The notes under the pieces: generated by a model
The model's input: only the letters and a program-made list of their open reading frames with translations
Databases searched by the model: none
What the model was told of the DNA's origin: nothing
Part shown: one piece after another, positions 1 to 64,000 of the stretch
Position numbering within the stretch: the first letter of the stretch is position 1
How the letters are laid out: every line of letters starts with the position of its first letter
Assembly (NCBI GenBank): GCA_045807245.1
Contig: JBJMHS010000061.1
Span: forward strand, 3,054-67,053
DNA from: Actinomycetales bacterium
Lineage (GTDB): Bacteria > Actinomycetota > Actinomycetes > Actinomycetales > CAVURS01
Direction of reading: 5' to 3'
DNA: 64,000 nucleotides
Translations under genes and position numbers: made by a program

Positions 1-524
1 ATGCGGGGGTCGTCCGGCGGGAGTACCTCAAGCACCCGGGGGCCGTCGGGATCCTGGCCCTGGACGATCAGGAGCGGGTGGCGGTCGTGGACCAGTACCG
101 GCACCCGGTGGGCATGGTCCTGTGGGAGATCCCGGCCGGCCTGCTGGACGTGGCGGAGGAGCCACCCGTGGAGTGCGCGCGGCGCGAGCTGGCCGAGGAG
201 GCCGACCTGGTCGCGCAGGAGTGGCACGTCCTGGCCGACTTCATGAACTCGCCGGGCGGTACGTCCGAGGCCTTCCGCTGCTTCCTGGCCCGCGGGCTCA
301 GTGACGTCCCCGAGGCGCAGCGGCATGCTCGGCACGGCGAGGAGCTGGCCATGCAGGTGCGGTGGGCGGGGCTGGACGAGCTGCGCGACGGGATCCTGGC
401 CGGTCGGCTGCACAGCCCGAGCCTGGTCGTCGGAGTGCTGGCCGCCTGCGCGGCCCGGGACCAGGGCTGGCGCACGCTGCGCCCGGCCAGCGCGCCGTGG
501 CCGCAGCACCCGTCGTACCGCTAG
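1..524 (+). CDS. NUDIX hydrolase (ADP-ribose pyrophosphatase-like), 5' end outside window
   Basis: Frame 3 is open from the window start (AGVVRREYLKHPGAVGILALD...). Nudix box GLLDVAEEPPVECARRELAEEADL is present. Stop at 522-524. Confidence 0.85.
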   Translation, partial: AGVVRREYLKHPGAVGILALDDQERVAVVDQYRHPVGMVLWEIPAGLLDVAEEPPVECARRELAEEADLVAQEWHVLADFMNSPGGTSEAFRCFLARGLSDVPEAQRHARHGEELAMQVRWAGLDELRDGILAGRLHSPSLVVGVLAACAARDQGWRTLRPASAPWPQHPSYR

Positions 525-696
525 GTCGCGCCGGCCGCCTGCCTGCTCGTGCTCCCCAGGGCCCGGTGATCTCGCTCTCCGGGAGGCGTGAGCACCGGGC
601 TGGGGGGAGCACCGCGCGGGGTGGGGAGCTCTAGACTCGCCGCAGCCGCAGCAGGCGGCCCGAGGGCGGCAACGGCGCCGGACTCGGCTGACAGCA

Positions 697-1824
697 ATGG
701 AGCCAAGCGTGAAGGTCGGCATCCCCCGCGAGGTCAAGAACAACGAGTACCGCGTGGCCATCACCCCCTCGGGCGTCCACGAGCTCGTGGCCCACGGCCA
801 TGAGGTGTTCGTCGAGAAGGACGCCGGCGTGGGCTCGTCGATCACCGACGAGGACTACGTCGCGGCCGGGGCCCGCATCCTGGACACCGCGGACGACACC
901 TGGGAGACCGGCGACCTGATCCTCAAGGTCAAGGAGCCGGTCCCGGAGGAGTACCACCGGATGCGCGAGGGGCAGACCCTCTTCACCTACCTGCACCTGG
1001 CGGCGGACCGCCCGCTCACCGAGGAGCTGGTCAAGCGCAAGGTGACCGGCATCGCGTACGAGACGGTCGAGCTGGCCGACCGGTCGCTGCCGCTGCTGGC
1101 CCCGATGAGCGAGGTCGCGGGGCGGCTGGCTCCCCAGGTCGGCGCGCACACGCTGATGCGCGCGCAGGGCGGGCGTGGCGTGCTCATGGGCGGGGTGCCC
1201 GGCACGTACGCGGCCAAGGTCGTCGTCATCGGCGCGGGGGTCGCGGGCCAGAACGCCGCCGCGATCGCCCTGGGCATGCAGGCCGAGGTCCTGCTGCTGG
1301 ACCGCAACGTGGCCCGCCTGCGCCAGGTGGACGCCATCTACCAGGGCCACTGCCAGACCGTGGCCTCCAACGCGTTCGAGGTCGAACGGGCCATCTCCGA
1401 CGCGGACATGGTCATCGGTGCCGTGCTTGTGCCGGGGGCCAAGGCACCGAAGCTGGTCACCAACGAGCAGGTGTCCCGGATGAAGCCCGGCAGCGTGCTG
1501 GTCGACATCTCGATCGACCAGGGGGGCTGCTTCGAGGACTCGCGCCCGACCACGCACGCCGACCCGACGTACCAGGTGCACAGCTCGGTTTTCTACTGCG
1601 TCGCGAACATGCCCGGCGCGGTGCCGCACACCTCGACGTACGCGCTCACCAACGTGACCCTCCCGTACGCCGTGGAGCTCGCCAACCGCGGCTGGCGGAC
1701 CGCCCTGGGCGCCGACCACGCGCTGGGGCTGGGCCTGAACACGTACGACGGGCACGTCACGTACGGCCCGGTCGCCGAGGCCCACGAGATGTCCTCGATC
1801 TCCCTGGACGAGGCCCTGTCCTGA
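697..1824 (+). CDS. ald: L-alanine dehydrogenase
   Basis: 375-aa ORF with [22 protein letters not shown] at the N-terminus and the Rossmann motif [14 protein letters not shown]. An alternative GTG start at 709 is preceded by GGAG. Confidence 0.95.
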
Positions 1825-1847
1825 CGCAGGTCGCACCGGAGACGGCG

Positions 1848-2765
1848 TTGGCGCGGGCCGCCGCCGCCTGGCTCGACCACCTGCAGATCGAGCGTGGCGT
1901 CGCCGCCAACACGCTCACGTCGTACCGGCGTGACCTGCGCCGGTACCTCGCCTTCCTGGACAGTCGCGGCATCGCGGCCCCCGACGCGGTCGGCGAGTCC
2001 GACGTCACCGACTTCCTGGCCCGGCTGCGTGAGGGCGACGACGCACACCCACCGCTGTCCGTGTCGTCGGCCGCCCGGACGCTGGTGGCCGTGCGCGGCC
2101 TGCACCGCTTCTGGCTGCTCGAGGGCGTTACCGCAGCCGACCCGGCCGCTCCGGTCCGGCCGCCGACGCCGTCCAAACGCCTGCCGAAGGCCATCTCGGT
2201 CGACCAGGTGGAGGCCCTGCTGGCGGCCGCGGCCTTCGGCGACACCCCCGCGAGCCTGCGCGACCGGGCCCTGCTCGAGGTGCTCTACGGCTGCGGGGCG
2301 CGGATCTCGGAGGCGGTGGGCCTGGATGTGGACGATCTGGACCTCGAGGCTGGCGCGGTCCGGCTCAAGGGCAAGGGCAGCAAGCAGCGCGTCGTACCGC
2401 TCGGGTCGTTCGCCCGGGAGGCGGTCTCGGCGTACCTGGTCCGGGCCCGGCCCCTGTTCGCCGCCCGCGGGGTGGGGACTCCCGCCGTGTTTCTGAACAC
2501 CCGGGGCGGGCGGCTGTCCCGGCAGAGCGCTTGGACCGTGCTCCGCGCCGCCGCTGAACGGGCCGGGCTGGGCGGTTCGGTCAGCCCGCACACGCTGCGG
2601 CACTCGTTCGCCACCCATCTCCTGGACGGCGGCGCGGACGTGCGCACGGTGCAGGAGCTGCTCGGGCATGCGTCGGTGACGACGACCCAGATCTACACGC
2701 TGGTCACGGTGGAGAAGCTGCGCGAGGTGTACGCCGCGGCGCACCCGCGCGCGAGTGTGCGATGA
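1848..2765 (+). CDS. xerD: Tyrosine site-specific recombinase XerD
   Basis: N-terminal SAM-like domain ([29 protein letters not shown]). C-terminal catalytic motifs [17 protein letters not shown] and [16 protein letters not shown] start. Confidence 0.9.
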
Positions 2766-2923
2766 GCGCCGCCGTGACCGGTGTGGCTGTTGTGGTATAT
2801 GGGTTTTGGCCCTTGCGGCGTGCCGCGGCTAGCCTCGCCCAGGGCTGAGTCAGACTGGGTGGCATCGAACCTGCCTTGGCACAAGAGCTGACTTCGAGCC
2901 GTACCCGTTGGAAGAGGACCGTC

Positions 2924-3883
2924 GTGAGCACCGATACCGAGTTGACCCGGGGCCTGACCCAGGAGATGCCCGAGCTGACGGTCTCGGTCGACGACGCCCC
3001 GACCCAGACCGTTGATGATGCACGCCCGGACACGCTGACCGTGACTGACGGGCCGACCGGACGGCCGATGCCGGACTTCCCGGCGCCGCCACCGCTGAGC
3101 TCGCACGGGCCGGCCCGGATCATCGCCATGTGCAACCAGAAGGGTGGCGTGGGCAAGACCACGACGACGATCAACCTGGGGGCCGCGCTCGCTGAGTACG
3201 GCCGCAAGGTCCTGCTGGTGGACTTCGACCCGCAGGGTGCGCTGTCGGTCGGTCTGGGGATCAACCCGCACGAGCTCGACACGACCGTGTACCAGCTTCT
3301 GATGGACCGGTCGGTCGACGCGCACTCGGTGATCCAGCACACCGCGGTGCCCGAGCTGGACGTGCTCCCGGCCAACATCGACCTGTCCGCGGCGGAGGTG
3401 CAGCTGGTCGGCGAGGTCGCCCGCGAACAGGTGCTGTCCCGGGCCTTGCGGCCGCTGACCGACGACTACGACGTGATCATGATCGACTGCCAGCCCTCCC
3501 TAGGGCTGTTGACCGTCAACGCCCTCACGGCCGCGCACGGCGTGGTCATCCCGCTCGAGTGTGAGTTCTTCGCCCTGCGTGGTGTGGCGCTGCTCGTGGA
3601 GACGATCGAGAAGGTGCAGGACCGGCTCAACGCGCGGCTGGAGATCGACGGCATCCTGGCGACGATGTACGACGGCCGGACGCTGCACAGCCGCGAGGTC
3701 GTGCAGCGCGTCGTCGAGGCGTTCGGCGACCACGTGTTCCACACGGTCATCGCCCGGACCGTGAAGTTCCCGGACGCGACCGTCGCTGCCGAGCCGATCA
3801 CGTCGTACGCCGCGACCCACCCGGGTGCCGAGTCCTATCGACGGCTGGCCCGCGAGCTCATTGCCCGTGGCGACGCAGCCTGA
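2924..3883 (+). CDS. ParA/Soj-family ATPase (chromosome-associated ParA-like)
   Basis: Deviant Walker A NQKGGVGKTTTTINLG, followed by VLLVDFDPQG. GTG at 2924 is preceded by GAAGAGGA. The ORF track allows 2876. Confidence 0.85.
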   Translation: MSTDTELTRGLTQEMPELTVSVDDAPTQTVDDARPDTLTVTDGPTGRPMPDFPAPPPLSSHGPARIIAMCNQKGGVGKTTTTINLGAALAEYGRKVLLVDFDPQGALSVGLGINPHELDTTVYQLLMDRSVDAHSVIQHTAVPELDVLPANIDLSAAEVQLVGEVAREQVLSRALRPLTDDYDVIMIDCQPSLGLLTVNALTAAHGVVIPLECEFFALRGVALLVETIEKVQDRLNARLEIDGILATMYDGRTLHSREVVQRVVEAFGDHVFHTVIARTVKFPDATVAAEPITSYAATHPGAESYRRLARELIARGDAA

Positions 3884-4739
3884 CCTGGAGGTCCCCGGCG
3901 GCGTTCTCACCTCGCGCACCTCGGGGGCGCCGTTCGAGGTGCACCTGGACGTGTTCGAGGGACCGTTTGACCTGCTGCTCGGTCTGATCTCGAAGCACAA
4001 GCTCGACATCACCGAGGTCGCGCTGGCCAAGGTCACCGACGAGTTCATCGGGTGGATCAAGGCCTATCGGGACGTGAACGGCGAAGACTGGGACCTGGCC
4101 AAGGCGAGCGAGTTCCTGGTTGTCGCGGCCACGCTGCTGGACCTCAAGGCCGCCCGCCTGCTGCCCTCGGCCGACGAACCGGACGAGGACGACCTGGCCC
4201 TGATCGAGGCCCGCGACCTGCTGTTCGCCCGCCTGCTGCAGTACCGCGCGTTCAAGGGCATCGCCGCCGTCTTCGAGCAGCGGATGGCCGACCGCGCCCG
4301 CCGCATGCCGCGTCAGGTCGGCCTCGAACCCCGGCTCGCCGGCCTGCTGCCCGAGCTGGTCTTCGGGATCACCCCCGAGCAGGTCGCCGCCCTGGCCGGC
4401 ATCGCGATGACGCCGCGCCCCGAGGTCGGGGTCGGTCTGGACCACCTGCACGCCCCAGCGGTCAGCGTCCGCGAGCAGGCGGCCATCGTGGTGGAGCGGC
4501 TGCGCCACTCCGGCACGGTGAGCTTCCGCTCGCTGGTCGCGGACTCGGAGATCGCCGTCGTCGTGGCCCGGTTCCTGGCTCTCCTGGAGCTCTACCGCGA
4601 GGGCGCGGTCGCGTTCGACCAGGTCACGGCCCTCGGTGAGCTGTCCATCCGATGGGTGGGCGAGGACGACCGGGAGTTCGGCGTCGGCGACGAGTTCGAC
4701 GTCGGGGGCTCGGCCAGCAACGAGGAGGGACGGTCGTGA
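3867..4739 (+). CDS. scpA: Segregation and condensation protein A
   Basis: FEVHLDVFEGPFDLLLGLISKHKLDITEVALAKVTDEF is the typical ScpA N-terminus. Start is ambiguous (GTG at 3825 or 3867) and overlaps the parA end. Confidence 0.85.
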   Translation: MATQPDLEVPGGVLTSRTSGAPFEVHLDVFEGPFDLLLGLISKHKLDITEVALAKVTDEFIGWIKAYRDVNGEDWDLAKASEFLVVAATLLDLKAARLLPSADEPDEDDLALIEARDLLFARLLQYRAFKGIAAVFEQRMADRARRMPRQVGLEPRLAGLLPELVFGITPEQVAALAGIAMTPRPEVGVGLDHLHAPAVSVREQAAIVVERLRHSGTVSFRSLVADSEIAVVVARFLALLELYREGAVAFDQVTALGELSIRWVGEDDREFGVGDEFDVGGSASNEEGRS

Positions 4740-5395
4740 GCGACGACCAGCACGACGAGCAGTACGACGAGCGGCAGGACGAGCGACACGACGAGCACGG
4801 ACCCCGTGCGCCGCAGAGCCAGGTCGTCGACGTCGACGACCTCCCGGGCGGTGCACGGGGAGCGCTCGAGGCTGTCCTCATGGTCGTGGACGAGCCGATC
4901 AGCGACGTCGCCCTCGCGACGGCCCTCGGGCTGACCCGGGACCGGGTGCGTGAGGAGCTGAGCCGGCTGGCCGCGAGCTACGTCGAGGAGGGGCGCGGGT
5001 TCGAGCTGCGCGAGGTCGGCGGGGCGTGGCGGTTCTACAGCAGTCCGGCGTACGCCGCGCTGGTCGAGGCGTTCGTCCTGGACGGTCAGCAGGCCAGGCT
5101 CACCCAGGCAGCACTGGAGACCCTGGCGGTCGTGGCCTACCGCCAGCCGGTCGCCCGCGGCCGGGTCTCCGCCATCCGCGGCGTCAACGTGGACGGTGTG
5201 ATGCGCACCCTGGTGTCCCGAGGGCTGGTCGAGGAGACCGGCACCGACCACGAGACGGGCGCCATCCTGTACGGCACGACCACGTTGTTCCTGGAGCGAA
5301 TCGGCCTGTCCAGCCTCGAGGAGCTGCCCGCCCTCGCGCCGTTCCTGCCCGAGGTCGACGCACTGGACGAGCTCGCAGGGCACCACACGGGCTGA
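4736..5395 (+). CDS. scpB: Segregation and condensation protein B
   Basis: LEAVLMVVDEPISDVALATALG...GFELREVGGAWRFYS...LETLAVVAYRQPVARGRVSAIRGV. GTGA overlap with the scpA stop. SD GAGGAGGGA lies upstream. Confidence 0.85.
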   Translation: MSDDQHDEQYDERQDERHDEHGPRAPQSQVVDVDDLPGGARGALEAVLMVVDEPISDVALATALGLTRDRVREELSRLAASYVEEGRGFELREVGGAWRFYSSPAYAALVEAFVLDGQQARLTQAALETLAVVAYRQPVARGRVSAIRGVNVDGVMRTLVSRGLVEETGTDHETGAILYGTTTLFLERIGLSSLEELPALAPFLPEVDALDELAGHHTG

Positions 5396-5418
5396 GCACG
5401 CGTTTGGGCAGGCCGTGT

Positions 5419-6270
5419 GTGGCCAGCGATGATGGGTCGGTGAGCCCCCGTGCCCGACCCGACCTGTCAGCACCACAGCGGCGGAAACCCCCGCGTGGTG
5501 CTGACGCGCGCCGACGACCGGTCCCGGCCAAGGACGTGCACGACCCGGACGGGATCCGGCTGCAGAAGCTGCTGGCCCAGGCCGGTCTGGGCAGCCGCCG
5601 CGCCTGCGAGGAGCTGATCGCGCAGGGGCGGGTCAAGGTCGACGACCAGGTGGTCCGCGAGCTCGGCGTCCGGGTCGACCCGGCCCGGGCGGTCATCCAC
5701 GTGGACGGGCTGCGCGTCCAGCTGGGTGAGGACAAGGTCTACCTGGCGATCAACAAGCCGCTCGGCGTCGTCTCGACCATGGACGACGACCGCGGCCGGC
5801 CGTCGCTCGCCGACTTCGTCGGGCAGCGCAAGGAGCGGCTGTTCCACGTCGGGCGCCTGGACATCGACACCGAGGGCCTGCTCCTCCTGACGAACGACGG
5901 CGAGCTCGCGCACCGGCTCCAGCACCCGTCGTACGGCGTCCCGAAGACGTACCTGGCCGAGGTACGCGGACCGGTCGCCCGCGACGTCGGCAAGCGGCTG
6001 CGGGCAGGCGTGGAGCTGGAGGACGGCGTCGTCGCCGTCGACAGCTTCAAGATCGTGGACTCCCAACCGGGGAAGGCGCTGGTCGAGGTCGTGATCCACG
6101 AGGGCAAGCAGCACGTCGTACGGCGCATGCTGGAGTCCGTCGGTTACCCGGTCCTGCAGCTGGTGCGCACCGACGTCGGGCCGATCCGCCTTGGGGAGCT
6201 GCGCTCTGGCAAGGTCCGGTCGCTGACGCGTGACGAGGTCGGCCGTCTGTACGCGTCGGTGGGCTTGTAA
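5419..6270 (+). CDS. rluB: rRNA pseudouridine synthase (RluB/RsuA family)
   Basis: S4 domain (IRLQKLLAQAGLGSRRACEELIAQGRVKVD) plus the catalytic motif HVGRLDIDTEGLLLLTNDGEL. The 5' part of the 414-aa ORF overlaps scpB and is not coding here. Confidence 0.85.
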   Translation: MASDDGSVSPRARPDLSAPQRRKPPRGADARRRPVPAKDVHDPDGIRLQKLLAQAGLGSRRACEELIAQGRVKVDDQVVRELGVRVDPARAVIHVDGLRVQLGEDKVYLAINKPLGVVSTMDDDRGRPSLADFVGQRKERLFHVGRLDIDTEGLLLLTNDGELAHRLQHPSYGVPKTYLAEVRGPVARDVGKRLRAGVELEDGVVAVDSFKIVDSQPGKALVEVVIHEGKQHVVRRMLESVGYPVLQLVRTDVGPIRLGELRSGKVRSLTRDEVGRLYASVGL

Positions 6271-6335
6271 CCTCCGCCACGGAGCACTCGGCGCCGCCGA
6301 GGCCCAGCCACCGACGCCATCCGAGGAGGTAGGTC

Positions 6336-6698
6336 GTGGCGGTACGCGCCGTGCGGGGGGCGATCCAGCTGGAACGCGATGAGCGCGAGCACCTGCTGGA
6401 GTCGGTCCGTGAGCTCGTGCGCGCGGTCCTGGACTCGAACCCGTTCGACGTCGACGACCTGATCAGCGTGATCTTCACCGCGACGCAGGACCTGCACAGC
6501 GAGTTCCCGGCCCTGGCCGCGCGTGAGCTCGGGCTGGGGGACGTGCCGCTCATCTGCACCCAGGAGCTCGACATCACCGGTGCGATGCCACGCGTGGTCC
6601 GGTTGATGGCCCATGTGGACACGGACCTGTCGCGCGCGGAGATCCAGCACGTCTACCTGCGGGGTGCGGCCGAGCTGCGCCGCGACCTGGCCCAATGA
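6336..6698 (+). CDS. aroH: Chorismate mutase, AroH class
   Basis: 120 aa: VRAVRGAIQLERDE...VIFTATQDLHSEFPA...TQELDITGAMPRVVRLMAHV, collinear with monofunctional AroH-type mutases. SD GAGGAGG lies upstream. Confidence 0.85.
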   Translation: MAVRAVRGAIQLERDEREHLLESVRELVRAVLDSNPFDVDDLISVIFTATQDLHSEFPALAARELGLGDVPLICTQELDITGAMPRVVRLMAHVDTDLSRAEIQHVYLRGAAELRRDLAQ

Positions 6699-6732
6699 GG
6701 TCCGATGAGCGCCTGCCCGTGAGAGCGCGGCC

Positions 6733-7884
6733 ATGAGCCTGCCCGAGACCGTCGCCGAGCCGCCGGCCGGGCTGCCTGGTGCCGTCCGGGTGGTCGGCGC
6801 CGGTCTCCTCGGGACGTCGCTGGGCCTGGCGCTGCGGCAGCAGGGCGTCGACGTCGAGCTGTCCGACCCCTCGCCGACCGCCTTGGCCCTGGCCGCGGAC
6901 CTCGGAGCCGGCCGGCCGGCTTCGCCAGCGGCTCCGGGTGGAGCGGCGCTGGTCGTCGTCGCAGCCCCGCCAGACGTCGTGGCCGAGGTGGTAGCCGCCG
7001 AGCTCGCGGCTGCTCCCGATGCAGTGGTCACCGATCTGGCGAGCGTCAAGGCCGGACCGCTGAAAGCGTTGCAGGACAAGGGCATTGAACTGTCGCGGTA
7101 CGTCGGCTCCCACCCGATGGCGGGACGTGAGCGCTCCGGAGCCGTGGCGGCTCGGGCCGACCTGTTCGCCGGCCGGCCGTGGGTCGTCTGTGCGCACCCG
7201 GCCAGCTCGGCCGCCGCCCTGGCGGCGGTGCGAAGTCTCGCCGTGACGGTCGGGGCCCTGCCGACCGAGCTCGACGCGGACGCGCACGACGGCGCCGTGG
7301 CGCTCGTCTCGCACGTGCCGCAGGTTCTGGCCAGCCTGGCCGCGGCCCGGCTCAGCCGAGCCTCCGAGGGCGCGCTCGCGTTGTCCGGGCAGGGACTGCG
7401 CGATGTGACGCGCATCGCGGCCAGCGACCCCGCCCTGTGGACCCAGATCCTGGGCGCGAACGCAGCCGCGGTCGGTGACGTGCTGCGGGCCGTCCGCGCC
7501 GACCTGGACCGGGTCGTCGAGGCCCTGGAGGCGCTGGCCGCGGAGACGGCCGAGACCCCGGCTCGCGGGGCCCGGGCGGCGGTCGCCGGACTGGTCGCGC
7601 AGGGCAACGCCGGCGAGCGCCGCATCCCGGGCAAGCACGGCGCACCGCACACGTCGTACGCCGTGGTGCCGGTGCTCGTGCCGGACCGGCCGGGCGAGCT
7701 GGCCCGGCTGCTGCACGACGTCGGCGCGGCCGGCGTGAACCTGGAGGACCTGCGCCTCGAGCACAGCCAAGGCCAACCGGTCGGAGTCGCGGAGGTCCTC
7801 GTCGTGCCCGCCGCGGCGCCCACTCTGGTGAGCGCGCTGCAGGAGCGCGGCTGGACCGTCCACGAGGCCGGGCGGACGCTGTGA
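6733..7884 (+). CDS. tyrA: Prephenate dehydrogenase
   Basis: N-terminal Rossmann motif VRVVGAGLLGTSLGLAL, then GSHPMAGRE and a C-terminal ACT-like segment. It follows chorismate mutase. Confidence 0.85.
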   Translation: MSLPETVAEPPAGLPGAVRVVGAGLLGTSLGLALRQQGVDVELSDPSPTALALAADLGAGRPASPAAPGGAALVVVAAPPDVVAEVVAAELAAAPDAVVTDLASVKAGPLKALQDKGIELSRYVGSHPMAGRERSGAVAARADLFAGRPWVVCAHPASSAAALAAVRSLAVTVGALPTELDADAHDGAVALVSHVPQVLASLAAARLSRASEGALALSGQGLRDVTRIAASDPALWTQILGANAAAVGDVLRAVRADLDRVVEALEALAAETAETPARGARAAVAGLVAQGNAGERRIPGKHGAPHTSYAVVPVLVPDRPGELARLLHDVGAAGVNLEDLRLEHSQGQPVGVAEVLVVPAAAPTLVSALQERGWTVHEAGRTL

Positions 7885-7946
7885 TCGCCCGCCCGTGCGG
7901 TGCGACCGATTGTCGGGTCGTCGCGGCCAACGGCTAATCTCACGCA

Positions 7947-8711
7947 GTGCCGTACGACGAAGCCCACCGCCGCATCGTCGTCGCTATCGACGGGCCGAGC
8001 GGATCGGGCAAGTCCACCGTTTCCCGGCGCGTGGCAGCGGCGCTCGGTCTTCGGTTCGTCGACACGGGTGCGATCTATCGGGCGCTGACCTGGTGGTGCC
8101 TGGAGTCGGGCGTCGACCTGGAGGACCAGGCCGCCGTGGCCGCTATGGCCAAGGACTTCCCGCTCGAGATCGGCACGGACGCCCGCGCGCCCAAGGTCGC
8201 CGTGGGCGGTCGGGACATCGCCGCCGCGATCCGCGAGCCGCGCATCTCGGCCGCCGTCAGTGCGGTGGCGACCAACCTGGAGGTGCGGGCGACGCTGCTG
8301 CCCGTCCAGCGTGAGCTGATCGCGCAGGGGCGGCGGGGCGCGGTCGCCGAAGGTCGCGACATCACCACCGTCGTGGCCCCGGACGCCGACGTACGGATCC
8401 TGCTGACCGCCAACGAGCAAGCACGGCTCGAGCGCCGGGCCACCGAGATCCACGGGGACGCCGACGAGGCCGCGATCGAGGCCACCCGCGACCAGGTCGT
8501 GCGGCGGGACCGGGACGACTCCGCGGTGGCGAGCTTCCTGACCGCGGGGGAAGGGGTCCGGACGATCGACTCCTCGGGCCTGACGCTCGACCAGGTGGTC
8601 AACGCCGTCCTGGCCGAGGTGGCGGCGACGACGGGCGTGGGTCCGGAGCATCCGGACATCGACCTGAGAGGCGACCGGTCCGGCGACGAGTCCCGTGAGG
8701 TGGGGTCGTGA
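7947..8711 (+). CDS. cmk: Cytidylate kinase
   Basis: P-loop [21 protein letters not shown] followed by [12 protein letters not shown] start. Confidence 0.9.
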
Positions 8712-9409
8712 CCGAAGGACGCCGGCGCAACATCGAGCCGCCGCCCGGCCCGCGCGGAGCAGCGCTCGGCCACGGGATCGGAGCGGTGGTGTTCCGGACG
8801 GTCTACCGCGGGCGCTCGTACGGCAACACCAACGTGCCCCGGACCGGCCCGGTGATCTATGCGGCGAACCACACGAGCTTCATGGACGGGCCGCTGGTCT
8901 TCGGCCTCGCGCCGCGACCGGTCCACTTCATCGTCAAGCAGGAGATGTTCACCGGTGCGATGGGCCGGTTCATCGAGGCGATGGGCCAGATCCCGATCGA
9001 CCGGTCGATCGCAGACCGCGCCGCGCTGACCTCGGCCCTGTCCGTGCTGAAGCGCGGAGGCGTCGTCGGCATATTTCCCGAAGGCCGGCGCGGCCGCGGC
9101 GACGTGGCGGAGGCCAACGCGGGCACCGTCTGGCTGGGGCTGGCCTCAGGAGCGCCCGTCGTACCGGTCGCGGTGCTGGGTACGCGTCGTACCGGCCAGT
9201 CGATCAGCGGCTTCCCACCGCCGTTGCGCCGTGTGGCAACGGTTTTCGACTCTCCCCTCCAGCTGTCATTGCCCGATGGCGTGCCGCGCCGGCAGGCGAT
9301 GGCCGACCTGACCGAGGACCTGCGGCGACGCCTGTCGTCGCATGTGCTCGACGCGAGCGAGCGCCTTGGCCTGCCGTTGCCCGCCGACGACCAGACGGAA
9401 CGCGCGTGA
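8708..9409 (+). CDS. plsC: 1-acyl-sn-glycerol-3-phosphate acyltransferase family protein
   Basis: HX4D-type motif [10 protein letters not shown] and [13 protein letters not shown] overlap with the cmk stop. Confidence 0.85.
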
Positions 9410-10884
9410 CTGACGAACCGACTGACGAACCGACCGACGAACCGACCGACGAGCGGGTCGCGGAGAGCCTGCTGGCGGGGCTGGAGCAGTACGAGCTGGA
9501 CGACGAGGACCGGGCGCTGCTCGAACATCCGGGCGACGAGTCGGCCGACGGCCGGCAGGGCGGTCCGCTGCCCGTGCTGGCGGTCGTCGGGCGGCCGAAC
9601 GTGGGCAAGTCGACGTTGGTGAACCGCATCCTGGGCCGGCGCGAAGCCGTGGTCGAAGATGTGCCGGGCGTGACCCGCGACCGCGTTGCGTACGAGGCGG
9701 ACTGGGCCGGCCGCCGGTTCACGCTGGTCGACACCGGTGGGTGGCAGCGCAAGGCCCAGGGCATGCATCTGCGGGTTGCCGAGCAGGCCGAGGTCGCGAT
9801 CGAGCTCGCCGACGCCGTGTTGTTCGTCGTCGACGCGACCGTGGGGTCGACCGACGAGGACGCCTCTGTCGTCCGCGTCCTGCGGCGGTCCGGCAAGCCG
9901 GTGGTGCTCGCGGCGAACAAGGTGGACGACCAGCGCACCGAGGCTGACGCGGCGGGCCTGTGGTCGCTCGGCCTCGGGGAGCCGTACGCCGTCTCGGCCC
10001 TGCACGGGCGCGGCAGTGGGGACCTGCTCGATGCCGCCCTGGCGGTGCTGCCTCCGGTGAGCGCGGTCGGCGGCGCGTATGCCGAGGGCGGGCCGCGGCG
10101 GGTCGCGCTGCTCGGCCGGCCGAACGTCGGCAAGTCCAGCCTGCTCAACAAGGTCGCGGGGGCCGAGCGGGTGGTCGTGGACGCGACGGCCGGTACGACG
10201 CGCGACCCGGTCGACGAGCTGGTGGAGCTGGGCGGCCGGCAGTGGCGGTTCGTCGACACGGCCGGCATCCGGCGGCGGGTGCACCAGACGCACGGTGCCG
10301 ACTTCTACGCGTCGCTGCGGACCCAGGCGGCGTTGGAGAAGGCCGAGGTGGCGGTCGTGCTCATCGACGCGCAGGAGCCCATCGCCGAGCAGGACGTCCG
10401 GGTCGTGCAGGAGGTCATCGACTCCGGCCGGGCACTCGTGATCGCGTACAACAAGTGGGACCTGCTGGACGAGGAGCGGCGCTACTACCTCGAGCGCGAG
10501 ATCGAGCAGGACTTCGTCCAGGTCGCCTGGGCGCCGCGGGTGAACCTGTCCGCCCGGACCGGACGGCACCTGGACCGGCTCGTCCCCGCGCTCGACGTCG
10601 CGCTCGACTCGTGGGACATGCGCATCCCGACCGGGCGGCTGAACGCCTTCCTCGGTGAGGTCGTCGCCGGGCACCCGCATCCCGTGCGCGGCGGCAAGCA
10701 GCCCCGGATCCTGTTCGCCACGCAGGCGGCGACCCGGCCCCCGCGCTTCGTGGTGTTCGCCAGCGGGTTCCTGGAGGCGGGTTACCGGCGCTTCCTCGAA
10801 CGGCGGCTGCGCGAGCAGTTCGGCTTCGAGGGCACGCCGATCGAAGTCAGCGTGCGGGTGCGGGAGAAGCGCTCGCGGCGCTGA
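9406..10884 (+). CDS. der: Ribosome biogenesis GTPase Der (EngA)
   Basis: Two tandem GTPase domains ([13 protein letters not shown]...DTGG and [13 protein letters not shown]...DTAG...NKWD) plus a KH-like C-terminus. GTGA overlap with the plsC stop. The acidic N-terminal extension carries TDEP repeats. Confidence 0.92.
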
Positions 10885-10947
10885 AACCCTGGGCAAGGGC
10901 CGCGCGGTCCTGCGGTAACCTGCCGTTGCCCGTGCAAGCGGGCGTCC

Positions 10948-11021
<74 letters not shown>

Positions 11022-11036
11022 CCGGGTGTGTTCCGC

Positions 11037-11073
11037 GGCCCCGATCCGCCCAGGAGATGGGCGGATCGGGGCC
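11037..11073. terminator. Bidirectional hairpin terminator between tRNA-Pro and a convergent CDS
   Basis: Perfect 15-bp stem GGCCCCGATCCGCCC / GGGCGGATCGGGGCC with a 7-nt loop, followed by GCGCTGTTGTT. Confidence 0.6.
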
Positions 11074-11093
11074 GCGCTGTTGTTCGGCCCGGC

Positions 11094-12854
11094 CTACTTC
11101 TGCCAGGTGGTGAAGCCGATTCCCTTGCCGTCGCCGGTGGCGGAGACGGCGAGTCCGCTCCACCCGGACCGGACGACGGTCGCAGCGGCTCGGTCCCCCC
11201 ATGCGCTGTTGGTGCGCAGCGTCCGGGCGACGGGTGCGTTGGGCCCGGTGGTGGCGACCACCAGTCCGACGTCGGTGCTGGCTCCGTCGACCGGTGTCTG
11301 GACGCGTCCAGCGGCCAGGCTGATGAACGGTGCACCGGAGCTGGCCAGCACTTCTTGAGGCGGCAGCCAGGAGCTCGAGCCTGCGGCCTTGGACATGGTG
11401 AACACCCGATGATCGAAGGTCGACGCGCCATAGCCGATGAGGTCGAGCTCGACGGCTCCGGCGGAGGGTCCGCTGGTGGCTGCGGCGAGCGCCACCCGGG
11501 TGGCCTGGACGGGCAGACCCGCCGTGTCGCGGACGATCTGCCAGCCGTCCCAGTTGCCGTCCGCGTGACGCGTCCGGTAGTTGATGTTGTGGTCCAGCCC
11601 GAGGGCGGCGACGTGCGCGGTGCCGCTGTTGTCGATGCTCAACGCCACGTCCGTGGCCTGGAAGAAGTCAGGTCCGGGACTGCCCCACGCCGACCAGGTG
11701 CCGCGCGGAGGCAAGGTGCGATGCCAGATCCGCTTGTCGCCACCGACCACTGCCAGCTGAACCTCCCCGGTCGTCGGGTTGGTGTCGATGGCGACCGATG
11801 TGGCCAGCATGGGCTGACCGTTGGCCGCGTACATCGGGGTGAACTCCGGTGCGGGGTTCTGCAACGGGTTGTCCACCCGGGCGTAGACCTGGCCACTGGA
11901 GGAGATGGCGGCCATTGCCTTGCCGTCATGGGAGACCGCCACGGCCAGCGGAGTGCCGGGCACGTTCTTGAACGGGTAGTCAGTGAACGGCGCGCCGGCT
12001 TCCCAGCCCGGCCCGGAGCCCGGGTAGTACGGCGCCTGCACGAGGGGCCCGGACCGGATCACGGTGCCCGAGCCGCTGCCGGGCAGGAACTGGAAGTCTC
12101 CCGTGTACGACGCCTTGACGACCTGTGGACCGGTGCCGGTGAACGTGGCCTGGCAGGTCGCCGTACGGCCGACCACGGCCACCGCGGCGCACTGACCGGA
12201 GCCGTTCGCTCCAAGATCGAAGTTCATCGTGCCTCGAGGCACGGACGACGCCCCCGCATCGGACCCATAGGTGAGCTTCGCGGTCAAGGTCACGGGGACG
12301 CCCGGCACGGAGTTCCCACTGGGCTGGACGGAGACTTGCGGGTCCACCTTCGGCCCGAACCTGAAGAGCACTGTCCCGGGCTTGAGGCGGGTCTCCACCG
12401 TGCAGGTGTCCGGCGGCGTCACTGGCCCGTCGTTCTGGCATTGACCGCTGCTCCAGGTGCCTGAGTACGAGGCCATGAGGTGGTAATACGCACGCTGCGC
12501 ATCGTCCCGGCACATGGCGAGGTAGCTGTATGCGCCGTCCCAGTCAGGTCCACCGACGGTCCAGCCTCCGGCAGCTCCCGGCGCGATCCTCGCAGTTGGC
12601 GCGACCACGAAGTCCCACGACGCGTATGGGGATTCCAAGAAGTCGCCGGCGCAGGGAGTCGCGTTCCAGTCCATGAGGTCCCACGGGACGGTCGAGTTGT
12701 TGACGACGACTGCACTGGTGTAGACCCAGTTGTCCGCTGCCACTGCCGAAGTCGGAGAGCTCAGGCCGGCGACGAGCAGCCCGACCACGACGGGAAGCAC
12801 TGCCAGGACCCTGCGCCAGCTGCGACGCAGAGACTGCTGGATATGACGAACCAC
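11094..12854 (-). CDS. Secreted multidomain protein: unknown Cys-containing N-domain + bacterial Ig-like domain + ~5-6 beta-propeller-like repeats
   Basis: GTG start with SD (cagGGGGGttacatcGTG). Signal peptide RRVLAVLPVVVGLLVAGLSSPTSAVAA. Ig-like segment VTLTAKLTY...VVKASYTGDFQFLPGSGSG. The C-terminus has ~50-aa repeats with W-x2-W signatures (GTWSAWG, GNWDGWQ). It lies 25 nt downstream of the phosphoesterase paralog. Confidence 0.75.
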   Translation of the reverse strand: MVRHIQQSLRRSWRRVLAVLPVVVGLLVAGLSSPTSAVAADNWVYTSAVVVNNSTVPWDLMDWNATPCAGDFLESPYASWDFVVAPTARIAPGAAGGWTVGGPDWDGAYSYLAMCRDDAQRAYYHLMASYSGTWSSGQCQNDGPVTPPDTCTVETRLKPGTVLFRFGPKVDPQVSVQPSGNSVPGVPVTLTAKLTYGSDAGASSVPRGTMNFDLGANGSGQCAAVAVVGRTATCQATFTGTGPQVVKASYTGDFQFLPGSGSGTVIRSGPLVQAPYYPGSGPGWEAGAPFTDYPFKNVPGTPLAVAVSHDGKAMAAISSSGQVYARVDNPLQNPAPEFTPMYAANGQPMLATSVAIDTNPTTGEVQLAVVGGDKRIWHRTLPPRGTWSAWGSPGPDFFQATDVALSIDNSGTAHVAALGLDHNINYRTRHADGNWDGWQIVRDTAGLPVQATRVALAAATSGPSAGAVELDLIGYGASTFDHRVFTMSKAAGSSSWLPPQEVLASSGAPFISLAAGRVQTPVDGASTDVGLVVATTGPNAPVARTLRTNSAWGDRAAATVVRSGWSGLAVSATGDGKGIGFTTWQK

Positions 12855-12879
12855 GATGTAACCCCCTGTGTGTTGGTTC

Positions 12880-13794
12880 TCAGAACTGGAAGCCGTAGGC
12901 GAACGACTGCGCGGTGGCGGCGCAACCTAACGCGGACAGCCCGAGGATGTCCTCCGCGGTCCGCAACGTCGAGCAGTGCGTGTAGGCCTCGTCCGAGACG
13001 ATGCCCGAGATCGTCGCGCCGACCAGGACGGTCGGGATGTGGTTGCTGGTCGGCGAGCCTTCGTCCCAGGTGAGGACGATCAGCAGGCGGCCGGAGGTGA
13101 AGTCGTCCGAGGCCAGGATCTGCGGCAGCCAGGTCGCCAGCCAGTCGTCGCCGCGCTTGATCTTGCCCGTCGTGCAGCCCGTGGCGCCGTGCATGTCGTT
13201 GCACGCGTTCGGCGTGACGAACGAGTACGCCGGCAGGCCGGTCTGCAGGTCGTCATGCAGTGCACCGGCATCCGGGGTCCCGAGCGGCACCGACCAGCTG
13301 CGGCACCGAGCCTTCTCGCTGACGTAGTACGTCGGCGGTGCGTGCCGGACGACGTACGGCGAGGCGTTGCTGCGCAGGCAGTTCGACGGCATCGACTCGG
13401 CGTACTCCCGCCATTGCAGTCCGGCCTCAGCGACCTGGCTGAAGATGCTCGATCCAGCGAGCGGGTGCTTGGCCGGGTTCGCGTCGTCGCACACGTCCTG
13501 CCGCGACCCGCTGGTCATGATGAGGTACGCCGCTAGCGACGGACACTCGGTGGGATAGCCCGCGTCCATCGCGGTCGCTCGCCCGTACTTCGCGGCCAGC
13601 GCGGTGATGTACGGCGCCTGAGCGGTTCCGATCACCGCGGACTCGGGCTCGTTCTCCTCCGCGATGACCATGACCTTCGTGTAGCCGCCTTGAGCGGCCA
13701 CCGCCCCGCCCGGTGGGGCCAGCGTCGTGGCCAGAGCCACGACGGCCAGGCCGACCAGTAAACGGGCATGACGACGCAAACGTGTTCCCCCCAC
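12880..13794 (-). CDS. Secreted phosphoesterase-family protein (PF04185-like acid phosphatase/phospholipase C family), paralog 1
   Basis: Motifs VMVIAEENEPES, CPSLAAYLIMTSGS, FVTPNACNDMHG, LTWDEGS and NHIPTVLVG. The GTG at 13794 gives the signal peptide RLRRHARLLVGLAVVALATTLAPPGGAVAA. The ORF track extends to 13905, overlapping the upstream paralog. Confidence 0.75.
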   Translation of the reverse strand: MGGTRLRRHARLLVGLAVVALATTLAPPGGAVAAQGGYTKVMVIAEENEPESAVIGTAQAPYITALAAKYGRATAMDAGYPTECPSLAAYLIMTSGSRQDVCDDANPAKHPLAGSSIFSQVAEAGLQWREYAESMPSNCLRSNASPYVVRHAPPTYYVSEKARCRSWSVPLGTPDAGALHDDLQTGLPAYSFVTPNACNDMHGATGCTTGKIKRGDDWLATWLPQILASDDFTSGRLLIVLTWDEGSPTSNHIPTVLVGATISGIVSDEAYTHCSTLRTAEDILGLSALGCAATAQSFAYGFQF

Positions 13795-13861
13795 AGCGCG
13801 GAACCATACCGGATATTTCGCGGTGGACCGCGCAGGTGTTTGCCACGACGGGCCGTCGAGG

Positions 13862-14812
13862 TCAGAACCCGAAGCCGTAGGCAAACGACGAAGCCGTTGT
13901 GGCACAACCGATCCGGGGTAGGCCGAGGATGTCCTCCGTCGTCCGCAGCGTTGAGCAGTGGCTGTACGCCGTGCCCGGCTTCTTCGCGCTGATACTGCGT
14001 CCGACGAGGACCGTCGGGATGTGGTTGCTCGACTTCGAGCCCTCGTCCCACGTGACGATCACGAGCAACCGCCCCTGCTGGAAGTCGGGAGAGCCCATGA
14101 TCAGCGGCATCCAGCGCGCCAGCCAGTCGTCCCCGCGCTTGACCTTGCCGCTGGTGCAGCCGGTGGCGCCGTGCATGTCGTTGCAGGCGTTCGGCGTCAC
14201 GAACGAGTACGCCGGCAGACCCGAGCCGAGGGCGCTGCGCAACGCCCCGGACGACGTCGTACCGAACGAGACGTCCCAGCTCTGACAGCGCTCTCTCTCG
14301 CTCGGGTAGTACGGCGGAGGGGCATGACGCACGAGGTAGAGCCCGTCGTTGCTCCGGTGACAGTTGCCGGGCATCGACTCGGCGTACTCCCGCCACTGCA
14401 GTCCAGCCGCCGCCACCTGGTTGAAGATGTTGTCGCCTGCCAGCTGGTGCTTGGCCGGGTTCGCGTCGTCGCAGATCCCTTGTTGCGACCCGCTCGTCAT
14501 GAGGATGTAGGCAGCGAGCGACGGGCAGTCGGTCGGATAGCCGGCCTGCATGTTGGTGGCCTGGCCGTACGTCGCGGCGAGCTGGCTGATGTACGGCGCC
14601 TGCGAGGAGCCGATGATCGCGGACTCCGGCTCGTTCTCCTCGGCGATCACCATCACCTTCGTGTAGTAGGCGCCCGCGACTGCGGGTCCGCCGTCGGCTG
14701 GTATCAGGGTCATGGAGACGGCGACCCCCGCGAAAACCATTCCGGCGCTGAGCACTAGGCGGTGTGGAGTCACGTCCACACCGTGGCGGCGGCGAGTTGA
14801 CCGCAGGGGCAC
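13862..14812 (-). CDS. Secreted phosphoesterase-family protein, paralog 2
   Basis: Same motif set (VMVIAEENEPES, FVTPNACNDMHG, VTWDEGS, NHIPTVLVG). N-terminal hydrophobic segment LVLSAGMVFAGVAVSMTL. Confidence 0.8.
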   Translation of the reverse strand: MPLRSTRRRHGVDVTPHRLVLSAGMVFAGVAVSMTLIPADGGPAVAGAYYTKVMVIAEENEPESAIIGSSQAPYISQLAATYGQATNMQAGYPTDCPSLAAYILMTSGSQQGICDDANPAKHQLAGDNIFNQVAAAGLQWREYAESMPGNCHRSNDGLYLVRHAPPPYYPSERERCQSWDVSFGTTSSGALRSALGSGLPAYSFVTPNACNDMHGATGCTSGKVKRGDDWLARWMPLIMGSPDFQQGRLLVIVTWDEGSKSSNHIPTVLVGRSISAKKPGTAYSHCSTLRTTEDILGLPRIGCATTASSFAYGFGF

Positions 14813-14875
14813 GCCTGGTGACGTGTCGGGGACGTTCCGTGGACGGTCGCGTGTCGCTGCGGCGACAAGCGGGAG

Positions 14876-15889
14876 TCAGAAGCGGAAACCCGTGCGGAAC
14901 GACGCTGCGGTCGCCGCGCAGCCCAGGCGGGGCAGCCCGAGCGAGTCCTCGGCCAGCCGGAGCGTCGAGCAGTGTGTGTAGGCAGCCGCTGACGACAGGC
15001 CGCGCACGGTCCGCGCGACCACGAGCGTCGGGATGTGGTTGGTGGTGCCCGAACCTTCGTCCCACGTGATGAGGACGACGAGCCGCGCCTGCTGGAAGTC
15101 GTCGGACGCGATGATCTGCGGCATCCACTTCGCGAGCCAGTTGTCCCCGCTCTTGATGATCGTGGTCTGGCAGCTCGGTGCGCCGTGCATGTCGTTGCAC
15201 GCGTTGGGTGTGACGAATGAGTACGACGGCAGCCCGGTCGCGAGGGCGGCGTGCAACGCGCCGCTCGTCGTCGTACCGAGTGGGACGTCCCATGCGTCGC
15301 AGCGGCCGCTCTCGCTGGTGTAGTAGGGGGGTGGCGCGTGCCGGACCAGGTAGAGGCCATCGCTGCTGTTTGTGGTTCGGCAGCTCTGCGGCATCGACTC
15401 GGCGTACTCGCGCCATTCGAGCCCGGCGTCGGTCACCTGCTTGAAGATGTTGTCGCCAGACAACTGATGGTTCGCCGGCGGCTCGTCGTCGCAGATGCCT
15501 TGCTGGGACCCGCTCGTCATGAGGATGTAGGCCGCGAGCGACGGGCAGGCGGTCGGGTAGCCGGCCTGCATGTTGGTGGCCTGGCCGTAGGTCGCGGCCA
15601 GCTTGGTGAGGTACGGCGCCTGCGAGGAGCCGATGACGGAGGACTCTGGCTCGTTCTCCTCGGCGATGACCATCACCTTGCTGTACGGCGAGACCTGGGC
15701 CGGTGGCCGCGGCGTCGCGGTCCAGCTCGTGGCCCGCCCTCCGGTCGCCGGCGCCACCGGACGGTTGCCGGACGGCGTCGGACCAGGGGTGGGAGGCGTC
15801 GAGCCGCAGGCGGCGAGCGCGAGCAGCACGGCCAGCGCGGCGCCGGCCACGGCGGCCGAGCCGGCCCGGCGAGTGCGGCAGCGGGTCAC
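14876..15889 (-). CDS. Phosphoesterase-family lipoprotein, paralog 3
   Basis: Same motif set. The N-terminus RTRRAGSAAVAGAALAVLLALAAC has a lipobox (LAAC), followed by a Pro/Thr-rich linker. GTG start. Confidence 0.8.
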   Translation of the reverse strand: MTRCRTRRAGSAAVAGAALAVLLALAACGSTPPTPGPTPSGNRPVAPATGGRATSWTATPRPPAQVSPYSKVMVIAEENEPESSVIGSSQAPYLTKLAATYGQATNMQAGYPTACPSLAAYILMTSGSQQGICDDEPPANHQLSGDNIFKQVTDAGLEWREYAESMPQSCRTTNSSDGLYLVRHAPPPYYTSESGRCDAWDVPLGTTTSGALHAALATGLPSYSFVTPNACNDMHGAPSCQTTIIKSGDNWLAKWMPQIIASDDFQQARLVVLITWDEGSGTTNHIPTLVVARTVRGLSSAAAYTHCSTLRLAEDSLGLPRLGCAATAASFRTGFRF

Positions 15890-15996
15890 CGCCCCATTCG
15901 ACCAGACGCGCCTTAAAGGTGCCCTGGGGTCGTTCCCCTACGCTCGAACCGGCGGCCGCACCGGGCCGCAGCCGTGGATCGGGGGATCGGGAGCGG

Positions 15997-16620
15997 ATGA
16001 GCGAGCCGGCGGTCACGACCGATCGCGTCCTGACCGTGCCCAACGCCTTGTCGGCGCTGCGGCTGCTGGGCGTGCCGGTGTTCCTGTGGCTGATCCTGGC
16101 CCACCACGACGGCTGGGCACTGATCGTGCTCATGCTGTCCGGCGTCACCGACTACCTGGACGGCAAGATCGCGCGCCGTTGGAACCTCATCTCCCGGGCC
16201 GGCCAGCTGCTCGACCCCGCGGCCGACCGCCTCTACATCCTGGCCACGTTGCTCGGCCTGGCCATCCGCGGCGTGATCCCGTGGTGGCTGGTCGGCCTGC
16301 TGGTGGGCCGGGAGGCGTTCATTGCGGCGCTGCTGCCCTTCCTGCGGACCCGTGGGTACACCGCGCTGCCCGTGCACTTCCTGGGCAAGGCGGCCACGCT
16401 GTGCCTCCTCTACGCCTTCCCGTTGCTGCTGCTCGGGCAGTTCGACAACGTCGCCGGCACCGTGGCCCAGCCGGTCGGCTGGGCCTTCGCCTGGTGGGGG
16501 ACCGGCCTGTACTGGCTGGCCGGGATCCGGTACGCGGAGCAGACTCGCCAGGTCCTGCGGACGGTCCCGCGGGTCGGCCAGGCGTCCACGGCGACGAGGC
16601 CCCCCGAGGTCGCACGATGA
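15997..16620 (+). CDS. CDP-alcohol phosphatidyltransferase (PgsA / actinobacterial cardiolipin-synthase-like)
   Basis: Motif DYLDGKIARRWNLISRAGQLLDPAADR (D-G-x2-AR-x8-G-x3-D-x3-D). Multiple TM segments. ATG at 15997 within the longer ORF 15703..16620. Confidence 0.85.
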   Translation: MSEPAVTTDRVLTVPNALSALRLLGVPVFLWLILAHHDGWALIVLMLSGVTDYLDGKIARRWNLISRAGQLLDPAADRLYILATLLGLAIRGVIPWWLVGLLVGREAFIAALLPFLRTRGYTALPVHFLGKAATLCLLYAFPLLLLGQFDNVAGTVAQPVGWAFAWWGTGLYWLAGIRYAEQTRQVLRTVPRVGQASTATRPPEVAR

Positions 16621-17519
16621 GCGTGACTGCCCGTCGGCGGCCGGACGCCTCCATGACGCTGCTGACCGAGGTCATGGAGCGGCCGCTGGACCCGGGGTAC
16701 CAGGCCGCTGCCGACCGGCGAAACGTGTCGGGAGCCCAGCCCGTCACGCCGGCGAACCGGGTCGTGACGACGGTGCTGCTCGCCGTGATCGGCCTGCTCA
16801 CAGTGGCCGCCGTCCTCGCCCTGAGGGCGCCACAGCCGGAGGCGGCGTCGGCCAAGGACGCGCTGCTCGAGCGGATCAGGTCCGAGACCGCGGCCGCCGA
16901 CCGGCTGCAGCGGGCCAACGACACCCTGCGGCTGACCAACGACAAGGCCCAGGCCGACCTGCTCCGCTTGCAGTCCCGAGGGAGCCTGGCCGACCGGATC
17001 CAGCAGCTGGGCATGGTGTCCGGTGCGCTCGCGGTCCGCGGGCCCGGACTGCAGGTCAGTGTCAAGGACGCCCCGGGCTCGGCTCCGACCGCAGGTGAGG
17101 ATCCGCGGCAGCAGGACGAGAAGGCGCAGGGCCGCGTGCTGGACCGCGACCTGCAGATCGTGGTCAACGGCCTGTGGGCTGCGGGCGCCGAGGCGATCAG
17201 CATCAACGGGCAACGACTGACCGCACTGTCGGCGATCCGGTCGGCGGGCGAGGCCATCCTGGTCGACTTCCGGCCGCTCACCCCGCCGTACGTGATCAGC
17301 GCGATCGGTTCCTCGGACGCGCTTCGCTCGGGTTTCGCGTCCGGCGCCGCGGGGCCTTACCTGCACTCGCTGCAGGACAACTACGGGATCGGCAGCTCGA
17401 TCGACAGCGTGTCGTCCCTGTCCCTGCCCGCGGCCAGCGGCTTGACTTTGCACGAGGTCAGGCCGCCTCCGTCGCCCACGTCGTCCCGCTCGCCCACCAG
17501 TACGGAGAGTTCCCCGTGA
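16617..17519 (+). CDS. DUF881-domain membrane protein
   Basis: ATGA overlap with the upstream stop. One TM segment, a coiled-coil segment, then GPGLQVSVKD...RDLQIVVNGLWAAGAEAISINGQRL, typical of DUF881. Confidence 0.8.
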   Translation: MSVTARRRPDASMTLLTEVMERPLDPGYQAAADRRNVSGAQPVTPANRVVTTVLLAVIGLLTVAAVLALRAPQPEAASAKDALLERIRSETAAADRLQRANDTLRLTNDKAQADLLRLQSRGSLADRIQQLGMVSGALAVRGPGLQVSVKDAPGSAPTAGEDPRQQDEKAQGRVLDRDLQIVVNGLWAAGAEAISINGQRLTALSAIRSAGEAILVDFRPLTPPYVISAIGSSDALRSGFASGAAGPYLHSLQDNYGIGSSIDSVSSLSLPAASGLTLHEVRPPPSPTSSRSPTSTESSP

Positions 17520-17848
17520 TCGCTGCGCTCGGCCTCGTCATCGGTGTCGTCGCTGGCCTGATCCTGCATCCGACCGTGCCGCTGTGGCTGCAGCCGTACC
17601 TGCCCATCGCGGTGGTCGCCGCACTCGATGCGGTCTTCGGTGGCGTCCGCGCCGTGCTGGACGGGATCTTCGACGACAAGGTGTTCGTGGTCTCGTTCCT
17701 GTCCAACGTCGTCGTCGCCGCGCTCATCGTCTACCTCGGTGACCAGCTCGGCGTCGGGTCCCAGCTGTCCACGGGTGTCGTGGTGGTCCTGGGAGTGCGC
17801 ATCTTCTCCAACGTCGCCGCGATCCGGCGGCACCTGTTCCGCGCATGA
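17516..17848 (+). CDS. Small basic membrane protein (Sbp/DUF1290-like)
   Basis: 110-aa polytopic hydrophobic protein between two DUF881 genes. GTGA overlap upstream and ATGA overlap downstream. Confidence 0.75.
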   Translation: MIAALGLVIGVVAGLILHPTVPLWLQPYLPIAVVAALDAVFGGVRAVLDGIFDDKVFVVSFLSNVVVAALIVYLGDQLGVGSQLSTGVVVVLGVRIFSNVAAIRRHLFRA

Positions 17849-18651
17849 CGGCAGTCCACGGCCCGGGCGGGGCACACGAGTCTCCCGGCCGGCCGGAGGA
17901 ACCGGCGCGTACGGCGTGGGCTCGGCTGTTGCGGGCCGGACGGCCGCGGGCGACCCGGGCTCAGGCGCTGGCCGGTGTGCTGACGCTTGCCCTGGGCTTC
18001 GCCGTCGTGACCCAGCTCCGGCAGACCCAGCAGGAGGGGCTGTCCACGCTGCGCGAGACCGACCTCGTCCGCATCCTGGACGACGTCGGGCAGCGCGAGG
18101 CCCGGCTGGAGGCCGACGCCCGTGACCTGGAAGCCACCCAGCAGCGGCTGCGGTCCGGCTCGGACAGCTCGCAGGCCGCCCTGGAGGCCGCCCAGGCGCG
18201 ACTGGACACGCTGGGCGTGCTGACCGGCACCCTGCCGGCCAGCGGTCCGGGCATCCAGCTCACCGTCACCGACCCGCAGGGCAAGGTCACGGCCGCGATG
18301 CTGCTGGACACCCTGCAGGAGCTGCGGGACGCGGGCGCAGAGGCGGTGCAGGTGGGCCCGGTCCGCGTCGTGGCCAGCACCGCGTTCGAGGACGGCGGCA
18401 CCCGTTCCGACCCCGCGGTCGTCGTCGACTCGAACGTGCTGCACCCGCCGTACGTCTTCCTGGCCGTCGGTGACCCGCCCACGCTGTCGGCGGCGCTCGA
18501 CATCCCCGGTGGTGTGCTGGAGACATTGCGTCAGCAGGGCGCAGAGGGCACCGTCAGCACTGACGACGATGTACGCATCACGGCCTTGCACACCATTTCC
18601 CCGCCTCGTTACGCTCGCCCGGCTCCGACCCCTTCGGGGGCGGCCGGCTGA
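17845..18651 (+). CDS. DUF881-domain membrane protein (second copy)
   Basis: TM segment plus coiled coil plus GPGIQLTVTDP...LLDTLQELRDAGAEAVQVGPVRV, paralogous to 16617..17519. Confidence 0.8.
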   Translation: MTAVHGPGGAHESPGRPEEPARTAWARLLRAGRPRATRAQALAGVLTLALGFAVVTQLRQTQQEGLSTLRETDLVRILDDVGQREARLEADARDLEATQQRLRSGSDSSQAALEAAQARLDTLGVLTGTLPASGPGIQLTVTDPQGKVTAAMLLDTLQELRDAGAEAVQVGPVRVVASTAFEDGGTRSDPAVVVDSNVLHPPYVFLAVGDPPTLSAALDIPGGVLETLRQQGAEGTVSTDDDVRITALHTISPPRYARPAPTPSGAAG

Positions 18652-18684
18652 AACCTCCGCTCGACCACTGGAAGGCATCCGCAG

Positions 18685-19074
18685 ATGAGCTCCCTGGACT
18701 ACCCCGAGGACCTGCACTACACCAGCGAGCACGAGTGGGTGCGGTCGGTCGCCGACGGCGTGCTGCGGGTGGGGATCACGTCGTACGCGCAAGATGCGCT
18801 GGGCGACGTGGTCTACGTGACGCTGCCCGACGTCGGCGCGGCGGTGTCGGCCGGTGACGCGTGCGGCGAGGTCGAGTCGACGAAGAGCGTCAGCGACCTG
18901 TACGCGCCGGTCTCCGGCGAGGTGACTGCTCGCAACGAGGCTCTGGACTCGACACCGGAGCTGGTGAACAGCGATCCGTACGGCCAGGGCTGGCTGTACG
19001 AGCTGCGGCCGGGAGACCCCAGCGCGGTCGAGGGGCTGCTGGACTCCGCGAGCTACCAGGACCAGCTGCGCTGA
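18685..19074 (+). CDS. gcvH: Glycine cleavage system protein H
   Basis: Lipoyl-lysine motif GEVESTKSVSDLYAPVSGEV. 129 aa. Confidence 0.93.
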   Translation: MSSLDYPEDLHYTSEHEWVRSVADGVLRVGITSYAQDALGDVVYVTLPDVGAAVSAGDACGEVESTKSVSDLYAPVSGEVTARNEALDSTPELVNSDPYGQGWLYELRPGDPSAVEGLLDSASYQDQLR

Positions 19075-19164
19075 GGGACTCCGGCTCGGCGCACGAGCAG
19101 GCTCCGACCGGTTACCGTTGCTCTTTTCCTGCATCCATCCGAGCACCGGCCGAGGGGAGGACCG

Positions 19165-19641
19165 ATGAGCAATCCGTCGGACGAGACCGACATCGTGCAT
19201 CCGGCCGCCCCGGTCGACCCCGCGACGACGGACACTGCCGCCGACACCGGGCGGGGGACCGAGACGCCGGCCGAGCAGGGCGAGGCCGGGCTCAGTGCGG
19301 CCGACCAGGCGACGGTCGAGGCGCTGCAGTCCGGGACGGCCCTGCTGATCGTGCGCCACGGCCCGACCGCGGGCGCCCGATTCCTGCTGGACGCCGACGT
19401 CACGACCGTGGGGCGGCATCCCGGCAACGACATCTTCCTGGACGACGTCACGGTGTCGCGCAAGCACGCCCAGTTCGTCCGCACCCCGGACGGCTTCGTG
19501 GTTCGTGACGTCGGCAGCTTGAACGGCACGTACGTCGGCCGTGAGCGGATCGACCGCGAGGCGAGGCTGCGGACCGGCGACGAGGTGCAGATCGGCAAGT
19601 TCCGCTTCCTGTTCAACGAGCGTGCCGGCGGTCACGAGTGA
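19165..19641 (+). CDS. garA: FHA-domain regulator GarA/OdhI
   Basis: The N-terminal tail carries a threonine-containing segment (RGTETPAEQ). The C-terminal FHA domain is VGRHPGNDIFLDDVTVSRKHAQF...VRDVGSLNGTYV. Conserved position after gcvH. Confidence 0.9.
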   Translation: MSNPSDETDIVHPAAPVDPATTDTAADTGRGTETPAEQGEAGLSAADQATVEALQSGTALLIVRHGPTAGARFLLDADVTTVGRHPGNDIFLDDVTVSRKHAQFVRTPDGFVVRDVGSLNGTYVGRERIDREARLRTGDEVQIGKFRFLFNERAGGHE

Positions 19642-20408
19642 CGTCAGCGGCGTCGCGCCGAGAACACGCGCTGCGGCTAGCGGCGCTGAGCATCGGTGAG
19701 GTGCTCGGCCAGCTCCGGGAGGACTTCCCGGACATCAGCATCTCCAAGATCCGCTACCTCGAGGCCGAAGGCCTGGTCGAGCCGGCCCGGACGCCGTCCG
19801 GCTACCGCAAGTTCAGCCAGGACGACGTCGAGCGCCTGCGCTACATCCTCACCCTGCAGCGCGACCACTTCTGGCCGCTGCGGGTGATCCGGGAGGCGCT
19901 GGACGCGTACGACCGGGGCTTCGACCCGCCGTCAGCCGGAGGGACCACGCCCGGGCGTCCGGGCGCGCCCCGCGTCGTCGGCGCCGAAGGCGGGGCTGAC
20001 GACCTGCCCGATGCCTCGACGTTCGCCCGGCGTGGCCAGGGGCTGCGCATGACACGGACCGAGCTCGCGACCGCGGCGGGCCTCGACGAGCGGGACCTGG
20101 CGCAGCTGGAGACGTTCGGCCTGCTCACATCCGGCGCGGGGGGGCATTTCGACGAGACCGCGCTGACCATCGCTCATGCTGCGGCCGAGCTGGCGTCGTA
20201 CGGGATCGAGCCGCGCCACCTGCGCCCGTTCCGCACGGCCGCGGACCGGGAGGTCGGGCTGGTCGAGCAGGTGGTCACGCCGCTCGCCCGCGGCCGCGGT
20301 GACGACGCGCAGGCGAGGGCGGGCGAGGCGGCGCGGGAGATCTCGGCGCTGTGCATCCAGCTGCACGCCGCCCTGGTCAAGGCGAGGCTCGGGCCGCGCC
20401 TCGGGTGA
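19638..20408 (+). CDS. MerR-family transcriptional regulator (FtsR-like)
   Basis: HTH LSIGEVLGQLREDFPDISISKIRYLEAEGLVEPARTPSGYRKFS. GTGA overlap with the garA stop. Confidence 0.85.
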   Translation: MTSAASRREHALRLAALSIGEVLGQLREDFPDISISKIRYLEAEGLVEPARTPSGYRKFSQDDVERLRYILTLQRDHFWPLRVIREALDAYDRGFDPPSAGGTTPGRPGAPRVVGAEGGADDLPDASTFARRGQGLRMTRTELATAAGLDERDLAQLETFGLLTSGAGGHFDETALTIAHAAAELASYGIEPRHLRPFRTAADREVGLVEQVVTPLARGRGDDAQARAGEAAREISALCIQLHAALVKARLGPRLG

Positions 20409-20476
20409 GGCCGTGGCTCGTCGACCGGGCGGCGGCTCCTCAGGGCGCCGCGCAGATCGCGAGTTAGGCTGACTGC

Positions 20477-20950
20477 GTGCGCGAGCTCGATGTGGTCGGA
20501 GTCCGGGTCGAGATGCCGAGCAGCCAGCCGATCGTGCTGCTGCGTGAGCGCGACGGGGACCGGTACCTGCCGATCTGGATCGGCGCCGCGGAGGCGACCG
20601 CGATCGCCTACGCCCAGCAGGGCGTCGTACCGCCGCGCCCGCTGACCCATGACCTGTTCCGCGACGTCATCGAGGCCCTTGACCGCACCCTGGAGGAGGT
20701 CCGCATCGTCGCCCTGCGCGATGGTGTCTTCTATGCCGACCTGGTCTTCGACGGTTCGGTCGAGGTGAGCGCCCGTTCCTCCGACGCCATCGCGCTGGCA
20801 TTGCGCACCGGAACCCGGATCGTGGGCGCCGATGACGTGCTGGAGGAGGCCGGGGTCGCCGTTGCCGGCGAGGAGGAGGACGAGGTCGAGAAGTTCCGCG
20901 AGTTCCTCGACCAGATCTCTCCGGACGACTTCGAGCAGCCATCAACCTAA
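20477..20950 (+). CDS. Bifunctional nuclease family protein (DUF151)
   Basis: VVGVRVEMPSSQPIVLLRE...YLPIWIGAAEATAIA...PRPLTHDL is the typical DUF151 N-terminus. Confidence 0.85.
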   Translation: MRELDVVGVRVEMPSSQPIVLLRERDGDRYLPIWIGAAEATAIAYAQQGVVPPRPLTHDLFRDVIEALDRTLEEVRIVALRDGVFYADLVFDGSVEVSARSSDAIALALRTGTRIVGADDVLEEAGVAVAGEEEDEVEKFREFLDQISPDDFEQPST

Positions 20951-21175
20951 GGTTGAGGGTTAGGGTGAGCGGGTCGGCCGCGACACGCCGTTGGTCACCC
21001 TCTGGTTGTCGTTGACGCCTGGGTGTCCGCCCCTTACCGTCACAAGAGAACGCCCTCGCTGTAGTTCCAGCCATGTGGTCTGTCCGGGTCACGCCTTTCT
21101 TTCCCGGAGTGCTCGACAGAGATGACCTGGCCGGTCCTACTTCCCCCGGAGGGCGACGACACCGAGGAGGTTCGC

Positions 21176-21769
21176 GTGAGCGGATCCGGCGACGCGACCA
21201 CCCCGACCAGCGGGGCGTCTCGCCCGGTGCCCAAGCAGGCGCAGGGGCTGCTGTTCACCGACGACCTGCCGGACATCCCGGAGGACGCGGGTTACCGCGG
21301 CCCGACGGCCTGCCGGGCGGCCGGGATCACGTACCGCCAGCTGGACTACTGGGCCCGCACCGGCCTGGTCGAGCCGTCCGTGCGTCCGGCGACCGGGAGC
21401 GGGACCCAGCGGCTGTACAGCTTCCGCGACATCCTCGTGCTGAAGGTGGTCAAGCGGCTGCTCGACACCGGCGTCTCGTTGCAGCAGATCCGCAGTGCCG
21501 TCAGCCACCTGCGTGAGCGCGGCGTCGACGACCTGGCCCAGATCACGCTGATGAGCGACGGCGCCAGCGTCTACGAGTGCACCTCCGCCGACGAGGTGAT
21601 CGACCTGGTGCAGGGCGGGCAGGGCGTCTTCGGCATCGCCGTCGGCCGGGTCTGGCGTGAGATCGAGGGCGAGCTCGCCGCTCTGCCCAGCGAGCGGGCC
21701 GACGACAGCGTCGGCGAGCACCCGGACGACGAGCTGGCGCTGCGCCGGCGTACCCGCCACACCGGCTGA
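21176..21769 (+). CDS. MerR-family transcriptional regulator
   Basis: HTH ACRAAGITYRQLDYWARTGLVEPS...RLYSFRDILVLKVV. GTG at 21176 is preceded by GAGGAGG. The ORF track start at 21122 is less likely. Confidence 0.8.
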   Translation: MSGSGDATTPTSGASRPVPKQAQGLLFTDDLPDIPEDAGYRGPTACRAAGITYRQLDYWARTGLVEPSVRPATGSGTQRLYSFRDILVLKVVKRLLDTGVSLQQIRSAVSHLRERGVDDLAQITLMSDGASVYECTSADEVIDLVQGGQGVFGIAVGRVWREIEGELAALPSERADDSVGEHPDDELALRRRTRHTG

Positions 21770-21924
21770 CCGCCGTACCCCCTGACTGCCGGTTTACCCT
21801 CCGAAAGCCGCTCCACGGCCCTGTTTTGGCGGTCGGCAGCGGCTTTCCGGGGGTAAAGCGGCGCTCGAGGGGTAGGGACGCGCGGGACGCAACCCGGTGT
21901 TAGGTTGGTGCCCGCTGTCGACTC

Positions 21925-22090
21925 CGCGTGGGAGAGCTCCGGTCGTGCACCACACGCCCGGAGCGCCGAAGGGGCAAGACTCCCCATGAAGCTCTCAGGC
22001 AACCGGACCGCGCGGACGAGGCGACTCTGGAGCCGGCGACGGCAACAGATGGGGGAGGCCAGTTAACCGTCCGGTGCGACCCACCGGCCG
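21925..22090 (+). promoter_or_regulatory. Glycine riboswitch in the gcvP leader
   Basis: Aptamer core CGCGTGGGAGAG...GGAGCGCCGAAGGGGCAAG...CTCTCAGGCAACCGGACCGCGCG (21925-22014) matches the conserved GGAGAG / CACCGAAGGGGCAA / CUCAGGCAA-GGAC pattern. The downstream segment CTCTGGAGCCGGCGACGGCAAC is only partly aptamer-like. A hairpin CCGGTG/CACCGG lies before the SD. Confidence 0.8.
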
Positions 22091-22105
22091 CCGACAGGAG
22101 CCTCC

Positions 22106-25024
22106 GTGCGCGACCTCGCCGACACCTTCTCCCGCCGCCACATCGGGCCGAGCCCGGCCGACCAGCAGCACATGCGCGAGGTGGTCCTCGGTGCTGCGGC
22201 CAGGGACGACCTCGACGGCATCGCCGACCGCGTCGTACCGCCGGGCATCCGGATGTCCGGTGCCTTGCGGCTCGAGCCCGGCCGCAGCGAACCCGAGGTC
22301 CTGGCCGAGCTGCGCGCGCTGGCCGACCGCAACACCGTGCTCGCGTCGATGATCGGGCTCGGCTACTACGGCACGCACACGCCCGGCGTGATCCGGCGCA
22401 ACGTGCTGGAGAACCCGGCCTGGTACACGGCGTACACGCCGTACCAGCCCGAGATCAGCCAGGGCCGGCTCGAGGCGCTGCTCAACTTCCAGACCGTCGT
22501 CTCCGACCTCACCGGGCTGGCGACGTCGAGCGCGTCGATGCTCGACGAGGCCACCGCCGCGGCCGAGGCGATGACCTTGATGCGGCGGACCAGCAAGGCC
22601 GCCGCCGACGCCGTGCTGGTGGTCGACCAGGACGTCTTCCCGCAGACGCTGGCGGTCATCCGGACGCGGGCCGTGCCCCTGGGCCTGCGCGTGGTCGAGG
22701 CGGACCTGTCCGGCGCAGTCGACGAGGCGGCCGCCGGGAGAGCGCTCGATGGCGCCGCCGAGGGCGTCGCCGTGTTCGGAGTCGTGACCCAGTACCCCTC
22801 GGGGACGGGCGCCATCCGCGACCTGACCCCGCTCGCGGAGGCCGCACATGCTCGCGGCGGCCTGCTCACGGTGGCCGCCGACCTGCTCGCGCTCACGATG
22901 CTCAGGCCGCCAGGCGAGATGGGCGCCGACGTCGCCGTCGGCTCGACCCAGCGGTTCGGGGTGCCGATGGGCTTCGGCGGCCCCCACGCCGGGTACCTCG
23001 CGGTGCACTCGGGCCTGGAGCGGTCGCTGCCGGGGCGGTTGGTCGGGGTGAGCGTTGACGTGGAAGGGGCTCCGGCGTACCGGCTCGCCCTGCAGACGCG
23101 CGAGCAGCACATCCGCCGGGAGAAGGCGACCAGCAATATCTGTACGGCGCAGGTGCTGCTCGCGGTCATCGCGTCGATGTACGCCGTGTACCACGGTCCG
23201 GAGGGGCTGGCCGCGATCGCGCAGGGGATCGCCCGGCAGGCCGGCCGGCTGGCCGCGGCGCTGCGTCGCGGCGGCGTCGAGATCCGGCACGACGCGTTCT
23301 TCGACACGCTCCTGGTCCGGGTGCCGGGCCGGGCGGCCGAAGTCGTCGGCGCGGCCCGCGAGCGTGGCGTGAACCTGCGGCTCGTCGACGTCGACCACGT
23401 CGGGGTCAGCGTGGACGAGACCACGACGTCGGACCACTGTGCGTCCGTCCTCGCGGCCTTCGGAGTCGTGGGGTCAGATCCCGAGCAGTTCTCCAAGTCG
23501 TTGGGGGACAACGGAACCGGGCTGCCCGATGCGTTGCTCCGCGAGTCGGAGTACCTCACGCACCCGGTGTTCCACGAGCACCGCAGCGAGACCTCGATGC
23601 TGCGCTACCTGCGCCGGCTCGCCGACCGCGACTTCGCTCTCGACCGGGGCATGATCCCGCTCGGCTCCTGCACCATGAAGCTCAACGCAACGACCGAGAT
23701 GGAGCCGATCAGCTGGCCCGAGTTCGCGAACCTCCACCCGTTCGCGCCGGCCGAACAGACCGAGGGCATCAGGGCGTTGATCGACGACCTGTCCGCCTGG
23801 CTGGCCGAGCTGACCGGGTACGACGCGGTGTCGCTGCAGCCGAACGCCGGCTCGCAGGGTGAGCTGGCCGGGCTGCTGGCGATCCGGGCCTACCACCGCG
23901 CCAACGGCGAGGACCACCGCACCGTCTGTCTCATCCCCGCGAGTGCGCACGGGACCAACGCCGCGAGCGCGGTCATGGCCGGCATGAAGGTCGTCGTCGT
24001 GAAGACAGCCCAAGACGGCTCGGTGGATCTGGACGACCTGCGGGCCAAGGTGGAGGACCAGGCGTCCGTCTTGGCGGCGATCATGGTCACCTACCCGTCC
24101 ACGCACGGGGTCTACGAGGACACCATCTCCGAGCTGTGTGCGCTGGTGCACGACGCCGGCGGGCAGGTCTACGTCGACGGGGCCAACCTCAACGCGCTGG
24201 TCGGCCTGGCCCAGCCCGGGCGGTTCGGGTCGGACGTGAGCCACCTGAACCTGCACAAGACGTTCTGCATCCCGCACGGTGGCGGTGGTCCCGGTGTCGG
24301 GCCGATCGGCGTACGCGCGCACCTGGCGCCGTACCTGCCCAACCACCCGCTGGCTCCCGAGGCGGGTCCGGAGACCGGGATCGGGCCGGTGTCCGCGGCG
24401 CCGTACGGCTCGGCCGGCATCCTGCCGATCAGCTGGGCCTACGTCCGGCTGATGGGCGGAGAGGGCCTGGCCGCGGCGACGCGCACTGCCGTGCTGAGCG
24501 CGAACTACGTTGCGGCGCGGCTGCGCTCGCACTACCCCGTGCTGTACTCGGGCCCGGACGGGTTGGTCGCGCACGAGTGCATCCTCGACCTGCGGACGAT
24601 CACCAAGGAGACCGGTGTGACGGTCGACGACGTCGCGAAGCGGCTCATCGACTACGGCTTCCACGCCCCGACGATGTCGTTCCCGGTCGCCGGCACGTTG
24701 ATGGTCGAGCCGACGGAGAGCGAGGACCTGGCCGAGCTGGACCGGTTCTGCGCGGCCATGATCGCGATCCGTGAGGAGATCGGCCGAGTGGCGTCGGGGG
24801 AGTGGGACCGCGACGACAACCCGCTGGCCGGCGCGCCGCATACGGCCCTGATGCTGGCCGGCAAGTGGGAGCACGGTTACTCGCGCGAGGACGCGGCCTA
24901 CCCGCCGGGCGTGGACCCGATGGCGAAGTACTGGGCTCCGGTACGGCGGGTGGACGGTGCGTACGGCGACCGGAACCTGATCTGCACCTGCCCACCGCCG
25001 GAGGCGTTCGCCGCCGAGCGCTAG
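22106..25024 (+). CDS. gcvP: Glycine dehydrogenase (decarboxylating), P protein
   Basis: 972-aa single-chain P protein with [21 protein letters not shown] and the PLP lysine region [19 protein letters not shown]. Confidence 0.97.
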
Positions 25025-25051
25025 TGGCTCGGCCTCGATAGCGTCCGCCTC

Positions 25052-25609
25052 ATGGCGACGGACCAGAGCACGCCCTGGGAACCCCCGCTGGCCGGCACTG
25101 AGGTGGAGCACCTCCTCGGGTCGCTCGAGCGGCTGCGAGCGACGTTCCGGTGGAAGGCCGCAGGCCTGGACGACGGCGGTCTCCGGGCGCGGATCCAGTC
25201 CTCCGACCTGACGCTGGGCGGTCTGCTCAAGCATCTGGCCTTCGTCGAGGACCTGACCTTCACCTGGAAGCTGTCCGGCTCCGATCCGGGCGAGCCGTGG
25301 CGGTCGATCGACTGGGACGCCGAGCCCGGCTGGGACTTCCGCTCGGCGGCCGACGACTCACCGGAGGAGCTGTACGCACTCTGGGACGGCGCGGTCGCCC
25401 GCTCGCGCGAACGCGTGGCCGCGGCGCTCGCGTCGGGCGGGCTGGACACCGAGGCGGACATCGGTGACGAGCGCGGCCACGCGAGCCTGCGGCGGCTCGT
25501 CTTCGACCTGGTCGAGGAGTACGGCCGGCACACCGGTCATGCGGACCTGCTGCGCGAGTCCGTGGACGGGCTGGTGGGTGAGGACCCGCCGCCCGGGTGG
25601 CGTCCGTAA
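25052..25609 (+). CDS. DinB/DUF664-family protein
   Basis: EHLLGSLERLRATFRWKAAGL...LLKHLAFVE...EEYGRHTGHADLLRESVDG is the typical DUF664 four-helix pattern. Confidence 0.75.
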   Translation: MATDQSTPWEPPLAGTEVEHLLGSLERLRATFRWKAAGLDDGGLRARIQSSDLTLGGLLKHLAFVEDLTFTWKLSGSDPGEPWRSIDWDAEPGWDFRSAADDSPEELYALWDGAVARSRERVAAALASGGLDTEADIGDERGHASLRRLVFDLVEEYGRHTGHADLLRESVDGLVGEDPPPGWRP

Positions 25610-25612
25610 CGC

Positions 25613-26158
25613 TCAGACCTGCAGGCCCATCACGACGGCGTCCCAGAGCTCGCCGCTCCGGCGCCGGTAGTGTCGTCGCAGGAGGCCCTCCCGCTCGAAT
25701 CCGGCTGTGCGGTAGAGGTGTTGGGCCGCTTCGTTGTGCGGCCAGACCTGCAGGGCGATCTTGTGCACGTCCGGCTGAGCCCGCGCCCAGTGGATCGCGT
25801 CGTCCAGGAGGGCGCGGCCGACACCGCGGCCCCGCATGGGTGCGGCCACCAGCATGCCGAGCTCGGCCACGCCGTACGGCGCGACGCCGAGGTGGAGCTG
25901 CCCGACCAGCCGGCCGAACGCCGGCTCCTGCCGCTCGTCCGCGCCCGGCTCGCCGGCGATGGACGCCAGCTCGGCCACCGTCGAGTCGTGGCCAGGCGCG
26001 TCGACTCCCTCGGCGATCCGGGCTCGGGCCGCGTCCTCGTCGATCGGGAGCTCCCGACCGATCCATCGGCCTTCACCCGCCACGGCGGCGTACAGGGCGA
26101 GGACGTGGTCGACGTCCTCCGGCCGGGCCAGCCGGACCAGGACCCCCGCGGGCGCCAT
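25613..26158 (-). CDS. GNAT family N-acetyltransferase
   Basis: Acetyl-CoA motif MRGRGVGRALLDDAIHWA and the HNEAAQHLYRTAGFEREG segment. ATG at 26158 lies 1 nt after the sbcC stop. The longer ORF to 26257 overlaps sbcC. Confidence 0.8.
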   Translation of the reverse strand: MAPAGVLVRLARPEDVDHVLALYAAVAGEGRWIGRELPIDEDAARARIAEGVDAPGHDSTVAELASIAGEPGADERQEPAFGRLVGQLHLGVAPYGVAELGMLVAAPMRGRGVGRALLDDAIHWARAQPDVHKIALQVWPHNEAAQHLYRTAGFEREGLLRRHYRRRSGELWDAVVMGLQV

Positions 26159-26159
26159 G

Positions 26160-29100
26160 TCACGCGGCCCCGGCGTCGCGGTAGACGATGCGGGAGCCCC
26201 CACGGGCCTTGCGAATCTCGAGCTGGGCACCGATCCGGCTGCGCAGGTCGGCAACATGGCTCACCAGACCCACGGAGCGGCCCCCTTCACGCAGCCCGTC
26301 CAGGACGTTCATCACCTCATCGAGCGTCTCCTCGTCCAGCATGCCGAACCCCTCGTCGATGAACAGCGTCTGCATGGCCGCGCCCCCGGCCTCGGCATGC
26401 ACCGCGTCGGCCAGGCCCAGCGCGAGGGCGAGCGAGGCGAGGAACGACTCCCCGCCCGACAACGTTGCCGTGTCGCGCTCGACACCGGTCCATCCGTCGA
26501 CGACCCTCAGCCCGAGACCGCTGCGCACGCCACCCTTGGCCAGGGCGTCGGAGTGGACCAGGCTGTACCGCCCGTCGGACATCACGAGCAGGCGCTCGGT
26601 GGCCGCCTCTGCCACCTCCTCCAGCCGGGCGGCCACGACGTACGACGACAGCCGCATCCGCATGACGTTGTCGCCGCCCGTGCCCTCGACGCAGCGCGCC
26701 AGATCGTCGACCAGCGCGCTCTCCGCCAGGACGGCCGCGCTCCCCATCTCGTGCTCGGCCAGCTCCGCGGCCAGGCGATGGAGGGCGACGCGCGCCGAGT
26801 CGGCGCGCGCGTGGTCCTGCTCGGCCGCCCGGCGGCGGACGGCGGCAGCGGTGTCTGCGGCCTCGAGGGTTGCGAGGTCAGGCGCGGGACGGTCCGCGGC
26901 GGCCTGCAGTGCGGGGTCCTCGAGCTGGGCTCGGACAGCGGTCACGAGCTCGTCGTGCCGGTTGACCTGCTCGGCCAGTGCATCCATCTGCTCTTCGGCC
27001 ATCGCGGCCGCGGTAGCACTGGCCGAGTCGGGGAAAGCCGCTGTGCGGTAAGCCGTTTCGCACTCGTTGATCGCTCGGGTGGCCGCGGTCACCAGCCTGG
27101 CGTGCTGGTCGTCGGCCTCCATCAGGTGAGTCAGCCCGGTCACCTCCGCCTCGATCCGAGCCTGTCGTGCCGGCACGTCGGGGTCGTCGCCGCGCAGCCG
27201 GTCCAGCCGCGTGGTCAGGCGCCGCACCTGCGCCGAGGCAGCCTTCGCGGTGGCTCGATGGGCGGCGGCGTCGGCGAGCAGCTGCTCGCCGAGGTGAGCC
27301 AGCTCCGCGATCTGGCCGTCCAGGGCCCCCAGGTCCTCGCGCACCACGTCGACCCGCTGCGCCGCGTCCACCGTGGCGGCGAGATCGGCCTTGGCCGTGG
27401 CGATCGCCGCCTTGAGGCTCTTGGCGGTGTGCTCGCCGACCCGGTCGGTCTCGTCCTTGAGGCCGGCCAACAAAGCGCTGAGGTGCTCGCGCGCCGCAGC
27501 CAGCGCCTGGTCGGCCTCGAAGGCCGCCTGCTGCGCGGCTTCCTCGGCCTGTTCGGTGACGGCACGGGTGCGCGGCGGGGCGGGAGCGGGATGCTCGCTC
27601 GCACCACAGACTGGGCACGGCGAGCCGTCGGCCAAGGCCGCGGAGAGCTCGGACGCGATGCCGGCCAGCCGTTCCTCGCGCAGCGCGAGCCACTGCTCCT
27701 TGGCGGTCAGGGCGGCGGTGTGCCGTTCGTCGGCGCTCTGCCGGGCGACCACGAGCTCGGCCTCCAGCCGCGCCTTGGACACGACGGCTCGCTGGATCCG
27801 TTCGAGGTCCTGCAGGACGGCCTCGGCCGCGGGTCGCCTGGCGGCCGCGGCCGTGAGCTGGTCGAGCCGGGCCAGGGCTGTCGTACGGCGGCGGTCGGCC
27901 TGGTCCCGCTCCTTCTGGGCCGCGGTCGCAGACCGAGCGGAGGCCCGGGCCAGCCCGTCCGCGTCCTGCTGGGCCGCCGACTGCTCGGCCAGGTTGTCCT
28001 CCAGCTCGACGGCGTCCGCGAGCCGGCCCAGCGCCTTGCCGCGTTCGGCGATGGCGGCCCGCAGCGCCAGCCGGCCGGCCGTCGCGAGGTCGGCCGGCAC
28101 CGCCAGCCGGGCCTGGGCCAAGGCCGTCGTCGCCTGGCCCAGCTCGTCGGCGAGCCGGGCAGCGGCCGCCAGCAGCGGCACGAGGGGAGCGGCGCGGCGG
28201 GCCTGGACCAGCCGCTCGCGCCGCTGCTGCTGCTCCGGTTCGGCCGCCAGCAGGACCGCGGCCTGATCGGCGAGCGCCGCGACGCGGGCCCGGCGGGTCA
28301 CGAGCTCACGCGCGTTCGCCAGCGCCGCCGCGGCGGTCTCGGCCTCGGCTGTGGCCGCCACGGCCCGACCGGCTGCACCCTCGGCCAGCGCGGCGGCATG
28401 CTCAGCCAGCACCCGCAGCCGTGCGGCAGGGGCGGAGGACTCCGCCTCGGCAGCCATCTCGGCAGCCATCTCGGCAACCGCCTCGGCAGCCACATCGGGA
28501 GCCACCTCGGCAGCCGCCTCTGGACCCGGGTCGGCAGCGGCGGGAGCCAGAAGGGCGAGCTGGGCGGCGTGTTCGTCGGCGCGGGCGAGCAGCTCGTCGG
28601 CGCGCCGTCGTACCTCCCCGACCTGTCGGCCGAGATCGCGCCGGCGGTCGGCCAGCCAGGTCTCGACCTCGGAGAAACGGCCGGTGCAGAAGAGCTGCTC
28701 GAGCAGGCTCCGTCGTGACTCCGCATCGGCTCGCAGGAATGCCGCGAACTCGCCCTGCGGCAACAGGACCACCTTGGTGAACTGGTCCAGCCGCATGCCG
28801 AGCAGGTCCTGCAGGAGGTGGCCCGCCTCGTCAGCGCGCGTCGTGACCGTCTCCCACTGCCCGCGGACACGTTCGCGCAGCGTCACCGCGGACTTCTCCG
28901 GCGTCGTACCGTCGCCGCGCTTCTTCGGCCGGTGCCACTCCGGGCTGCGTGCGACCTCGAACCGCCGTCCGTCCAGAGTGACCTCCAGACGCACCTCGGG
29001 CCGCGCCGTGTCGGAGGCGTGGTCGCTGCGCAGGTGCGGTCGGGCGGCGCCGCGCGGCCCGGGTACCCGGCCGTACAGGGCGAAGCACACGGCGTCGAGC

Positions 29101-29231
29101 ACGGTCGACTTGCCGGCTCCGGTCTGGCCGTGGAGCAGGAACAGCCCGGCGTCCGAGAGCCGGTCGAAGTCGATCTCCTCGGCGCCGGCGAACGGGCCGA
29201 ATGCGTTGACCTGCAAGCGATGTAGCCTCAC
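26160..29231 (-). CDS. sbcC: Exonuclease SbcC (Rad50-like ATPase)
   Basis: Walker A HGQTGAGKSTVLDAVCFALYG, long coiled coils, zinc hook CPVCG, signature LSGGESF, Walker B LFIDEGFG. GTG at 29231 is preceded by GAGGG, 8 nt after the sbcD stop. Confidence 0.9.
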   Translation of the reverse strand: MRLHRLQVNAFGPFAGAEEIDFDRLSDAGLFLLHGQTGAGKSTVLDAVCFALYGRVPGPRGAARPHLRSDHASDTARPEVRLEVTLDGRRFEVARSPEWHRPKKRGDGTTPEKSAVTLRERVRGQWETVTTRADEAGHLLQDLLGMRLDQFTKVVLLPQGEFAAFLRADAESRRSLLEQLFCTGRFSEVETWLADRRRDLGRQVGEVRRRADELLARADEHAAQLALLAPAAADPGPEAAAEVAPDVAAEAVAEMAAEMAAEAESSAPAARLRVLAEHAAALAEGAAGRAVAATAEAETAAAALANARELVTRRARVAALADQAAVLLAAEPEQQQRRERLVQARRAAPLVPLLAAAARLADELGQATTALAQARLAVPADLATAGRLALRAAIAERGKALGRLADAVELEDNLAEQSAAQQDADGLARASARSATAAQKERDQADRRRTTALARLDQLTAAAARRPAAEAVLQDLERIQRAVVSKARLEAELVVARQSADERHTAALTAKEQWLALREERLAGIASELSAALADGSPCPVCGASEHPAPAPPRTRAVTEQAEEAAQQAAFEADQALAAAREHLSALLAGLKDETDRVGEHTAKSLKAAIATAKADLAATVDAAQRVDVVREDLGALDGQIAELAHLGEQLLADAAAHRATAKAASAQVRRLTTRLDRLRGDDPDVPARQARIEAEVTGLTHLMEADDQHARLVTAATRAINECETAYRTAAFPDSASATAAAMAEEQMDALAEQVNRHDELVTAVRAQLEDPALQAAADRPAPDLATLEAADTAAAVRRRAAEQDHARADSARVALHRLAAELAEHEMGSAAVLAESALVDDLARCVEGTGGDNVMRMRLSSYVVAARLEEVAEAATERLLVMSDGRYSLVHSDALAKGGVRSGLGLRVVDGWTGVERDTATLSGGESFLASLALALGLADAVHAEAGGAAMQTLFIDEGFGMLDEETLDEVMNVLDGLREGGRSVGLVSHVADLRSRIGAQLEIRKARGGSRIVYRDAGAA

Positions 29232-29238
29232 GGTGCCC

Positions 29239-30483
29239 TCACGCGGCTCCTGCGTCCCGCGATGTCGACGCCACCGAGGCAACGGTCGCAGCCGAAGCAT
29301 CCGCCGTCGGCTCCGCGGCCGTCGTACGCTCCTGGTCGACGTCGCGGGCCGCCTCCAAGGCGGCCTGGAGCAGCTGCCGCTCGGCCGCCGTCGCGCCGGC
29401 GCCGCCGCGGACATGCTCGAGGAAGTCGCAGCACACGTCGACGTCGGCCCGCCCCCGGACCCTGGTGGCGTACTGCCGCAGCGGCGTCGCGCCCCCCTCC
29501 GGCTCGAAGGCCAGGACGAGGGTGTGCGGGAACCGGCCGCGCAGCCGCTCCATCGCCGCGCGCGGCCGTTGCGCGTCGGTGAGCGTGATCTGGCAGTACG
29601 ACGACTCGGCGGGCGCGTGGACCGGATCGCTGAGCAGATCCTCGATCGGGCCGCGCAGCACGGCGAGCTCCCGGGCCACCGGGGCGGCGACGAACTCGGC
29701 GGACGCCAGGCCGTCGGCGTCGAGGTCGACCAGCCACGACCCCTTGGGCTGTCCGGCCTCGGAGAAGGAGTACGCCACCGGCGAGCCCGAGTAGCGCAGC
29801 CGCTCGGTCAGCGCGGCCCGCCCGTGCAGGTGGCCGAGCGCGACGTAGTCGACGCCGTCGAAGACCCAGGTCGGCACGGCAGCGACACCGCCGACGCTGA
29901 TGTCGCGTTCTGAGTCGGATGCGACGCCACCGACGACGAACGCGTGCGCCATCACGACCGAACGGGTGTGGACCGGGCGCTCGGCCAGGTCGGACCGGAC
30001 CCGCTCCATGACGTGCGTGAGCACGCTCTGGTGCGACGGTGCCGGCTCGCCGGGCAGCCCGATCGGCGCGGCCGCCAGCGCCGGCTCGAGGTACGGCACC
30101 GGATAGACCGCGACCGGGCCGTGCTCGTCGTCGAGCACCACCGGTTCGCCGGCCCGAGCAGGGTCGGTGCGCACGTGTACGCCGCCCGCGGCCATCACGC
30201 GGGACCCGAACCCGAGCCGTTGTGCCGAGTCATGGTTGCCGCTGGACAGCACGACCTGTGCCCCGGCCGCGCGCAGCCGGACCAGGGCGTCGTCCAACAG
30301 GGCGACGGTGTCGACGGAGGGCAGTGCTCGGTCGTACACGTCGCCCGAGACCAGGACGAGCTGGACGCCTCGCTCGGCGACCACCTCGACCAGGTGGTCC
30401 AGGAAGCGCGCCTGGGCGTCCAGCATCCCGACCCGGTGGAACGTACGTCCCAGGTGCCAGTCGGAGGTGTGGATCAGCCGCAC
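29239..30483 (-). CDS. sbcD: Exonuclease SbcD (Mre11-like phosphoesterase)
   Basis: MRLIHTSDWHLG, LVSGDVYDR, SGNHDS and the later GHLH motif. GTG start. Confidence 0.92.
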   Translation of the reverse strand: MRLIHTSDWHLGRTFHRVGMLDAQARFLDHLVEVVAERGVQLVLVSGDVYDRALPSVDTVALLDDALVRLRAAGAQVVLSSGNHDSAQRLGFGSRVMAAGGVHVRTDPARAGEPVVLDDEHGPVAVYPVPYLEPALAAAPIGLPGEPAPSHQSVLTHVMERVRSDLAERPVHTRSVVMAHAFVVGGVASDSERDISVGGVAAVPTWVFDGVDYVALGHLHGRAALTERLRYSGSPVAYSFSEAGQPKGSWLVDLDADGLASAEFVAAPVARELAVLRGPIEDLLSDPVHAPAESSYCQITLTDAQRPRAAMERLRGRFPHTLVLAFEPEGGATPLRQYATRVRGRADVDVCCDFLEHVRGGAGATAAERQLLQAALEAARDVDQERTTAAEPTADASAATVASVASTSRDAGAA

Positions 30484-30655
30484 GCCGCGAATGTAAAGCC
30501 GGGCGGGGACAGCACCGTGGACCTCACCCGGCGAGGCGACGAACTGACCCAGCGTGGCGCTGCGTGGAACCCGGGTCGGATCGGTGGTGGTTGGGTGCGG
30601 TTCGGCCCCTGGACGACCTCTTCACCTGGCTGCCCAGGTGTGGTTGGGTCCGGCC

Positions 30656-32143
30656 ATGGGTGACGAGGTCGCGCAGCGGGCGTACACGCGCGAAGAGCGC
30701 CAGCGGTATCGCAAGCGGGTCCGCGAGTGCCTCGACGTGTTCGAGCAGATGCTGGCCCACGCGAGCTTCGACTTCGAGAAGCCGCTCACCGGTCTGGAGA
30801 TCGAGCTCAACCTGGTCAACGCGGACTTCGCGCCCGCCATGGCGAACGCCGCGGTCCTCGACGTCATCGCCGACCCCGACTACCAGACCGAGCTCGGCCA
30901 GTACAACATCGAGCTCAACGTCTCTCCGCGCCCGCTGTCCGGCGACAACCCGCTCGAGCTCGAGGAGCTGCTGCGCAAGAGCCTCAACCATGCCGAGGCG
31001 CAGGCGAACAGCGTCGGGGCGCACATCGTCGCCATCGGCATCCTGCCCACGCTGACGCCGGAGAACTTCCACAACGACTGGATGAGCGCGAACCCGCGCT
31101 ACGCGATGCTCAACGAGGCGGTCTTCGCCGCGCGCGGCGAGGACCTGTTCATCGACATCGCGAACCCGGACTACGAGGGTGAGCGGCTGGCGATGTACGC
31201 CGACACGATCGCTCCGGAGTCCGCGTGCACCAGCGTGCAGCTCCATCTCCAGGTCAGCCCGCAGGAGTTCGCGGCATCCTGGAACGCCGCCCAGGCGCTG
31301 GTCGGTCCGCAGCTCGCACTCGGTGCCAACTCGCCGTACTTCTTCGGCAAGCAGCTGTGGGCCGAGACGCGCACCGAGCTCTTCCTCCAAGCCACCGACA
31401 CCCGCTCGGTCGAGCTGAAGAACCAGGGCGTGCGGCCGCGCGTGTTCTTCGGTGAGCGATGGATCACCTCGATCTTCGACCTGTTCGAGGAGAACGTGCG
31501 CTACTTCCCGGCGTTGCTGCCGGAGTCGACGCAGGAGGACCCGGCAGCGGTGCTGGCCGCCGGTGACGCACCCAAGCTGCAGGAGCTGCGGCTGCACAAC
31601 GGCACGGTCTATCGGTGGAACCGCCCGGTGTACGACCTCGTCGGTGGCCTGCCTCACCTGCGGGTCGAGAACCGGGTGCTGCCGGCGGGCCCCACTGTCG
31701 TCGACACCGTGGCGAATGCGCTGTTCTACTACGGCGTCAGCCGGGTGCTCAGCTCGGAGGACCGGCCGATCTGGACCAAGATGAGCTTCGACGCCGCGGC
31801 GCACAACTTCACCGAAGGTGCCCGGCGCGGGATCTCGGCCAGCCTCTACTGGCCCGGCCACGGTGAGCTGCCGGCCGACGAGCTGGTCCTGCGCCGGCTG
31901 CTCCCGCTCGCGGCCGAGGGGCTGCACCGCTGGGGGGTGTCGCAGGAGGCGATCGACCGCTACCTGCCGATCATCGAGGCCCGATGCACCGGCAGTGTGA
32001 ACGGCGCGTCCTGGCAGATCGACGCGGTCCAGGCGTTCGAGCGGCGCGGGGCCGACCGTCGTACCGCCCTGCGGCAGATGCTGGAGCTGTACACCCAGCA
32101 GATGCACGCCAACATCCCGGTCCACGAGTGGGAGCGGCCCTGA
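30656..32143 (+). CDS. Glutamate-cysteine ligase family 2 (carboxylate-amine ligase) protein
   Basis: TGLEIELNLV near the N-terminus and overall GCS2-like layout (SVQLHLQV, RVENRVLPAGPT). ATG at 30656 within the longer ORF. Confidence 0.8.
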   Translation: MGDEVAQRAYTREERQRYRKRVRECLDVFEQMLAHASFDFEKPLTGLEIELNLVNADFAPAMANAAVLDVIADPDYQTELGQYNIELNVSPRPLSGDNPLELEELLRKSLNHAEAQANSVGAHIVAIGILPTLTPENFHNDWMSANPRYAMLNEAVFAARGEDLFIDIANPDYEGERLAMYADTIAPESACTSVQLHLQVSPQEFAASWNAAQALVGPQLALGANSPYFFGKQLWAETRTELFLQATDTRSVELKNQGVRPRVFFGERWITSIFDLFEENVRYFPALLPESTQEDPAAVLAAGDAPKLQELRLHNGTVYRWNRPVYDLVGGLPHLRVENRVLPAGPTVVDTVANALFYYGVSRVLSSEDRPIWTKMSFDAAAHNFTEGARRGISASLYWPGHGELPADELVLRRLLPLAAEGLHRWGVSQEAIDRYLPIIEARCTGSVNGASWQIDAVQAFERRGADRRTALRQMLELYTQQMHANIPVHEWERP

Positions 32144-32709
32144 CCCTGCGGGTCGGCCCACCAGAGGAGCGAACTCCGGAGCGCGTGGTCCGGCTGGTCC
32201 AGGAGGTCATGGCCGAGGGCGCGGCCCTGGGCTGGGCGGGGGTCCCGACGTACGAGCAGGCCGTGGACTGGTGGCACGGACTGTTGGCTGAGGCCGCGGA
32301 GGGGCGCGCCGGCGTCTCCGCTGCGTACGACGGGGACGACCTGGTCGGGCTCGGCGAGTGGCGTCGCTATGAGCTCGCGCCCCAGGCGCAGAACGCCGAT
32401 GTGGAGAAGGTCTTCGTGAGCCCGCGCTGCCGAGGTGCGGGCGCGGGACGCCTGCTCATGGAGCACCTGGTCAGTCAGGCCCGGGCCTCGAACGTCGAAG
32501 TGCTGACGCTGCAGTGCCGGGGTAACAACCACGGCGCGATGCGGCTGTATCAGCGGCTCGGGTTCATCGAGTACGGCCGGATCCGCGACTTCGTCGGCTC
32601 GGGGCGCGACCGATGGGACAAGGTCGTGATGGCGCTCGACCTGCGTACCGGCCGTGAGGACCTCGACCGCCATGGCAGCGACCCGGTCGGTGAGGGATCG
32701 TCGCCGTGA
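32128..32709 (+). CDS. GNAT family N-acetyltransferase
   Basis: VFVSPRCRGAGAGRLLMEHLV (Q/RxxGxG/A motif) and NNHGAMRLYQRLGFIEYG. Start is uncertain: GTG 32128, CTG 32140 or GTG 32185. It overlaps or abuts the ligase stop. Confidence 0.7.
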   Translation: MGAALTLRVGPPEERTPERVVRLVQEVMAEGAALGWAGVPTYEQAVDWWHGLLAEAAEGRAGVSAAYDGDDLVGLGEWRRYELAPQAQNADVEKVFVSPRCRGAGAGRLLMEHLVSQARASNVEVLTLQCRGNNHGAMRLYQRLGFIEYGRIRDFVGSGRDRWDKVVMALDLRTGREDLDRHGSDPVGEGSSP

Positions 32710-32759
32710 GCCACGGCTGAGCGCAATACCGCTGCAGCACAACAGGTTCAGGCAGGGGA

Positions 32760-33758
32760 TCAAAGAGAGCGGCGGCGGCCCGGGCGAGGCAGCTCGCTCA
32801 GGACGTCGACCGCGCTGGTCGTCTCGTCCACGACCAGGAGGCGGACCGGGCCGACGCCGGCGTCGTCGAGCTCCTCGAGCAGCTGGGTGGTCCCCGCCTC
32901 GCCGCTGGACTCGAGCTCGGCGAGGACGACCGCGTGCCCGAGCTCGGCGTACTCACGGCTCAGCCGCGCGGCCAACCGGGCCCGCCACTCCAGGCCGGCC
33001 CCGCCATCGCGGTCGTCGCTCACCTCAGTGCCCACGATGGCCCGGGCGAGGAGGTCGCCGCGGACGACCGCCATGCTCGGCACCTCCTTGGCCAGGTCGC
33101 GAGCCAGCGCGGCCACGCCACCCATGCCCGTGAGCACGAGCACCCCTGGCCATGGCGCCTGGACCGGCGGCCGCGCGACCGGACCAACCGGCCCAGCTGC
33201 CTCCTCGGGAGCCTGGGTCGGGAACAGTGACGGCGTCGCACCCGGTGTCTCGGCTTCGTCCTCGGCCTGGTCGCTGGCCGCCGGCGCCTCGGACCGGGAC
33301 TCAGCGGCGGGCTCGGCCTCGGGCTCGGACTCCGGGGGAGCCACCGGCTCGAGCAGCCGGCGCACCACGGCCCGCGACTGCTCCTTCAGCTGGTCGTCCT
33401 CGGCGGTCCACCACCACGCCCAGCTCAGCGTGCCGTCCCGGATGTCGATGACGACGCCGACCATCTGCCCGTCGAGGCTGCCGAAGACACCCGGCTGCCC
33501 CTCCTGGAACGACAGCGGTTCCGCCTGACCGGCCAGGGTCGACTCGAGGATGACGTGGCCGCTGTCGGCGCGACGGATGACCGCCCGCTCGGCATGCTGC
33601 AGGCCGGCGCCCTGCGTCCACGCCTCGTAGTCGAGGTCGATCGCCCCGGCCTTGGTCGTGGTCACGGTGACCCGGGCGATGAATGGTCCACTGTGCGGTC
33701 CGTCGCCGCTGCCCCAGTAGGTCCCGGGCACGGCGGATAGCCGGTCCAGGATGGTCAT
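32760..33758 (-). CDS. Hypothetical two-domain protein (beta-rich N-domain, acidic Pro/Glu linker, P-loop-kinase-like C-domain with degenerate Walker A)
   Basis: ATG at 33758 with AAGGAAG upstream. N-terminus LSAVPGTYWGSGDG...GTLSWAWWW. Linker EPVAPPESEPEAEPAAE. C-terminus VLVLTGMGGVAALARDLA lacks the GK[ST] lysine. Confidence 0.65.
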   Translation of the reverse strand: MTILDRLSAVPGTYWGSGDGPHSGPFIARVTVTTTKAGAIDLDYEAWTQGAGLQHAERAVIRRADSGHVILESTLAGQAEPLSFQEGQPGVFGSLDGQMVGVVIDIRDGTLSWAWWWTAEDDQLKEQSRAVVRRLLEPVAPPESEPEAEPAAESRSEAPAASDQAEDEAETPGATPSLFPTQAPEEAAGPVGPVARPPVQAPWPGVLVLTGMGGVAALARDLAKEVPSMAVVRGDLLARAIVGTEVSDDRDGGAGLEWRARLAARLSREYAELGHAVVLAELESSGEAGTTQLLEELDDAGVGPVRLLVVDETTSAVDVLSELPRPGRRRSL

Positions 33759-33863
33759 GGGTCTTCCTTCGGGACAGAGACGAGCGGCGTCGACGGAGGA
33801 ATCAGCGTACCGGCCTGGGGCGGACCGTCACGACGCGCCGATGGGACGTGACAGCCTGGTCAC

Positions 33864-34490
33864 GTGGGCGACCTGTTCCTACTGCGCCATGGGCAGACCG
33901 CGTGGGCGGAGGCGGGTCGGCACACCGGGCTGACCGACGTACCGCTCACTGCGTACGGCGAGCAGCAGGCGCGCGCGGCAGGGGATGCGCTGCGCGCAGT
34001 GCTCAGCGCGCAGCAGGTCGCCCTGGTGCTCACCAGCCCTCTGCAACGCGCCCGCCGAACGGCGGAGCTGGCCGGCCTGCCCGAGGCCCAGGCGGAGCCG
34101 GACCTGGTGGAGTGGGACTACGGCGGCTACGAGGGCCAGACCACCGCCGAGATCCGGGCTGCGGGACATCCGGGCTGGCTGATCTTCCACGACGGCGTCG
34201 TGCCCGGGGCGACTCCGGGGGAGACCCTGGAGCAGGTCGCGGCCCGCGGCCGCCGGGTCCTGGACCGCGTCCGGCCGGCGCTGGCCGACGGCGACGTGGT
34301 TCTCGTCGGGCACGGCCACGCCCTGCGCGTCCTGGCCGCTGACTGGCTCGGCCGGCCGCCGGACCTGGCCCAGCAGCTGATCCTGAGCCCGGCTTCGGTG
34401 AGCCGGCTCGGGTCCGAGCACGACGTGCCCGCAGTCCGTGCGTGGAACGTCCTCCCACCGGACGGGTCGGCCGTCGGGACCGGCGGATAG
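33864..34490 (+). CDS. Histidine phosphatase (phosphoglycerate mutase) family protein
   Basis: [24 protein letters not shown] (RHG motif) and the later [11 protein letters not shown] start. Confidence 0.85.
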
Positions 34491-34500
34491 CCTGCCGACC

Positions 34501-35901
34501 GTGCCGGACCTGTTCTCCAACGAGGCCGACGACGCGTACGGCGGTGGCGCCAGATTTGCCGAGGACACCGACGAACCGGGGTCCCAGCGCCCCCGGGTGC
34601 CGCTCGCCGTCCGGATGCGTCCACGCACGCTCGACGAGATCGTCGGGCAGTCGCACCTGCTCGGCGAGGGCGCGCCCCTGCGCCGGCTGGTCGAGGGCTC
34701 GGGGGGCCGGGCCGGGCCGCCGTCGGTGGTCCTGTGGGGACCTCCGGGCACGGGCAAGACGACCCTCGCGCACCTGGTCGCCCGCGCGACCGGGCGCTCG
34801 TTCAGTGAGCTGTCGGCCGTGACGGCCGGCGTCAAGGACGTCCGGAGGGTCATGGACGAGGCCCGCGTCACGCGCGACCTGCACCAGCGCGAGACCGTGC
34901 TCTTCCTGGACGAGATCCACAGGTTCACCAAGGCCCAGCAGGATGCGCTCCTGCCCGGTGTCGAGAACCGCTGGATCGTGCTGGTGGCGGCGACGACCGA
35001 GAACCCCTCGTTCAGCATCATCGCCCCGTTGCTGTCGCGCTCGCTGCTGCTGACCCTGCGCTCGCTCGAGGACGACGACATCCGCGACGTCATCCGGCGC
35101 GCGGTCACCGACGAGCACGGGCTGGCGGGCGAGGTCGACGTCGACGACCACGCGATGGACCACCTGGTCCGCACCGCTGTGGGTGACGCCCGCCGCGCAC
35201 TGACGGCGCTCGAGGCCGCCGCCGGCGCCGCCCTCGACCGCGAAGGCCCCGACGCACCCCGACCCGTGACCGTGCACCTCAATGACGCCGAGGCTGCGCT
35301 GGACCGTGCCGCCGTGCGGTACGACCGGGCGGGTGACCAGCACTACGACGTCGCGAGCGCGCTGATCAAGTCGATGCGCGGCTCCGACGTCGACGCTTCG
35401 CTGCACTACCTGGCCCGCATGCTCGAGGCGGGGGAGGACCCTCGCTTCGTCGCCCGGCGGATCGTCATCGCGGCCAGCGAGGACGTCGGCATGGCGGACC
35501 CGTCCGCTCTCCAGACCGCAGTGGCGGCCATGCACGCCGTCGCGCAGATCGGCATGCCGGAGGCGCGAATCGTGTTGGCCCAGGCGGTCGTTCACCTGGC
35601 CCTGGCGCCGAAGTCCAACGCGGCGTACCGCGGGATCAACGCCGCCATCGCCGACATCCGGGAGGGTCTCGGCGGCGCCGTCCCGGCTCACCTGCGCGGC
35701 ACCGGTTACGCGGGGGCCAAACGGCTCGGGCACGGCGAGGGCTATCGCTACCCCCATGACGACGAGCTCGGGGTGGTGGCGCAGCAGTATGCCCCGGACG
35801 ACGTCGCCGGCCGCGAGTACTACGACCCGACCGATCGTGGGCTGGAGCGCGAGCTGGCCGCCCGGCTGGCCCGGATCCGCCAGATCCTGCACGGCGGCTG
35901 A
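34501..35901 (+). CDS. rarA: Replication-associated recombination protein A
   Basis: [22 protein letters not shown], Walker [13 protein letters not shown], Walker B FLDEIHRF, and C-terminal MgsA motifs ([22 protein letters not shown]). Confidence 0.9.
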
Positions 35902-36031
35902 CCGCCCGGGCCGAGTGCGGTCCTTATGGTCGAGATGGTCGAGCATCAGCCGTGCGGAGCCGGGTAAGGTCGGCCCGTTCGCCTGGTCAGTCCGACCGGG
36001 GCCGCGCCAGTCCACTCCAGGGAGCGTGCCG

Positions 36032-36403
36032 ATGTCTGTTGGCGACGTCGCAGGCCTCATTGCCGCGATCGTCTTCGCCCTCCTGGTGGGCCTGTTGGCC
36101 TATCCGATCGTGAAGGTCGGCCGGCTGCTGGAGGACCTGCGCCACGGCGTGCAGGGTGTGTCCGAGCAGACCATCCCGCTGCTGTCCGAGGTCACCACCA
36201 CGGTGTCCACGACGAACGCCCAGCTGGTCCGAGTGGATGCGATCACGACGAACGTCCAGCAGATCACCACCAACGCGTCCGCGCTGACCGCCCTGTTCGC
36301 AGCGACGCTCGGCTCGCCGCTGGTCAAGGTCGCGGCGTTCTCGTACGGCGTGCGCCAGGCGATGTCGGGCCGGGGCAGTAAGCGCCGCAAGGGTGGGCGC
36401 TGA
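36032..36403 (+). CDS. DUF948-like membrane protein
   Basis: N-terminal TM segment (VAGLIAAIVFALLVGLLAYPI) followed by a helical T/N/Q-rich segment. ATG at 36032 inside the longer ORF. Confidence 0.7.
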   Translation: MSVGDVAGLIAAIVFALLVGLLAYPIVKVGRLLEDLRHGVQGVSEQTIPLLSEVTTTVSTTNAQLVRVDAITTNVQQITTNASALTALFAATLGSPLVKVAAFSYGVRQAMSGRGSKRRKGGR

Positions 36404-36648
36404 TGCGCCGGCTGTTCTGGGTCGCCCTGGGCGCGACGGCGGGCATCCTCGTCGTCCGCCGGGTGACGCGCGCGGCGCAGGCCTACACCCCCGAGGGTGT
36501 GGCGCGCTCCCTGTCCGGCCTGGGCGACGGGCTGCGCGAGATGGCGTCCGTCGTCCGTGAGGGGATGGCGGAGCGGGAGGCCGAGCTGCGCGCAGCCCTG
36601 GGTGCAGACGCGCAGTCCCACCCCGGTTCCGACCCGCACGCGGCCTGA
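36403..36648 (+). CDS. Small hypothetical membrane protein
   Basis: 81 aa with TM segment [15 protein letters not shown]. Its start overlaps the upstream stop and its stop overlaps the alaS ATG (TGATG). Confidence 0.5.
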
Positions 36649-39362
36649 TGGAGACGGCCGAGATCCGACGGCGCTGGCTGAGCTTCTTCGAGGAGCGCGG
36701 CCACGTCGTCGTGCCGAGCGCGTCCCTGCTGTCCGACGACCCGACGCTTCTGTTCACCGTCGCCGGCATGGTGCCGTTCATCCCGTACCTCACCGGCCAA
36801 CAGGCGCCGCCCTGGCCGCGCGCGACGAGCGTCCAGAAGTGCGTACGGACCCTCGACATCGAGGAGGTCGGCAAGACCACCAGGCACGGCACGTTCTTCC
36901 AGATGAACGGCAACTTCTCCTTCGGTGACTACTTCAAGGAGGAGGCGATCGGCTTCGCGTGGGACCTGGTGACCGGTTCGCAGGGGGACGGCAAGCTCGG
37001 GTTCGACCCCGACTCGATCTGGGTGACGGTCTTCGAGACGGACGACGAGGCGTACGACGTCTGGTCACGGGTCGTCGGCATCCCGGCGGAGCGGATCCAG
37101 CGGCGGGGCCGCAAGGACAACTACTGGTCGACCGGTGTGCCGGGCCCGGCCGGGCCGTGCTCGGAGATCTACGTGGACCGCGGTCGCGAGCATGGTGTCG
37201 AGGGCGGCCCGGTCGCGGACGAGGACCGTTACCTGGAGATCTGGAACCTCGTCTTCATGCAGGACGAGCGTGGCCCGGGCTTCGGCAAGGACGACTTCGA
37301 CATCCTCGGCCCCCTGCCGCAGAAGAACATCGACACCGGCCTGGGCCTCGAGCGCGTCGCGTACCTGCTCCAGGGCGTCGACAACCTCTACGAGATCGAC
37401 GAGGTCTACCCGGTCCTGGAGCGCGCCGCGGACCTGGCCGGCAAGAAGTACAGCGGGCTCCCAGGGGACCGGGCCGACGAGGGCGCGAACCACATCGACG
37501 ACGTCCGGCTCCGGGTCGTGGCCGACCACATCCGCAGCGCCCTCATGCTGATCGGCGACGGCGTCACGCCGGGCAACGAGGCGCGCGGCTACGTCGTCCG
37601 CCGGCTGATCCGGCGGGCGGTGCGCTCGATGCGGCTGCTCGGAGTCGAGGACCCGGTGCTGCCCGAGCTGCTGCCGCTCAGCCGGGACCGGATGTCGGCG
37701 TCGTACCCGGAGGTCGCGTCCGACTTCTCGCGCATCAGCCAGATCGCCTACGCCGAGGAGGAGGCGTTCCGTCGTACACTCACGGCCGGTACGACGATCT
37801 TCGACACCGCGGTCGCGAGGTCGAAATCGACTGGCGCCCAGTCACTTTCGGGCGACCAGGCGTTCCAGCTGCACGACACCTACGGCTTCCCGATCGACCT
37901 CACGCTGGAGATGGCGGCGGAGCAAGGCATCGGCGTCGACGAGGACGGCTTCCGCCGGCTGATGGCCGAGCAGCGCGAACGGGCCAAGGCCGACTCCCGG
38001 GCGAAGAAGACGGGCGCCGGTGGCACTGCGGCGTACCGCGGGATCGCGGACCGGCTCGGCCGCCCGGTGGACTTCACGGGCTACGACGAGGTCGTGTCGG
38101 AGGGCTCGGTCGCGGGCCTGCTGGTCGATGGCGAGGAGGCGAGCTCGGCGCCCGAGGGGTCGGAGATCGAGCTCGTGCTGGACCGCACCCCCTTCTACGC
38201 CGAGGGTGGCGGGCAGCTGGCCGACGGTGGCCGGGTCGAGCTGGCCAACGGGGCGGTCGTCGAGGTCCACGACGTCCAGTCGCCCTTCTCCGGCCTGATC
38301 GTGCATCGGGCGAGGGTCGTCAGCGGTCAGGTCGACGTGGGCGACCACGCGCAGTCGCTCGTGGACATCGACCGCCGCAAGGCGATCAGCCGTGCGCACA
38401 CGGCGACCCACATGGTGCACAAGGCGATCCGTGAGGCGCTGGGGGACACCGCTACCCAGGCCGGCTCGGAGAACGCCCCCGGCCGGTTCCGGTTCGACTT
38501 CCAGGCATCGGCAGCGGTCCCACCGAGCGTGCTCTCCGACGTCGAGGCCGAGGTCAACGCGATGCTGGCCGAGGACCTCGCGGTCCGGGCCGAGCTCATG
38601 ACCCAGGCCCAGGCCCGGGAGATCGGCGCCATGGCCCTGTTCGGCGAGAAGTACGGGGACCAGGTCCGCGTCGTCTCCGTCGGCGACTGGGCCCGCGAGC
38701 TCTGCGGCGGCACCCACGCCCAGCGCTCCGGGCAGCTCGGCCTGGTCAAGCTGATGGGCGAGAGCTCGATCGGGGCGGGGGTCCGCCGGGTCGAGGCTCT
38801 GGTGGGCGCGGACGCCTACGACTTCCTGGCCCGCGAGCATGCGTTGGTCGGTCAGCTCACGGACGTGCTGAAGGTACGCCGCGAGGAGCTGCCCGAGCGA
38901 GTGGCCTCGATCCTGGCTCGGCTGCGCGAGGCGGAGAAGGAGATCGACGCCGCCCGGCGCCAGCACGTCCTGTCCGATGCGGCGGCCCTGGCCGGCTCGG
39001 CCCGGGACGTGTTCGGCGTACGCGTCGTCAGCACGAACGCAGGCGAGGGGGTTGCCGCGGACGACCTGCGCACGCTGGTGCTCGACGTGCGCGGACGGCT
39101 CGGTGAAGCCGAGCCGGCCGTGGTGGCCGTCGCCGGTGTGGCCAAGGACCGGCCGTCGATCGTCGTGGGGACGAACGCGGAGGCCCGGCGCTGGGGGGTC
39201 AAGGCGGGAGACCTCGTGCGAGTCGCCGCGAGCACCCTCGGCGGCGGCGGCGGCGGCAAGGACGACCTCGCGCAAGGCGGCGGCACCGACCCGGGCAAGG
39301 TCGACGAAGCCCTGGCCCAGCTGGAGCACGCCGTGGGCCAGGCGGTGACCCGGACCACGTGA
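36648..39362 (+). CDS. alaS: Alanine--tRNA ligase
   Basis: 904 aa with [20 protein letters not shown], the editing-domain HTATHMVH...CGGTH motif and a C-terminal DHHA1-like [14 protein letters not shown]. Confidence 0.97.
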
Positions 39363-39829
39363 GGCCGGGGCGCCGGATCGGCGTCGACGTCGGCACCGTC
39401 CGGGTCGGCGTGGCCGTCAGCGACCGGGACGGCCTGCTGGCCACACCAGTGACGACGCTGGCCCGGGACGCGGCCGGCGCGGCCGACCAGGCGCAGGTCG
39501 CCGAGCTGGCCCGCGAGCATGAGGCCGTCGAGCTGGTCGTGGGGCTGCCACGGTCGCTGTCCGGTCGCGAGGGACCTGCCGCGCAGGCGGCCCGCGCCTA
39601 CGCCCAGGCCTTGGCCGCTCTGGTGGCGCCGCTGCCGGTCCGGCTGGTCGACGAGCGGCTCACCACCGTGAGCGCACAGCAGCACTTGCGCCGCGCCGGT
39701 GTACGCGAACGGCAGGGCCGGGGCGTCGTCGACCAGGTCGCGGCCGTCGTGATCCTGCAGCACGCGCTCGACGCCGAGCGGTCCTCCGGGCGGGTGCCCG
39801 GCGAGCTCGTGCCGCCGACCTCTGGCTGA
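39359..39829 (+). CDS. ruvX: Holliday junction resolvase-like RuvX (YqgF)
   Basis: [17 protein letters not shown]...[10 protein letters not shown]...DERLTTV. GTGA overlap with the alaS stop. Confidence 0.9.
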
Positions 39830-39919
39830 GGGCCGCACTTTGGCGCAGAGGTAGAGTGTCGCGACTGCGGTGGGGGCTGGAGATAGCGCGCAACTCTGGA
39901 CGAAAGGCGAACGCTCCCG

Positions 39920-41059
39920 ATGTCGGAGCTCCACCCGCTGGATGCCCTGGTGGGCCACGAAAAGGGACGCTCGGCCGAGCACGGGCGCCGTCGCCGGAGT
40001 CGTCGTCGCCGTGGACGGCGTTTCGTCGTCCTGCTGCTGGCCCTGGCCGTCGTCGCTCTGGCGGCTTTCGCCGGCCTGCAGTTCGTGCGCCCGATCTACA
40101 ACCACTTCACGGCGACGGACGACTACAGCGGCTCGGGCACCGGCACGGTGACCATCACCATCCAGCCCGGCCAGTCCGGCCGGTCCATCGGAGGGACGCT
40201 CGAGGCGGCGGGAGTGGTGAAGTCGGCCAGTGCTTTCGCGAGCGTCGCGGCCACGTCGCCCGATGCCGCGTCCATCCAGCCCGGCACGTACCGGATGCAC
40301 GCCAAGATGAGTTCTGAGGCCGCACTCAGCCTGCTGCTCGACCCGAGCTCGCGGATCACGGACCGGGTGACGGTGCGAGAAGGCCTGCGAACGACCGCCG
40401 TGATCGCCCTCCTGGCGAAGCAGACCGGCCAGCCGCTGAGCTCGTACCAGGCGGCCCTCAAGGACCCGCGGGCGATCGGCCTGCCGGCGTGGGCCGATGG
40501 CAAACCGGAGGGCCTGCTGTGGCCAGCGACCTACAGCTTCCCGCCCAAGACGTCGGCGGTCCACCAGCTGTCCGAGATGGTCAAGCAGACCCTCAGCCAT
40601 CTGAAGAGCTCGAACGTGCCGGATGCCCAAGCGATGCGCGTGCTGACCATGGCCTCGATCGTGCAGGTCGAGGCCCGTGCGGCGGCCGACGGGCCCAAGG
40701 TCGCCCGCGTGCTCGAGAACCGGCTGAAGATCGGCATGCGGCTCCAGCTGGACTCGACGGTGAGCTATGTGACGGGCAAGCCCGGCGTGGCCACGACCGC
40801 CGCCGACCGCGCCAACCCCTCGCCGTACAACACCTATGTGCACGCGGGGCTCCCACCGGGCCCGATCAGCAACCCGGGCCAGGCGGCCATCGACGCCGCC
40901 CTGCACCCGGCGAAGGGGAGCTGGCTGTACTTCGTCACGGTGAACCCGACCACGGGCGAGACGAAGTTCGCGACGACGGCGGCGGAGGCGGCGGCGAACC
41001 GGGCCGAGTTCCAGGCCTGGTGCACGGCGCACGAGGCAGCCTGCCGAGGGTCCGGATAA
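39920..41059 (+). CDS. mltG: Endolytic murein transglycosylase MltG (YceG)
   Basis: N-terminal TM segment, LysM-like segment, and catalytic region MASIVQVEA...LQLDSTVSY...SPYNTYVHAGLPPGPISNPG. Confidence 0.9.
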   Translation: MSELHPLDALVGHEKGRSAEHGRRRRSRRRRGRRFVVLLLALAVVALAAFAGLQFVRPIYNHFTATDDYSGSGTGTVTITIQPGQSGRSIGGTLEAAGVVKSASAFASVAATSPDAASIQPGTYRMHAKMSSEAALSLLLDPSSRITDRVTVREGLRTTAVIALLAKQTGQPLSSYQAALKDPRAIGLPAWADGKPEGLLWPATYSFPPKTSAVHQLSEMVKQTLSHLKSSNVPDAQAMRVLTMASIVQVEARAAADGPKVARVLENRLKIGMRLQLDSTVSYVTGKPGVATTAADRANPSPYNTYVHAGLPPGPISNPGQAAIDAALHPAKGSWLYFVTVNPTTGETKFATTAAEAAANRAEFQAWCTAHEAACRGSG

Positions 41060-41061
41060 CC

Positions 41062-41868
41062 GTGCCTGCCGCGGGGGTCATGGGTTCGCCGATCGCTCAC
41101 TCGCTCTCGCCGGCCCTGCATCTCGCGGCGTACCGCAGCCTCGGCCTGCCCTGGACGTACGTCGCCCGCGAGGTCGACGAGGCGGCGTTGCCCGAGGCGC
41201 TGGCCGGGTTGGGCCCGGACTGGGTGGGGGTCTCACTGACGATGCCGCTGAAGCAGGCCGTGCTGCCGCTGCTCGACGAGGTCAGCGACCTGGCCCGGGA
41301 CGTGGGTGCCGTCAACACGGTGACGTTCGGGCCCGGCGCCTGGCGGTCCGGGGACAACACCGACGTGTACGGGATCACGGCTGCCCTGCGGGCCGCTGGG
41401 GTCGAGGATGGCCGGGGGGCGGTCGTCCTCGGGGGCGGCGCCACCGCCGCATCCGCGGTGGCCGCGCTGCGCGAGCTGGGTGAGCAGACCGCGACGCTCG
41501 TGGTCCGGTCCCGCGAGCGGGCGAGGGGTGTCGAGGCGGCGGCCGAGCGGCTCGGGGTGCGCGTCCGGCTGGCGTCGTGGGACCAGGCCGGCCCGCTGGC
41601 GGCCTGCGCACCCGTCGTGGTCAGCACCGTGCCACCGGGTGCCGCGGACCGGATCCGGCTCAACGTGTCGACGGCCGGGGTGCTGCTGGACGTGGTCTAC
41701 CGCCCGTGGCCGACCGCCCTGGCCGGCGCCTGGCAGCGCGCGGGTGGGGTCGCCGTACCCGGTCTGGAGATGTTGGTGCACCAGGCGGCCGCCCAGGTGA
41801 GGGCCTGGACGGGCGAATGGCCCGATCTGCAGCAAATGATGCGTGCCGCCCAGGCTCAGACCGCCTGA
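41062..41868 (+). CDS. aroE: Shikimate dehydrogenase
   Basis: GSPIAHSLSPALHLAAY, GVSLTMPLK, VNTV...GDNTD and the GGGATAASAV Rossmann motif. GTG at 41062 within the longer ORF. Confidence 0.85.
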   Translation: MPAAGVMGSPIAHSLSPALHLAAYRSLGLPWTYVAREVDEAALPEALAGLGPDWVGVSLTMPLKQAVLPLLDEVSDLARDVGAVNTVTFGPGAWRSGDNTDVYGITAALRAAGVEDGRGAVVLGGGATAASAVAALRELGEQTATLVVRSRERARGVEAAAERLGVRVRLASWDQAGPLAACAPVVVSTVPPGAADRIRLNVSTAGVLLDVVYRPWPTALAGAWQRAGGVAVPGLEMLVHQAAAQVRAWTGEWPDLQQMMRAAQAQTA

Positions 41869-42001
41869 GCGACGGAACGTTGGCAAAGGCTCGTCAAGCC
41901 GGGCGGGCAACGCGCCGATAGGCCATTTGGTGGTCCCCTCCCCGCGTCGCCATGGCGTGGAGGTCAGTCGTGGGACCTGGGGCGGGAGGGGCCAGCAAGC
42001 C

Positions 42002-43660
42002 ATGCAGCTGAGCGACATCTTGCTGAACGACGGCCTCGTCAACGAGACCCAGCTCGCTGCTGCCTACGACGAGCACCAGAAGGACGGCCGCAGCCTCGGA
42101 CGGGTGCTGGTCGACCAGGGCGTGCTGTCGGAGTCGCAGCTGGTCGCGGCTCTGGCCCAGCAGGTCGGTCTGCCGTTCGTCGACCTGACCGAGTACAACG
42201 TCGACGGCTCGGCCATCGGGCGGGTCCCCGGCGGCGTCTGCCGCCGGCACGTGGCCCTGCCGATCGCCTACGAGGACGGCCGCCTGCTCGTGGCGATGGC
42301 CGACCCGGGCAACGTCTTCGCCCTCGACGACTTCCGGTCCATCACCGGCATGGACGTCCGTCCGGTCGTTGCGACCAAGGGCGACGTCCTGGCCGCCATC
42401 GACCGCTACTACCGCGCCGACGCGGACATGGACGACATCACCAGCGCGATGGAGGTCGAGGAGGACGACGACCTCTCCAACGTCCGCGAGGTGGTCGAGG
42501 ACGCCCCGATCGTCAAGTACGTGAACCTGCTCATCACCCAGGCCATCCAGGACCGCGCGTCCGACATCCACATCGAGCCGACCGAGCACGACCTGCGCGT
42601 GCGCTACCGCATCGACGGTGTGCTGCACGAGGTCATGCGCTCGCCGCGTGCGATCCAGTCCGGTGTCACGTCCCGCCTGAAGATCATGGCCGACATCAAC
42701 ATCGCCGAGCGCCGCATCCCCCAGGACGGCCGGCTCTCGGTGAACGCGCACGGCAAGAAGATCGACCTCCGCGTGGCCACGTTGCCGACGGTGTGGGGCG
42801 AGAAGGTCGTCATGCGTGTCCTCGACAACTCGACGGCACGGCTCAGCCTGGACGACCTCGGCTTCGGCGCTTCGAACTACACGCGCTACTCGAAGAGCTT
42901 CACCAAGCCCTACGGGATGATGCTCGTCACGGGCCCGACCGGGTCGGGCAAGTCGACCACGCTGTACGCCACGCTGAACATCGTCAGCAAGCCCGAGGTC
43001 AACGTCATCACGGTCGAGGACCCGGTCGAGTACCGCCTGCCCGGCATCAACCAGGTGCAGACGAACACCAAGGCCGGCCTCACCTTCGCCTCGGCGCTGC
43101 GCTCGATCCTGCGGTCCGACCCCGACGTCGTCCTGATCGGTGAGATCCGTGACCACGAGACGGCACAGATCGCCGTCGAGGCCGCGCTCACCGGTCACCT
43201 CGTGCTCTCCACGCTGCACACCAACGACGCCCCGAGCTCCATCACCCGGCTGACCGAGATGGGCATCGAGCCCTTCCTCGTCGGCTCCGCGCTCGACTGC
43301 GTGCTGGCCCAGCGCCTCACCCGCCGCCTGTGCGACAAGTGCAAGGAGGCCTACCAGCCGGACGCGGAGCTGCTCGAACGGGTGGGTTACCCCTGGACGC
43401 CGGCCGACCAGATCCCCACCCTCTTCCGCGCGGTGGGATGCTCCGCCTGCTCCAAGACGGGCTACAAGGGCCGGATCGCTCTGCACGAGGTCATGGAAGT
43501 GACCGAGGAGATCGAGCGGCTCACCGTCGAGCGCGCCTCGGCGGCGGCCATCGGTGAGATCGCCCGGGCCCAGGGCATGCTCACCCTGCGCCAGGACGGC
43601 ATGTCCAAGGTCGGACAGGGCGTCACCTCCATCGAAGAGATCCTGCGCGTCGTCGTCTGA
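42002..43660 (+). CDS. pilB: Type IV pilus assembly ATPase PilB (GspE family)
   Basis: T2SSE_N-type N-domain, Walker A VTGPTGSGKSTT, Asp box, Walker B VLIGEIRD, His box STLHTNDA, tetracysteine CDKC...CSAC. Confidence 0.92.
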   Translation: MQLSDILLNDGLVNETQLAAAYDEHQKDGRSLGRVLVDQGVLSESQLVAALAQQVGLPFVDLTEYNVDGSAIGRVPGGVCRRHVALPIAYEDGRLLVAMADPGNVFALDDFRSITGMDVRPVVATKGDVLAAIDRYYRADADMDDITSAMEVEEDDDLSNVREVVEDAPIVKYVNLLITQAIQDRASDIHIEPTEHDLRVRYRIDGVLHEVMRSPRAIQSGVTSRLKIMADINIAERRIPQDGRLSVNAHGKKIDLRVATLPTVWGEKVVMRVLDNSTARLSLDDLGFGASNYTRYSKSFTKPYGMMLVTGPTGSGKSTTLYATLNIVSKPEVNVITVEDPVEYRLPGINQVQTNTKAGLTFASALRSILRSDPDVVLIGEIRDHETAQIAVEAALTGHLVLSTLHTNDAPSSITRLTEMGIEPFLVGSALDCVLAQRLTRRLCDKCKEAYQPDAELLERVGYPWTPADQIPTLFRAVGCSACSKTGYKGRIALHEVMEVTEEIERLTVERASAAAIGEIARAQGMLTLRQDGMSKVGQGVTSIEEILRVVV

Positions 43661-43821
43661 CGCCCCTCGCGCTCGGTCGCGAACACGAACGGACTAACCC
43701 GTCCGTCGTACTCAAGCGCCACAGGCAGCAGGCCGATAGCCCATCCGAGGCGGCATGTCCGTCGCCCGACCGACCAGCGAACGAGCTCGCAGCGACAAGG
43801 GTCGCTTACGAGGGGAGACCC

Positions 43822-45081
43822 GTGGACAGCTACGGCCAGTCGAACGGCGCGTACGTGCCCGACAACTACGCGTACACCGCCGACTCGAGCGCAGCGTCCG
43901 CACGGGTGCCGCACCAGGCGGGACCGGCGACCAGCGTGGCCATCGACGAGGACGACATGGACATGGCCGGCGCGTCGTACCGCCGGGCCAGCACGGAGCG
44001 GCGGGCCGAGGTCGGCGACCTGAACCTGCACGACCTGCTGATCACCGTGCTCGACCGCAAGGCGTCCGACCTGCACCTCACCGCTGGCGCACTGCCGACG
44101 CTGCGGATCAACGGCGAGCTCGTCCCGATGGAGGACTTCGAGCCGCTGAGCCCGGCCGAGCTGCAGCGCGTGCTGTTCGCGGCGCTCACCCAGAAGCAGC
44201 GCGAGCGCTTCGAGGCCGAGCTCGAGCTGGACCTGAGCTACTCGGTGCCGGGCAAGGCTCGGTTCCGGGTCAACGTGTACCGCCAGCGTGAGGCGATCGG
44301 GGCGGCCTTCCGCCTGATCCCTTACGAGATCAAGCCACTCGACGCCCTCGGCATCCCGCCGGCGGTCAAGAACTTCTCCGGCCTGCCGCGTGGCCTGGTC
44401 CTCGTGACCGGTCCGACCGGTTCCGGCAAGTCGACGACGCTGGCCGGCCTGATCGACCTGGCCAACCGCACCCGGCACGACCACATCATGACCGTCGAGG
44501 ACCCGATCGAGTTCCTGCACCGCCACAAGTCCTGCCTGGTCAACCAGCGCGAGGTCGGCGAGGACACGCACTCGTTCGCGGCCGCGCTCAAGCACGTGCT
44601 GCGCCAGGACCCGGACATCATCCTGGTCGGTGAGATGCGAGACCTGGAGACGATCTCGGTGGCCCTGACCGCGGCCGAGACCGGCCACCTGGTCTTCGCC
44701 ACCCTGCACACGCAGGACGCCGCCCAGACCATCGACCGCGTCATCGACGTCTTCCCGGCCGAGCAGCAGGAGCAGGTGCGCGCGCAGCTCGCCGGCGCCG
44801 TCCAGGGCGTCGTCTGCCAGACGCTGTGCAAGACGGCCGACGGCAAGGGCCGGGTCGTCGCCACCGAGGTGCTGGTCGCGACGCCGGGCGTCCGCAACCT
44901 GATCCGCGAGGGCAAGACGCACCAGATCTACTCGGCGATGCAGGCCGGCGCCCAGCACGGCATGCACACGCTGGACCAGCACCTCGCCGAGCTGGTCCGC
45001 ACCAACCAGATCACGTACGAACACGGTCTGGAGAAGTGCCACCACGTCGAGGACTTCAACCGCCTGCTCGGCCGGATCTAG
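43822..45081 (+). CDS. pilT: Type IV pilus retraction ATPase PilT
   Basis: ASDLHLTAG, Walker A VTGPTGSGKSTT, ILVGEMRD, FATLHT and the PilT signature PGVRNLIREGK. The GTG 43822 start (SD GAGGGGA) gives a ~66-aa N-terminal extension. Internal ATGs offer a shorter alternative. Confidence 0.92.
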   Translation: MDSYGQSNGAYVPDNYAYTADSSAASARVPHQAGPATSVAIDEDDMDMAGASYRRASTERRAEVGDLNLHDLLITVLDRKASDLHLTAGALPTLRINGELVPMEDFEPLSPAELQRVLFAALTQKQRERFEAELELDLSYSVPGKARFRVNVYRQREAIGAAFRLIPYEIKPLDALGIPPAVKNFSGLPRGLVLVTGPTGSGKSTTLAGLIDLANRTRHDHIMTVEDPIEFLHRHKSCLVNQREVGEDTHSFAAALKHVLRQDPDIILVGEMRDLETISVALTAAETGHLVFATLHTQDAAQTIDRVIDVFPAEQQEQVRAQLAGAVQGVVCQTLCKTADGKGRVVATEVLVATPGVRNLIREGKTHQIYSAMQAGAQHGMHTLDQHLAELVRTNQITYEHGLEKCHHVEDFNRLLGRI

Positions 45082-45105
45082 CCGGACCTAAGAGGAGCTC
45101 CAGCC

Positions 45106-46326
45106 ATGACCATGACGAAGTACGAGTACGCGGTCCGCGACAAGTCCGGCAAGCTCGTCAAGGGCACGCTCGACGCCGAGAACCAGGGCCAGGTCGTCGC
45201 CAAGCTGCGCACGATGGGCTTCGCGCCCGTCAGCATCAGCGAGACGAACTCCGGGATGAAGAAGGAGATCACGATCCCCGGCTTCAGCAACCGGGTGAAG
45301 CTGAAGGACCTGGCGATCATGTCCCGCCAGTTCGCGACCATGATCTCCTCCGGCCTGTCCCTCCTGCGAGCGCTGACCATCCTCGCCGAGCAGACCGAGA
45401 ACAAGGAGCTGGCGCGCGTCCTCGGGCTGGTCCGCTCGGACGTCGAGGCCGGGCAGTCGCTCTCCTCGGCCCTCGCCAAGTTCCCCAAGGTCTTCCCCCC
45501 GCTCATGGTCAACATGTGCCGGGCCGGTGAGGTCGGTGGCTTCCTCGACGGCGTGCTGCTGCAGATCGCGGAGAACTACGAGGCCGAGGTCAAGCTGCGC
45601 GGCAAGATCAAGTCGGCGATGACCTATCCCACCGTGGTGTTCTGCATTGCGATCGTCGCGGTCATCGGCATGCTGCTGTTCATCGTCCCGGTGTTCGCCA
45701 AGATGTTCAAAGACCTGGGCGGTACCTTGCCGGCGCCGACGCGGGTCCTGGTCGAGCTCAGCGCGATCGTGAAGTACGGCTTCCCGTTCATGCTGGTGGG
45801 CGTCATCGCGCTGTTCATCACCTGGCAGCGGGTCAAGCACAAGGACGCTGTCCGGGCGGTCTTCGACCCGTTGAAGCTCAAGGTCCCGGTGTTCGGCAAC
45901 CTGTTCCAGAAGGTCGCGCTGAGCCGGTTCAGCCGCAACCTGGGCACGATGCTTCGTTCCGGCGTACCGATCCTGCAGTCGCTGGACATCGTCGCTTCGA
46001 CCACGGCGAACGTCGTTCTCGAGCGTGCGGTACGCGACGTCCAGGAGAGCGTACGGCGCGGCGAGTCGCTCGCGGGGCCGCTGGCTCAGCACAAGGTGTT
46101 CCCGCCCATGGTCGTCCAGATGCTCGCCATCGGCGAGGACACAGGAGCCATGGACACGATGCTCGAGAAGATCGCCGAGTTCTACGACCAAGAGGTGGAG
46201 GCCACGACCGAGGCGCTGACCAGCCTGATCGAGCCGCTCATGATCGCGGTCCTCGGCAGCATCATCGGGTCGATGATCATCGCCCTCTACATGCCGATCT
46301 TCAAGGTCTTCGACCTCATCAAGTAG
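45106..46326 (+). CDS. pilC: Type IV pilus platform protein PilC (GspF family)
   Basis: 406 aa with two T2SSF repeats (FSRQFATMISSGLSLLRAL; FSRNLGTMLRSGVPILQSL) and 3 TM segments. Confidence 0.92.
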   Translation: MTMTKYEYAVRDKSGKLVKGTLDAENQGQVVAKLRTMGFAPVSISETNSGMKKEITIPGFSNRVKLKDLAIMSRQFATMISSGLSLLRALTILAEQTENKELARVLGLVRSDVEAGQSLSSALAKFPKVFPPLMVNMCRAGEVGGFLDGVLLQIAENYEAEVKLRGKIKSAMTYPTVVFCIAIVAVIGMLLFIVPVFAKMFKDLGGTLPAPTRVLVELSAIVKYGFPFMLVGVIALFITWQRVKHKDAVRAVFDPLKLKVPVFGNLFQKVALSRFSRNLGTMLRSGVPILQSLDIVASTTANVVLERAVRDVQESVRRGESLAGPLAQHKVFPPMVVQMLAIGEDTGAMDTMLEKIAEFYDQEVEATTEALTSLIEPLMIAVLGSIIGSMIIALYMPIFKVFDLIK

Positions 46327-46528
46327 TCGCTCGACTCGGGCCGGAAGAGTGGCCACCCACGCACGGTCACCCTTTCGGCGTAGTCGAAAAAGTCATGACG
46401 ATTGCCCCGTTCGGACGCTCAAGCCCGCGCGGCAGAAGTCGATAAACCACCTGTAAGCGAGCCGTGCCTCCCGAACATGAACCGGGCACCGCGGGCGGCT
46501 CCGTCTCATAACAGAAAGGGAGCAGCAG

Positions 46529-46975
46529 ATGCTCGCTCGCATCCGCAAGTCGATGGAGGAGAAGGACCAGGGCTTCACCCTGATCGAGCTCCTCGTCGTC
46601 ATGATCATCATCGGCATCCTGGCCGCCATCGCGATCCCGGTCTTCTTGAACCAGCGCGCCAAGGCCCGTGACACCTCGACCAAGGCCGACGTGTCCACGC
46701 TGGGTAAGGAGGTCGCGACGTACTTCGTTGACGGCACTGGCACGCTGACCGCGACGCAGGCCGGCGGCGCCGGCACCGACATCACCCTCGGCGACGGTGC
46801 GGCGACCAACCCGTACACCACCGTCATCAAGGTGAGCAACGGTACGACCCTGGGCACCGGCAAGAACCTGAACAGCTCGACCACCTGGTGTGTCGCTCTG
46901 TCCAACGCGAACGGCTCGGTCAAGAACTACTACTACTCGGCTGCCGCTGGCCTCAACGCCGGCACCTGCCCGTGA
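46529..46975 (+). CDS. pilA: Type IV pilin (class III signal peptide), copy 1
   Basis: The leader ends KDQG, then FTLIELLVVMIIIGILAAIAIPVF (Glu5). C-terminal Cys pair (TWCVAL...GTCP). SD AAAGGGAG upstream. A strong hairpin follows. Confidence 0.9.
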   Translation: MLARIRKSMEEKDQGFTLIELLVVMIIIGILAAIAIPVFLNQRAKARDTSTKADVSTLGKEVATYFVDGTGTLTATQAGGAGTDITLGDGAATNPYTTVIKVSNGTTLGTGKNLNSSTTWCVALSNANGSVKNYYYSAAAGLNAGTCP

Positions 46976-46996
46976 TCTAGCGCTTGACCACTACGG

Positions 46997-47023
46997 ATGG
47001 GCGGCCCCTTGCGGGCCGCCCAT
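46997..47023 (+). terminator. Hairpin terminator/attenuator after pilin copy 1
   Basis: Perfect 11-bp stem ATGGGCGGCCC / GGGCCGCCCAT with a 5-nt loop, 22 nt after the stop. Confidence 0.6.
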
Positions 47024-47143
47024 TCGTGCGTCGTAGGCGTGCGCCGCGCGGGTGAGATGTGCCCGTGCGCCCTCAAGGTGCCGAGCGCGCAGCCGACAGA
47101 CACAGCAAGGCCTCCACTTTCCCTGAGCCATGCAGAGGACACG

Positions 47144-47572
47144 ATGCTTCGCAAGAGCCTGCGGGCAACGCGTGACGACGACGGCTTCACCCTGATCGAG
47201 CTGTTGGTCGTCATGATCATCATCGGGATCCTTGCGGCCATCGCCATCCCGGTGTTCCTCAACCAACGGGCCAAGGCCCGTGACACGGCGGTGAAGGCCG
47301 ACGTCTCCCGGTTGGGCAAGGAGGTTGCGACGTACTTCGTCGACGGCACCGGCACCCTGTCGCTGGACTTCGCCTCCACTCCTGGCTCGGTCGTGCTCAT
47401 GGACGGCGCGGCGACGGTCACGACCGTCCAGCTGACCACAGGAACCAGCTCCAGCACGGCCACGGGCCTCGGCCTGCCGACCGGTTGGTGTGTCTCGCTG
47501 ACGAACGCGAGCGGCATGCAGAAGACCTTCCAGTACTCGGCCGCCAGTGGTCTCAAGACCGGCGCCTGCTAA
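47144..47572 (+). CDS. Type IV pilin, copy 2
   Basis: The leader ends RDDDG, then FTLIELLVVMIIIGILAAIAIPVFLNQRAKARDT, identical to copy 1. C-terminal Cys pair (GWCVSL...GAC). The variable middle differs from copy 1. Confidence 0.88.
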   Translation: MLRKSLRATRDDDGFTLIELLVVMIIIGILAAIAIPVFLNQRAKARDTAVKADVSRLGKEVATYFVDGTGTLSLDFASTPGSVVLMDGAATVTTVQLTTGTSSSTATGLGLPTGWCVSLTNASGMQKTFQYSAASGLKTGAC

Positions 47573-47597
47573 CCGGATCGGCGAGAGAGGAACAACC

Positions 47598-48872
47598 GTG
47601 GTCGATCGGCCGCCTCGCGCGGACGAGGGCTTCAGCATGATGGAGGTCCTCGTGGCCGCCATGATCTTCGCCCTTGCCGCGACCGTGCTCGCCGGCGTCT
47701 TCATCAAGACGCTCGGGCTGGCGCAGAGCAACACGCAGCGGACCACCGCTGCGAACCTCGCGACCCAGCAGATGGAGAAGCTGCGCGCCATGGACGCGAC
47801 GCAGATCCCCGACGGTCAGACCACGATCGGTCCGGTCACCGTCGGCGGCACGTCGTACACGCTCACGCAGTACGTCGAGCTCAAGACCCAGGACGGTACG
47901 GCGTGCGTCGGGACCGGCACGGAGCTGACGGCCAAGCAGATCACGGTGCTCGTGACCTGGCCGAACCAGGGCGCCGTGAAGCCGGTCCGCAGCGACACGA
48001 TCCGGACCCTGAACTCGACCGACGACGTGGTCACGGCGTCGAAGGGCGCGTTGGCCGTCACCGTCCAGGCTGCCGACGGCACGGGCACGGCGAGCATCCC
48101 GGTCACGCTCACCACGTCGACCGGCACCTTCGTCCAGACCCTGACGTCGGGTGTCGACGGCTGCGTCGTCTTCACCGGCCTGGCGCCGGGCAGCTACCTG
48201 GCCAACGCCAACACGATGAACTACGTCGACCAGGACGGTGACCAGTCGACGTCGAGTACGGCGCTCGGCGTTACTGCGAACACGATCGCCAAGGGCGTCT
48301 TGCCCTACGACCTGCTAGGCGGCATCGCGATCACACCTCAGACACCGGACGTGAACTACCCGGTCCCGAGCGCCGTCGGCCTCACGCTGACCACCTCGGT
48401 GTGGTCGCCCAGCCAGAACCGGCCGTACGTCACGTGCGTAGGCGCGACCGTGTCGGGTTGTGTGTCCGGGACCTCGCTTCGGAACGCCTCGTCCCTGTTC
48501 CCGGCCAAGTACGGCGCCTGGGCCGGCACCTGCTCGGACGCCGCGACACTGGCCGGCACGCCGACCCTCGCGACGGTCAAGAGCGGGAACACCACGTCGT
48601 ACACCGTGTCGAACTTCGGCCGGGCCCGCGCGGTCATCGGCCCGCTCGTCGTGGGCGGCCCGCACCTGTACGCGGTGCACGCGGCCGACGCGGTCTGCCC
48701 GTCAGGTGAGATCTACGACCTCGGCACGGTCACGGCCGGCCAGACGGTCAACACCGCGCTGCCGTGGGGAACCTGGCGCCTGCAGCTGACCACCACGGGC
48801 GTCCCCACAACGCAGACGGTGAGCCTGTCCAGCGGCGTCTCGTCGCCGCAGACGGTGACGGTGCTCCTATGA
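47598..48872 (+). CDS. Large minor pilin, PilV-like N-domain with C-terminal beta-sandwich extensions
   Basis: Prepilin motif ADEG/FSMMEVLVAAMIFALA (Glu5), then TAANLATQQMEKLRA. A carboxypeptidase-regulatory-like segment VTVQAADGTGTASIPVTL...GCVVFTGLAPGSY follows. ~424 aa. GTG at 47598. Confidence 0.75.
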   Translation: MVDRPPRADEGFSMMEVLVAAMIFALAATVLAGVFIKTLGLAQSNTQRTTAANLATQQMEKLRAMDATQIPDGQTTIGPVTVGGTSYTLTQYVELKTQDGTACVGTGTELTAKQITVLVTWPNQGAVKPVRSDTIRTLNSTDDVVTASKGALAVTVQAADGTGTASIPVTLTTSTGTFVQTLTSGVDGCVVFTGLAPGSYLANANTMNYVDQDGDQSTSSTALGVTANTIAKGVLPYDLLGGIAITPQTPDVNYPVPSAVGLTLTTSVWSPSQNRPYVTCVGATVSGCVSGTSLRNASSLFPAKYGAWAGTCSDAATLAGTPTLATVKSGNTTSYTVSNFGRARAVIGPLVVGGPHLYAVHAADAVCPSGEIYDLGTVTAGQTVNTALPWGTWRLQLTTTGVPTTQTVSLSSGVSSPQTVTVLL

Positions 48873-49561
48873 CCCGCCTGCACTCGGCTCTCCGGCGTGT
48901 CCGGGCCGGTCACGGCTCTCCGGACTCGGGTATGAGCCTCATGGAACTCATCATCGCGATGGCGGTGGCCTCGATCGTGCTGCTCGGTGTCGGCACGTTG
49001 TTCGTCAGCAGCCTTCGTCAGAACCGCACGGTGATGGCGAAGACGACGACCACGGCCGACGCCCGCATCGGCATGGAGGCGATGACGCGTGACCTCCGCG
49101 TCGCGGTCGTTCCCTCGGGTGGCACCAGCCCGTTCAACTCGCCTGTGGGCACACCGGTCAGCTCCTCGCGGATCAGCGTGTACAGCAGCCTGGGTGCCGT
49201 CACGGGCACCACGGACCCGCAGCCGACGCTGGTGACGTTCTACTACGACTCGACGAAGAAGTGCCTGGTCCGGGAGCTGACGCCGTCCAGCGGCTCTCTT
49301 ACGTGGACCTGCATCGCTCGCGGGACCATCAACGCCAGCGGCGACGCGCTCTTCACGTACTACCCCCTTGCGGCGGACGGAACCGTGAGCACCACGCCGT
49401 ACGCCCCCTCGGCCATCACCAGCAACCTCCCGACGATTGCGAGCGTCGCCATCAACCTCCAGGTCAACGACCCCGCCAACCCCTCGGTGCTGCCGACCAA
49501 GCTCCAGGACCAGGTTTCCATGATCAATATCGTCACCGCGCTGCAGGCAGGTGTGTCGTGA
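48869..49561 (+). CDS. Minor pilin, PilW-like
   Basis: Prepilin motif PDSG/MSLMELIIAMAVASIVLLGV (Glu5), then ADARIGMEAMTRDLRVA. ATGA overlap with the upstream stop. Confidence 0.7.
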   Translation: MTRLHSALRRVRAGHGSPDSGMSLMELIIAMAVASIVLLGVGTLFVSSLRQNRTVMAKTTTTADARIGMEAMTRDLRVAVVPSGGTSPFNSPVGTPVSSSRISVYSSLGAVTGTTDPQPTLVTFYYDSTKKCLVRELTPSSGSLTWTCIARGTINASGDALFTYYPLAADGTVSTTPYAPSAITSNLPTIASVAINLQVNDPANPSVLPTKLQDQVSMINIVTALQAGVS

Positions 49562-51159
49562 GAGCTCTCCGCCCGTTCCGGCTCGGTTCCGGCGCTGATG
49601 ACGAGGGCATGGTCCTCGTCGGCGTCATGGGCGCGATGATGGTGCTGTCCGCGTTCGCGCTGGCGACGCTGGGCTACGCGCTGCAGAACTCGCAGCCGAA
49701 CCGCAAGGACCAGGACGCCAAGGCGGCCGTGGCCGCTGCCCAGGCAGGCATCGACGACTACCTGTCGCGGCTCAACAGCGACCCGAGCTACTACACGTTC
49801 ACCGACTCGACCAACGTTGCGTTCACCAGCGGCAAGCCGGCATCCGGCACGGTCGGCCAGGGCGCGACGTTCAAGTACTCAGTCCTGAGCAGCGTCGCCA
49901 CGACGGTGTCGCAGGGCTACATCCGGATCAAGTCCACCGGAACGATGAACGGCGTGACGCGCACCTTGAGCGCGCGGCTGAACCCCAACGGGTTCCTGCA
50001 GTACATCTACCACACGGACAAGGAGGACCAGGACCCCGTCCTGTACTCCGGCGGCAGCGCCACCATCGAGGCGAAGTGCAACCAGTACTACTACTACAGC
50101 TCGGCCACCAAGCCAGGCCGCAGCTCGTACTCGCCGGACCCGTGTCGCGAGATCCAGTTCACGACCGGCGACACGATCAACGGCCCGATGCACACCAACG
50201 ACGCCATGCAGATCAACGGCTCGATCCTCTTTACGAGCCCGAAGACCGAGACTAGCTGGGTCACGGCACAGACCAACAAGTGGTGGGGCTCCGGCACGCC
50301 GAGCACCTCGGGCTACAAGCCGGTCTACGCGGCGCCGGTGCAGATCCCACCGTCGAACGCCAGCCTGCTGGCGAACGCGACGACCGCCGGCTGCGTGTAC
50401 TCGGGAGCCAGCAAGATCACCTTCACCAGCGATGGCAAGATGACGGTGCTCAGCCCGAACACCACGGCGTCGTCGACCTGCTACCCCGCTGGCGCCAACA
50501 AGGCCACCCCAGTCGTCGGGATCACCATCCCACCCGTGATGTACGTGCAGGACTTCAGCGGCACGTGCGCGAAGAACAGCAGCGGCGTGACCATCACGCT
50601 CGGCTACCCGCTCTCGGGCGAGCTTCCGACGACGGACGCGAGCTACACCGGTCCCGACTACTCGTGCAACAAGGGGACCGCGTACGTCTCTGGCACGCTG
50701 AACGGGACGTCGACCATCGGCTCGGCTCAGGACATCGTGGTGGTCAGCAACCTCCTGTACAACGACAAGTCGACGACCAGCGACGACCTGCTCGGCCTGG
50801 TCCCGACCCACTTCATGTGGATCTACCACCCGGTGAACACGAGCGACGCGAACATGCTGAGCACCCCGGTCACGGAGGTCGACGCCGCCATCCTCGCCGT
50901 GTCGGACAGCTTCATCGTCCAGAACTACAACCTCGGAGCGCCCATCTCGTCCGGGTCGACGAACAAGCTCACGGTGTTCGGTGCGATCGCGCAGAACTAC
51001 CGGGGTCCGGTGGGCACCGGTACGACGACCGCGGCCTCGACGGGCTACCTGAAGAACTACAACTACGACACCCGGTTCGCGCGCGGCGCCCAGCCGCCGT
51101 ACTTCCTGCAGCCCGTGTCCACGCAGTGGACCGCCGGCCAGATCAGCGACGGCAACTGA
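49558..51159 (+). CDS. Large PilX_N-like pilus-associated protein (no Glu5)
   Basis: GTGA overlap upstream. N-terminus DDEGMVLVGVMGAMMVLSAFALATLG has Gly at +5. The ~533-aa Ser/Thr/Asn-rich body includes GDTINGPMHTNDAMQINGS. Confidence 0.6.
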   Translation: MRALRPFRLGSGADDEGMVLVGVMGAMMVLSAFALATLGYALQNSQPNRKDQDAKAAVAAAQAGIDDYLSRLNSDPSYYTFTDSTNVAFTSGKPASGTVGQGATFKYSVLSSVATTVSQGYIRIKSTGTMNGVTRTLSARLNPNGFLQYIYHTDKEDQDPVLYSGGSATIEAKCNQYYYYSSATKPGRSSYSPDPCREIQFTTGDTINGPMHTNDAMQINGSILFTSPKTETSWVTAQTNKWWGSGTPSTSGYKPVYAAPVQIPPSNASLLANATTAGCVYSGASKITFTSDGKMTVLSPNTTASSTCYPAGANKATPVVGITIPPVMYVQDFSGTCAKNSSGVTITLGYPLSGELPTTDASYTGPDYSCNKGTAYVSGTLNGTSTIGSAQDIVVVSNLLYNDKSTTSDDLLGLVPTHFMWIYHPVNTSDANMLSTPVTEVDAAILAVSDSFIVQNYNLGAPISSGSTNKLTVFGAIAQNYRGPVGTGTTTAASTGYLKNYNYDTRFARGAQPPYFLQPVSTQWTAGQISDGN

Positions 51160-51207
51160 GCCGCGGGCTCACGCACTGTCAACTCGCACTGACCTAGGCT
51201 GACCGGA

Positions 51208-51987
51208 ATGTGGCTCGTGACGGTGTTCTGCGCCGTCGTCGGGCTGGCGATCGGCTCGTTCCTCAACGTCGTCATCTGGCGCGTGCCGAGGGACGAGTCC
51301 GTCGTCCGGCCGCGGAGCCACTGCCCGTCCTGTGGCAACCCGGTGCGCCCGTACGACGACATCCCGGTCGTCAGCTGGCTCGTGCTGAGGGGCCGCTGTC
51401 GCGACTGCGGCCAGCCGATCAGCATCCGCTACCCGCTCGTCGAAGCCGGGACGGCGGTCCTGTTCGGCGTGACCGCCTGGCATTTCGGGCTGTCGTGGGA
51501 GCTGCCGGCGTACCTCTACCTGATCGCGATAGGCGTCGCCCTCGCGCTCATCGACATCGACGTCCACCGCTTGCCCAACGCGATCGTGCTGCCGTCGTAC
51601 GTGGTCGCACCCGTCCTGCTCACCGTGGCGTCACTGGGTGACGGCGACTGGGCAGCCTTGGTACGAGCCGCGATCGGCGGCGCAGCACTCTACGTCCTGT
51701 ACTTCCTGCTCCGCCTGGCCTACCCGAGCGGCATGGGGTTCGGCGACGTAAAGCTGGCCGGCGTGCTCGGGATGTACCTGGGGTGGCTCGGGTGGGGGCC
51801 GCTCGCCGTAGGAGCCTTCCTCGGGTTCCTGCTCGGCGGCGTCGTCGGTGGTGCGCTGATGGCAGCCAACCGCGCCAGCCGGAAGTCGAAGATCCCGTTC
51901 GGTCCGTTCATGATCGCCGGCGCCTATGTCGCCGTGCTCGTGGGCGCGCAGATCAGCGACCTCTATCTCGACCTGTTCGTGGGCTGA
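51208..51987 (+). CDS. pilD: Prepilin peptidase (A24 family) PilD
   Basis: CPSCGNPV...CRDCGQPI zinc motif, catalytic Asp motifs LIDIDVHRLP and GFGDVKL, multiple TM segments. Confidence 0.93.
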   Translation: MWLVTVFCAVVGLAIGSFLNVVIWRVPRDESVVRPRSHCPSCGNPVRPYDDIPVVSWLVLRGRCRDCGQPISIRYPLVEAGTAVLFGVTAWHFGLSWELPAYLYLIAIGVALALIDIDVHRLPNAIVLPSYVVAPVLLTVASLGDGDWAALVRAAIGGAALYVLYFLLRLAYPSGMGFGDVKLAGVLGMYLGWLGWGPLAVGAFLGFLLGGVVGGALMAANRASRKSKIPFGPFMIAGAYVAVLVGAQISDLYLDLFVG

Positions 51988-52141
51988 ACCGGGGATGTCG
52001 CCCGGCCCGCACACCCGTTCGGCCTAGTCAACGGGCCAATCCGAGCGGTTGTCCTCAAGACCCTTGGGACAGGCACCGATCACCCCTTTGACGCAGCCCT
52101 GCCTGGGCTTTGCGAAGTGTCTTCGCGGAAGGGGATACGAC

Positions 52142-53194
52142 GTGGCTGGACGCACTGCCATCGGTCTCGACATCGGGACCTCCGGCGTTCGCGCGGCCGA
52201 GCTGTCGTTCGGCAAGGGTGGTGTCACTCTCGAGAGGTTCGGCCAGATCGCCGTGCCCGAGGGGGCAGTCCGGGACGGCGAGGTCATCGACACGGCGGCG
52301 GTCGCGCACGCGATCAAGCAGCTGTGGTCGCACACCCGCTTCTCGCACAAGAACGTCATCATGGGCGTGGCCAACCAGCGAGTGATCGTCCGGCAGGTCG
52401 ACCTCCCGTGGATGCCGATCGCCGAGCTGAAGGAGTCCCTGCCCTTCCAGGTCCAGGACTTCCTGCCGATGCCGGTCGACCAGACGCTGCTCGACTTCCA
52501 CCCGCTCGAGGAGGTCCAGGGCGCCGGCGGCGCGCGGCTGCTGAGGGGTCTGCTGGTCGCTGCGGCTCGGGAGATGGTCCTGTCGAACGTCCGCGCGGTC
52601 GAGCAGGCCGGTCTCAAGCCGACGATGGTCGACCTGACGTCGTTCGCGGTCCTGCGGTCGGTGGCCAACATCGGCGTCGTCGACAACGAGATCGAGGCGC
52701 TCGTCGACATCGGCGCGCGCGTGACGAACATCGTCGTGCACAGTGGCGGCGTCCCACACTTCGTCCGGATCCTGCTCATGGGCGGCCAGGACGTCACCGA
52801 CGCGGTGGCGAACAACCTGGGTGTCTCGCACGAAGAGGCCGAGGCGCTCAAGCACGAGCTCGGCAGCGGCTCGCACTCCGACAGCGCCGCTGCGGCCGGC
52901 CGGGTGGCCGACGTCACCGCGGCGACGCTCGTGGACGAGATCCGCGGCTCACTCGACTACTACATGTCCTCGACACCGCACGGTCCCGTCCAGCGGGTCG
53001 TCCTGACCGGCGGTGGCTCACGCCTCCGTGGCCTGGTCGACCGCATGGCCGCGTCCACGCGCGTGCCGGTTGTCGTCGGCGACCCGCTGGGGTCGCTGCA
53101 CCTGGGTCGCACCGGTCTGACGGATGACCAGGTCCGCCATGTCCAGCACCTCGCCGCAGTGCCGGTGGGTCTCGCGCTAGGAGCCTCTTCATGA
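52142..53194 (+). CDS. pilM: Type IV pilus assembly protein PilM (actin-like ATPase fold)
   Basis: IGLDIGTSGVRAAEL...VIMGVANQRVIVRQVDLP...DIGARVTNIVVH...VVLTGGGSRLRGL. GTG at 52142 with SD GGAAGGGGA. Confidence 0.9.
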   Translation: MAGRTAIGLDIGTSGVRAAELSFGKGGVTLERFGQIAVPEGAVRDGEVIDTAAVAHAIKQLWSHTRFSHKNVIMGVANQRVIVRQVDLPWMPIAELKESLPFQVQDFLPMPVDQTLLDFHPLEEVQGAGGARLLRGLLVAAAREMVLSNVRAVEQAGLKPTMVDLTSFAVLRSVANIGVVDNEIEALVDIGARVTNIVVHSGGVPHFVRILLMGGQDVTDAVANNLGVSHEEAEALKHELGSGSHSDSAAAAGRVADVTAATLVDEIRGSLDYYMSSTPHGPVQRVVLTGGGSRLRGLVDRMAASTRVPVVVGDPLGSLHLGRTGLTDDQVRHVQHLAAVPVGLALGASS

Positions 53195-53865
53195 GCCGCA
53201 CGAGTGTCGACTCCGTCGAGTCGCTCGCGACCGGTCGGGCAACGCTGCCCCGGGTCAACCTCCTGCCCCCCGAGGTCCACCAGGCGCGTCAGCTGCGTCG
53301 TCTCCAGGCCGGTCTGGGAGTCGGTGTCGCGGCCGTGGCGCTCGCCGTCGGCGGTTTCTACTTCCTGCAGACGCAGGCTGCCGGCGACGCGCAGGAGAGC
53401 CTGAACCAGGTGGCGGCCAAGGGCTCGACGCTCACCGCGCAGAAGGCGCAGTACGCGCAGGTGCCGAGGACACTGTCCGCGATCGAGGCGGCCGAGTCGG
53501 CCCGGCAGAACGCCATGGCGAACGACGTGCAGTGGTACCGGTACCTCAACGACCTGAGCTACGTCACGCCGAAGAACGCGTGGTTCCTCACGGTGGACAT
53601 CTCGCTGAACCAGTCCGGCGTGGTCAACGTGAACCCGGTGGCCCACGCGTCCATCGCCACGGTCACCGTCACGGGCGCTGCCAAGGTGCACAACGACGTC
53701 GCCTCGTGGTTGAACTCCGCGTCCAAGGAGTCCGGCTGGACGGACGCGTACTTCACCAACTCACAGAAGCAAGACATGAACGGTGAGACCTTCGTCCAGT
53801 TCAGCAGCACCGCGAACGTGACGGACGACGCTCTCTCCCACCGCTACGACCGGAAGGCCGGCTGA
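53191..53865 (+). CDS. pilN: Type IV pilus assembly protein PilN
   Basis: VNLLPPEV motif, one TM segment and a coiled coil. ATGA overlap with the pilM stop. Confidence 0.8.
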   Translation: MSRTSVDSVESLATGRATLPRVNLLPPEVHQARQLRRLQAGLGVGVAAVALAVGGFYFLQTQAAGDAQESLNQVAAKGSTLTAQKAQYAQVPRTLSAIEAAESARQNAMANDVQWYRYLNDLSYVTPKNAWFLTVDISLNQSGVVNVNPVAHASIATVTVTGAAKVHNDVASWLNSASKESGWTDAYFTNSQKQDMNGETFVQFSSTANVTDDALSHRYDRKAG

Positions 53866-53866
53866 C

Positions 53867-54553
53867 ATGTCCAACACCCGACCCTGGATCTTGGGCGCTG
53901 CTGCGCTGAGCGTCCTCTTGGCGGTCGCGGGCTGGTTCCTGCTGATCTCTCCGGAGCGCAGCAAGGCGGCCGACCTCAAGAGCCAGCGCACCGCGCAGGT
54001 CGCCCAGAACCAGCAGCTGCAGCTCGACATCGCGCAGCTGAAGGCCCAGAACGAGAGCCTGCCGGCCAAGCAGGCTGAGCTGGCCAAGATCAAGCAGCAG
54101 CTGCCGAGCAACCCGGCCCTGCCGGCCTTCATCCGCGGTCTGACCTCGATCGCGGGCCAGTCGGGCGCCGGCCTCACCTCGGTGTCCCCGGGCCAGCCCA
54201 TCTCGCTCGCCGCTCAGTCCACTGCTGCCGGTGCGGCGGCAGCGCCGGCCGGTCTGGTGGCGCTCCCTGTCACGGTCGTCGTGGACGGCAGCTACGCGCA
54301 GAGCGAGCTGTTCCTGCAGAAGCTCCAGACGGCGATGACGCGGGCCTTCCTCGTCCAGAAGCTGTCCATCGCAGCGCTCGACACGGGGTCGCTGTCCAAC
54401 AGCACGCCCCCCACGCCGTCCGGCAACCTGCTCCGCACCACGATCAGCGGACAGATCTTCGTGTTGCAGGACCAGGCCGCCGCTGTGAGCGGCGCAGCCG
54501 GTGCGGCGGGAACGCCGTCGGGCACCACCACGACCACCGCACCGGCGAGCTGA
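53867..54553 (+). CDS. pilO: Type IV pilus assembly protein PilO
   Basis: N-terminal TM segment, coiled coil (QLQLDIAQLKAQNESLPAKQAELAKIKQQL), and a C-terminal ferredoxin-like segment VTVVVDGSYAQSELFLQKLQ. Confidence 0.75.
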   Translation: MSNTRPWILGAAALSVLLAVAGWFLLISPERSKAADLKSQRTAQVAQNQQLQLDIAQLKAQNESLPAKQAELAKIKQQLPSNPALPAFIRGLTSIAGQSGAGLTSVSPGQPISLAAQSTAAGAAAAPAGLVALPVTVVVDGSYAQSELFLQKLQTAMTRAFLVQKLSIAALDTGSLSNSTPPTPSGNLLRTTISGQIFVLQDQAAAVSGAAGAAGTPSGTTTTTAPAS

Positions 54554-54564
54554 AGGGCTGACCG

Positions 54565-55239
54565 ATGAGCATCATGAGCGGAACCACACAGACGGCGCCG
54601 GCGCCCCCGGCCCCTCCGGTCGATGAGCCGAAGTCGGCTGCCAACGGTCGGCAGCGGCTGTACCTGCTGGTCGGCGGCGGGCTCGCCCTCGTCGTCGTCG
54701 CAGCTCTTGCGTACTTCTTCCTGCTCAGCGGGTCGGACGACGCGAACACCGGCGCGACCATCGCCCTTCCGGCGCCCAAGGCGTCGGCTAGCCCCAGCGC
54801 GTCCGCCGCGCCGGCCGCGCCGCCGCTGAAGACGTTCGCCGGCCAGACAGCCCGCAACCCGTTCAAGAGCCAGGCCCCCGTGGCCGCCGGCTCCGGCGGC
54901 ACGGGCACCTCCAGCGACGTGGCCAACTCGGGTAACACCGGCACGAGCGGCTCCACAGGCTCCGGCACCGGTACGGCGACCGCGCCGTCCGTCTCGTCCG
55001 TCCCGCTGGTCCTGACCCTGAAGAGCGTCAGTGGCACGTCGGGCGCCACCGTCTGGGTCTACAACAAGAGCACCAAGAAGACGGCGCACTACTCGCCCCA
55101 GATCGGTGACACGTTCGGCACGTACTTCCGCTTGACCGGCTTCCTCACCGACACCAGCTCGGGCGACAAGGCGGCCTTGGTCGAGTACGGCGACACGATC
55201 CTGACGCTGTTCCCGGGGACGTCCTCGACGGTGCAGTAA
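54565..55239 (+). CDS. Membrane-anchored PilP-like protein (functional assignment tentative)
   Basis: One TM segment (LYLLVGGGLALVVVAALAYFFLL), an Ala/Pro/Ser linker with ARNPF (PilP-type R-[DNS]-PF motif), a Gly/Thr/Ser tract, and a C-terminal beta segment ATVWVYNK...PQIGDTFGTYFRLTGF...ALVEYGD. It is the last gene of the pil cluster. Confidence 0.45.
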   Translation: MSIMSGTTQTAPAPPAPPVDEPKSAANGRQRLYLLVGGGLALVVVAALAYFFLLSGSDDANTGATIALPAPKASASPSASAAPAAPPLKTFAGQTARNPFKSQAPVAAGSGGTGTSSDVANSGNTGTSGSTGSGTGTATAPSVSSVPLVLTLKSVSGTSGATVWVYNKSTKKTAHYSPQIGDTFGTYFRLTGFLTDTSSGDKAALVEYGDTILTLFPGTSSTVQ

Positions 55240-55276
55240 GTCCGTAGTGAGTCCGGTCCGGGCCAGCCGGACGCAC

Positions 55277-55319
55277 AGCATGAGGCCGATCCTCCACATG
55301 GGAGGATCGGCCTCATGCT
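55277..55319 (+). other. Perfect 19-bp hairpin covering the aroC SD and start codon (possible pil-operon terminator / translational occluder)
   Basis: AGCATGAGGCCGATCCTCC - ACATG - GGAGGATCGGCCTCATGCT. The right arm contains GGAGGA and the aroC ATG (55315). A smaller hairpin GTCCGG/CCGGAC lies at 55251-55272. Confidence 0.7.
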
Positions 55320-56511
55320 TCGCTGGATCACCGCGGGCGAGTCGCACGGACCCGCGCTGGTCGCGGTGCTGGAAGGCCTCCCGGCCGACGTCGCCGTCAC
55401 GACCGACGTCGTCGCGGCAGCGCTCGCCCGTCGACGCCTCGGGTACGGCCGCGGGGCGCGGATGTCGTTCGAGCAGGACGTCGTCGAGCTGACCGGCGGG
55501 GTCCGGCACGGCCGGACGATGGGCGGCCCGGTCGCCATCAGGGTGGGCAACAGCGAGTGGCCCAAGTGGGAGCTCGTGATGAGTGCGGACCCGGTGCCGG
55601 AGGATGAGCTCGCCGACCTCGCGCGCAACGCGCCGCTGACCAGGCCACGTCCCGGTCACGCCGATCTGGTGGGGATGCAGAAGTACGGGTTCGACGACGC
55701 CCGGCCGGTGCTCGAGCGGGCCAGTGCGCGCGAGACTGCGGCACGGGTCGCCCTCGGCTCGGTCGCCTCTGCGTTCCTCGACCAGGCGTTCGGCATCCGT
55801 CTGGTCTCCCACACGGTCTCGGTGGGTTCGGCGGCCGTGGACGACGGCGCCGAGCTCCCGACGCCGGGGGACGTCGACGCGCTGGACAGGGACCCGCTCC
55901 GGGCGTTCGACGCGGCCGGCTCGGCCCGTATGGTCGAGGAGGTCGAGGCGGCCCGTCGCGACGGGGACACCTTGGGTGGTGTGGTCGAGGTGCTGGCGTA
56001 CGGCCTGCCGCCGGGTCTGGGCAGCCACGTGCACTGGGACCGGCGCCTGGACTCGCGCCTGGCGGGTGCGCTGATGGGCATCCAGGCCATCAAGGGCGTC
56101 GAGGTCGGCGACGGGTTCCGCACCGCGGCCCGGCGGGGCTCGCAGGCCCACGACGAGATCGAGCGCGGACCGGACGGGGCGCTCCGGCGCCGGTCCGGAC
56201 GCGCGGGCGGCACCGAGGGCGGCATGTCGACCGGCGACGTGCTGCGCGTCCGTGCTGCGATGAAGCCCATCTCCACCGTGCCGCGCGCGTTGGACACGGT
56301 GGACGTCACGAGCGGCGAACCGGCCAAGGCGATCAACCAGCGGTCCGACGTGTGCGCCGTACCCGCTGCGGGTGTCGTGGCCGAGGCGATGGTCGCGCTG
56401 GTGCTGGCCGACGCCTGTCTGGAGAAGTTCGGCGGCGACTCGGTGGCGGAGAGCGCTCGCAACTGCCGGACCTACCTGGAGTGCCTGCCGGAAGCGCTGA
56501 GGGCACGGTGA
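55315..56511 (+). CDS. aroC: Chorismate synthase
   Basis: [32 protein letters not shown], and the GGMSTG segment. Confidence 0.96.
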
Positions 56512-57053
56512 CGTCCGACATGCCCCGCCCCCGGGCAGTGCTCATCGGGCCGCCCGGTTCGGGCAAGTCGACCGTCGCTCGGGCGCTGGCCCGGCGGCTC
56601 GGTGTGGCGGCGCGCGACACCGACCAGGACGTCGAAGCGAGCGCACAGATGACCGTGGCGGAGATCTTCGTCGAGCAGGGTGAGCCACGGTTCCGCGAGC
56701 TGGAGCGGGAGGCGGTCCTGTCTGCCTTGGCGCAACATGACGGTGTGCTGGCCCTGGGCGGGGGAGCGGTCCTGGACCCATCGGTGCAAGCGGCTCTGTC
56801 CGGTCATCTCGTCGTCTTCCTCGACGTCGGCATCGCGGACGCCGCAGGACGGGTCGGGTTTGGGCAGCACCGACCGCTGCTCATGATGAACCCGCGCGCG
56901 CAGTGGACGGCGCTGATGGAGCAGCGCCGGCCGACGTACGAGCGGCTGGCGACGGCTCGGGTCGACACCGCGGGGCGCACCGTGAAAGAGGTGGTCGACG
57001 AGGTCGAGCAGGTGCTCGCGCGGACCGGTGCCAGGGCGGACCGGTCGCGATGA
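56508..57053 (+). CDS. aroK: Shikimate kinase
   Basis: P-loop [39 protein letters not shown] overlap with the aroC stop. Confidence 0.9.
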
Positions 57054-58126
57054 CCACGCGAATCCCGGTGGGGGCGGGCTCCTCGGCGTACGACGTGCTC
57101 GTCGGGTCGGGCGTGGAGAGTGAGCTGCCGAGCGTCCTCGGCGACGGCGTACGGCGGGTGCTGGTCGTGTGCCCGGTGGCCCTGACCCGCACGGGTATCC
57201 GTATCCGGGACCTGTTGCAGGACAACGGGTTCGAGACCTTCGTGGTCGATGTGCCGAACCGTGAGGCTGCCAAGACGCTGGGCGTCGTCGCCGAGCTCTG
57301 GACCGAGCTCGGACGGCGGGCCTTCACCCGGACCGACGCCGTCGTCGGTCTGGGTGGCGGCGCGGTGACCGACCTGGCCGGTTTCGTCGCGGCGACCTGG
57401 CTGCGCGGTGTGCCCGTCGTGCACCTGCCGACGACGCTGCTCGGCATGGTCGACGCAGCGGTCGGCGGCAAGACGGGCATCAACACCGCAGAGGGCAAGA
57501 ACCTGGTCGGCTCGTTCCATCCGCCGCGTGCGGTGCTGTGCGACCTGGACCAGCTGACCAGCCTGCCGCGGGAGGACCTCGTCGCCGGGCTGGCCGAGGT
57601 GGTCAAGTGCGGCTTCGTCGCCGACCCCGAGATCCTGGGTCTGATCGAGGCCGACCCTGGTGCTACGACGGTGGCCGGGTCGGCTCTGGTGCGCGAACTG
57701 GTCGAGCGCAGCATCCGGGTCAAAGCCGACGTCGTGACGGCCGACCTCAAGGAGTCCTCGCTGCGCGAGGTGCTCAACTACGGCCACACGTTCGGCCATG
57801 CCATCGAGCTGGTCGAGGATTTCCGGTGGCGGCACGGCGAGGCGGTCAGCGTCGGTATGGTCTACGCGGCCGAGCTGGCCCGGCTGGCCGGCCGGCTGGC
57901 GCCGGACGTCGCCGAGCGCCATCGGTCGGTGCTGAGCACCCTCGGGCTGCCCACGGCTTACCGCTCGGACCGCTGGGACCGGTTGCTCGACGCGATGCGC
58001 CGCGACAAGAAGACGCGCGGCGACATGCTGCGGTTCGTCGTCCTCGACGGCCTGGCCCGACCGGGCCGCCTCGAAGGCCCGGACGAGTCCCTGCTGCGTG
58101 AGGCCTACGCCGCCGTCTCCTCGTAG
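57050..58126 (+). CDS. aroB: 3-dehydroquinate synthase
   Basis: [61 protein letters not shown] overlap with the aroK stop. Confidence 0.95.
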
Positions 58127-58271
58127 GGCTCGCCGGCGCGCCGGCGAACACGCACAACGGGTAGGTCCGGCCCTCAGGCGAGCCCATTCCGCTCATTGCG
58201 CCTGTTTCGCCCGAGTCGGGCCTGTGGACAGCGCGCCTCAGACAGAGTTGCGAGCACGCAGACTCAGCCGC

Positions 58272-59456
58272 ATGCGAGGGCCGGAGGTTGTCGATGTGCT
58301 GCGGCGCGTCGGCGGCTGGTGCCGGGCGGGTGACCTCGTGTCGGTCTGCGGCCGGACCGCGGTCGAACATGCCATCGGCCGCAGCGAGGTGGTCCGGGTG
58401 GCGCGCGGTCGCTACGCGCTGGCCGCCCTGCCGGATCCCTGGACCAGCGCGGCGCGCCTCGGCGGGGTCGTCTCCCACACGAGCGCGGCGCGGTTCTGGC
58501 GGCTGGCCGTGATGAACAACCCGGACCAGGCGCACGTGACCCTGGCCCGAGGCCGCAGCCGGGTTGCCCCGGCGGGCGCCGTGCTGCACTGGTCGGCTCT
58601 GCTCAAGCCCGATGTGCACGCAGACCTGCCGGTGACGACCCCGCTGCGCACCGTCCTCGACTGTGCCCGGACCCTGCCGTTTCGTGAGGCCCTGGCCACT
58701 GCCGACAGCGCCCTGAGGGCGCAGGTCATCGGAGCCGACGAGCTCCGGCGCGCAACGGAGAGGCTGCGCGGGCCGGGGGCGCGCCGCGCCCGCCGGGTTG
58801 CGAGCTGGGCCGACGGACGCGCCGAGAGCGGGCTCGAGTCGATGCTGCGCGCCATCTTCCTGGACCACCGCCTCCGGTCCTTCGCACCGCAGTACGTCAT
58901 CAGGGACCAGTCCGGGTTCGTCGCCCGAGTGGACCTGGCAGACCCTGCGCGCCGCCTGGTCGCGGAGGCGGACAGCTTCGAACACCACGGCCACCGAAAC
59001 GCTCTCGTGCGGGACTGCGAGCGATACGACGAGCTCCTCGTCCGCGGCTGGGGCGTACTGCGGTTTGCCTGGGAGCACGTGATGTTCCGGCCGGAGTGGG
59101 TCGCCGCGATCGCCATGGCGGCCGTGGCCGATCGGTTGCGGGGGAACATGCGCAAGGCCGCTGACCCGGCAGTCGGCCGGGTTGGCGGCGGTTGCGCCTG
59201 TCCGGCCGCGGCGCAGGTCACGACTATCCTCGGCGGATGCGAGCCGTCCTGGTGCTCAACGGGCCGAACCTGGGCCGGCTCGGATCGCGCGAGCCCGAGG
59301 TGTACGGGACGGCGTCCTACGACGACCTGGCCGAGGCCTGCCGCACCCTGGGCGCCGAGCTGGACCTGGACGTCGACGTGCGCCAGACCGACGACGAGGC
59401 CGAGCTGGTGCGGTGGCTGCACGAGGCCGTCGACACCAACCGTGACGTCGTGCTGA
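58272..59456 (+). CDS. AbiEi-N-like / DUF559 (Vsr-like endonuclease fold) domain protein; 3' ~220 nt overlaps aroQ out of frame
   Basis: N-terminus GRSEVVRVARGRYAL...VSHTSAARFW. C-terminus RAESGLESMLRAIF...VDLADPARRLVAEADSFEHHG...YDELLVRGWGVLRFAW. The recognisable domains end near 59130, but the first in-frame stop is at 59454-59456. Confidence 0.6.
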   Translation: MRGPEVVDVLRRVGGWCRAGDLVSVCGRTAVEHAIGRSEVVRVARGRYALAALPDPWTSAARLGGVVSHTSAARFWRLAVMNNPDQAHVTLARGRSRVAPAGAVLHWSALLKPDVHADLPVTTPLRTVLDCARTLPFREALATADSALRAQVIGADELRRATERLRGPGARRARRVASWADGRAESGLESMLRAIFLDHRLRSFAPQYVIRDQSGFVARVDLADPARRLVAEADSFEHHGHRNALVRDCERYDELLVRGWGVLRFAWEHVMFRPEWVAAIAMAAVADRLRGNMRKAADPAVGRVGGGCACPAAAQVTTILGGCEPSWCSTGRTWAGSDRASPRCTGRRPTTTWPRPAAPWAPSWTWTSTCARPTTRPSWCGGCTRPSTPTVTSC

Positions 59457-59677
59457 ACCCGGCGGCGTTCACCCACTACTCGTACGCCACCCGCGACGCG
59501 TGCGCCATGGTCACGTCGTCCGGGCTGCGGCTGGTGGAGGTGCACCTGAGCAACCCGCTGGCCCGCGAGGACTTCCGCCACACCAGCGTCGTCGGGGGCG
59601 TGGCGACCGGGACGATCGCCGGGTTCGGCGTCGACTCCTACCTGCTCGCGCTCCAGGCAGTGGCAGCGCCCCGGTAG
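59237..59677 (+). CDS. aroQ: Type II 3-dehydroquinate dehydratase
   Basis: VLVLNGPNLGRLGSREPEVYG, NPAAFTHYSYA, EVHLSNPLAREDFRH. Confidence 0.92.
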   Translation: MRAVLVLNGPNLGRLGSREPEVYGTASYDDLAEACRTLGAELDLDVDVRQTDDEAELVRWLHEAVDTNRDVVLNPAAFTHYSYATRDACAMVTSSGLRLVEVHLSNPLAREDFRHTSVVGGVATGTIAGFGVDSYLLALQAVAAPR

Positions 59678-59752
59678 CATGGTCGGCGATCCCGGCACGA
59701 CCCGCGAACTGCGCGCGCCCTCGTGCCCGCGCCCAGCTAAGGAACACCGACG

Positions 59753-60313
59753 GTGGCTACGACCAACGATCTGAAGAACGGTTTGGTGCTCAACATCGAC
59801 GGCCAGCTCTGGTCCGTCGTCGAGTTCCAGCACGTCAAGCCCGGCAAGGGCGGCGCGTTCGTGCGCACCAAGCTCAAGAACGTCCTGTCCGGCAAGGTCG
59901 TCGACCGCACCTTCAACGCCGGCACACGGGTCGAGACGGCGACGGTCGACAAGCGCGACATGGAGTACCTGTACAAGGACGGTACGGACTTCATCTTCAT
60001 GGACTCCTCGTCGTACGAGCAGATTCCGGTCACCGAAGGCACGGTCGGCGAGGCCTCGCACTTCTTGCTGGAGAACCAGAACGCTGTGGTCGCCGTGCAC
60101 GACGGCACGCCGCTGTACGTCGAGCTGCCGACGTCCGTCGTCTTGGAGGTCACGTACACCGAGCCGGGCCTGCAGGGCGACCGGTCAACCGGAGGCACCA
60201 AGCCCGCCACCCTCGAGACCGGCTACGACATCCAGGTGCCGTTGTTCCTCGAGACCGGCGCCAAGGTCAAGGTCGACACCCGGACCGGGGACTACCTCGG
60301 CCGGGTGAGCTGA
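59753..60313 (+). CDS. efp: Elongation factor P
   Basis: [44 protein letters not shown] start. Confidence 0.96.
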
Positions 60314-60322
60314 CCGGCGCCC

Positions 60323-60733
60323 ATGCCCGCTCGCTCGAAGGCCCGCAAGCGCGCGCTCGACGTGCTGTTCGAGGCCGAGCAGCGCCGGCTCGACCCGATC
60401 GAGCTGCTCGCCGAACGACAGGCGGCCGCAGATCCGCCGGTCCCGGCCTACACCGCGGACCTGGTACGCGGCGTGGTCGCCAACCGCGAGCGGCTGGACG
60501 AGCTCATCTCGACGTACACCCAGAGCTGGCCGCTCGAGCGGATGCCGTCGGTGGACCGGGCCGTCCTGCGCCTCGGGGCGTACGAGCTGCTGTTCGTCGA
60601 CGACGTCCCTGACGCGGTGGCGCTGAGTGAAGCCGTGCTCCTGGCCCGCAGCCTCTCGACCGACGAGTCGCCACAGTTCGTCAACGGCCTGCTGGCCCGG
60701 CTGATGTCGCTCAAGCCGACGCTGTCGATCTGA
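60323..60733 (+). CDS. nusB: Transcription antitermination factor NusB
   Basis: ARSKARKRALDVLFEAE...DRAVLRLGAYELLF...VALSEAV...FVNGLL. Confidence 0.93.
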   Translation: MPARSKARKRALDVLFEAEQRRLDPIELLAERQAAADPPVPAYTADLVRGVVANRERLDELISTYTQSWPLERMPSVDRAVLRLGAYELLFVDDVPDAVALSEAVLLARSLSTDESPQFVNGLLARLMSLKPTLSI

Positions 60734-60761
60734 GGGCGACCAGGCGCTCCGAACGCAGAAA

Positions 60762-60799
60762 CGGCACCCGCCGGAGATCACTCTCCGTTACGGGTGCCG
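60762..60799. terminator. Bidirectional hairpin between nusB and convergent bldD
   Basis: Outer stem CGGCACCCG / CGGGTGCCG enclosing inner stem CGGAGA / TCTCCG, followed by GTTCTGG. Confidence 0.55.
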
Positions 60800-60833
60800 G
60801 TTCTGGCGTAGTCGACGGCGATGCGCCGCGTGC

Positions 60834-61343
60834 TCAGAGCTCCGGGTGCATGCTCTGCTCGACGGCCCGGCGGGCGTCGGGGTCGAGCACGCCCCACGAG
60901 ATCAGCTCGTCGGCCAGTGCGGCCGGCGGCATGTCGTAGATGACGGCGAGAGTGCGCAGGTCGTCCTGACGGATGGACAGCACCTTGCCGTTGTAGTCAC
61001 CGCGCTGGCCCTGGATCGTCGCTGCATAGCGGGCGAGGGGCCCGGCGCGCTCGGCCGGAACCGAGCCCAGAGCCTCGAGGTCGATGACCAGGCGCGGGGG
61101 CGCTTCGACGACCGTGCCGCCGCCGGCGTCGGGCAGGAGGGCCCCGACAGGGACCCCGTAGAAGTCCGCCAGCTCGGCCAGCCGCTGCACCGTGACGGCG
61201 CGGTCGCCGCGCTCGTAGCTGCCCACCACCACGGCCTTCCAGCGACCGGTCGAGCGTTCCTCGACTCCGTGGAGTGACATGCCCTGCTGCGTGCGAATCG
61301 CGCGCAGCCGGCTGCCCAGCGCCCTCGCGTAGTCGGTCGCCAT
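60834..61343 (-). CDS. bldD: Developmental transcriptional regulator BldD (c-di-GMP-binding, XRE HTH)
   Basis: Near-identical to the Streptomyces BldD core: LRAIRTQQGMSLHGVEERSTGRWKAVVVGSYERGDRAVTVQRLAELADFYGVP. Both c-di-GMP motifs are present (RGD ... RQDD in QRGDYNGKVLSIRQDD). ATG at 61343. Confidence 0.9.
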   Translation of the reverse strand: MATDYARALGSRLRAIRTQQGMSLHGVEERSTGRWKAVVVGSYERGDRAVTVQRLAELADFYGVPVGALLPDAGGGTVVEAPPRLVIDLEALGSVPAERAGPLARYAATIQGQRGDYNGKVLSIRQDDLRTLAVIYDMPPAALADELISWGVLDPDARRAVEQSMHPEL

Positions 61344-61395
61344 AGATCCGTTCCCTCCCGTGAGACCCACGTCCCTGGTGGGTCCGGCCCGTCGC

Positions 61396-61435
61396 GGTGA
61401 CGCACCGTGTTCGGGCTATCGTCACGGAGCGTGAT
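61396..61435 (-). promoter_or_regulatory. Candidate BldD auto-operator boxes
   Basis: GTCACGGAGCGTGAT (61421-61435) has one mismatch to the published BldD box pattern nTnACnC(A/T)GnGTnAn. GTGACGCACCGTGTT (61396-61410) has two mismatches. Both lie 50-95 nt upstream of the bldD start. Confidence 0.35.
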
Positions 61436-61502
61436 CTTCGCCGTCAAGCGGATCGGGGGAACTGGTCGCCCTTCACGGTCCCTATTTGCGCCGTCCGGGT
61501 GA

Positions 61503-62230
<728 letters not shown>

Positions 62231-62231
<1 letters not shown>

Positions 62232-63184
62232 TGCGACACCTGCTCTCGGCGGCGGACCTGACCCGCGACGAGGCCGTGCACGTGCTGGACACCGCGGAGC
62301 AGATGGCGGCCACGCAGCAGCGCGAGATCAAGAAGCTGCCCACCCTGCGCGGCCGGACCGTGGTCAACCTGTTCTTCGAGGACAGCACCCGGACCCGCAT
62401 CTCGTTCGAGGCGGCCGCGAAGCGGCTGTCCGCCGACGTCATCAACTTCTCCGCCAAGGGCTCCAGCGTGTCGAAGGGCGAGAGTCTCAAGGACACCGCG
62501 CTGACCCTCGAGGCGATGGGCGCGGACGCGGTGGTGGTGCGCCACTCCGCCAGCGGGGCTCCGCACCGGCTGGCCAACTCCGGCTGGATCAACGGCGCGG
62601 TCGTCAACGCGGGAGACGGCACGCACGAGCACCCGACCCAGGCCCTGCTCGATGCCTTCACCATGCGCCGCCGGCTGGCCGAGGGCGACGTCTCCGGCCA
62701 GGACCTCGGCGGTCGCCGGGTGGTGATCGTGGGCGACGTGCTGCACAGCCGGGTGGCGCGCAGCAACGTCCTGCTCCTCCAGACGCTGGGTGCCGAGGTG
62801 ACGCTGGTGAGCCCACCCACCCTGCTGCCCGTCGGGACCGACGCGTGGCCGTGCGCCACGTCGTACGACCTCGACGCCGAGCTGCCCAAGGCAGACGCGG
62901 TGATGATGCTGCGGGTGCAGCGGGAGCGGATGAACGCCTCGTTCTTCCCGAGCGCCCGCGAGTACTCGCGGCGCTACGGCCTGGACGGGCGGCGCCTGGC
63001 GCTGCTGCCGGACCACGCCATCGTCATGCACCCGGGGCCGATGAACCGGGGCCTGGAGATCACGGCCGAGGCGGCGGACGGCGAGCGCTCGACGATCGTC
63101 GAGCAGGTGGCCAACGGGGTATCGGTGCGGATGGCGGTCCTGTACCTGTTGCTGTCCGGCGAGGTCGAGGGGGTGGAGGCATGA
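62231..63184 (+). CDS. pyrB: Aspartate carbamoyltransferase catalytic subunit
   Basis: [36 protein letters not shown] junction with pyrR. Confidence 0.96.
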
Positions 63185-64000
63185 GTACGGCGTACGTCGT
63201 CCGCGGCGCTCGCGTGCTGGGTGGCGAGCCGACCGACCTGGTCCTGGAGGACGGCGTCATCGTGGAGGTCGGAGCCGGCCTGAAGCGTTCCGGCGCAACG
63301 GTCCTGGACGCCGACGGTCTCGTCGCGCTGCCCGGCCTGATCGACCTGCACACGCATCTGCGCGAGCCGGGACGGGAGGACGCCGAGACCGTCTGGTCGG
63401 GCACCCGAGCGGCCGCGCTCGGCGGGTTCACGGCCGTGCACGCGATGGCCAACACCGACCCGGTCGCGGACACGGCCGGGGTGGTCGAGCAGGTCTGGCG
63501 GCTCGGCCGCGAGGCCGGCTGGGTCGACGTCGCGCCGGTCGGAGCGGTGACCATCAAGATCGCCGGGGAGCAGCTGGCCGAGCTGGGCGCGATGGCCGAC
63601 TCGGCGGCCCGGGTCCGGGTGTTCAGCGACGACGGGCACTGCGTGTCCGACGCGGTCCTGATGCGGCGGGCCTTGGAGTACGTCAAGGCGTTCGACGGGG
63701 TCATCGCCCAGCACCCGCAGGAGCCGCGCCTCACCGAGGACGCGCAGATGCACGAGGGGGAACGCTCCGGGGTGCTCGGCCTGCGCGGCTGGCCGGCCGT
63801 CGCGGAGGAGGCCGTCGTCGCCCGGGACGTCCTGCTCGCCCAGCACGTCGGTTCGCGGCTGCACGTCTGCCATGTCTCGACGGCGGGGTCGGTCGAGATC
63901 CTGCGCTGGGCCAAGGGCCGCGGGGTCGACGTCACGGCCGAGGTGACACCGCACCACCTCCTGCTCACGGACGCGCTCGTCGCGACGTACGACCCCAGGT
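63181..64000 (+). CDS. pyrC: Dihydroorotase, 3' end outside window
   Basis: ATGA overlap with the pyrB stop. [13 protein letters not shown] metal-binding motif. Open to the window end. Confidence 0.9.

Follow-up and report, generated by a model that had tools for sequence, protein, structure and literature searches.

Actinobacterial type IVa pili and their control by WhiG are both already published. The pili are known through genomics (PMC6668835), and according to PMC12871210 WhiG acts on type IV pilus clusters of both Rubrobacter and Actinoplanes. That paper cites earlier work in which zoospores of Actinoplanes missouriensis were found to adhere by means of their type IV pili (Kimura 2019), and in which WhiG/FliA-controlled clusters were predicted for Rubrobacter, Cellulomonadaceae, Sanguibacteraceae, Jonesiaceae and Cryptosporangiaceae (Kimura et al. 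2019). We have analyzed a related locus in a 64-kb window (the whole stretch of DNA studied here) of a MAG of an uncultured actinobacterium. The organism is a member of a Kineosporiales-like lineage, its nearest named PilD being that of Angustibacter (67-70%), and lies outside the families listed in the available part of PMC12871210. Its PilD is 100% identical to the NCBI entry 'MAG: prepilin peptidase [Actinomycetales bacterium]'.

The key features are summarized in Table 1. Assignment using Pfam and NCBIfam gives 13 intact + strand pil genes at 42002-55239, in the order pilB, pilT, pilC, pilA1, pilA2, three minor pilins, pilD, pilM, pilN, pilO and orfX. All lie between mltG-aroE and aroC-aroK-aroB, in agreement with the original prediction. 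The absence of pilQ that it claimed is also borne out, as no ORF of the pil interval matches any secretin family, nor does any within the 64-kb window. This supports the reading as a complete machine of type IVa type, secretin-free within the window and with PilT as its retraction ATPase. Part of the genes are coupled, but the description of the cluster as mostly coupled fails at gaps of 134-202 nt before pilB, pilT, pilA1, pilA2 and pilM, each of which contains one promoter motif. Ribosome-binding sites and third-position GC (GC3) led us to move the start codons of pilA2, pilM and all three minor pilins. Taken as a whole, the earlier interpretation is partly supported.

Table 1. Window coordinates of the pil genes, their flanking genes, and associated promoter motifs and hairpins.
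Feature	Position	Strand	Remarks
mltG	39920-41059		upstream flank of pil cluster
aroE (shikimate dehydrogenase)	~41040-41868	+	upstream flank, approximate start; Shikimate_dh_N 1.5e-24, SDH_C
WhiG/FliA (sigma-28)-type promoter motif, pilB	41894..41921	+	TCAA-N16-GCCGATAG; exact consensus match; 81 nt before ATG
pilB, extension ATPase	42002-43660	+	Pfam T2SSE 474 bits, 2.9e-142; MshEN 84.5 bits, 5.1e-24
WhiG/FliA-type promoter motif, pilT	43712..43739	+	TCAA-N16-GCCGATAG; 83 nt before GTG at 43822
pilT, retraction ATPase	43822-45081	+	TIGR01420 489.7 bits (cut-off 319.1); GTG start
pilC, platform protein	45106-46326	+	Pfam T2SSF x2, 3.8e-67
WhiG/FliA-type promoter motif, pilA1	46418..46445	+	CTCA-N16-GTCGATAA; 84 nt before ATG
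pilA1, probable major pilin	46529-46975	+	N_methyl 1.1e-09, TIGR02532; leader MLARIRKSMEEKDQG/FTLIE
terminator-like hairpin past pilA1 stop codon	46993..47027	+	inverted repeat I7; -42.5 kcal/mol, z = -4.8
WhiG/FliA-type promoter motif, pilA2	47072..47099	+	CTCA-N16-GCCGACAG; 45 nt before ATG at 47144
pilA2, second pilin	47144-47572	+	N_methyl 1.5e-09
minor pilin 1	47598-48872	+	PilV/GspI-like N-terminus; N_methyl 20 bits; TIGR02523 PilV 2.5e-06
minor pilin 2	48869-49561	+	PilW/GspJ-like; N_methyl 23.9 bits; weak PRK10557, HpsC matches
minor pilin 3, large pilin-like protein	49558-51159	+	leader ...ADDEG/MVLVG; overlaps minor pilin 2 stop (GTGA)
pilD, prepilin peptidase	51208-51987	+	A24_N_bact 1.9e-37, Peptidase_A24 4.5e-12
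WhiG/FliA-type promoter motif, pilM	52055..52082	+	TCAA-N16-ACCGATCA; one mismatch in -10 element
pilM, actin-like cytoplasmic component	52142-53194	+	PilM_2 3.8e-52; TIGR01175 194.5 bits (cut-off 133)
pilN	53191-53865	+	PF05137 28.7 bits (cut-off 22.8); 4-nt overlap with pilM stop
pilO	53867-54553	+	PF04350 28.8 bits (cut-off 22)
orfX, bitopic membrane protein, 224 aa	54565-55239	+	TM helix residues 29-55
perfect 19-bp inverted repeat I1, 5-nt loop, orfX-aroC gap	55277..55319	+	100% complementary; -61.7 kcal/mol, z = -8.3
aroC	55315-56511	+	downstream flank; Chorismate_synt 1.9e-109
aroK	56520-57053	+	downstream flank; SKI 1.3e-38
aroB	57050-58126	+	downstream flank; DHQ_synthase, DHQS_C

The motor proteins are well defined. 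PilB scores 673.2 bits against TIGR02538, slightly below the equivalog cut-off of 675.65, and its start at 42002 is backed by GC3. Its N-terminus is an MshEN domain of the c-di-GMP-binding type, with the NF053729 c-di-GMP motif at residues 3-54 (51.4 bits, cut-off 38), and the C-terminus carries a CxxC...CxxC motif. PilT has the retraction ATPase signature originally claimed (GVRNLIRE), with TIGR01420 above cut-off, together with Walker A (GPTGSGKST) and Walker B (DPDIILVGEMRD) motifs; its N-terminal extension of ~65 aa is non-conserved and has GC3 = 0.95. The top NCBIfam matches of PilC are to the Thermus- and Myxococcus-type proteins.

PilA1 has a Cys pair at the C-terminus, and its gene has its own promoter motif and a hairpin on the 3' side. 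PilA2 is near-identical to it over the first ~60 mature residues, with a diverged C-terminal domain. Minor pilin 1 (leader MVDRPPRADEG/FSMME) gives a weak SdrD_B match, and the start of minor pilin 2 (leader ...SPDSG/MSLME) overlaps the stop codon of minor pilin 1 (ATGA). Minor pilin 3 had no match in Pfam and NCBIfam profile searches. It lacks Glu5, and is therefore PilX/GspK-like rather than canonical; its orthologues in relatives keep the position, one of them (L002) with a faint DUF4900 match, and it is possibly a tip subunit. At its N-terminus PilD has the Cys-rich A24_N_bact domain, which in enzymes of the PilD type is the methyltransferase region.

Within the scaffold genes, pilM starts at a GTG with ribosome-binding site GGAAGGGGA, where GC3 jumps from 0.68 to 0.90. 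The final gene had been called PilP-like, a proposal that failed every homology test, since Pfam, NCBIfam, PDB-sequence, Foldseek and hhalign comparisons gave no support for homology of OrfX with PilP. The linker of OrfX is disordered and contains an R-[N/D]-P-F-K motif that is conserved in alignments; an all-beta C-terminal domain of 85 aa follows (AlphaFold2 pLDDT 92.6). OrfX is thus analogous to PilP, resembling it by position and architecture only. The gene is found in just a subset of relatives, and is missing from Cellulomonas-type clusters.

The locus shares its phylum, the pilB-pilT-pilC-pilin-pilD-pilM-pilN-pilO set, the lack of a secretin and sigma-28-family motifs before pil genes with the Actinoplanes and other WhiG-controlled clusters, as these appear in PMC12871210. 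Micromonosporaceae loci are orthologous (identity ~61% for PilD, 57% for PilB and 62% for PilT), but in five of them (L052, L057, L058, L061 and L070) the aro genes do not follow the cluster, there is a single pilin gene between pilC and pilD, and pilM-pilN carries an insertion. The pili of the Firmicutes Clostridium perfringens, C. difficile and Streptococcus sanguinis belong to another phylum, yet have in common with the present system clustered pil genes, absence of a secretin, the PilM-N-O scaffold, long-leader pilins, the presence of more than one pilin of the major type, and retraction driven by PilT (PMC6916266). The MshEN-type domain of PilB is also common to both, and OrfX is unrelated to Firmicute accessory genes. 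C. perfringens PilB2 binds c-di-GMP. To our knowledge a sigma-28/WhiG promoter architecture is unreported for Firmicute type IVa systems.

In diderm bacteria the comparison centers on the aro genes. We checked directly the hofMNOPQ-aroK-aroB order in E. coli (locus L084), where pilM, pilN, pilO, one or two genes and then aro have the same order and orientation as here. In Pseudomonas aeruginosa and Neisseria, too, pilMNOPQ adjoins aroK-aroB. However, diderms have the PilP lipoprotein and PilQ secretin where this locus has OrfX, without detectable PilP homology; here aroC is intercalated ahead of aroK and aroE bounds the other side, and pilB, pilT, pilC, the pilins and pilD form one block whereas they are scattered in diderms. 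The identical order in E. coli makes a deep pil-aro linkage plausible, if unproven. The very old syntenic association originally proposed is overstated, being shown only within the class Actinomycetes; its extension to Proteobacteria draws on the E. coli order and on the Pseudomonas and Neisseria cases.

The published WhiG/FliA consensus is T(A/C)AA-N16-GCCGA (PMC12871210). It has five exact matches in the window, three of these in pil gaps, and the fifth pil-gap site (5' of pilM) matches with one mismatch. The sequence TCAA-N15/16-GNCGANA occurs four times in the 64 kb, counting both strands, against an expectation of 0.29, and always within pil gaps. Allowing one mismatch, the published criteria match 15 further places, mostly intragenic, so the motif alone is not specific. 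The promoter case rests on position, strand and conservation between species. In a survey of 82 related loci, with denominators that vary by gene, sites were found before pilM in 61/82, pilA1 in 41/55, pilB in 17/31 and pilT in 9/24. Control gaps gave 0/80 (pilD), 1/75 (pilN) and 3/51 (aroC), and the opposite strand 0-1 for pilB, pilT, pilA1 and pilM, with a maximum elsewhere of 6/52 (aroK).

Perfect hairpins of at least 11 bp are present 3' of pilA1 in 19/34 relatives, and hairpins of at least 11 bp lie 5' of aroC in 16/51, compared with 0.9% of random windows in each case. Their structure is conserved, while their sequence is not. As the hairpins lack U-tracts, termination is a role that we infer. 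The repeat in the orfX-aroC gap is one of a kind in the window, and its 3' arm includes the aroC Shine-Dalgarno sequence (GGAGGA) and the ATG at 55315. This hairpin would sequester the aroC ribosome-binding site, for which a model of separate regulons gives no account.

The aroE-pil-aroC layout is common, occurring in 55/70 informative loci in Cellulomonadaceae, Sanguibacteraceae, Kineosporiaceae, Motilibacter, Frankiales and Acidothermaceae. Angustibacter sp. McL0619 and Cellulomonas fimi are examples of cultured carriers of the locus. Micromonosporaceae, Microbacteriaceae and Modestobacter do not have the layout, and the pil cluster is located elsewhere in 15/70. In Kineococcus relatives pilB is missing at the pil locus, as is aroC, so some copies of the cluster are incomplete. 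The cluster belongs to the chromosome and has been passed on vertically, and it occupies a conserved aroE-aroC slot in many Actinomycetes. With so many related bacteria sharing this layout, the finding is real, though for the most part ordinary.

The cluster was originally described as nested in the shikimate operon. That is so by position, but five sigma-28/WhiG-type motifs, and hairpins setting off aroC, speak against a shared operon. Alternatively, housekeeping promoters could drive joint transcription of the pil genes with aroE and aroC-aroK-aroB, the motifs and hairpins being incidental. Everything from alaS to nusB has the same orientation, aroE and aroC are only 134 and 75 nt away, and searches found neither a sigma-70-like promoter nor a U-tract terminator; moreover, the essential downstream aro genes need transcription and there is scant promoter space past the hairpin. 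Against this, different families carry the motifs in the same four or five gaps and lack them before pilD, pilN, pilO and the aro genes, the strong hairpins recur in relatives at both positions, and experiments in other actinobacteria have confirmed that WhiG controls type IV pilus clusters (PMC12871210). Co-transcription is thus unlikely, and the sequence points instead to a probable separate regulon outside the shikimate operon. Recent horizontal arrival of an island in the aroE-aroC gap is very improbable. Total G+C is 0.655-0.684 inside the cluster and ~0.72 outside, the GC skew changes sign, type IV filament systems are frequently transferred (PMC6668835), and the cluster lies elsewhere in a minority of loci. 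But GC3 of the pil genes (0.83-0.94) is the same as in the flanks, so the G+C dip arises from codon positions 1 and 2 and hence amino-acid composition. The same slot is filled in several families, pairwise pil distances track those of aroC and aroB as closely as aroC tracks aroB (correlation 0.48, equal to aroC-aroB), and a survey of ORFs and Pfam found no integrase, tRNA or direct-repeat boundaries. The equal GC3 and the tracking of distances therefore indicate that this is no recent island, as originally argued.

Nor does the locus look like a silent or decaying relic, for which we see very little room. The incomplete Kineococcus loci, the dispensability of orfX in many lineages and the fast evolution of the minor pilins and PilN/O (25-45% identity) would fit decay, but all 13 ORFs are full-length with high GC3, the Walker and peptidase motifs and pilin leaders are intact, and the promoter motifs are conserved. 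A machine working mainly in DNA uptake (competence), or a secretion pseudopilus, rather than an adhesive or motility pilus, is also improbable, though DNA uptake may still be among its functions. Many species rely on type IVa pili for transformation, E. coli hofMNOPQ beside aroK-aroB is annotated as DNA utilization genes, and ComGA, ComGB, GspE and GspF models all match. Yet these matches fall below their own cut-offs and below the PilB, PilC and PilT models, PilT and PilM-N-O are present, and no comEA/comEC or GspC/D/L/M genes were found in the window. The one experimentally studied actinobacterial pilus of this kind serves adhesion (PMC12871210). The original view that function is open and work sparse is mostly sound, but needs qualifying, as adhesion by Actinoplanes missouriensis zoospore pili and WhiG control of actinobacterial type IV pilus clusters had already been described.

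The best explanation, to which we give a probability of roughly three in four, is a monoderm-type type IVa pilus machine forming a separate WhiG/FliA-motif regulon in a conserved aro slot, with a likely role in surface attachment. From knowledge of the family, PilD would cleave the leaders of PilA1, PilA2 and the three minor pilins, and its N-terminal domain suggests N-methylation of the pilins too. The minor pilins would prime the filament, with the large Glu5-less pilin probably forming its tip. Docked on PilC and on the scaffold of PilM, PilN and PilO, PilB would polymerize pilins through the cell wall, a secretin being unneeded, and PilT would depolymerize the filament to give retraction. 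OrfX may be a bitopic protein specific to the lineage, probably partnering PilN/PilO. We predict about five transcription units (pilB; pilT-pilC; pilA1; pilA2-minor pilins-pilD; pilM-N-O-orfX), each beginning at a WhiG/FliA (sigma-28 family) motif, with hairpins 3' of pilA1 and 5' of aroC. Given such a motif for each unit, expression is most likely tied to a motile or dispersal program, as in Actinoplanes zoospores, and c-di-GMP may provide a second input via the MshEN-type N-terminal domain of PilB. The role of the pilus would most likely be attachment to surfaces following swimming, where retraction would permit twitching or surface sensing.

All 13 genes of the pilus cluster are intact, and Pfam and NCBIfam searches confirm the gene list of the original prediction. 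PilB is the extension ATPase; in Pfam it matches T2SSE with 474 bits and MshEN (PF05157) with 84.5 bits. Its top NCBIfam match is TIGR02538, which aligns end to end with 673.2 bits, 2.4 bits below the equivalog cut-off of 675.65. A retraction ATPase had been proposed, and PilT, a protein of the PilT/PilU family, indeed exceeds the cut-off of TIGR01420 (489.7 versus 319.1 bits) and contains the GVRNLIRE motif. PilC is a single platform protein with two T2SSF stretches (PF00482, 224 bits). PilD is a family A24 prepilin peptidase with its N-terminal domain (PF06750, 127.6 bits; PF01478, 46.8 bits), and its motifs GDVKLAG and IDIDV.RLP are invariant across the PilD alignment. The PilM-PilN-PilO subcomplex is complete, with all three proteins above threshold (PilM TIGR01175, 194.5 versus 133; PilN PF05137, 28.7 versus 22.8; PilO PF04350, 28.8 versus 22). 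PilT has an N-terminal extension of 65 aa. With a G+C content at third codon positions (GC3) of 0.95 the extension is coding. Its sequence is not kept in relatives, whose tblastn alignments begin at residues 63-68; the called length of PilT ranges from 426 aa in the related locus L002 to 524 aa in L003.

A class III signal peptide was defined by Gly at -1, a hydrophobic residue at +1 and Glu at +5. Leaders of the form G↓F/M-x-x-x-E, together with N_methyl matches, are found in PilA1, PilA2 and minor pilins 1 and 2. The leaders of PilA1 and PilA2 are the canonical G↓FTLIE, and both proteins have a C-terminal cysteine pair; in the two minor pilins the sequences are G↓FSMME and G↓MSLME. The third minor pilin-like protein (533 aa) has G↓MVLVG and lacks Glu5, as do subunits of the PilX/GspK type, and is predicted to be PilX/GspK-like. 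Start codons were revised using ribosome-binding sites, 4-nt overlaps and GC3. PilA1 and PilA2 are nearly identical over their first ~60 mature residues and divergent in their C-terminal domains, each gene is separately preceded by a sigma-28-type promoter motif, and paired pilin genes are also found in the relatives L004, L012, L020, L038, L043 and L055. Together these features suggest alternative or mixed major pilins.

Coordinates of the features discussed, in the window unless a related locus is named
Feature	Locus	Positions	Strand
Three phosphoesterase paralogues and adjoining ORF	window	11097-15937	-
Pilus cluster	window	42002-55239	+
WhiG/FliA-type promoter motif, upstream of pilB	window	41894-41921	
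WhiG/FliA-type promoter motif, upstream of pilT	window	43712-43739	
PilT N-terminal extension	window	43822-44020	+
WhiG/FliA-type promoter motif, upstream of pilA1	window	46418-46445	
pilA1 and pilA2	window	46529-47572	+
WhiG/FliA-type promoter motif, upstream of pilA2	window	47072-47099	
pilA2, revised start	window	47144	+
Minor pilins, revised starts	window	47598, 48869, 49558	+
WhiG/FliA-type promoter motif, upstream of pilM	window	52055-52082	
pilM, revised start	window	52142	+
orfX	window	54565-55239	+
Inverted repeat between orfX and aroC	window	55277-55319	
aroC ATG	window	55315	
ORF between aroB and aroQ	window	58098-59456	
aroQ start	window	59237	
BldD homologue	window	60834-61415	-
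AbiEi/AbiEii pair	L002	17173-18598	
BldD homologue	L002	20273-20767	
BldD homologue	L003	19439-19927	

Other machines with related components were weighed against the type IVa assignment. A Com pseudopilus is rejected by scores for ComGA (256 bits, cut-off 300) and ComGB (145.5 bits, cut-off 240) that fall short of the NCBIfam values. Matches to the type II secretion proteins GspE (604.5 bits) and GspF (375.2 bits) are higher, but again lie below their cut-offs of 630.25 and 424, and Pfam finds no GspC, GspD, GspL or GspM family; a Tad pilus is rejected as no TadB/C or Flp family was found by Pfam. The machine had been described as secretin-less. This holds for the Pfam-scanned ORFs of the window (all but 9.4-11.1 kb, 16.6-17.7 kb and 61.5-64 kb), where neither the cluster nor the other ORFs gave a secretin-family match that might represent PilQ. 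The absence of a secretin is expected in a monoderm. The cluster is a further member of a known and widespread actinobacterial type IVa pilus system. Such pili have already been placed in Actinobacteria by genome surveys (PMC6668835), and a 2019 review stated that Tad-type pili were at that time the only ones in the phylum with experimental work behind them (PMC6916266).

The thirteenth gene, orfX (224 aa), had been named PilP-like. The protein has a transmembrane helix at residues 29-55, a long disordered Ala/Pro/Gly/Thr linker bearing a conserved R-[N/D]-P-F-K motif, and a C-terminal domain of seven beta strands that is predicted confidently (pLDDT 92.6). The architecture resembles that of PilP, with a membrane anchor, a disordered linker with an R-x-P-F motif and a small C-terminal beta-domain, encoded directly after pilO. 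The motif reads GKRDPFRSPI in Myxococcus xanthus PilP and GRDPFKALI or ARNPFKS in the orfX family; the anchor is a transmembrane helix in orfX, but a lipid in PilP. As a statement of homology the name fails every sequence and fold comparison. No PilP homology was detected with Pfam at E ≤ 10, with NCBIfam or with a PDB sequence profile, Foldseek searches of the PDB with the full-length and the domain model gave no PilP match, and a comparison by hhalign with a PilP alignment made from PDB chains gave a probability of about 1%. The likeness is thus one of architecture and position, which is not proof of homology. Moreover, orfX is missing from clusters of the Cellulomonas, Sanguibacter and Actinotalea types, where 130-230 nt separate pilO from the following aroC. 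Given this absence and the lack of detectable PilP homology, we treat orfX as a lineage-specific accessory protein that may, by analogy, do a PilP-like job.

Each of the five larger intergenic gaps of the cluster has one sequence of the type (C)TCAAG-N15-GCCGAT(A/C)(A/G), 45-84 nt upstream of the start codon in all five genes. This agrees with the published consensus of actinobacterial WhiG/FliA sigma factors, T(A/C)AA-N16-GCCGATAA and CTCA-N16-17-GCCGAACT (PMC12871210). A loose pattern, drawn up after three of the sites had been seen, has exactly four matches on both strands of the 64 kb, all in pil gaps, where 0.29 would be expected. The published criteria take a site to lie no more than 200 bp upstream of the start codon and tolerate a single mismatch if it falls outside CGA. 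In their exact form they yield five matches in the window, of which three lie in pil gaps; tolerating one mismatch raises the number to 20, including all five pil-gap sites. Across 82 related loci the motif lies ≤250 nt upstream of pilM in 61/82, pilA1 in 41/55, pilB in 17/31 and pilT in 9/24. Control genes have it rarely (pilD 0/80, pilN 1/75, aro genes 2-3 of ~50), and on the opposite strand there are 0-1 matches for the four pil genes and up to 6/52 elsewhere (aroK). No sigma factor gene was found among the Pfam-scanned ORFs of the window. A scan for generic sigma-70 promoters and U-tract terminators was uninformative on this high-G+C DNA.

Hairpins form a second set of signals. One directly follows pilA1 (-42.5 kcal/mol, z = -4.8), and the gap between orfX and aroC holds a perfect inverted repeat of 19 bp with a 5-nt loop (-61.7 kcal/mol, z = -8.3). 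In relatives, perfect hairpins of at least 11 bp occur after pilA1 (19/34), after pilC (16/61) and before aroC (16/51), compared with 0.9% of random windows. Their sequences vary from locus to locus, as expected if the elements are structural. The cluster was originally placed within the shikimate operon. It does lie physically inside the shikimate gene row, but the promoter and hairpin signals do not support operon membership; they point instead to a self-contained regulon of several transcription units under a sigma-28-family factor. According to PMC12871210, WhiG-family control of type IV pilus clusters is confirmed in Actinoplanes and Rubrobacter, and predicted for those of Cellulomonadaceae, Sanguibacteraceae, Jonesiaceae and Cryptosporangiaceae.

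The 3' arm of the repeat before aroC contains the aroC Shine-Dalgarno sequence (GGAGGA) and ATG, so translation of aroC should be blocked in any transcript that includes the 5' arm. The aroC transcript might have a leaderless or short-leader start within the repeat. The corresponding hairpin of relatives mostly stops 30-50 nt ahead of the aroC ATG.

Residues 3-54 of PilB match a tandem c-di-GMP-binding motif (NF053729, 51.4 bits, curated threshold 38), and PilB is predicted to carry an MshEN-type c-di-GMP receptor domain. WhiG is known to be under c-di-GMP/RsiG control (PMC12871210). Taken together these suggest two levels of c-di-GMP input, with control at the motor on top of the published RsiG-WhiG switch. 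A homologue of BldD (HTH plus BldD-like C-terminal domain), a family of c-di-GMP-binding developmental regulators, is conserved immediately behind nusB in the window, L002 and L003, within a few kb of the downstream end of the pilus cluster.

A scan with the PilD alignment, taking one genome per species, found more than 583 relatives, and the best 80 were compared by tblastn mapping. The closest named relative by PilD is Angustibacter (Kineosporiales; 67-70% identity), and two large metagenomic assemblies (67-73%) have the same gene row as the window. The common row is aroE, pilB, pilT, pilC, pilins, pilD, pilM, pilN, pilO, (orfX), aroC, aroK, aroB, aroQ, efp, nusB, bldD. Among these best 80, 70 loci extend at least 3 kb downstream, and in 55 of them aro genes directly follow the cluster; aroE directly precedes it in 14 of the 27 loci with at least 1.2 kb before the first pil gene. 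The aro-linked clusters belong to Cellulomonas, Actinotalea, Pengzhenrongella, Sanguibacter, Angustibacter, Kineococcus (aroK and aroB only), Motilibacter, one Kineosporiaceae MAG and MAGs of Acidothermaceae, Frankiales and Mycobacteriales. In the other 15 loci the cluster lies elsewhere: Micromonosporaceae (Dactylosporangium, Virgisporangium, Spirilliplanes, Catenuloplanes, Rugosimonospora), Modestobacter, Microbacteriaceae, one Sanguibacter and some MAGs. In four Kineococcus loci (L044, L049, L053, L055) the aro-linked cluster has ~1.2 kb lacking a pilB homologue between aroE and pilT, and the place of aroC between pilO and aroK is taken by two unrelated ORFs of 400-530 aa. Either the genus has relocated pilB and aroC or its pilus cluster is incomplete. 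Loci labelled 'MAG: Brevundimonas sp.' (L032, a pilB-to-aroQ row) and 'MAG: Bifidobacterium breve' (L062, 7.3 kb) are probably mis-binned contigs. In the pilus-less Streptomyces, Corynebacterium and Mycobacterium a lone A24 peptidase gene may persist between aroE and aroC.

Total G+C is lower inside the cluster, which might be taken as a sign of horizontal transfer. Yet the GC3 of the pil genes (0.83-0.94) equals that of the flanks, so the dip does not indicate transfer. Pairwise distances of PilT, PilC, PilD and PilM track those of AroC and AroB (Spearman 0.48), to the same extent as AroC tracks AroB (0.48). A recent island is therefore unlikely, as originally argued, and vertical inheritance in place within the class Actinomycetes is the simplest reading. 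The further proposal of a deep pil-aro linkage stands within Actinomycetes, where the position is conserved. Beyond the phylum it is plausible, since E. coli K-12 has hofM-N-O-P-Q-aroK-aroB in the order and orientation of the window, and Pseudomonas and Neisseria have pilMNOPQ-aroK-aroB. That pilM-pilN-pilO-(x)-aro(C)K-B is a relic predating the split of Actinomycetota and Pseudomonadota, with the one-block aroE-aroC layout of actinomycetes nearer the ancestral state and later dispersed in diderms, we regard as a tentative and rather doubtful extension. On that reading the cluster might have been pinned in place by the downstream essential aro genes, reachable only through or past the hairpin at the pil boundary. 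Literature searches found no paper on pil genes with aroE, aroC, aroK or chorismate synthase in Actinobacteria or Clostridia, and none on type IV pili of Cellulomonas.

The other Pfam-scanned ORFs of the window belong to the usual core gene content of an actinobacterial chromosome: ald, parA-like, scpA/B, chorismate mutase, tyrA, cmk, plsC, pgsA, gcvH, garA-like, MerR regulators, gcvP, sbcCD, mgsA, alaS, ruvX and mltG upstream, and aroQ, efp, nusB and bldD downstream. An ORF between aroB and aroQ has a weak DUF559/REase-like match (22 bits) and overlaps the aroQ start; its atypical codon-position G+C (0.68 at second positions) suggests that it may be a decayed gene. In L002 this gap contains an AbiEi/AbiEii toxin-antitoxin pair encoded on the opposite strand, and in L003 it is empty; it looks like a small insertion hotspot. 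Three tandem phosphoesterase paralogues (PF04185; phospholipase C/acid phosphatase type), adjoined by a 610-aa ORF without a Pfam match, occupy the part of the window lowest in G+C (0.68-0.69).

The pil-aro neighbourhood, which E. coli shares, offers a neat case for testing whether gene order is conserved over very long times, and leaves the understanding of these machines unchanged. Most of what is known about type IVa pili of Actinomycetota comes from genome surveys and from one experimental system, the zoospores of Actinoplanes, whose type IV pili make them adhere to hydrophobic surfaces (Kimura et al. 2019, as cited in PMC12871210). The analysis also contributes a conserved map covering 13 genes, roughly five promoters of the sigma-28 type and hairpins that resemble terminators. 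The map fits easily grown genera such as Cellulomonas, Sanguibacter, Angustibacter and Motilibacter, where it could serve as a guide for genetic work.

Follow-up and report, generated by a model that had tools for sequence, protein, structure and literature searches.

The window analysed here, a stretch of 64,000 nt from an Actinomycetota MAG of ~72% GC, holds a complete pilus cluster on the plus strand in the order pilB-pilT-pilC-pilA1-pilA2-G1-G2-G3-pilD-pilMNO, in which G1, G2 and G3 form a trio of minor pilin genes. Judging from profile matches, the machinery around the trio is a complete T4aP set, including PilT and PilD. The extension ATPase gene pilB (41843..43660; Pfam T2SSE 3.9e-142; MshEN 6.8e-24, residues 109-193) is followed by the retraction ATPase gene pilT (43822..45081; T2SSE 7.3e-45, residues 184-395), for which the true start probably lies downstream of the called one, since tblastn matches in relatives mostly start at residues 63-76, and by the platform protein gene pilC (45106..46326; T2SSF 3.8e-67, in two stretches). 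Beyond the trio lie the prepilin peptidase gene pilD (51208..51987; A24_N_bact 1.9e-37, Peptidase_A24 4.5e-12), whose product would process all five pilins of the cluster, and the alignment subcomplex genes pilM, pilN and pilO (52049..54553). PilM_2 matches pilM at 3.8e-52, and pilN and pilO give weak PilM-like (Amuc_1101 family) and GspM-type matches; the genes are syntenic in relatives.

Class III (pilin-type) signal peptides occur in only five products of the window, two major-type and three minor pilins. The major-type pilin gene pilA1 (46529..46975; KDQG/FTLIEL; N_methyl 1.1e-9, with GspG and PilA models matching the N-terminus) and its paralogue pilA2 (47144..47572; N_methyl 1.5e-9), which ends 25 nt upstream of G1, encode proteins of 62% identity. 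Immediately 3' of pilA1 is a stem-loop (46980..47040; RNA fold −42.7 kcal/mol, z = −4.6, with none of 200 shuffles equally stable). It has no U-tract, and a consensus terminator scan gave no match there; it probably acts as a terminator or attenuator before pilA2 and the minor pilin genes. Within the window we found neither a fourth minor pilin nor an H-type (FimU/GspH) adapter. Given the lack of an H-type gene there, either the trio departs from the canonical set of four or a paralogue of the major pilins takes the place of the adapter. An earlier note on this DNA had reported that no PilY1-like gene is present, and this holds for the 64-kb window: a scan of ten ORFs, with the largest of the credible coding ones among them, gave nothing resembling PilY1. 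No com gene was seen among the scanned ORFs.

The trio encodes pilin-type products of 424, 230 and 533 aa. As the earlier note had proposed, these are three real genes joined by 4-nt overlaps, ATGA between G1 and G2 and GTGA between G2 and G3 (sequences ctcctATGAccc and gtgtcGTGAgag are both present), from which translational coupling of G1-G2-G3 may be expected. The GC3 of the genes is 0.89-0.94. A 424-aa protein called by NCBI in an 'Actinomycetales bacterium' MAG matches G1 with 100% identity, and G3 has full-length homologues at 85-91% identity.

G1 (47598, GTG, to 48872) is, by its profile matches, an I-type (PilV/GspI-like) modular minor pilin. An 11-aa leader (RADEG/FSMMEV, Glu at +5) precedes a mature protein of 413 aa and 42 kDa. 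In the AF2 model the pilin module (residues about 12-140; 47631..48017) consists of an alpha1 helix (14-64) and a 4-stranded sheet. The XpsI/GspI model covers this whole module, with G1 residues 11-136 matching positions 3-125 of the 132 in the profile, and the PilV model matches at 2.2e-6 and is found in 44 of 48 family members; some members also match the HpsB pseudopilin model weakly. The remaining ~280 aa (residues about 146-424; 48033..48869) form a C-terminal extension of two to three Ig-like/prealbumin-like (CnaB-type) beta-sandwich domains, with cysteines at 189, 280, 288, 312 and 367. Its pLDDT is mostly 85-95, so that an Ig-like/CnaB-type fold of the kind seen in Gram-positive adhesin stalks is confidently predicted. 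The carboxypeptidase-regulatory-like domain that the earlier note had placed here is a real match with a beta-sandwich fold, but in G1 itself it stays below threshold (residues 152-213: CarboxypepD_reg 16.4 bits, SdrD_B 23.5 bits); PF13620 or PF17210 appears in the precomputed annotation of many homologues.

Foldseek matches the G1 extension to the CnaB/SdrD-B/prealbumin-like stalks of sortase pili and MSCRAMMs, from Bacillus anthracis TIE (6e-11) through PitA, BcpA, GBS52 and SpaA (up to 1e-4), and to SdrD. Residues 187-200 carry a DG..F..L.PG.Y-type motif that is likewise reminiscent of these stalk domains. Unlike sortase-pilus stalks, G1 has a class III signal, ends in TVTVLL and contains no sortase sorting motif, and none of the candidate isopeptide-bond residues (invariant Lys, Asn or Asp) is conserved in its family. 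For these reasons we think that G1 is assembled by the T4P route rather than by sortase.

G2 (48869, ATG, to 49561) is a plain minor pilin with a 21-aa leader (SPDSG/MSLMEL, Glu at +5) and an N_methyl match over the cut-off (24.2 bits). Its other matches (PRK10557, HpsC, Verru_Chthon C and GspJ) are weak, under the curated cut-offs and confined to the N-terminal ~60 residues; family members also match the HpsC pseudopilin model weakly, and neither Pfam PilW nor T2SS-J is among the matches of 25 relatives. The best of these weak matches are to J-class models, and the gene sits between an I-type and a K-type gene. G2 is thus probably J-type (GspJ/PilW-like), judging from gene order and weak N-terminal likeness.

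G3 (49558, GTG, to 51159) is a putative K-type cap pilin of the ComZ/beta-solenoid PilX kind. Its leader is 17 aa (ADDEG/MVLVGV), with Gly at +5, and the absence of Glu5 noticed earlier extends to its family: among 63 relatives, position −1 is Gly in all 60 that have a residue there, and +5 is T, A, G, S, V or M among the listed counts, never Glu. The AF2 model (pLDDT 91.3, pTM 0.86) divides the protein into a pilin module (residues about 18-160; 49609..50037; alpha1 helix 16-74, strands 104-158), an inserted beta-rich body predicted to be a beta-solenoid (residues about 165-520; 50050..51117; pLDDT mostly >90) and, by the order of secondary-structure elements alone, a last beta-strand (residues 524-532; 51127..51153) that may rejoin the pilin sheet in the manner of ComZ. 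All six cysteines of the body (174, 196, 279, 308, 337 and 370) are invariant or nearly so. The description of G3 as PilX_N-type fits in part: the pilin module has the AAAQAGIDDY motif (PilX_N type) and 10 of the 63 relatives match Pfam PilX_N, but G3 itself does not. DUF4900 matches also occur among the relatives.

ComZ of Thermus thermophilus (PDB 6QVI) is the sole significant Foldseek match of G3 in the PDB (E 4e-8), the sub-threshold matches including some beta-helix proteins. With a TM-score of 0.28 and an rmsd of ~17 A, the modelled likeness is architectural and local rather than a rigid superposition. When the profile of the G3 family is broadened with distant relatives, its positions 42-140 pair with residues 7-129 of ComZ, which at E = 0.0023 is the best match in all PDB sequences. 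Both proteins have Gly instead of Glu at +5, and ComZ combines a GspK-like pilin module with a large beta-solenoid body and a final strand, as predicted for G3; its gene adjoins that of a GspI-like pilin and it has been argued to cap the tip. The two differ in that sequence identity is about 11-13%, ComZ comes from a diderm that has a secretin whereas G3 comes from a monoderm, and the ComZ partner PilA2 has a small subdomain where G1 has about 280 aa of Ig-like domains.

By description, G3 also resembles cyanobacterial PilX (PilX-Com, PilX-EPS/HpsA), a capping pilin without Glu5 that carries a triangular beta-solenoid between its penultimate and last strands and strictly co-occurs with a partner of the PilV subfamilies, as G3 does with G1. 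These cyanobacteria, like the present cluster, have no PilY1, and the beta-solenoid PilX has been proposed in place of the PilY1 plug (bioRxiv 10.64898/2026.02.12.705559). They belong to another phylum with another envelope and have several specialised pilin sets, as opposed to the single set in the window. In the monoderm Streptococcus sanguinis, too, the T4aP has exactly five pilins, two major (about 60-85% identical) and three minor; monoderms lack PilY1, and PilA-PilB-PilC, an I-like subunit with bulky modular pilins, is proposed as a three-pilin tip complex (PMC9934059). Its modules are vWA and ConA-type lectin domains instead of a beta-solenoid and an Ig-like stalk, with no sequence homology, and the subunit without Glu5 is the small I-like PilA instead of the large K-like G3.

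The gene order I-J-K is that of GspI-GspJ-GspK (T2SS) and PilV-PilW-PilX (Pseudomonas/Neisseria T4aP), where the K subunit lacks Glu5, has an inserted domain and acts in priming and at the tip. The earlier I/J/K-like assignment is supported. Differences are that G1, G2 and G3 all stay under the curated cut-offs of the models for their counterparts, the window has no counterpart of GspH/FimU, the GspK insert is alpha-helical and differently placed, and proteobacterial PilX is small. In diderm bacteria the non-pilin PilY1/PilC serves as plug and binds ligands at the tip; diderm T4aP systems add a component for which we find no gene in the window.

Taking gene structure, signal peptides, predicted folds, homology, synteny and phylum-wide conservation together, we consider it probable that G1, G2 and G3 are the I, J and K minor pilins of a Gram-positive retractile type IVa pilus and form a priming and tip complex that displays extra modules. 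This was the idea of the earlier note, and it agrees with the published models for Thermus, cyanobacteria and S. sanguinis, by analogy with which we picture interactions, order and location. The hairpin upstream would probably cut read-through from the major pilin gene into the trio, and the overlaps would help to match the amounts of the three subunits. After cleavage by PilD, encoded just downstream, G1, G2 and G3 would come together in the membrane by way of their N-terminal helices, and the trimer would nucleate polymerisation of PilA1/PilA2 and finish at the distal tip. G3 would be the cap, because it lacks a Glu5 to neutralise the subunit above and a beta-solenoid of ~350 aa is too large to be packed into the shaft. 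G1 would lie beneath or beside it, its Ig-like beta-sandwich domains standing out as a rigid stalk. The extra modules of G1 and G3 would jointly make up the exposed tip and take over the role of PilY1/PilC; their most likely target would be a surface or a polysaccharide, with DNA as the alternative. These modules may carry the adhesive function suggested in the earlier note, though ComZ, the one relative of G3 with a solved structure, binds DNA.

That alternative, in which G3 and G1 bind double-stranded DNA at the tip of a pilus used mainly for natural transformation, seems to us unlikely. In its favour, ComZ is the sole significant structural and profile match of G3, ComZ, for which a location at the tip has been argued, binds both DNA and PilA2, a GspI-like pilin (PMC6561018), PilT implies a retractable pilus, and a competence-linked cyanobacterial PilX/PilV subfamily shares the fold (10.64898/2026.02.12.705559). 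Yet the beta-solenoid is also used by cyanobacterial motility and EPS pili, so DNA binding cannot be predicted from the fold. ComZ is part of a pilin set specific to competence, whereas no link to DNA is evident for G3, and the com genes are missing from the scanned ORFs. The lysine of the ComZ YKD segment (perhaps the DNA-protected K98, the offset of chain numbering being uncertain) is Ser in G3 in the profile alignment, and both G1 (pI 5.3) and G3 (pI 6.1) are acidic.

We give somewhat less credit still to a complex serving assembly only, with the extra domains as a plug or cell-wall spacer that binds no ligand and adhesion left to the major pilins. Core minor pilins are mainly primers in all studied T4F (PMC9934059), CnaB/SdrD-B-type domains such as those of G1 are usually stalks rather than binding modules, and a long stalk could help to cross a thick Gram-positive wall. 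Against this, about 280 and 350 extra residues kept phylum-wide, among them invariant cysteines and numerous unchanging residues of surface type, are much for a passive spacer, and the modules of the studied tip pilins PilB, PilC, ComZ and CofB each bind something (PMC8179133). That the true products are small ordinary pilins, extended by miscalled starts or stops or by read-through into low-complexity sequence, is refuted: long spurious ORFs are frequent at 70% GC and many antisense ORFs overlap in the window, but GC3 stays at 0.88-0.98 in all 300-nt sub-windows of G1 and G3, the normal Shannon entropy of the extensions shows that they are not of low complexity, the extensions are spanned by confidently folded models, and many genera have full-length homologues, with identities as low as 25-30%.

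A tip complex with enlarged G1 and G3 would not be peculiar to this genome. The same trio, with sizes unchanged, is kept in Cellulomonas, Leifsonia, Sanguibacter, Solirubrobacterales and Acidimicrobiia. The G1-G3 pair was detected at 27 of 29 Actinomycetota loci, at 24 of them with a G2-type syntenic pilin between, and sizes and the +5 pattern agree. The earlier note had called the proteins unusually large, but mature orthologues are mostly 381-620 aa for G1 and 498-611 aa for G3 (leaving out one mis-parsed value of 730), so that large size is the norm across Actinomycetota. As Thermus, cyanobacteria and Streptococcus are known to have minor pilins with large domains as well, the find is solid and fairly ordinary. 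A published list of the 15 commonest architectures of modular pilins already includes pilin plus PF13620 (PMC8179133). At E<=1e-30, the architecture of G1 is seen in 1,606 representatives (50%-identity), and some of these are giant repeat proteins.

The window has a GC content of ~72%, and at 41.8–54.6 kb on its + strand Pfam and NCBIfam identify a full gene cluster for a Gram-positive type IVa pilus. Along this strand, pilB (41843–43660, T2SSE plus MshEN domain), pilT (43822–45081) and pilC (45106–46326) are followed by two major-type pilin genes, pilA1 (46529–46975) and pilA2 (47144–47572), and then by three overlapping minor-pilin genes, which we call G1 (47598–48872), G2 (48869–49561) and G3 (49558–51159). 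The prepilin peptidase gene pilD (51208–51987) starts 48 nt downstream of G3 and leads into pilM (52049–53194), pilN (53191–53865), pilO (53867–54553), a gene for a 224-aa protein without an assigned family (54565–55239) and aroC (55315–56511). The trio therefore shares its cluster with pilD and with the assembly genes pilB, pilT, pilC, pilM, pilN and pilO. Because alaS and mltG/yceG lie upstream, we regard the pil cluster as part of a housekeeping neighbourhood.

The starts and stops of the three genes, the ATGA overlap of G1 and G2 (48869–48872) and the GTGA overlap of G2 and G3 (49558–49561) are exactly as described in an earlier note made from the sequence alone, and we infer that translation of the trio is coupled. 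All three products begin with a class III signal, in which a short charged leader ending in Gly is followed by a hydrophobic α1N of ~20 aa. With a slash after the −1 Gly, these signals read MVDRPPRADEG/FSMMEV in G1, ...GSPDSG/MSLMEL in G2 and ...GADDEG/MVLVGV in G3, giving Glu at +5 in the first two and Gly in the third. TIGR02532 scores above its cut-off in both G1 (18.7 vs 16.3) and G2 (22.2 vs 16.3), and Pfam N_methyl, with a cut-off of 21.2, is passed by G2 (24.2) and narrowly missed by G1 (20.1). Our motif scan of all six frames of the 64-kb window recovered five pilin-type signal peptides only, those of pilA1, pilA2, G1, G2 and G3, and no fourth minor pilin of the H type.

G3 (533 aa) is a probable tip cap. 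The Gly at +5 reported in the earlier note is indeed present (MVLVG), and across the 63-member G3 family the −1 Gly is found in 60/60 sequences with a residue at that column, while +5 is occupied by T (21), A (15), G (9), S (9), V (3) or M (3) and never by Glu. Lack of Glu5 is what is expected of a capping K-type (PilX/GspK/ComZ class) subunit. The AF2 model is very confident (pLDDT 91.3, pTM 0.86) and places a long helix at residues 16–74, a small sheet at 104–158, a body of short β-strands at ~200–503 and a last strand at 524–532. This predicted order of elements fits a solenoid inserted between the penultimate and last pilin strands. That arrangement is known from ComZ, the Thermus thermophilus GspK-like tip pilin, which also has Gly at +5, carries a triangular β-solenoid of roughly 380 residues between these two strands, binds both its GspI-like partner PilA2 (distinct from the locus gene of that name) and dsDNA, and fits at the pilus tip only (PMC6561018). 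When the G3 model was compared with the PDB using Foldseek, the three ComZ chains (6QVI) were the only significant matches at E<=0.001 (E 4e-8 to 6e-7, probability 1.0), with TM-scores of just 0.22–0.28; several β-helix proteins, for example HpmA and SRRP, were among the matches below threshold.

Profile searches gave a graded picture. A profile of the close G3 family found no match among PDB sequences even at E<=10. After distant relatives (Omnitrophota, Balneolaceae, Eisenbacteria and others) had been added to it, ComZ ranked first among 177,635 PDB sequences (E 0.0023), with an alignment that covers the pilin module including a shared A-x-AEAG-type helix motif. G3 itself has no Pfam or NCBIfam match. 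Among its close relatives, PilX_N (PF14341) is matched by 10/63 and DUF4900 (PF16241) by 7/63; once distant relatives are included, DUF4900 is matched by 15/29 (best 1.5e-11) and PilX_N by 10/29. Because some relatives match and G3 does not, any membership of G3 in PilX_N/DUF4900 would be by transitive homology, and a direct match behind the PilX_N-type label of the earlier note is seen in some of the relatives and not in G3. Assignment to the GspK family was ruled out, as no GspK-type model matches and the body is β-rich rather than an α-helical insert. By analogy, G3 would act as a K subunit without belonging to that family.

G1 (424 aa), which is 100% identical to a protein of an 'Actinomycetales bacterium' MAG, is a modular pilin in the sense of Raynaud et al. 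2021, with a pilin module at residues 12–140 and a β-sandwich part at 146–424. Its AF2 model (pLDDT 87.3, pTM 0.74) starts, like that of G3, with a long N-terminal helix, here of 50 residues, and continues with a four-stranded sheet to ~residue 140 and two to three β-sandwich domains (150–424). PilV (TIGR02523) matches with E 2.2e-6 and 28.2 bits, under the curated cut-off of 52.2, and the XpsI/GspI model (NF047828/TIGR01707 class) matches with E 5.6e-4, also below its curated cut-off, over residues 11–136, which span the whole pilin module and nearly the full model. In the G1 family, PilV is matched by 44/48 (best 7.3e-11) and GspI by 18/48, all below curated cut-offs, so that from these matches the pilin module is I-type (PilV/GspI class) by best match and not by curated threshold.

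In the extension of G1, Pfam gave weak SdrD_B and CarboxypepD_reg matches at residues 152–213. PF13620 is below threshold in G1 itself and annotated in many of its homologues. The pairing of a pilin with PF13620 is among the 15 commonest modular-pilin architectures, and this family is classed as a 'carbohydrate-binding-like fold' (PMC8179133). The Foldseek matches of the extension are stalk domains of Gram-positive surface proteins, namely B. anthracis TIE (6e-11), PitA, SdrD, BcpA, GBS52 and SpaA. Together with the PilV/GspI matches and the AF2 domains, these folds bear out the earlier description of a PilV-like pilin with a C-terminal β-sandwich extension, in which the domain matches at 152–213 are weak. 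Compared to sortase-pilus/CnaB stalk proteins, G1 has their fold but not their assembly route: it lacks a sortase sorting motif (its C-terminus is TVTVLL), and the invariant columns of its family contain no isopeptide set of Lys, Asn or Asp. Given these two features and the class III signal, we rejected the possibility that G1 is a sortase pilin.

G2, at 230 aa (209 aa mature), is a plain minor pilin with a clear N_methyl motif above cut-off. Its other best matches are weak, lie far below cut-offs and cover only the N-terminal ~60 residues; they are J-class (PilW/GspJ) models, including PRK10557 (4.5e-5), HpsC (1.3e-4), Verru_Chthon cassette protein C and GspJ (2.8e-3). In 24 related loci, the gene directly before the G3 orthologue encodes a pilin of ~200–290 aa with a G/x[ST]L[IV]E-type site, and J-class models are the commonest, again weak, matches among these syntenic pilins. 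A Pfam scan of 25 G2 relatives returned N_methyl alone, with neither the PilW nor the T2SS-J family, and the G2 family profile, run against the PDB, matched nothing beyond the N-terminal helices of major pilins, a generic similarity. The earlier reading of G2 as PilW-like is thus plausible from gene order and best matches, and the Glu5 pilin itself is clear; Pfam and PDB profiles do not confirm the PilW label.

How might these three pilins work together? GspIJK and PilVWX are priming complexes, and in S. sanguinis PilABC is a tip complex of modular pilins (PMC9934059). Building on the gene structure, signals, predicted folds, homology and synteny of the locus, and by analogy with these systems, we infer complex formation, assembly order and tip location as follows. 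G1 (I), G2 (J) and G3 (K) would most likely form a complex that primes polymerisation of PilA1/PilA2. This complex would stay at the pilus tip with G3 as its cap, and the G3 solenoid and the Ig-like stalk of G1 would be its exposed modules. PilY1, or PilC, is a large non-pilin tip adhesin with a β-propeller at its C-terminus. It has been stated to be absent from monoderms (PMC9934059), and the earlier claim that no PilY1-like gene is present is correct for the 64-kb window: the genes from pilB to aroC are all accounted for, and the ten ORFs scanned, which include the largest credible ones, are unlike PilY1 (GcvP, SbcC, SbcD, AlaS, a GCS2-family protein, MgsA, YceG/MltG, two phosphoesterases and one 224-aa protein without a family). 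In cyanobacteria, all PilX have been reported to have a ComZ-like architecture, and the solenoid has been proposed to substitute for the PilY1 plug where PilY1 is missing (2026 preprint, 10.64898/2026.02.12.705559).

As to what such a tip would do, we favour a putative role in adhesion to surfaces or to a polysaccharide. The alternative is that the tip captures DNA, as would be suggested by the behaviour of ComZ. However, G1 and G3 are acidic, and in the profile alignment G3 has Ser opposite the lysine of the ComZ YKD segment; this lysine may be the DNA-protected K98, with some doubt about the offset in chain numbering. Returning to adhesion, it is tempting to speculate about a composite structure, though we consider it rather unlikely: throughout Actinomycetota, the type IVa tip could be a dedicated machine of three pilins, in which the I-type pilin would have gained a rigid stalk of several Ig-like domains, like those of sortase pili and MSCRAMMs. 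Packed on the β-solenoid of the K cap, this stalk could help to build a combined adhesin and plug that does not depend on PilY1 and has a ligand specificity of its own, such as plant or microbial polysaccharide. If true, this composite stalk-solenoid tip would differ in architecture from those of Thermus, cyanobacteria and streptococci.

The trio is widespread. Our scan, with one genome per species, returned 49 loci, and G1 and G3 co-occur at 27/29 of those in Actinomycetota; this pairing is the support here for the proposed binding of G3 to the neighbouring I-type pilin at the tip. Within this phylum, Cellulomonas fimi, Sanguibacter, Leifsonia, Homoserinimonas, Homoserinibacter, Agrococcus, Curtobacterium and Modestobacter share the arrangement pilB-pilT-pilC-pilA-G1-G2-G3-pilD-pilM(NO), often with aroC next, and the G1-G2-G3 block is also present in Solirubrobacterales, Thermoleophilaceae, Patulibacter and Acidimicrobiia. 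Among named taxa, the closest relatives of G3 come from Kineosporiaceae, Angustibacter, Kineococcus and Quadrisphaera, at ~38–43% identity. Orthologues of G1 are mostly 381–620 aa when mature and have Glu at +5; those of G3 are 498–611 aa when mature, and none with an identified signal carries Glu at +5. The G3 range leaves out a value of 730 aa at one locus (L027), which was counted from the signal of an upstream G2-type pilin. The earlier note had called two of the minor pilins unusually large, but these sizes show that the lengths of G1 and G3 are the norm of a conserved module. In a full HMMER scan of 1.84 billion representatives at 50% identity (E<=1e-30), 1,606 proteins match the G1 profile; ~130 of the best 150 are 400–510 aa and match the whole profile, and the 1,606 also include giant repeat proteins, whose match is confined to the β-sandwich part. 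GC3 of the three genes is 0.89–0.94 and, taken in 300-nt sub-windows, stays within 0.88–0.98 throughout G1 and G3; the sequence entropy of the proteins is normal, and full-length homologues span >90% down to ~25% identity. Because of these three observations, we take the extensions of G1 and G3 to be coding sequence and not read-through or low complexity, and, with model confidence added, an artefact of a wrong start or stop is ruled out.

The scan also returned loci (L030–L049) in Omnitrophota, Balneolaceae, Eisenbacteria, Ratteibacteria, Verrucomicrobiia and Vulcanimicrobiota, several of them diderm and candidate phyla. The proteins there are shorter (~410–510 aa); their N-terminus is of the PilX_N type, and their body shares homology with residues ~199–516 of G3. 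Some adjoin pilB/pilC/pilM. Because these proteins occur in several phyla, the ComZ/DUF4900-type solenoid cap appears to be far wider than the two phyla in which it has been described.

The earlier interpretation of the trio as a priming and tip complex with its own adhesive function is largely reasonable, but it repeats models published for other phyla. The locus brings no new principle; it adds an actinobacterial case to the known I-J-K pilin sets in which the cap is of the ComZ type and the I subunit is modular. What it offers is a phylum-wide pil cluster with a minimal I-J-K set, in which a ComZ-type β-solenoid cap stands beside an Ig-like-stalked I subunit, so that the idea of a modular tip pilin in place of PilY1, put forward for Thermus, cyanobacteria and streptococci, extends to Actinomycetota. 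In our literature search we found nothing on minor pilins of actinobacterial T4aP, and 'DUF4900' only in an unrelated context; what we did find on actinobacterial pili concerns the zoospore pili of Actinoplanes and the predicted regulation of other pilus clusters in actinobacteria. The locus thus provides concrete targets for asking what soil, plant and water bacteria bind by pili, and an entry to an unstudied pilus system.

The two major-type pilins, encoded in tandem, are 62% identical overall and, over the aligned part from the −1 Gly onwards, identical at 45/46 positions; with tblastn, only one pilA-like match was obtained in several related genomes. This pair recalls PilE1/PilE2, which form the heteropolymeric pili of S. 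sanguinis, and the five-pilin inventory of that species (two major, three minor) is mirrored here, with a major pair at 62% identity. Directly 3' of pilA1, at 46980–47040, lies a very stable hairpin (−42.7 kcal/mol, z = −4.6) without a U-tract. It probably acts in termination or attenuation and so controls how abundant the major pilin transcripts are relative to the minor ones. The hairpin was detected only by direct folding and missed by the consensus terminator scan; across 46200–51400, the consensus scans gave no promoters and terminator-like sites only at chance level.

The N-terminal MshEN domain of PilB covers residues 109–193 (E 6.8e-24). Domains of this type bind c-di-GMP in MshE. As a sequence feature, the domain fits reports of c-di-GMP/WhiG control of actinobacterial T4P clusters (PMC12871210). 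The listed pilT ORF encodes 419 aa with T2SSE at 184–395; homology begins at residues 63–76 in most relatives and at 9–19 in a few, and from these alignments the true start is probably ~60–70 codons downstream.

GC content falls to 0.655–0.684 across the pil cluster (42000–54000) against ~0.72 in the flanks, a drop of 4–6 points, with negative GC skew. Because GC3 stays at ~0.9, the decrease stems from codon positions 1 and 2, and the composition suggests secreted proteins rich in Thr, Ser, Asn and Ala rather than obviously recent transfer. Vertical descent is favoured because synteny with aroC spans the phylum. The 224-aa protein encoded after pilO (54565–55239) has one N-terminal membrane helix, a long low-complexity linker of Ala/Pro/Ser/Gly/Thr and a small β-rich C-terminal domain; Pfam gave no match and NCBIfam weak matches alone. 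Its role in the monoderm machine may be that of an accessory component, either PilP-like or spanning the wall. Outside the cluster, on the minus strand, two adjacent paralogous Phosphoesterase genes (PF04185, phospholipase C/acid phosphatase type) occupy 13862–14812 and 14876–15889, where local GC is 0.68–0.69.

Follow-up and report, generated by a model that had tools for sequence, protein, structure and literature searches.

Reviews of type IVa pili (T4aP) hold that PilP is absent from monoderm systems (PMC6916266; PMC10191384), an absence that has been regarded as logical because PilP only links to the secretin, and that has served as an argument for regarding PilMNO as an assembly complex and not as an alignment complex (PMC6916266). 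The locus analyzed here lies in a stretch of 64,000 nucleotides of high-GC actinobacterial DNA (approximately 70-75% GC; hereafter referred to as the window), and its last pil gene occupies the position directly after pilO that belongs to pilP elsewhere. This raises the question of whether a monoderm pilus machine possesses a PilP-like component after all, as an earlier note on the sequence had proposed, and what such a component might do where no secretin is found.

The pil locus and its genomic setting

A complete type IVa pilus locus extends over 41.8-55.2 kb of the window on the plus strand, and each of its core genes meets curated models. The genes of the locus and the first non-pil gene behind it are:

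41843-43660, plus strand: pilB, extension ATPase (TIGR02538, E = 4e-202; the likely true start is a Met at about 42002)
43822-45081, plus strand: pilT, retraction ATPase (TIGR01420, E = 5e-147)
45106-46326, plus strand: pilC, platform protein (PilC/GspF models, E = 1e-129)
46529-46975 and 46997-47572, plus strand: a tandem pair of type IV pilin genes (N_methyl motif, E = 1e-9 and 2e-9)
47547-48872, 48764-49561, and 49261-51159, plus strand: three genes for putative minor pilins or tip proteins (the first two with an N_methyl motif; start codons uncertain)
51208-51987, plus strand: pilD, prepilin peptidase (A24_N_bact, E = 2e-37, plus Peptidase_A24)
52049-53194, plus strand: pilM (PilM_2, E = 4e-52; TIGR01175, E = 3e-57; likely start at about 52142)
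53191-53865, plus strand: pilN (PF05137, 28.7 bits at a cutoff of 22.8)
53867-54553, plus strand: pilO (PF04350, 28.8 bits at a cutoff of 22)
54565-55239, plus strand: gene encoding a bitopic protein of 224 aa from an unannotated family, in PilP position (ORF, family profile, synteny, GC3)
55315-56511, plus strand: aroC, chorismate synthase (TIGR00033, E = 2e-122), followed by aroK and aroB

Domain searches detected no secretin in the ORFs of the pil operon or in the other large ORFs of the 64-kb window, and the gene tables covering 8-10 kb on either side of five related loci likewise contained no secretin domain.

The locus is embedded in an aro operon, with mltG and aroE upstream and aroC, aroK, and aroB downstream. 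Since the gene of the 224-aa protein thus sits between pilO and aroC, a role in pilus biology cannot be assigned to it by adjacency alone. The order mltG-aroE-[pilB...pilO-X]-aroC-aroK-aroB, where X denotes this gene (39920-58126 in the window), is kept in the related loci L001-L004 and L086 and in most of L005-L084; this aro-embedded arrangement is common to the Kineosporiaceae, Sporichthyaceae, Motilibacter, and many uncultured Actinomycetota, and in related loci aroB is followed by aroQ, efp, nusB, a bldD-like gene, and pyrR. The pil locus (42001-54000) has a GC content of 0.655-0.684 and a negative GC skew, and its flanks have a GC content of 0.70-0.75. An ORF located just downstream of aroB (58098-59456) appears to encode a DUF559-like, endonuclease-type C-terminus, and in L001 and L002 an ORF between aroB and aroQ has weak or faint DUF559 matches.

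Further observations concern other proteins of the locus. In PilB, a c-di-GMP-binding motif of the MshEN type lies near the N-terminus at residues 56-107 (NF053729, 51 bits at a cutoff of 38), which suggests, as judged from the sequence, that pilus extension in this actinobacterium may be under c-di-GMP control. One putative minor pilin (47547-48872) has a weak match to a prealbumin/SdrD_B-like, adhesin-type domain (E = 7e-5, below the cutoff). The minor-pilin block is closed by an ORF of 632 aa (49261-51159), a candidate tip adhesin without any match in Pfam.

Coding evidence and predicted anatomy of the last pil gene

The ORF at 54565-55239 starts with ATG, encodes 224 aa, and has pilM, pilN, and pilO directly upstream in the same orientation. 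Its start codon lies 11 nt past the pilO stop codon and is preceded, at a distance of about 8 nt, by the ribosome binding site-like sequence GAAGGG, and neither a promoter nor a terminator consensus was found in the gap between pilO and position 54565. The GC3 value is 0.92 for the whole gene and 0.97 for the part encoding the C-terminal domain, in agreement with pilN, pilO, and aroC; the long antisense ORFs have lower GC3 values. Together with the conserved family described below, these features bear out the assumption of the earlier note that this is a real gene and the last one of the pil locus. The predicted parts of the protein are:

54565-54654, plus strand: cytoplasmic N-terminal tail, residues 1-30, ending in NGRQR, which fits the positive-inside rule
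54655-54735, plus strand: transmembrane (TM) helix, approximately residues 31-57 (helix 28-55 in the AlphaFold2 model), from AlphaFold2 and hydrophobicity
54736-54849, plus strand: Ala/Pro-rich disordered spacer, residues 58-95 (pLDDT <50; family composition A 22%, P 17%)
54850-54870, plus strand: motif A-R-N-P-F-K-S, residues 96-102, with ARNPF at 96-100 (family consensus G-R-D-P-F-x-P-L)
54871-55002, plus strand: Gly/Thr/Ser-rich disordered linker, residues 103-146, from AlphaFold2 and family composition
55003-55236, plus strand: C-terminal, extracytoplasmic, seven-stranded all-beta domain, residues 147-224 (pLDDT 95.6, pTM 0.84)

All sequence details that had been claimed for the protein (the TM anchor, the Ala/Pro linker, ARNPF, IGD-x-FG, and VEYGD) are present in the ORF, with IGDTFG at residues 180-185 and VEYGD at residues 206-210. 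The proposal that a TM anchor takes the place of a lipobox also held, as a helix is found at approximately residues 31-55 and the protein does not contain a single Cys and therefore no lipobox. AlphaFold2 modeling of the full protein yielded a helix (residues 28-55), a disordered stretch (57-140; pLDDT <50), and a C-terminal all-beta part of roughly 77 aa (pLDDT 94-97). When residues 141-224 were modeled alone with an alignment of 136 sequences, seven strands connected by short hairpins were obtained with a pLDDT of 95.6 and a pTM of 0.84. The linker between the motif and this domain comprises about 47 residues in the window protein and would span at most about 15 nm if extended.

A large unannotated protein family

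An exhaustive profile search retrieved 1368 cluster representatives (clustered at 50% identity) with E ≤ 1e-3, 570 of them with E ≤ 1e-10, and nearly all were full-length matches of 200-250 aa. Neither Pfam nor NCBIfam contains a model for this family, whose members showed no significant match to PilP, GspC, or any other family in these collections, and each named member that was checked is annotated as "hypothetical protein." The window protein itself matched no Pfam family at E ≤ 1. Searches of Pfam, NCBIfam, and PDB profiles with both full-length and C-domain profiles returned only noise driven by low complexity and the TM segment, such as kinesin linkers, FliL, GltJ, and a chitinase at E = 2.4. 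A word-indexed search with the full protein had given only 8 matches dominated by low-complexity words and was replaced by a C-domain query and the exhaustive profile. In many database entries of the family (e.g., P0010-P0026) the gene call is truncated at the N-terminus and starts only past the low-complexity linker, which is why the family is hidden from word-based searches. Frameshifts in the pil region, with split calls of pilM, pilC, and aroC, were observed in the long-read metagenome-assembled genomes L002, L003, and L004.

The layout of the family is uniform, with a median length of 225 aa, an N-terminal tail of about 29 aa, about 41 Ala/Pro-rich residues between the helix and the motif, a motif-to-domain linker of 52 aa (T 25%, G 16%, A 15%, P 12%, S 11%), and no residue (median 0 aa) past the beta domain. 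Across the family, the 12 aa that precede the TM helix contain 2.5 Lys or Arg residues versus 0.5 after it, and this excess indicates an N-in/C-out topology. The most conserved element is the juxtamembrane segment R-[D/N]-P-F-x-[P/A]-L. P99 does not vary within the 136-member alignment, at least 90% of the sequences have F100, and R-x-P-F occurs in 95 (RDPF in 63 and RNPF in 30, together 93). The C-terminal domain follows the consensus L..V......A.V.VDG..Y....G..FA.YFKL.....G.C..FQYGD..F.LC.G. and contains exactly two Cys (G-x-C ... L-C-x-G) in 76 of 130 sequences, which presumably form an extracytoplasmic disulfide; 51 sequences, including the window protein, have none.

Relationship to PilP

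In gene position and layout the 224-aa protein resembles PilP (PF04351). Both are encoded directly after pilO, both are anchored at the outer face of the cytoplasmic membrane, and both combine an unstructured N-terminal part containing R-x-P-F with a linker and, at the C-terminus, an all-beta domain of about 75 aa. They differ in the mode of anchoring, which is a lipid in PilP and a TM helix in the 224-aa protein, and in the linkers, which are much longer than those of PilP and rich in Thr, Gly, and Ser. Furthermore, the gene is followed by aroC instead of pilQ, no secretin was found in the window, and the protein is found in monoderm Actinomycetota, a setting from which PilP is missing according to reviews.

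These likenesses could mean that the protein is a true but highly diverged PilP homologue with PilP/GspC homology region (HR) ancestry, whose lipid anchor was replaced by a TM helix and which lost its secretin partner but kept a PilNO-stabilizing role. We regard this as a possible but doubtful explanation, for which the shared gene position, the order of the elements, and the similar number of strands speak. It also draws on a colinear match between the family and a PilP alignment in hhalign (P = 0.007-0.03; the individual values were 0.011-0.032, and 0.0067 when 89 PilP sequences were used). With a permissive MAC threshold, the two motifs are paired in this match, as are strands beta1-beta4 of both sides together with the V-x-x-G-D turn, and the observed score was seldom reached by permuted controls (1 of 120 trials with permuted PilP columns and 4 of 120 with permuted 8-column blocks). 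The hhalign probability was only 2-6%, however, and the PilP profile used was shallow (Neff approximately 2.6), because the collection of PilP sequences by a homologue search with P. aeruginosa PilP, a metagenome scan, and plasmid tblastn yielded either Pseudomonas-like PilPs (at least 69% identity) or nothing.

Searches with established models argue against a PilP homologue. The Pfam model PF04351 did not match the window protein and touched 2 of the 136 family members below threshold (best E = 0.16), as did the T2SSC model PF11356 (2 of 136, E = 0.13). Below-threshold NCBIfam matches to GspC_delta (16 of 136) and pilP_fam (3 of 136) could be counted in favor of PilP, but they were outnumbered by compositional matches to GltJ (114) and FliL (69); the GspC_delta match reached 14.7 bits at a cutoff of 150 and spanned the segment from the TM helix to the motif, and such matches probably result from the TM helix and from low-complexity sequence. 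When all six-frame ORFs of the loci (15,384 in total) were ranked with a PilP HMM, the gene was not enriched. In Foldseek comparisons of both structural models with 350,542 PDB chains, nothing better than E = 0.26 and a TM score of 0.37 was found, and the top 50 hits, all with TM scores of at most 0.37, contained no PilP or GspC chain, the PDB set including 2IVW, 2LC4, 2Y4X, 4AV2, and 3JC8. The claim that the C-terminal segment has a PilP/GspC HR fold was therefore not upheld, as the confident model (pLDDT 95.6) retrieved no such structure, PF04351 did not match, and the hhalign signal was weak.

P. aeruginosa PilP (LRSPF) and M. xanthus PilP (KRDPF), both of known structure, contain upstream of their beta domain the R-x-P-F motif that had been put forward as a conserved PilP feature, but N. 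meningitidis PilP lacks it; literature searches retrieved no mention of an RDPF motif in PilP. As to the PilP-like reading as a whole, the position after pilO, the layout, the motif, and the finding of no secretin agree with it, whereas the PilP/GspC fold and a Pfam PilP match do not. A PilP fold or shared ancestry with PilP could not be shown for the 224-aa protein, and common ancestry is possible.

Linkage to pilO across actinobacterial loci

To survey pil loci independently of the gene of interest, PilM of the window was used as the probe and one genome per species was retained, which resulted in 80 loci from the Kineosporiaceae, Kineococcus, Angustibacter, Aquipuribacter, Motilibacter, Sporichthyaceae, Cellulomonas, and many uncultured Actinomycetota. 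The closest PilM matches were 93-95% identical to the PilM of the window. In the 75 loci with enough sequence past pilO, a gene of the same layout was found directly after pilO in 67 (approximately 89%), so that the co-occurrence with pilMNO in Actinomycetota that the earlier note had asked about exists but is not universal. These 67 comprise 45 loci in which the C-terminal domain was recognized by HMM in an ORF ending about 2 kb past pilM, 20 in which the ORF after pilO encodes a TM helix, R-[D/N]-[P/V/I/A]-F, a Thr/Ser-rich linker, and a diverged or much longer C-terminal region, and two that were rescued by eye, the gene being present but frameshifted or missed by the regular expression. 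Diverse metagenomic members of the family, obtained independently of the PilM survey, were also all encoded directly after pilO, and the gap between pilO and the gene measured 4-24 nt in the window and in L086, L167, and L168.

In the remaining 8 of the 75 loci (L027, L032, L034, L058, L046, L048, and L078, Kineosporiaceae; L079, Cellulomonas) the gene is lacking and aroC directly follows pilO; the gene is therefore not indispensable for every actinobacterial T4aP. PilO of the Kineosporia loci L046 and L078, which lack the gene, has a long Gly/Thr-rich insertion before its last strand, and this insertion might compensate for the missing gene.

In Kineococcus (L051, L053, L060, L062, L064, and L067) and in Aquipuribacter-type loci (L044, L045, L052, and L065) the TM helix and R-[D/N/E]-[V/I/A]-F are kept, and the C-terminal module is replaced by an unrelated longer region of 210-300 aa, which in the Aquipuribacter-type loci seems to contain an insertion resembling a coiled coil. 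The outer module is thus swapped between lineages, and the beta domain is not the constant part of the protein.

Such variability would also suit a pil accessory protein outside PilMNO, for example an adaptor for wall passage or peptidoglycan remodeling, a tether for the fiber or minor pilins, or a surface-sensing or regulatory element, in which the R-D-P-F segment would bind some other partner. We consider an accessory protein of this kind unlikely, even though the eight loci lacking the gene, the persistence of only the TM helix and motif between lineages, and the failure of Foldseek to detect a PilP fold are compatible with it. The tight and conserved adjacency to pilO with its short gaps speaks against it, as does the peak of conservation at the membrane-proximal segment, where PilN and PilO are located; in addition, no enzymatic or peptidoglycan-binding domain was detected by Pfam in the window protein and the 136 family members.

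A membrane protein of the aro operon or a spurious ORF without any functional tie to pili, as might be suspected from the location between pilO and aroC and from the many long false ORFs that high-GC genomes yield, is very improbable and was effectively refuted by the size of the family (1368 clusters with conserved motif and domain), the GC3 of 0.92-0.97 in the frame of the gene, the PilM survey, which revealed that the gene is missing where aroC abuts pilO, and the synteny in Kineococcus, where the pilMNO-X block lies away from aroC and the gene still follows pilO, and thus tracks pilO and not the aro genes.

Comparison with known fourth subunits and proposed role

For diderm systems, functions of a fourth subunit beside PilM, PilN, and PilO have been described. 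The unstructured N-terminal part of P. aeruginosa PilP binds the PilN-PilO coiled coil beside the lipid anchor, and the contact with PilNO, which the earlier note placed in the R-x-PF segment, has been attributed to a short N-terminal helix (PMC11525922). In N. meningitidis, the stability of PilN and PilO requires PilP (PMC6916266). Thermus thermophilus has PilW in the position of PilP, a protein without sequence similarity to PilP that has a Gly/Pro-rich flexible linker, thought to span the wide envelope, and that is reported to possess a GspC-HR-like C-terminal domain and to link PilMNO to the PilQ secretin of this diderm (PMC13039148).

Compared by description only, the 224-aa protein shares with PilW that it replaces PilP after pilO, lacks sequence similarity to PilP, and has a low-complexity flexible linker and a small C-terminal domain; PilW differs by its GspC-HR-like domain and its secretin, neither an HR match nor a secretin having been found for the 224-aa protein. 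GspC of type II secretion systems (T2SS; PF11356, HR domain 3OSS) is likewise a bitopic N-in protein that belongs to a type IV filament machine and has a small outer beta domain. In contrast to GspC, which has a PDZ or coiled-coil C-terminus, the 224-aa protein ends right after its beta domain; it also has no T2SSC match above threshold and no structural match to the HR, and the partner of the HR, the secretin N0 domain, was not found in the window. A purely conceptual likeness exists to RcpC/CpaB of Tad (type IVc) pili, which are also TM-anchored proteins with small beta domains, but the 224-aa protein matches neither the SAF nor the RcpC/CpaB models of Pfam and belongs to another pilus class. 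Homologues of RcpC/CpaB are also encoded in tad loci of monoderm actinobacteria. A periplasmic ring or conduit formed by RcpC/CpaB around a type IV filament has been reported (PMC12307814).

With a probability of roughly 0.55, we propose that the gene product joins PilM, PilN, and PilO in the actinobacterial assembly platform as a fourth subunit, PilP/PilW-like, anchored in the membrane, and independent of a secretin, and that it would thus be, by analogy, a functional and positional counterpart of PilP, Thermus PilW, and GspC of the T2SS. A PilNO-bound fourth subunit is favored because the membrane-proximal part is the most conserved one and because PilP and PilW provide precedents. By analogy to the N-terminal part of PilP in diderms, the TM helix and the R-D-P-F segment would dock onto the PilN-PilO heterodimer and stabilize it. 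Thr/Ser-rich linkers of actinobacteria are often O-glycosylated, and this may also be true of the flexible linker rich in Thr, Gly, Ser, and Pro. Through this linker, the beta domain would reach as far as about 15 nm into the zone of the cell wall. There the domain would bind a partner other than a secretin, which may be other copies of itself arranged as a collar around the fiber, peptidoglycan, or pilins and minor pilins.

A more far-reaching and speculative model, to which we attach a low probability, is that the beta domains of several copies anchored at PilN/PilO, held on long and possibly glycosylated tethers, form a collar or conduit in the peptidoglycan that guides the pilus through the wall. 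If this were true, the family would represent a secretin-independent outer component of the Gram-positive type IV pilus machine, and the lineage-specific swapping of its outer module would reflect different wall architectures.

Implications

It counts against the proposed role that reviews take monoderms to lack PilP and that Streptococcus sanguinis builds T4aP with no PilP at all. In literature searches no description of an actinobacterial PilP-like protein was found, and what is new here is a large, unannotated, pilO-linked family with the layout of PilP in monoderms, not a demonstrated new mechanism. A conserved protein of this layout in the PilP position of Actinomycetota would qualify the picture that monoderms lack PilP. 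Either a PilNO-bound fourth subunit has a role that is independent of the secretin, for example the stabilization of PilNO, as the N. meningitidis data hint, or Gram-positive machines own an outward-reaching component for crossing the thick wall. Defining the family would improve the annotation of actinobacterial pil loci, and its R-D-P-F segment offers a concrete target for mutagenesis.
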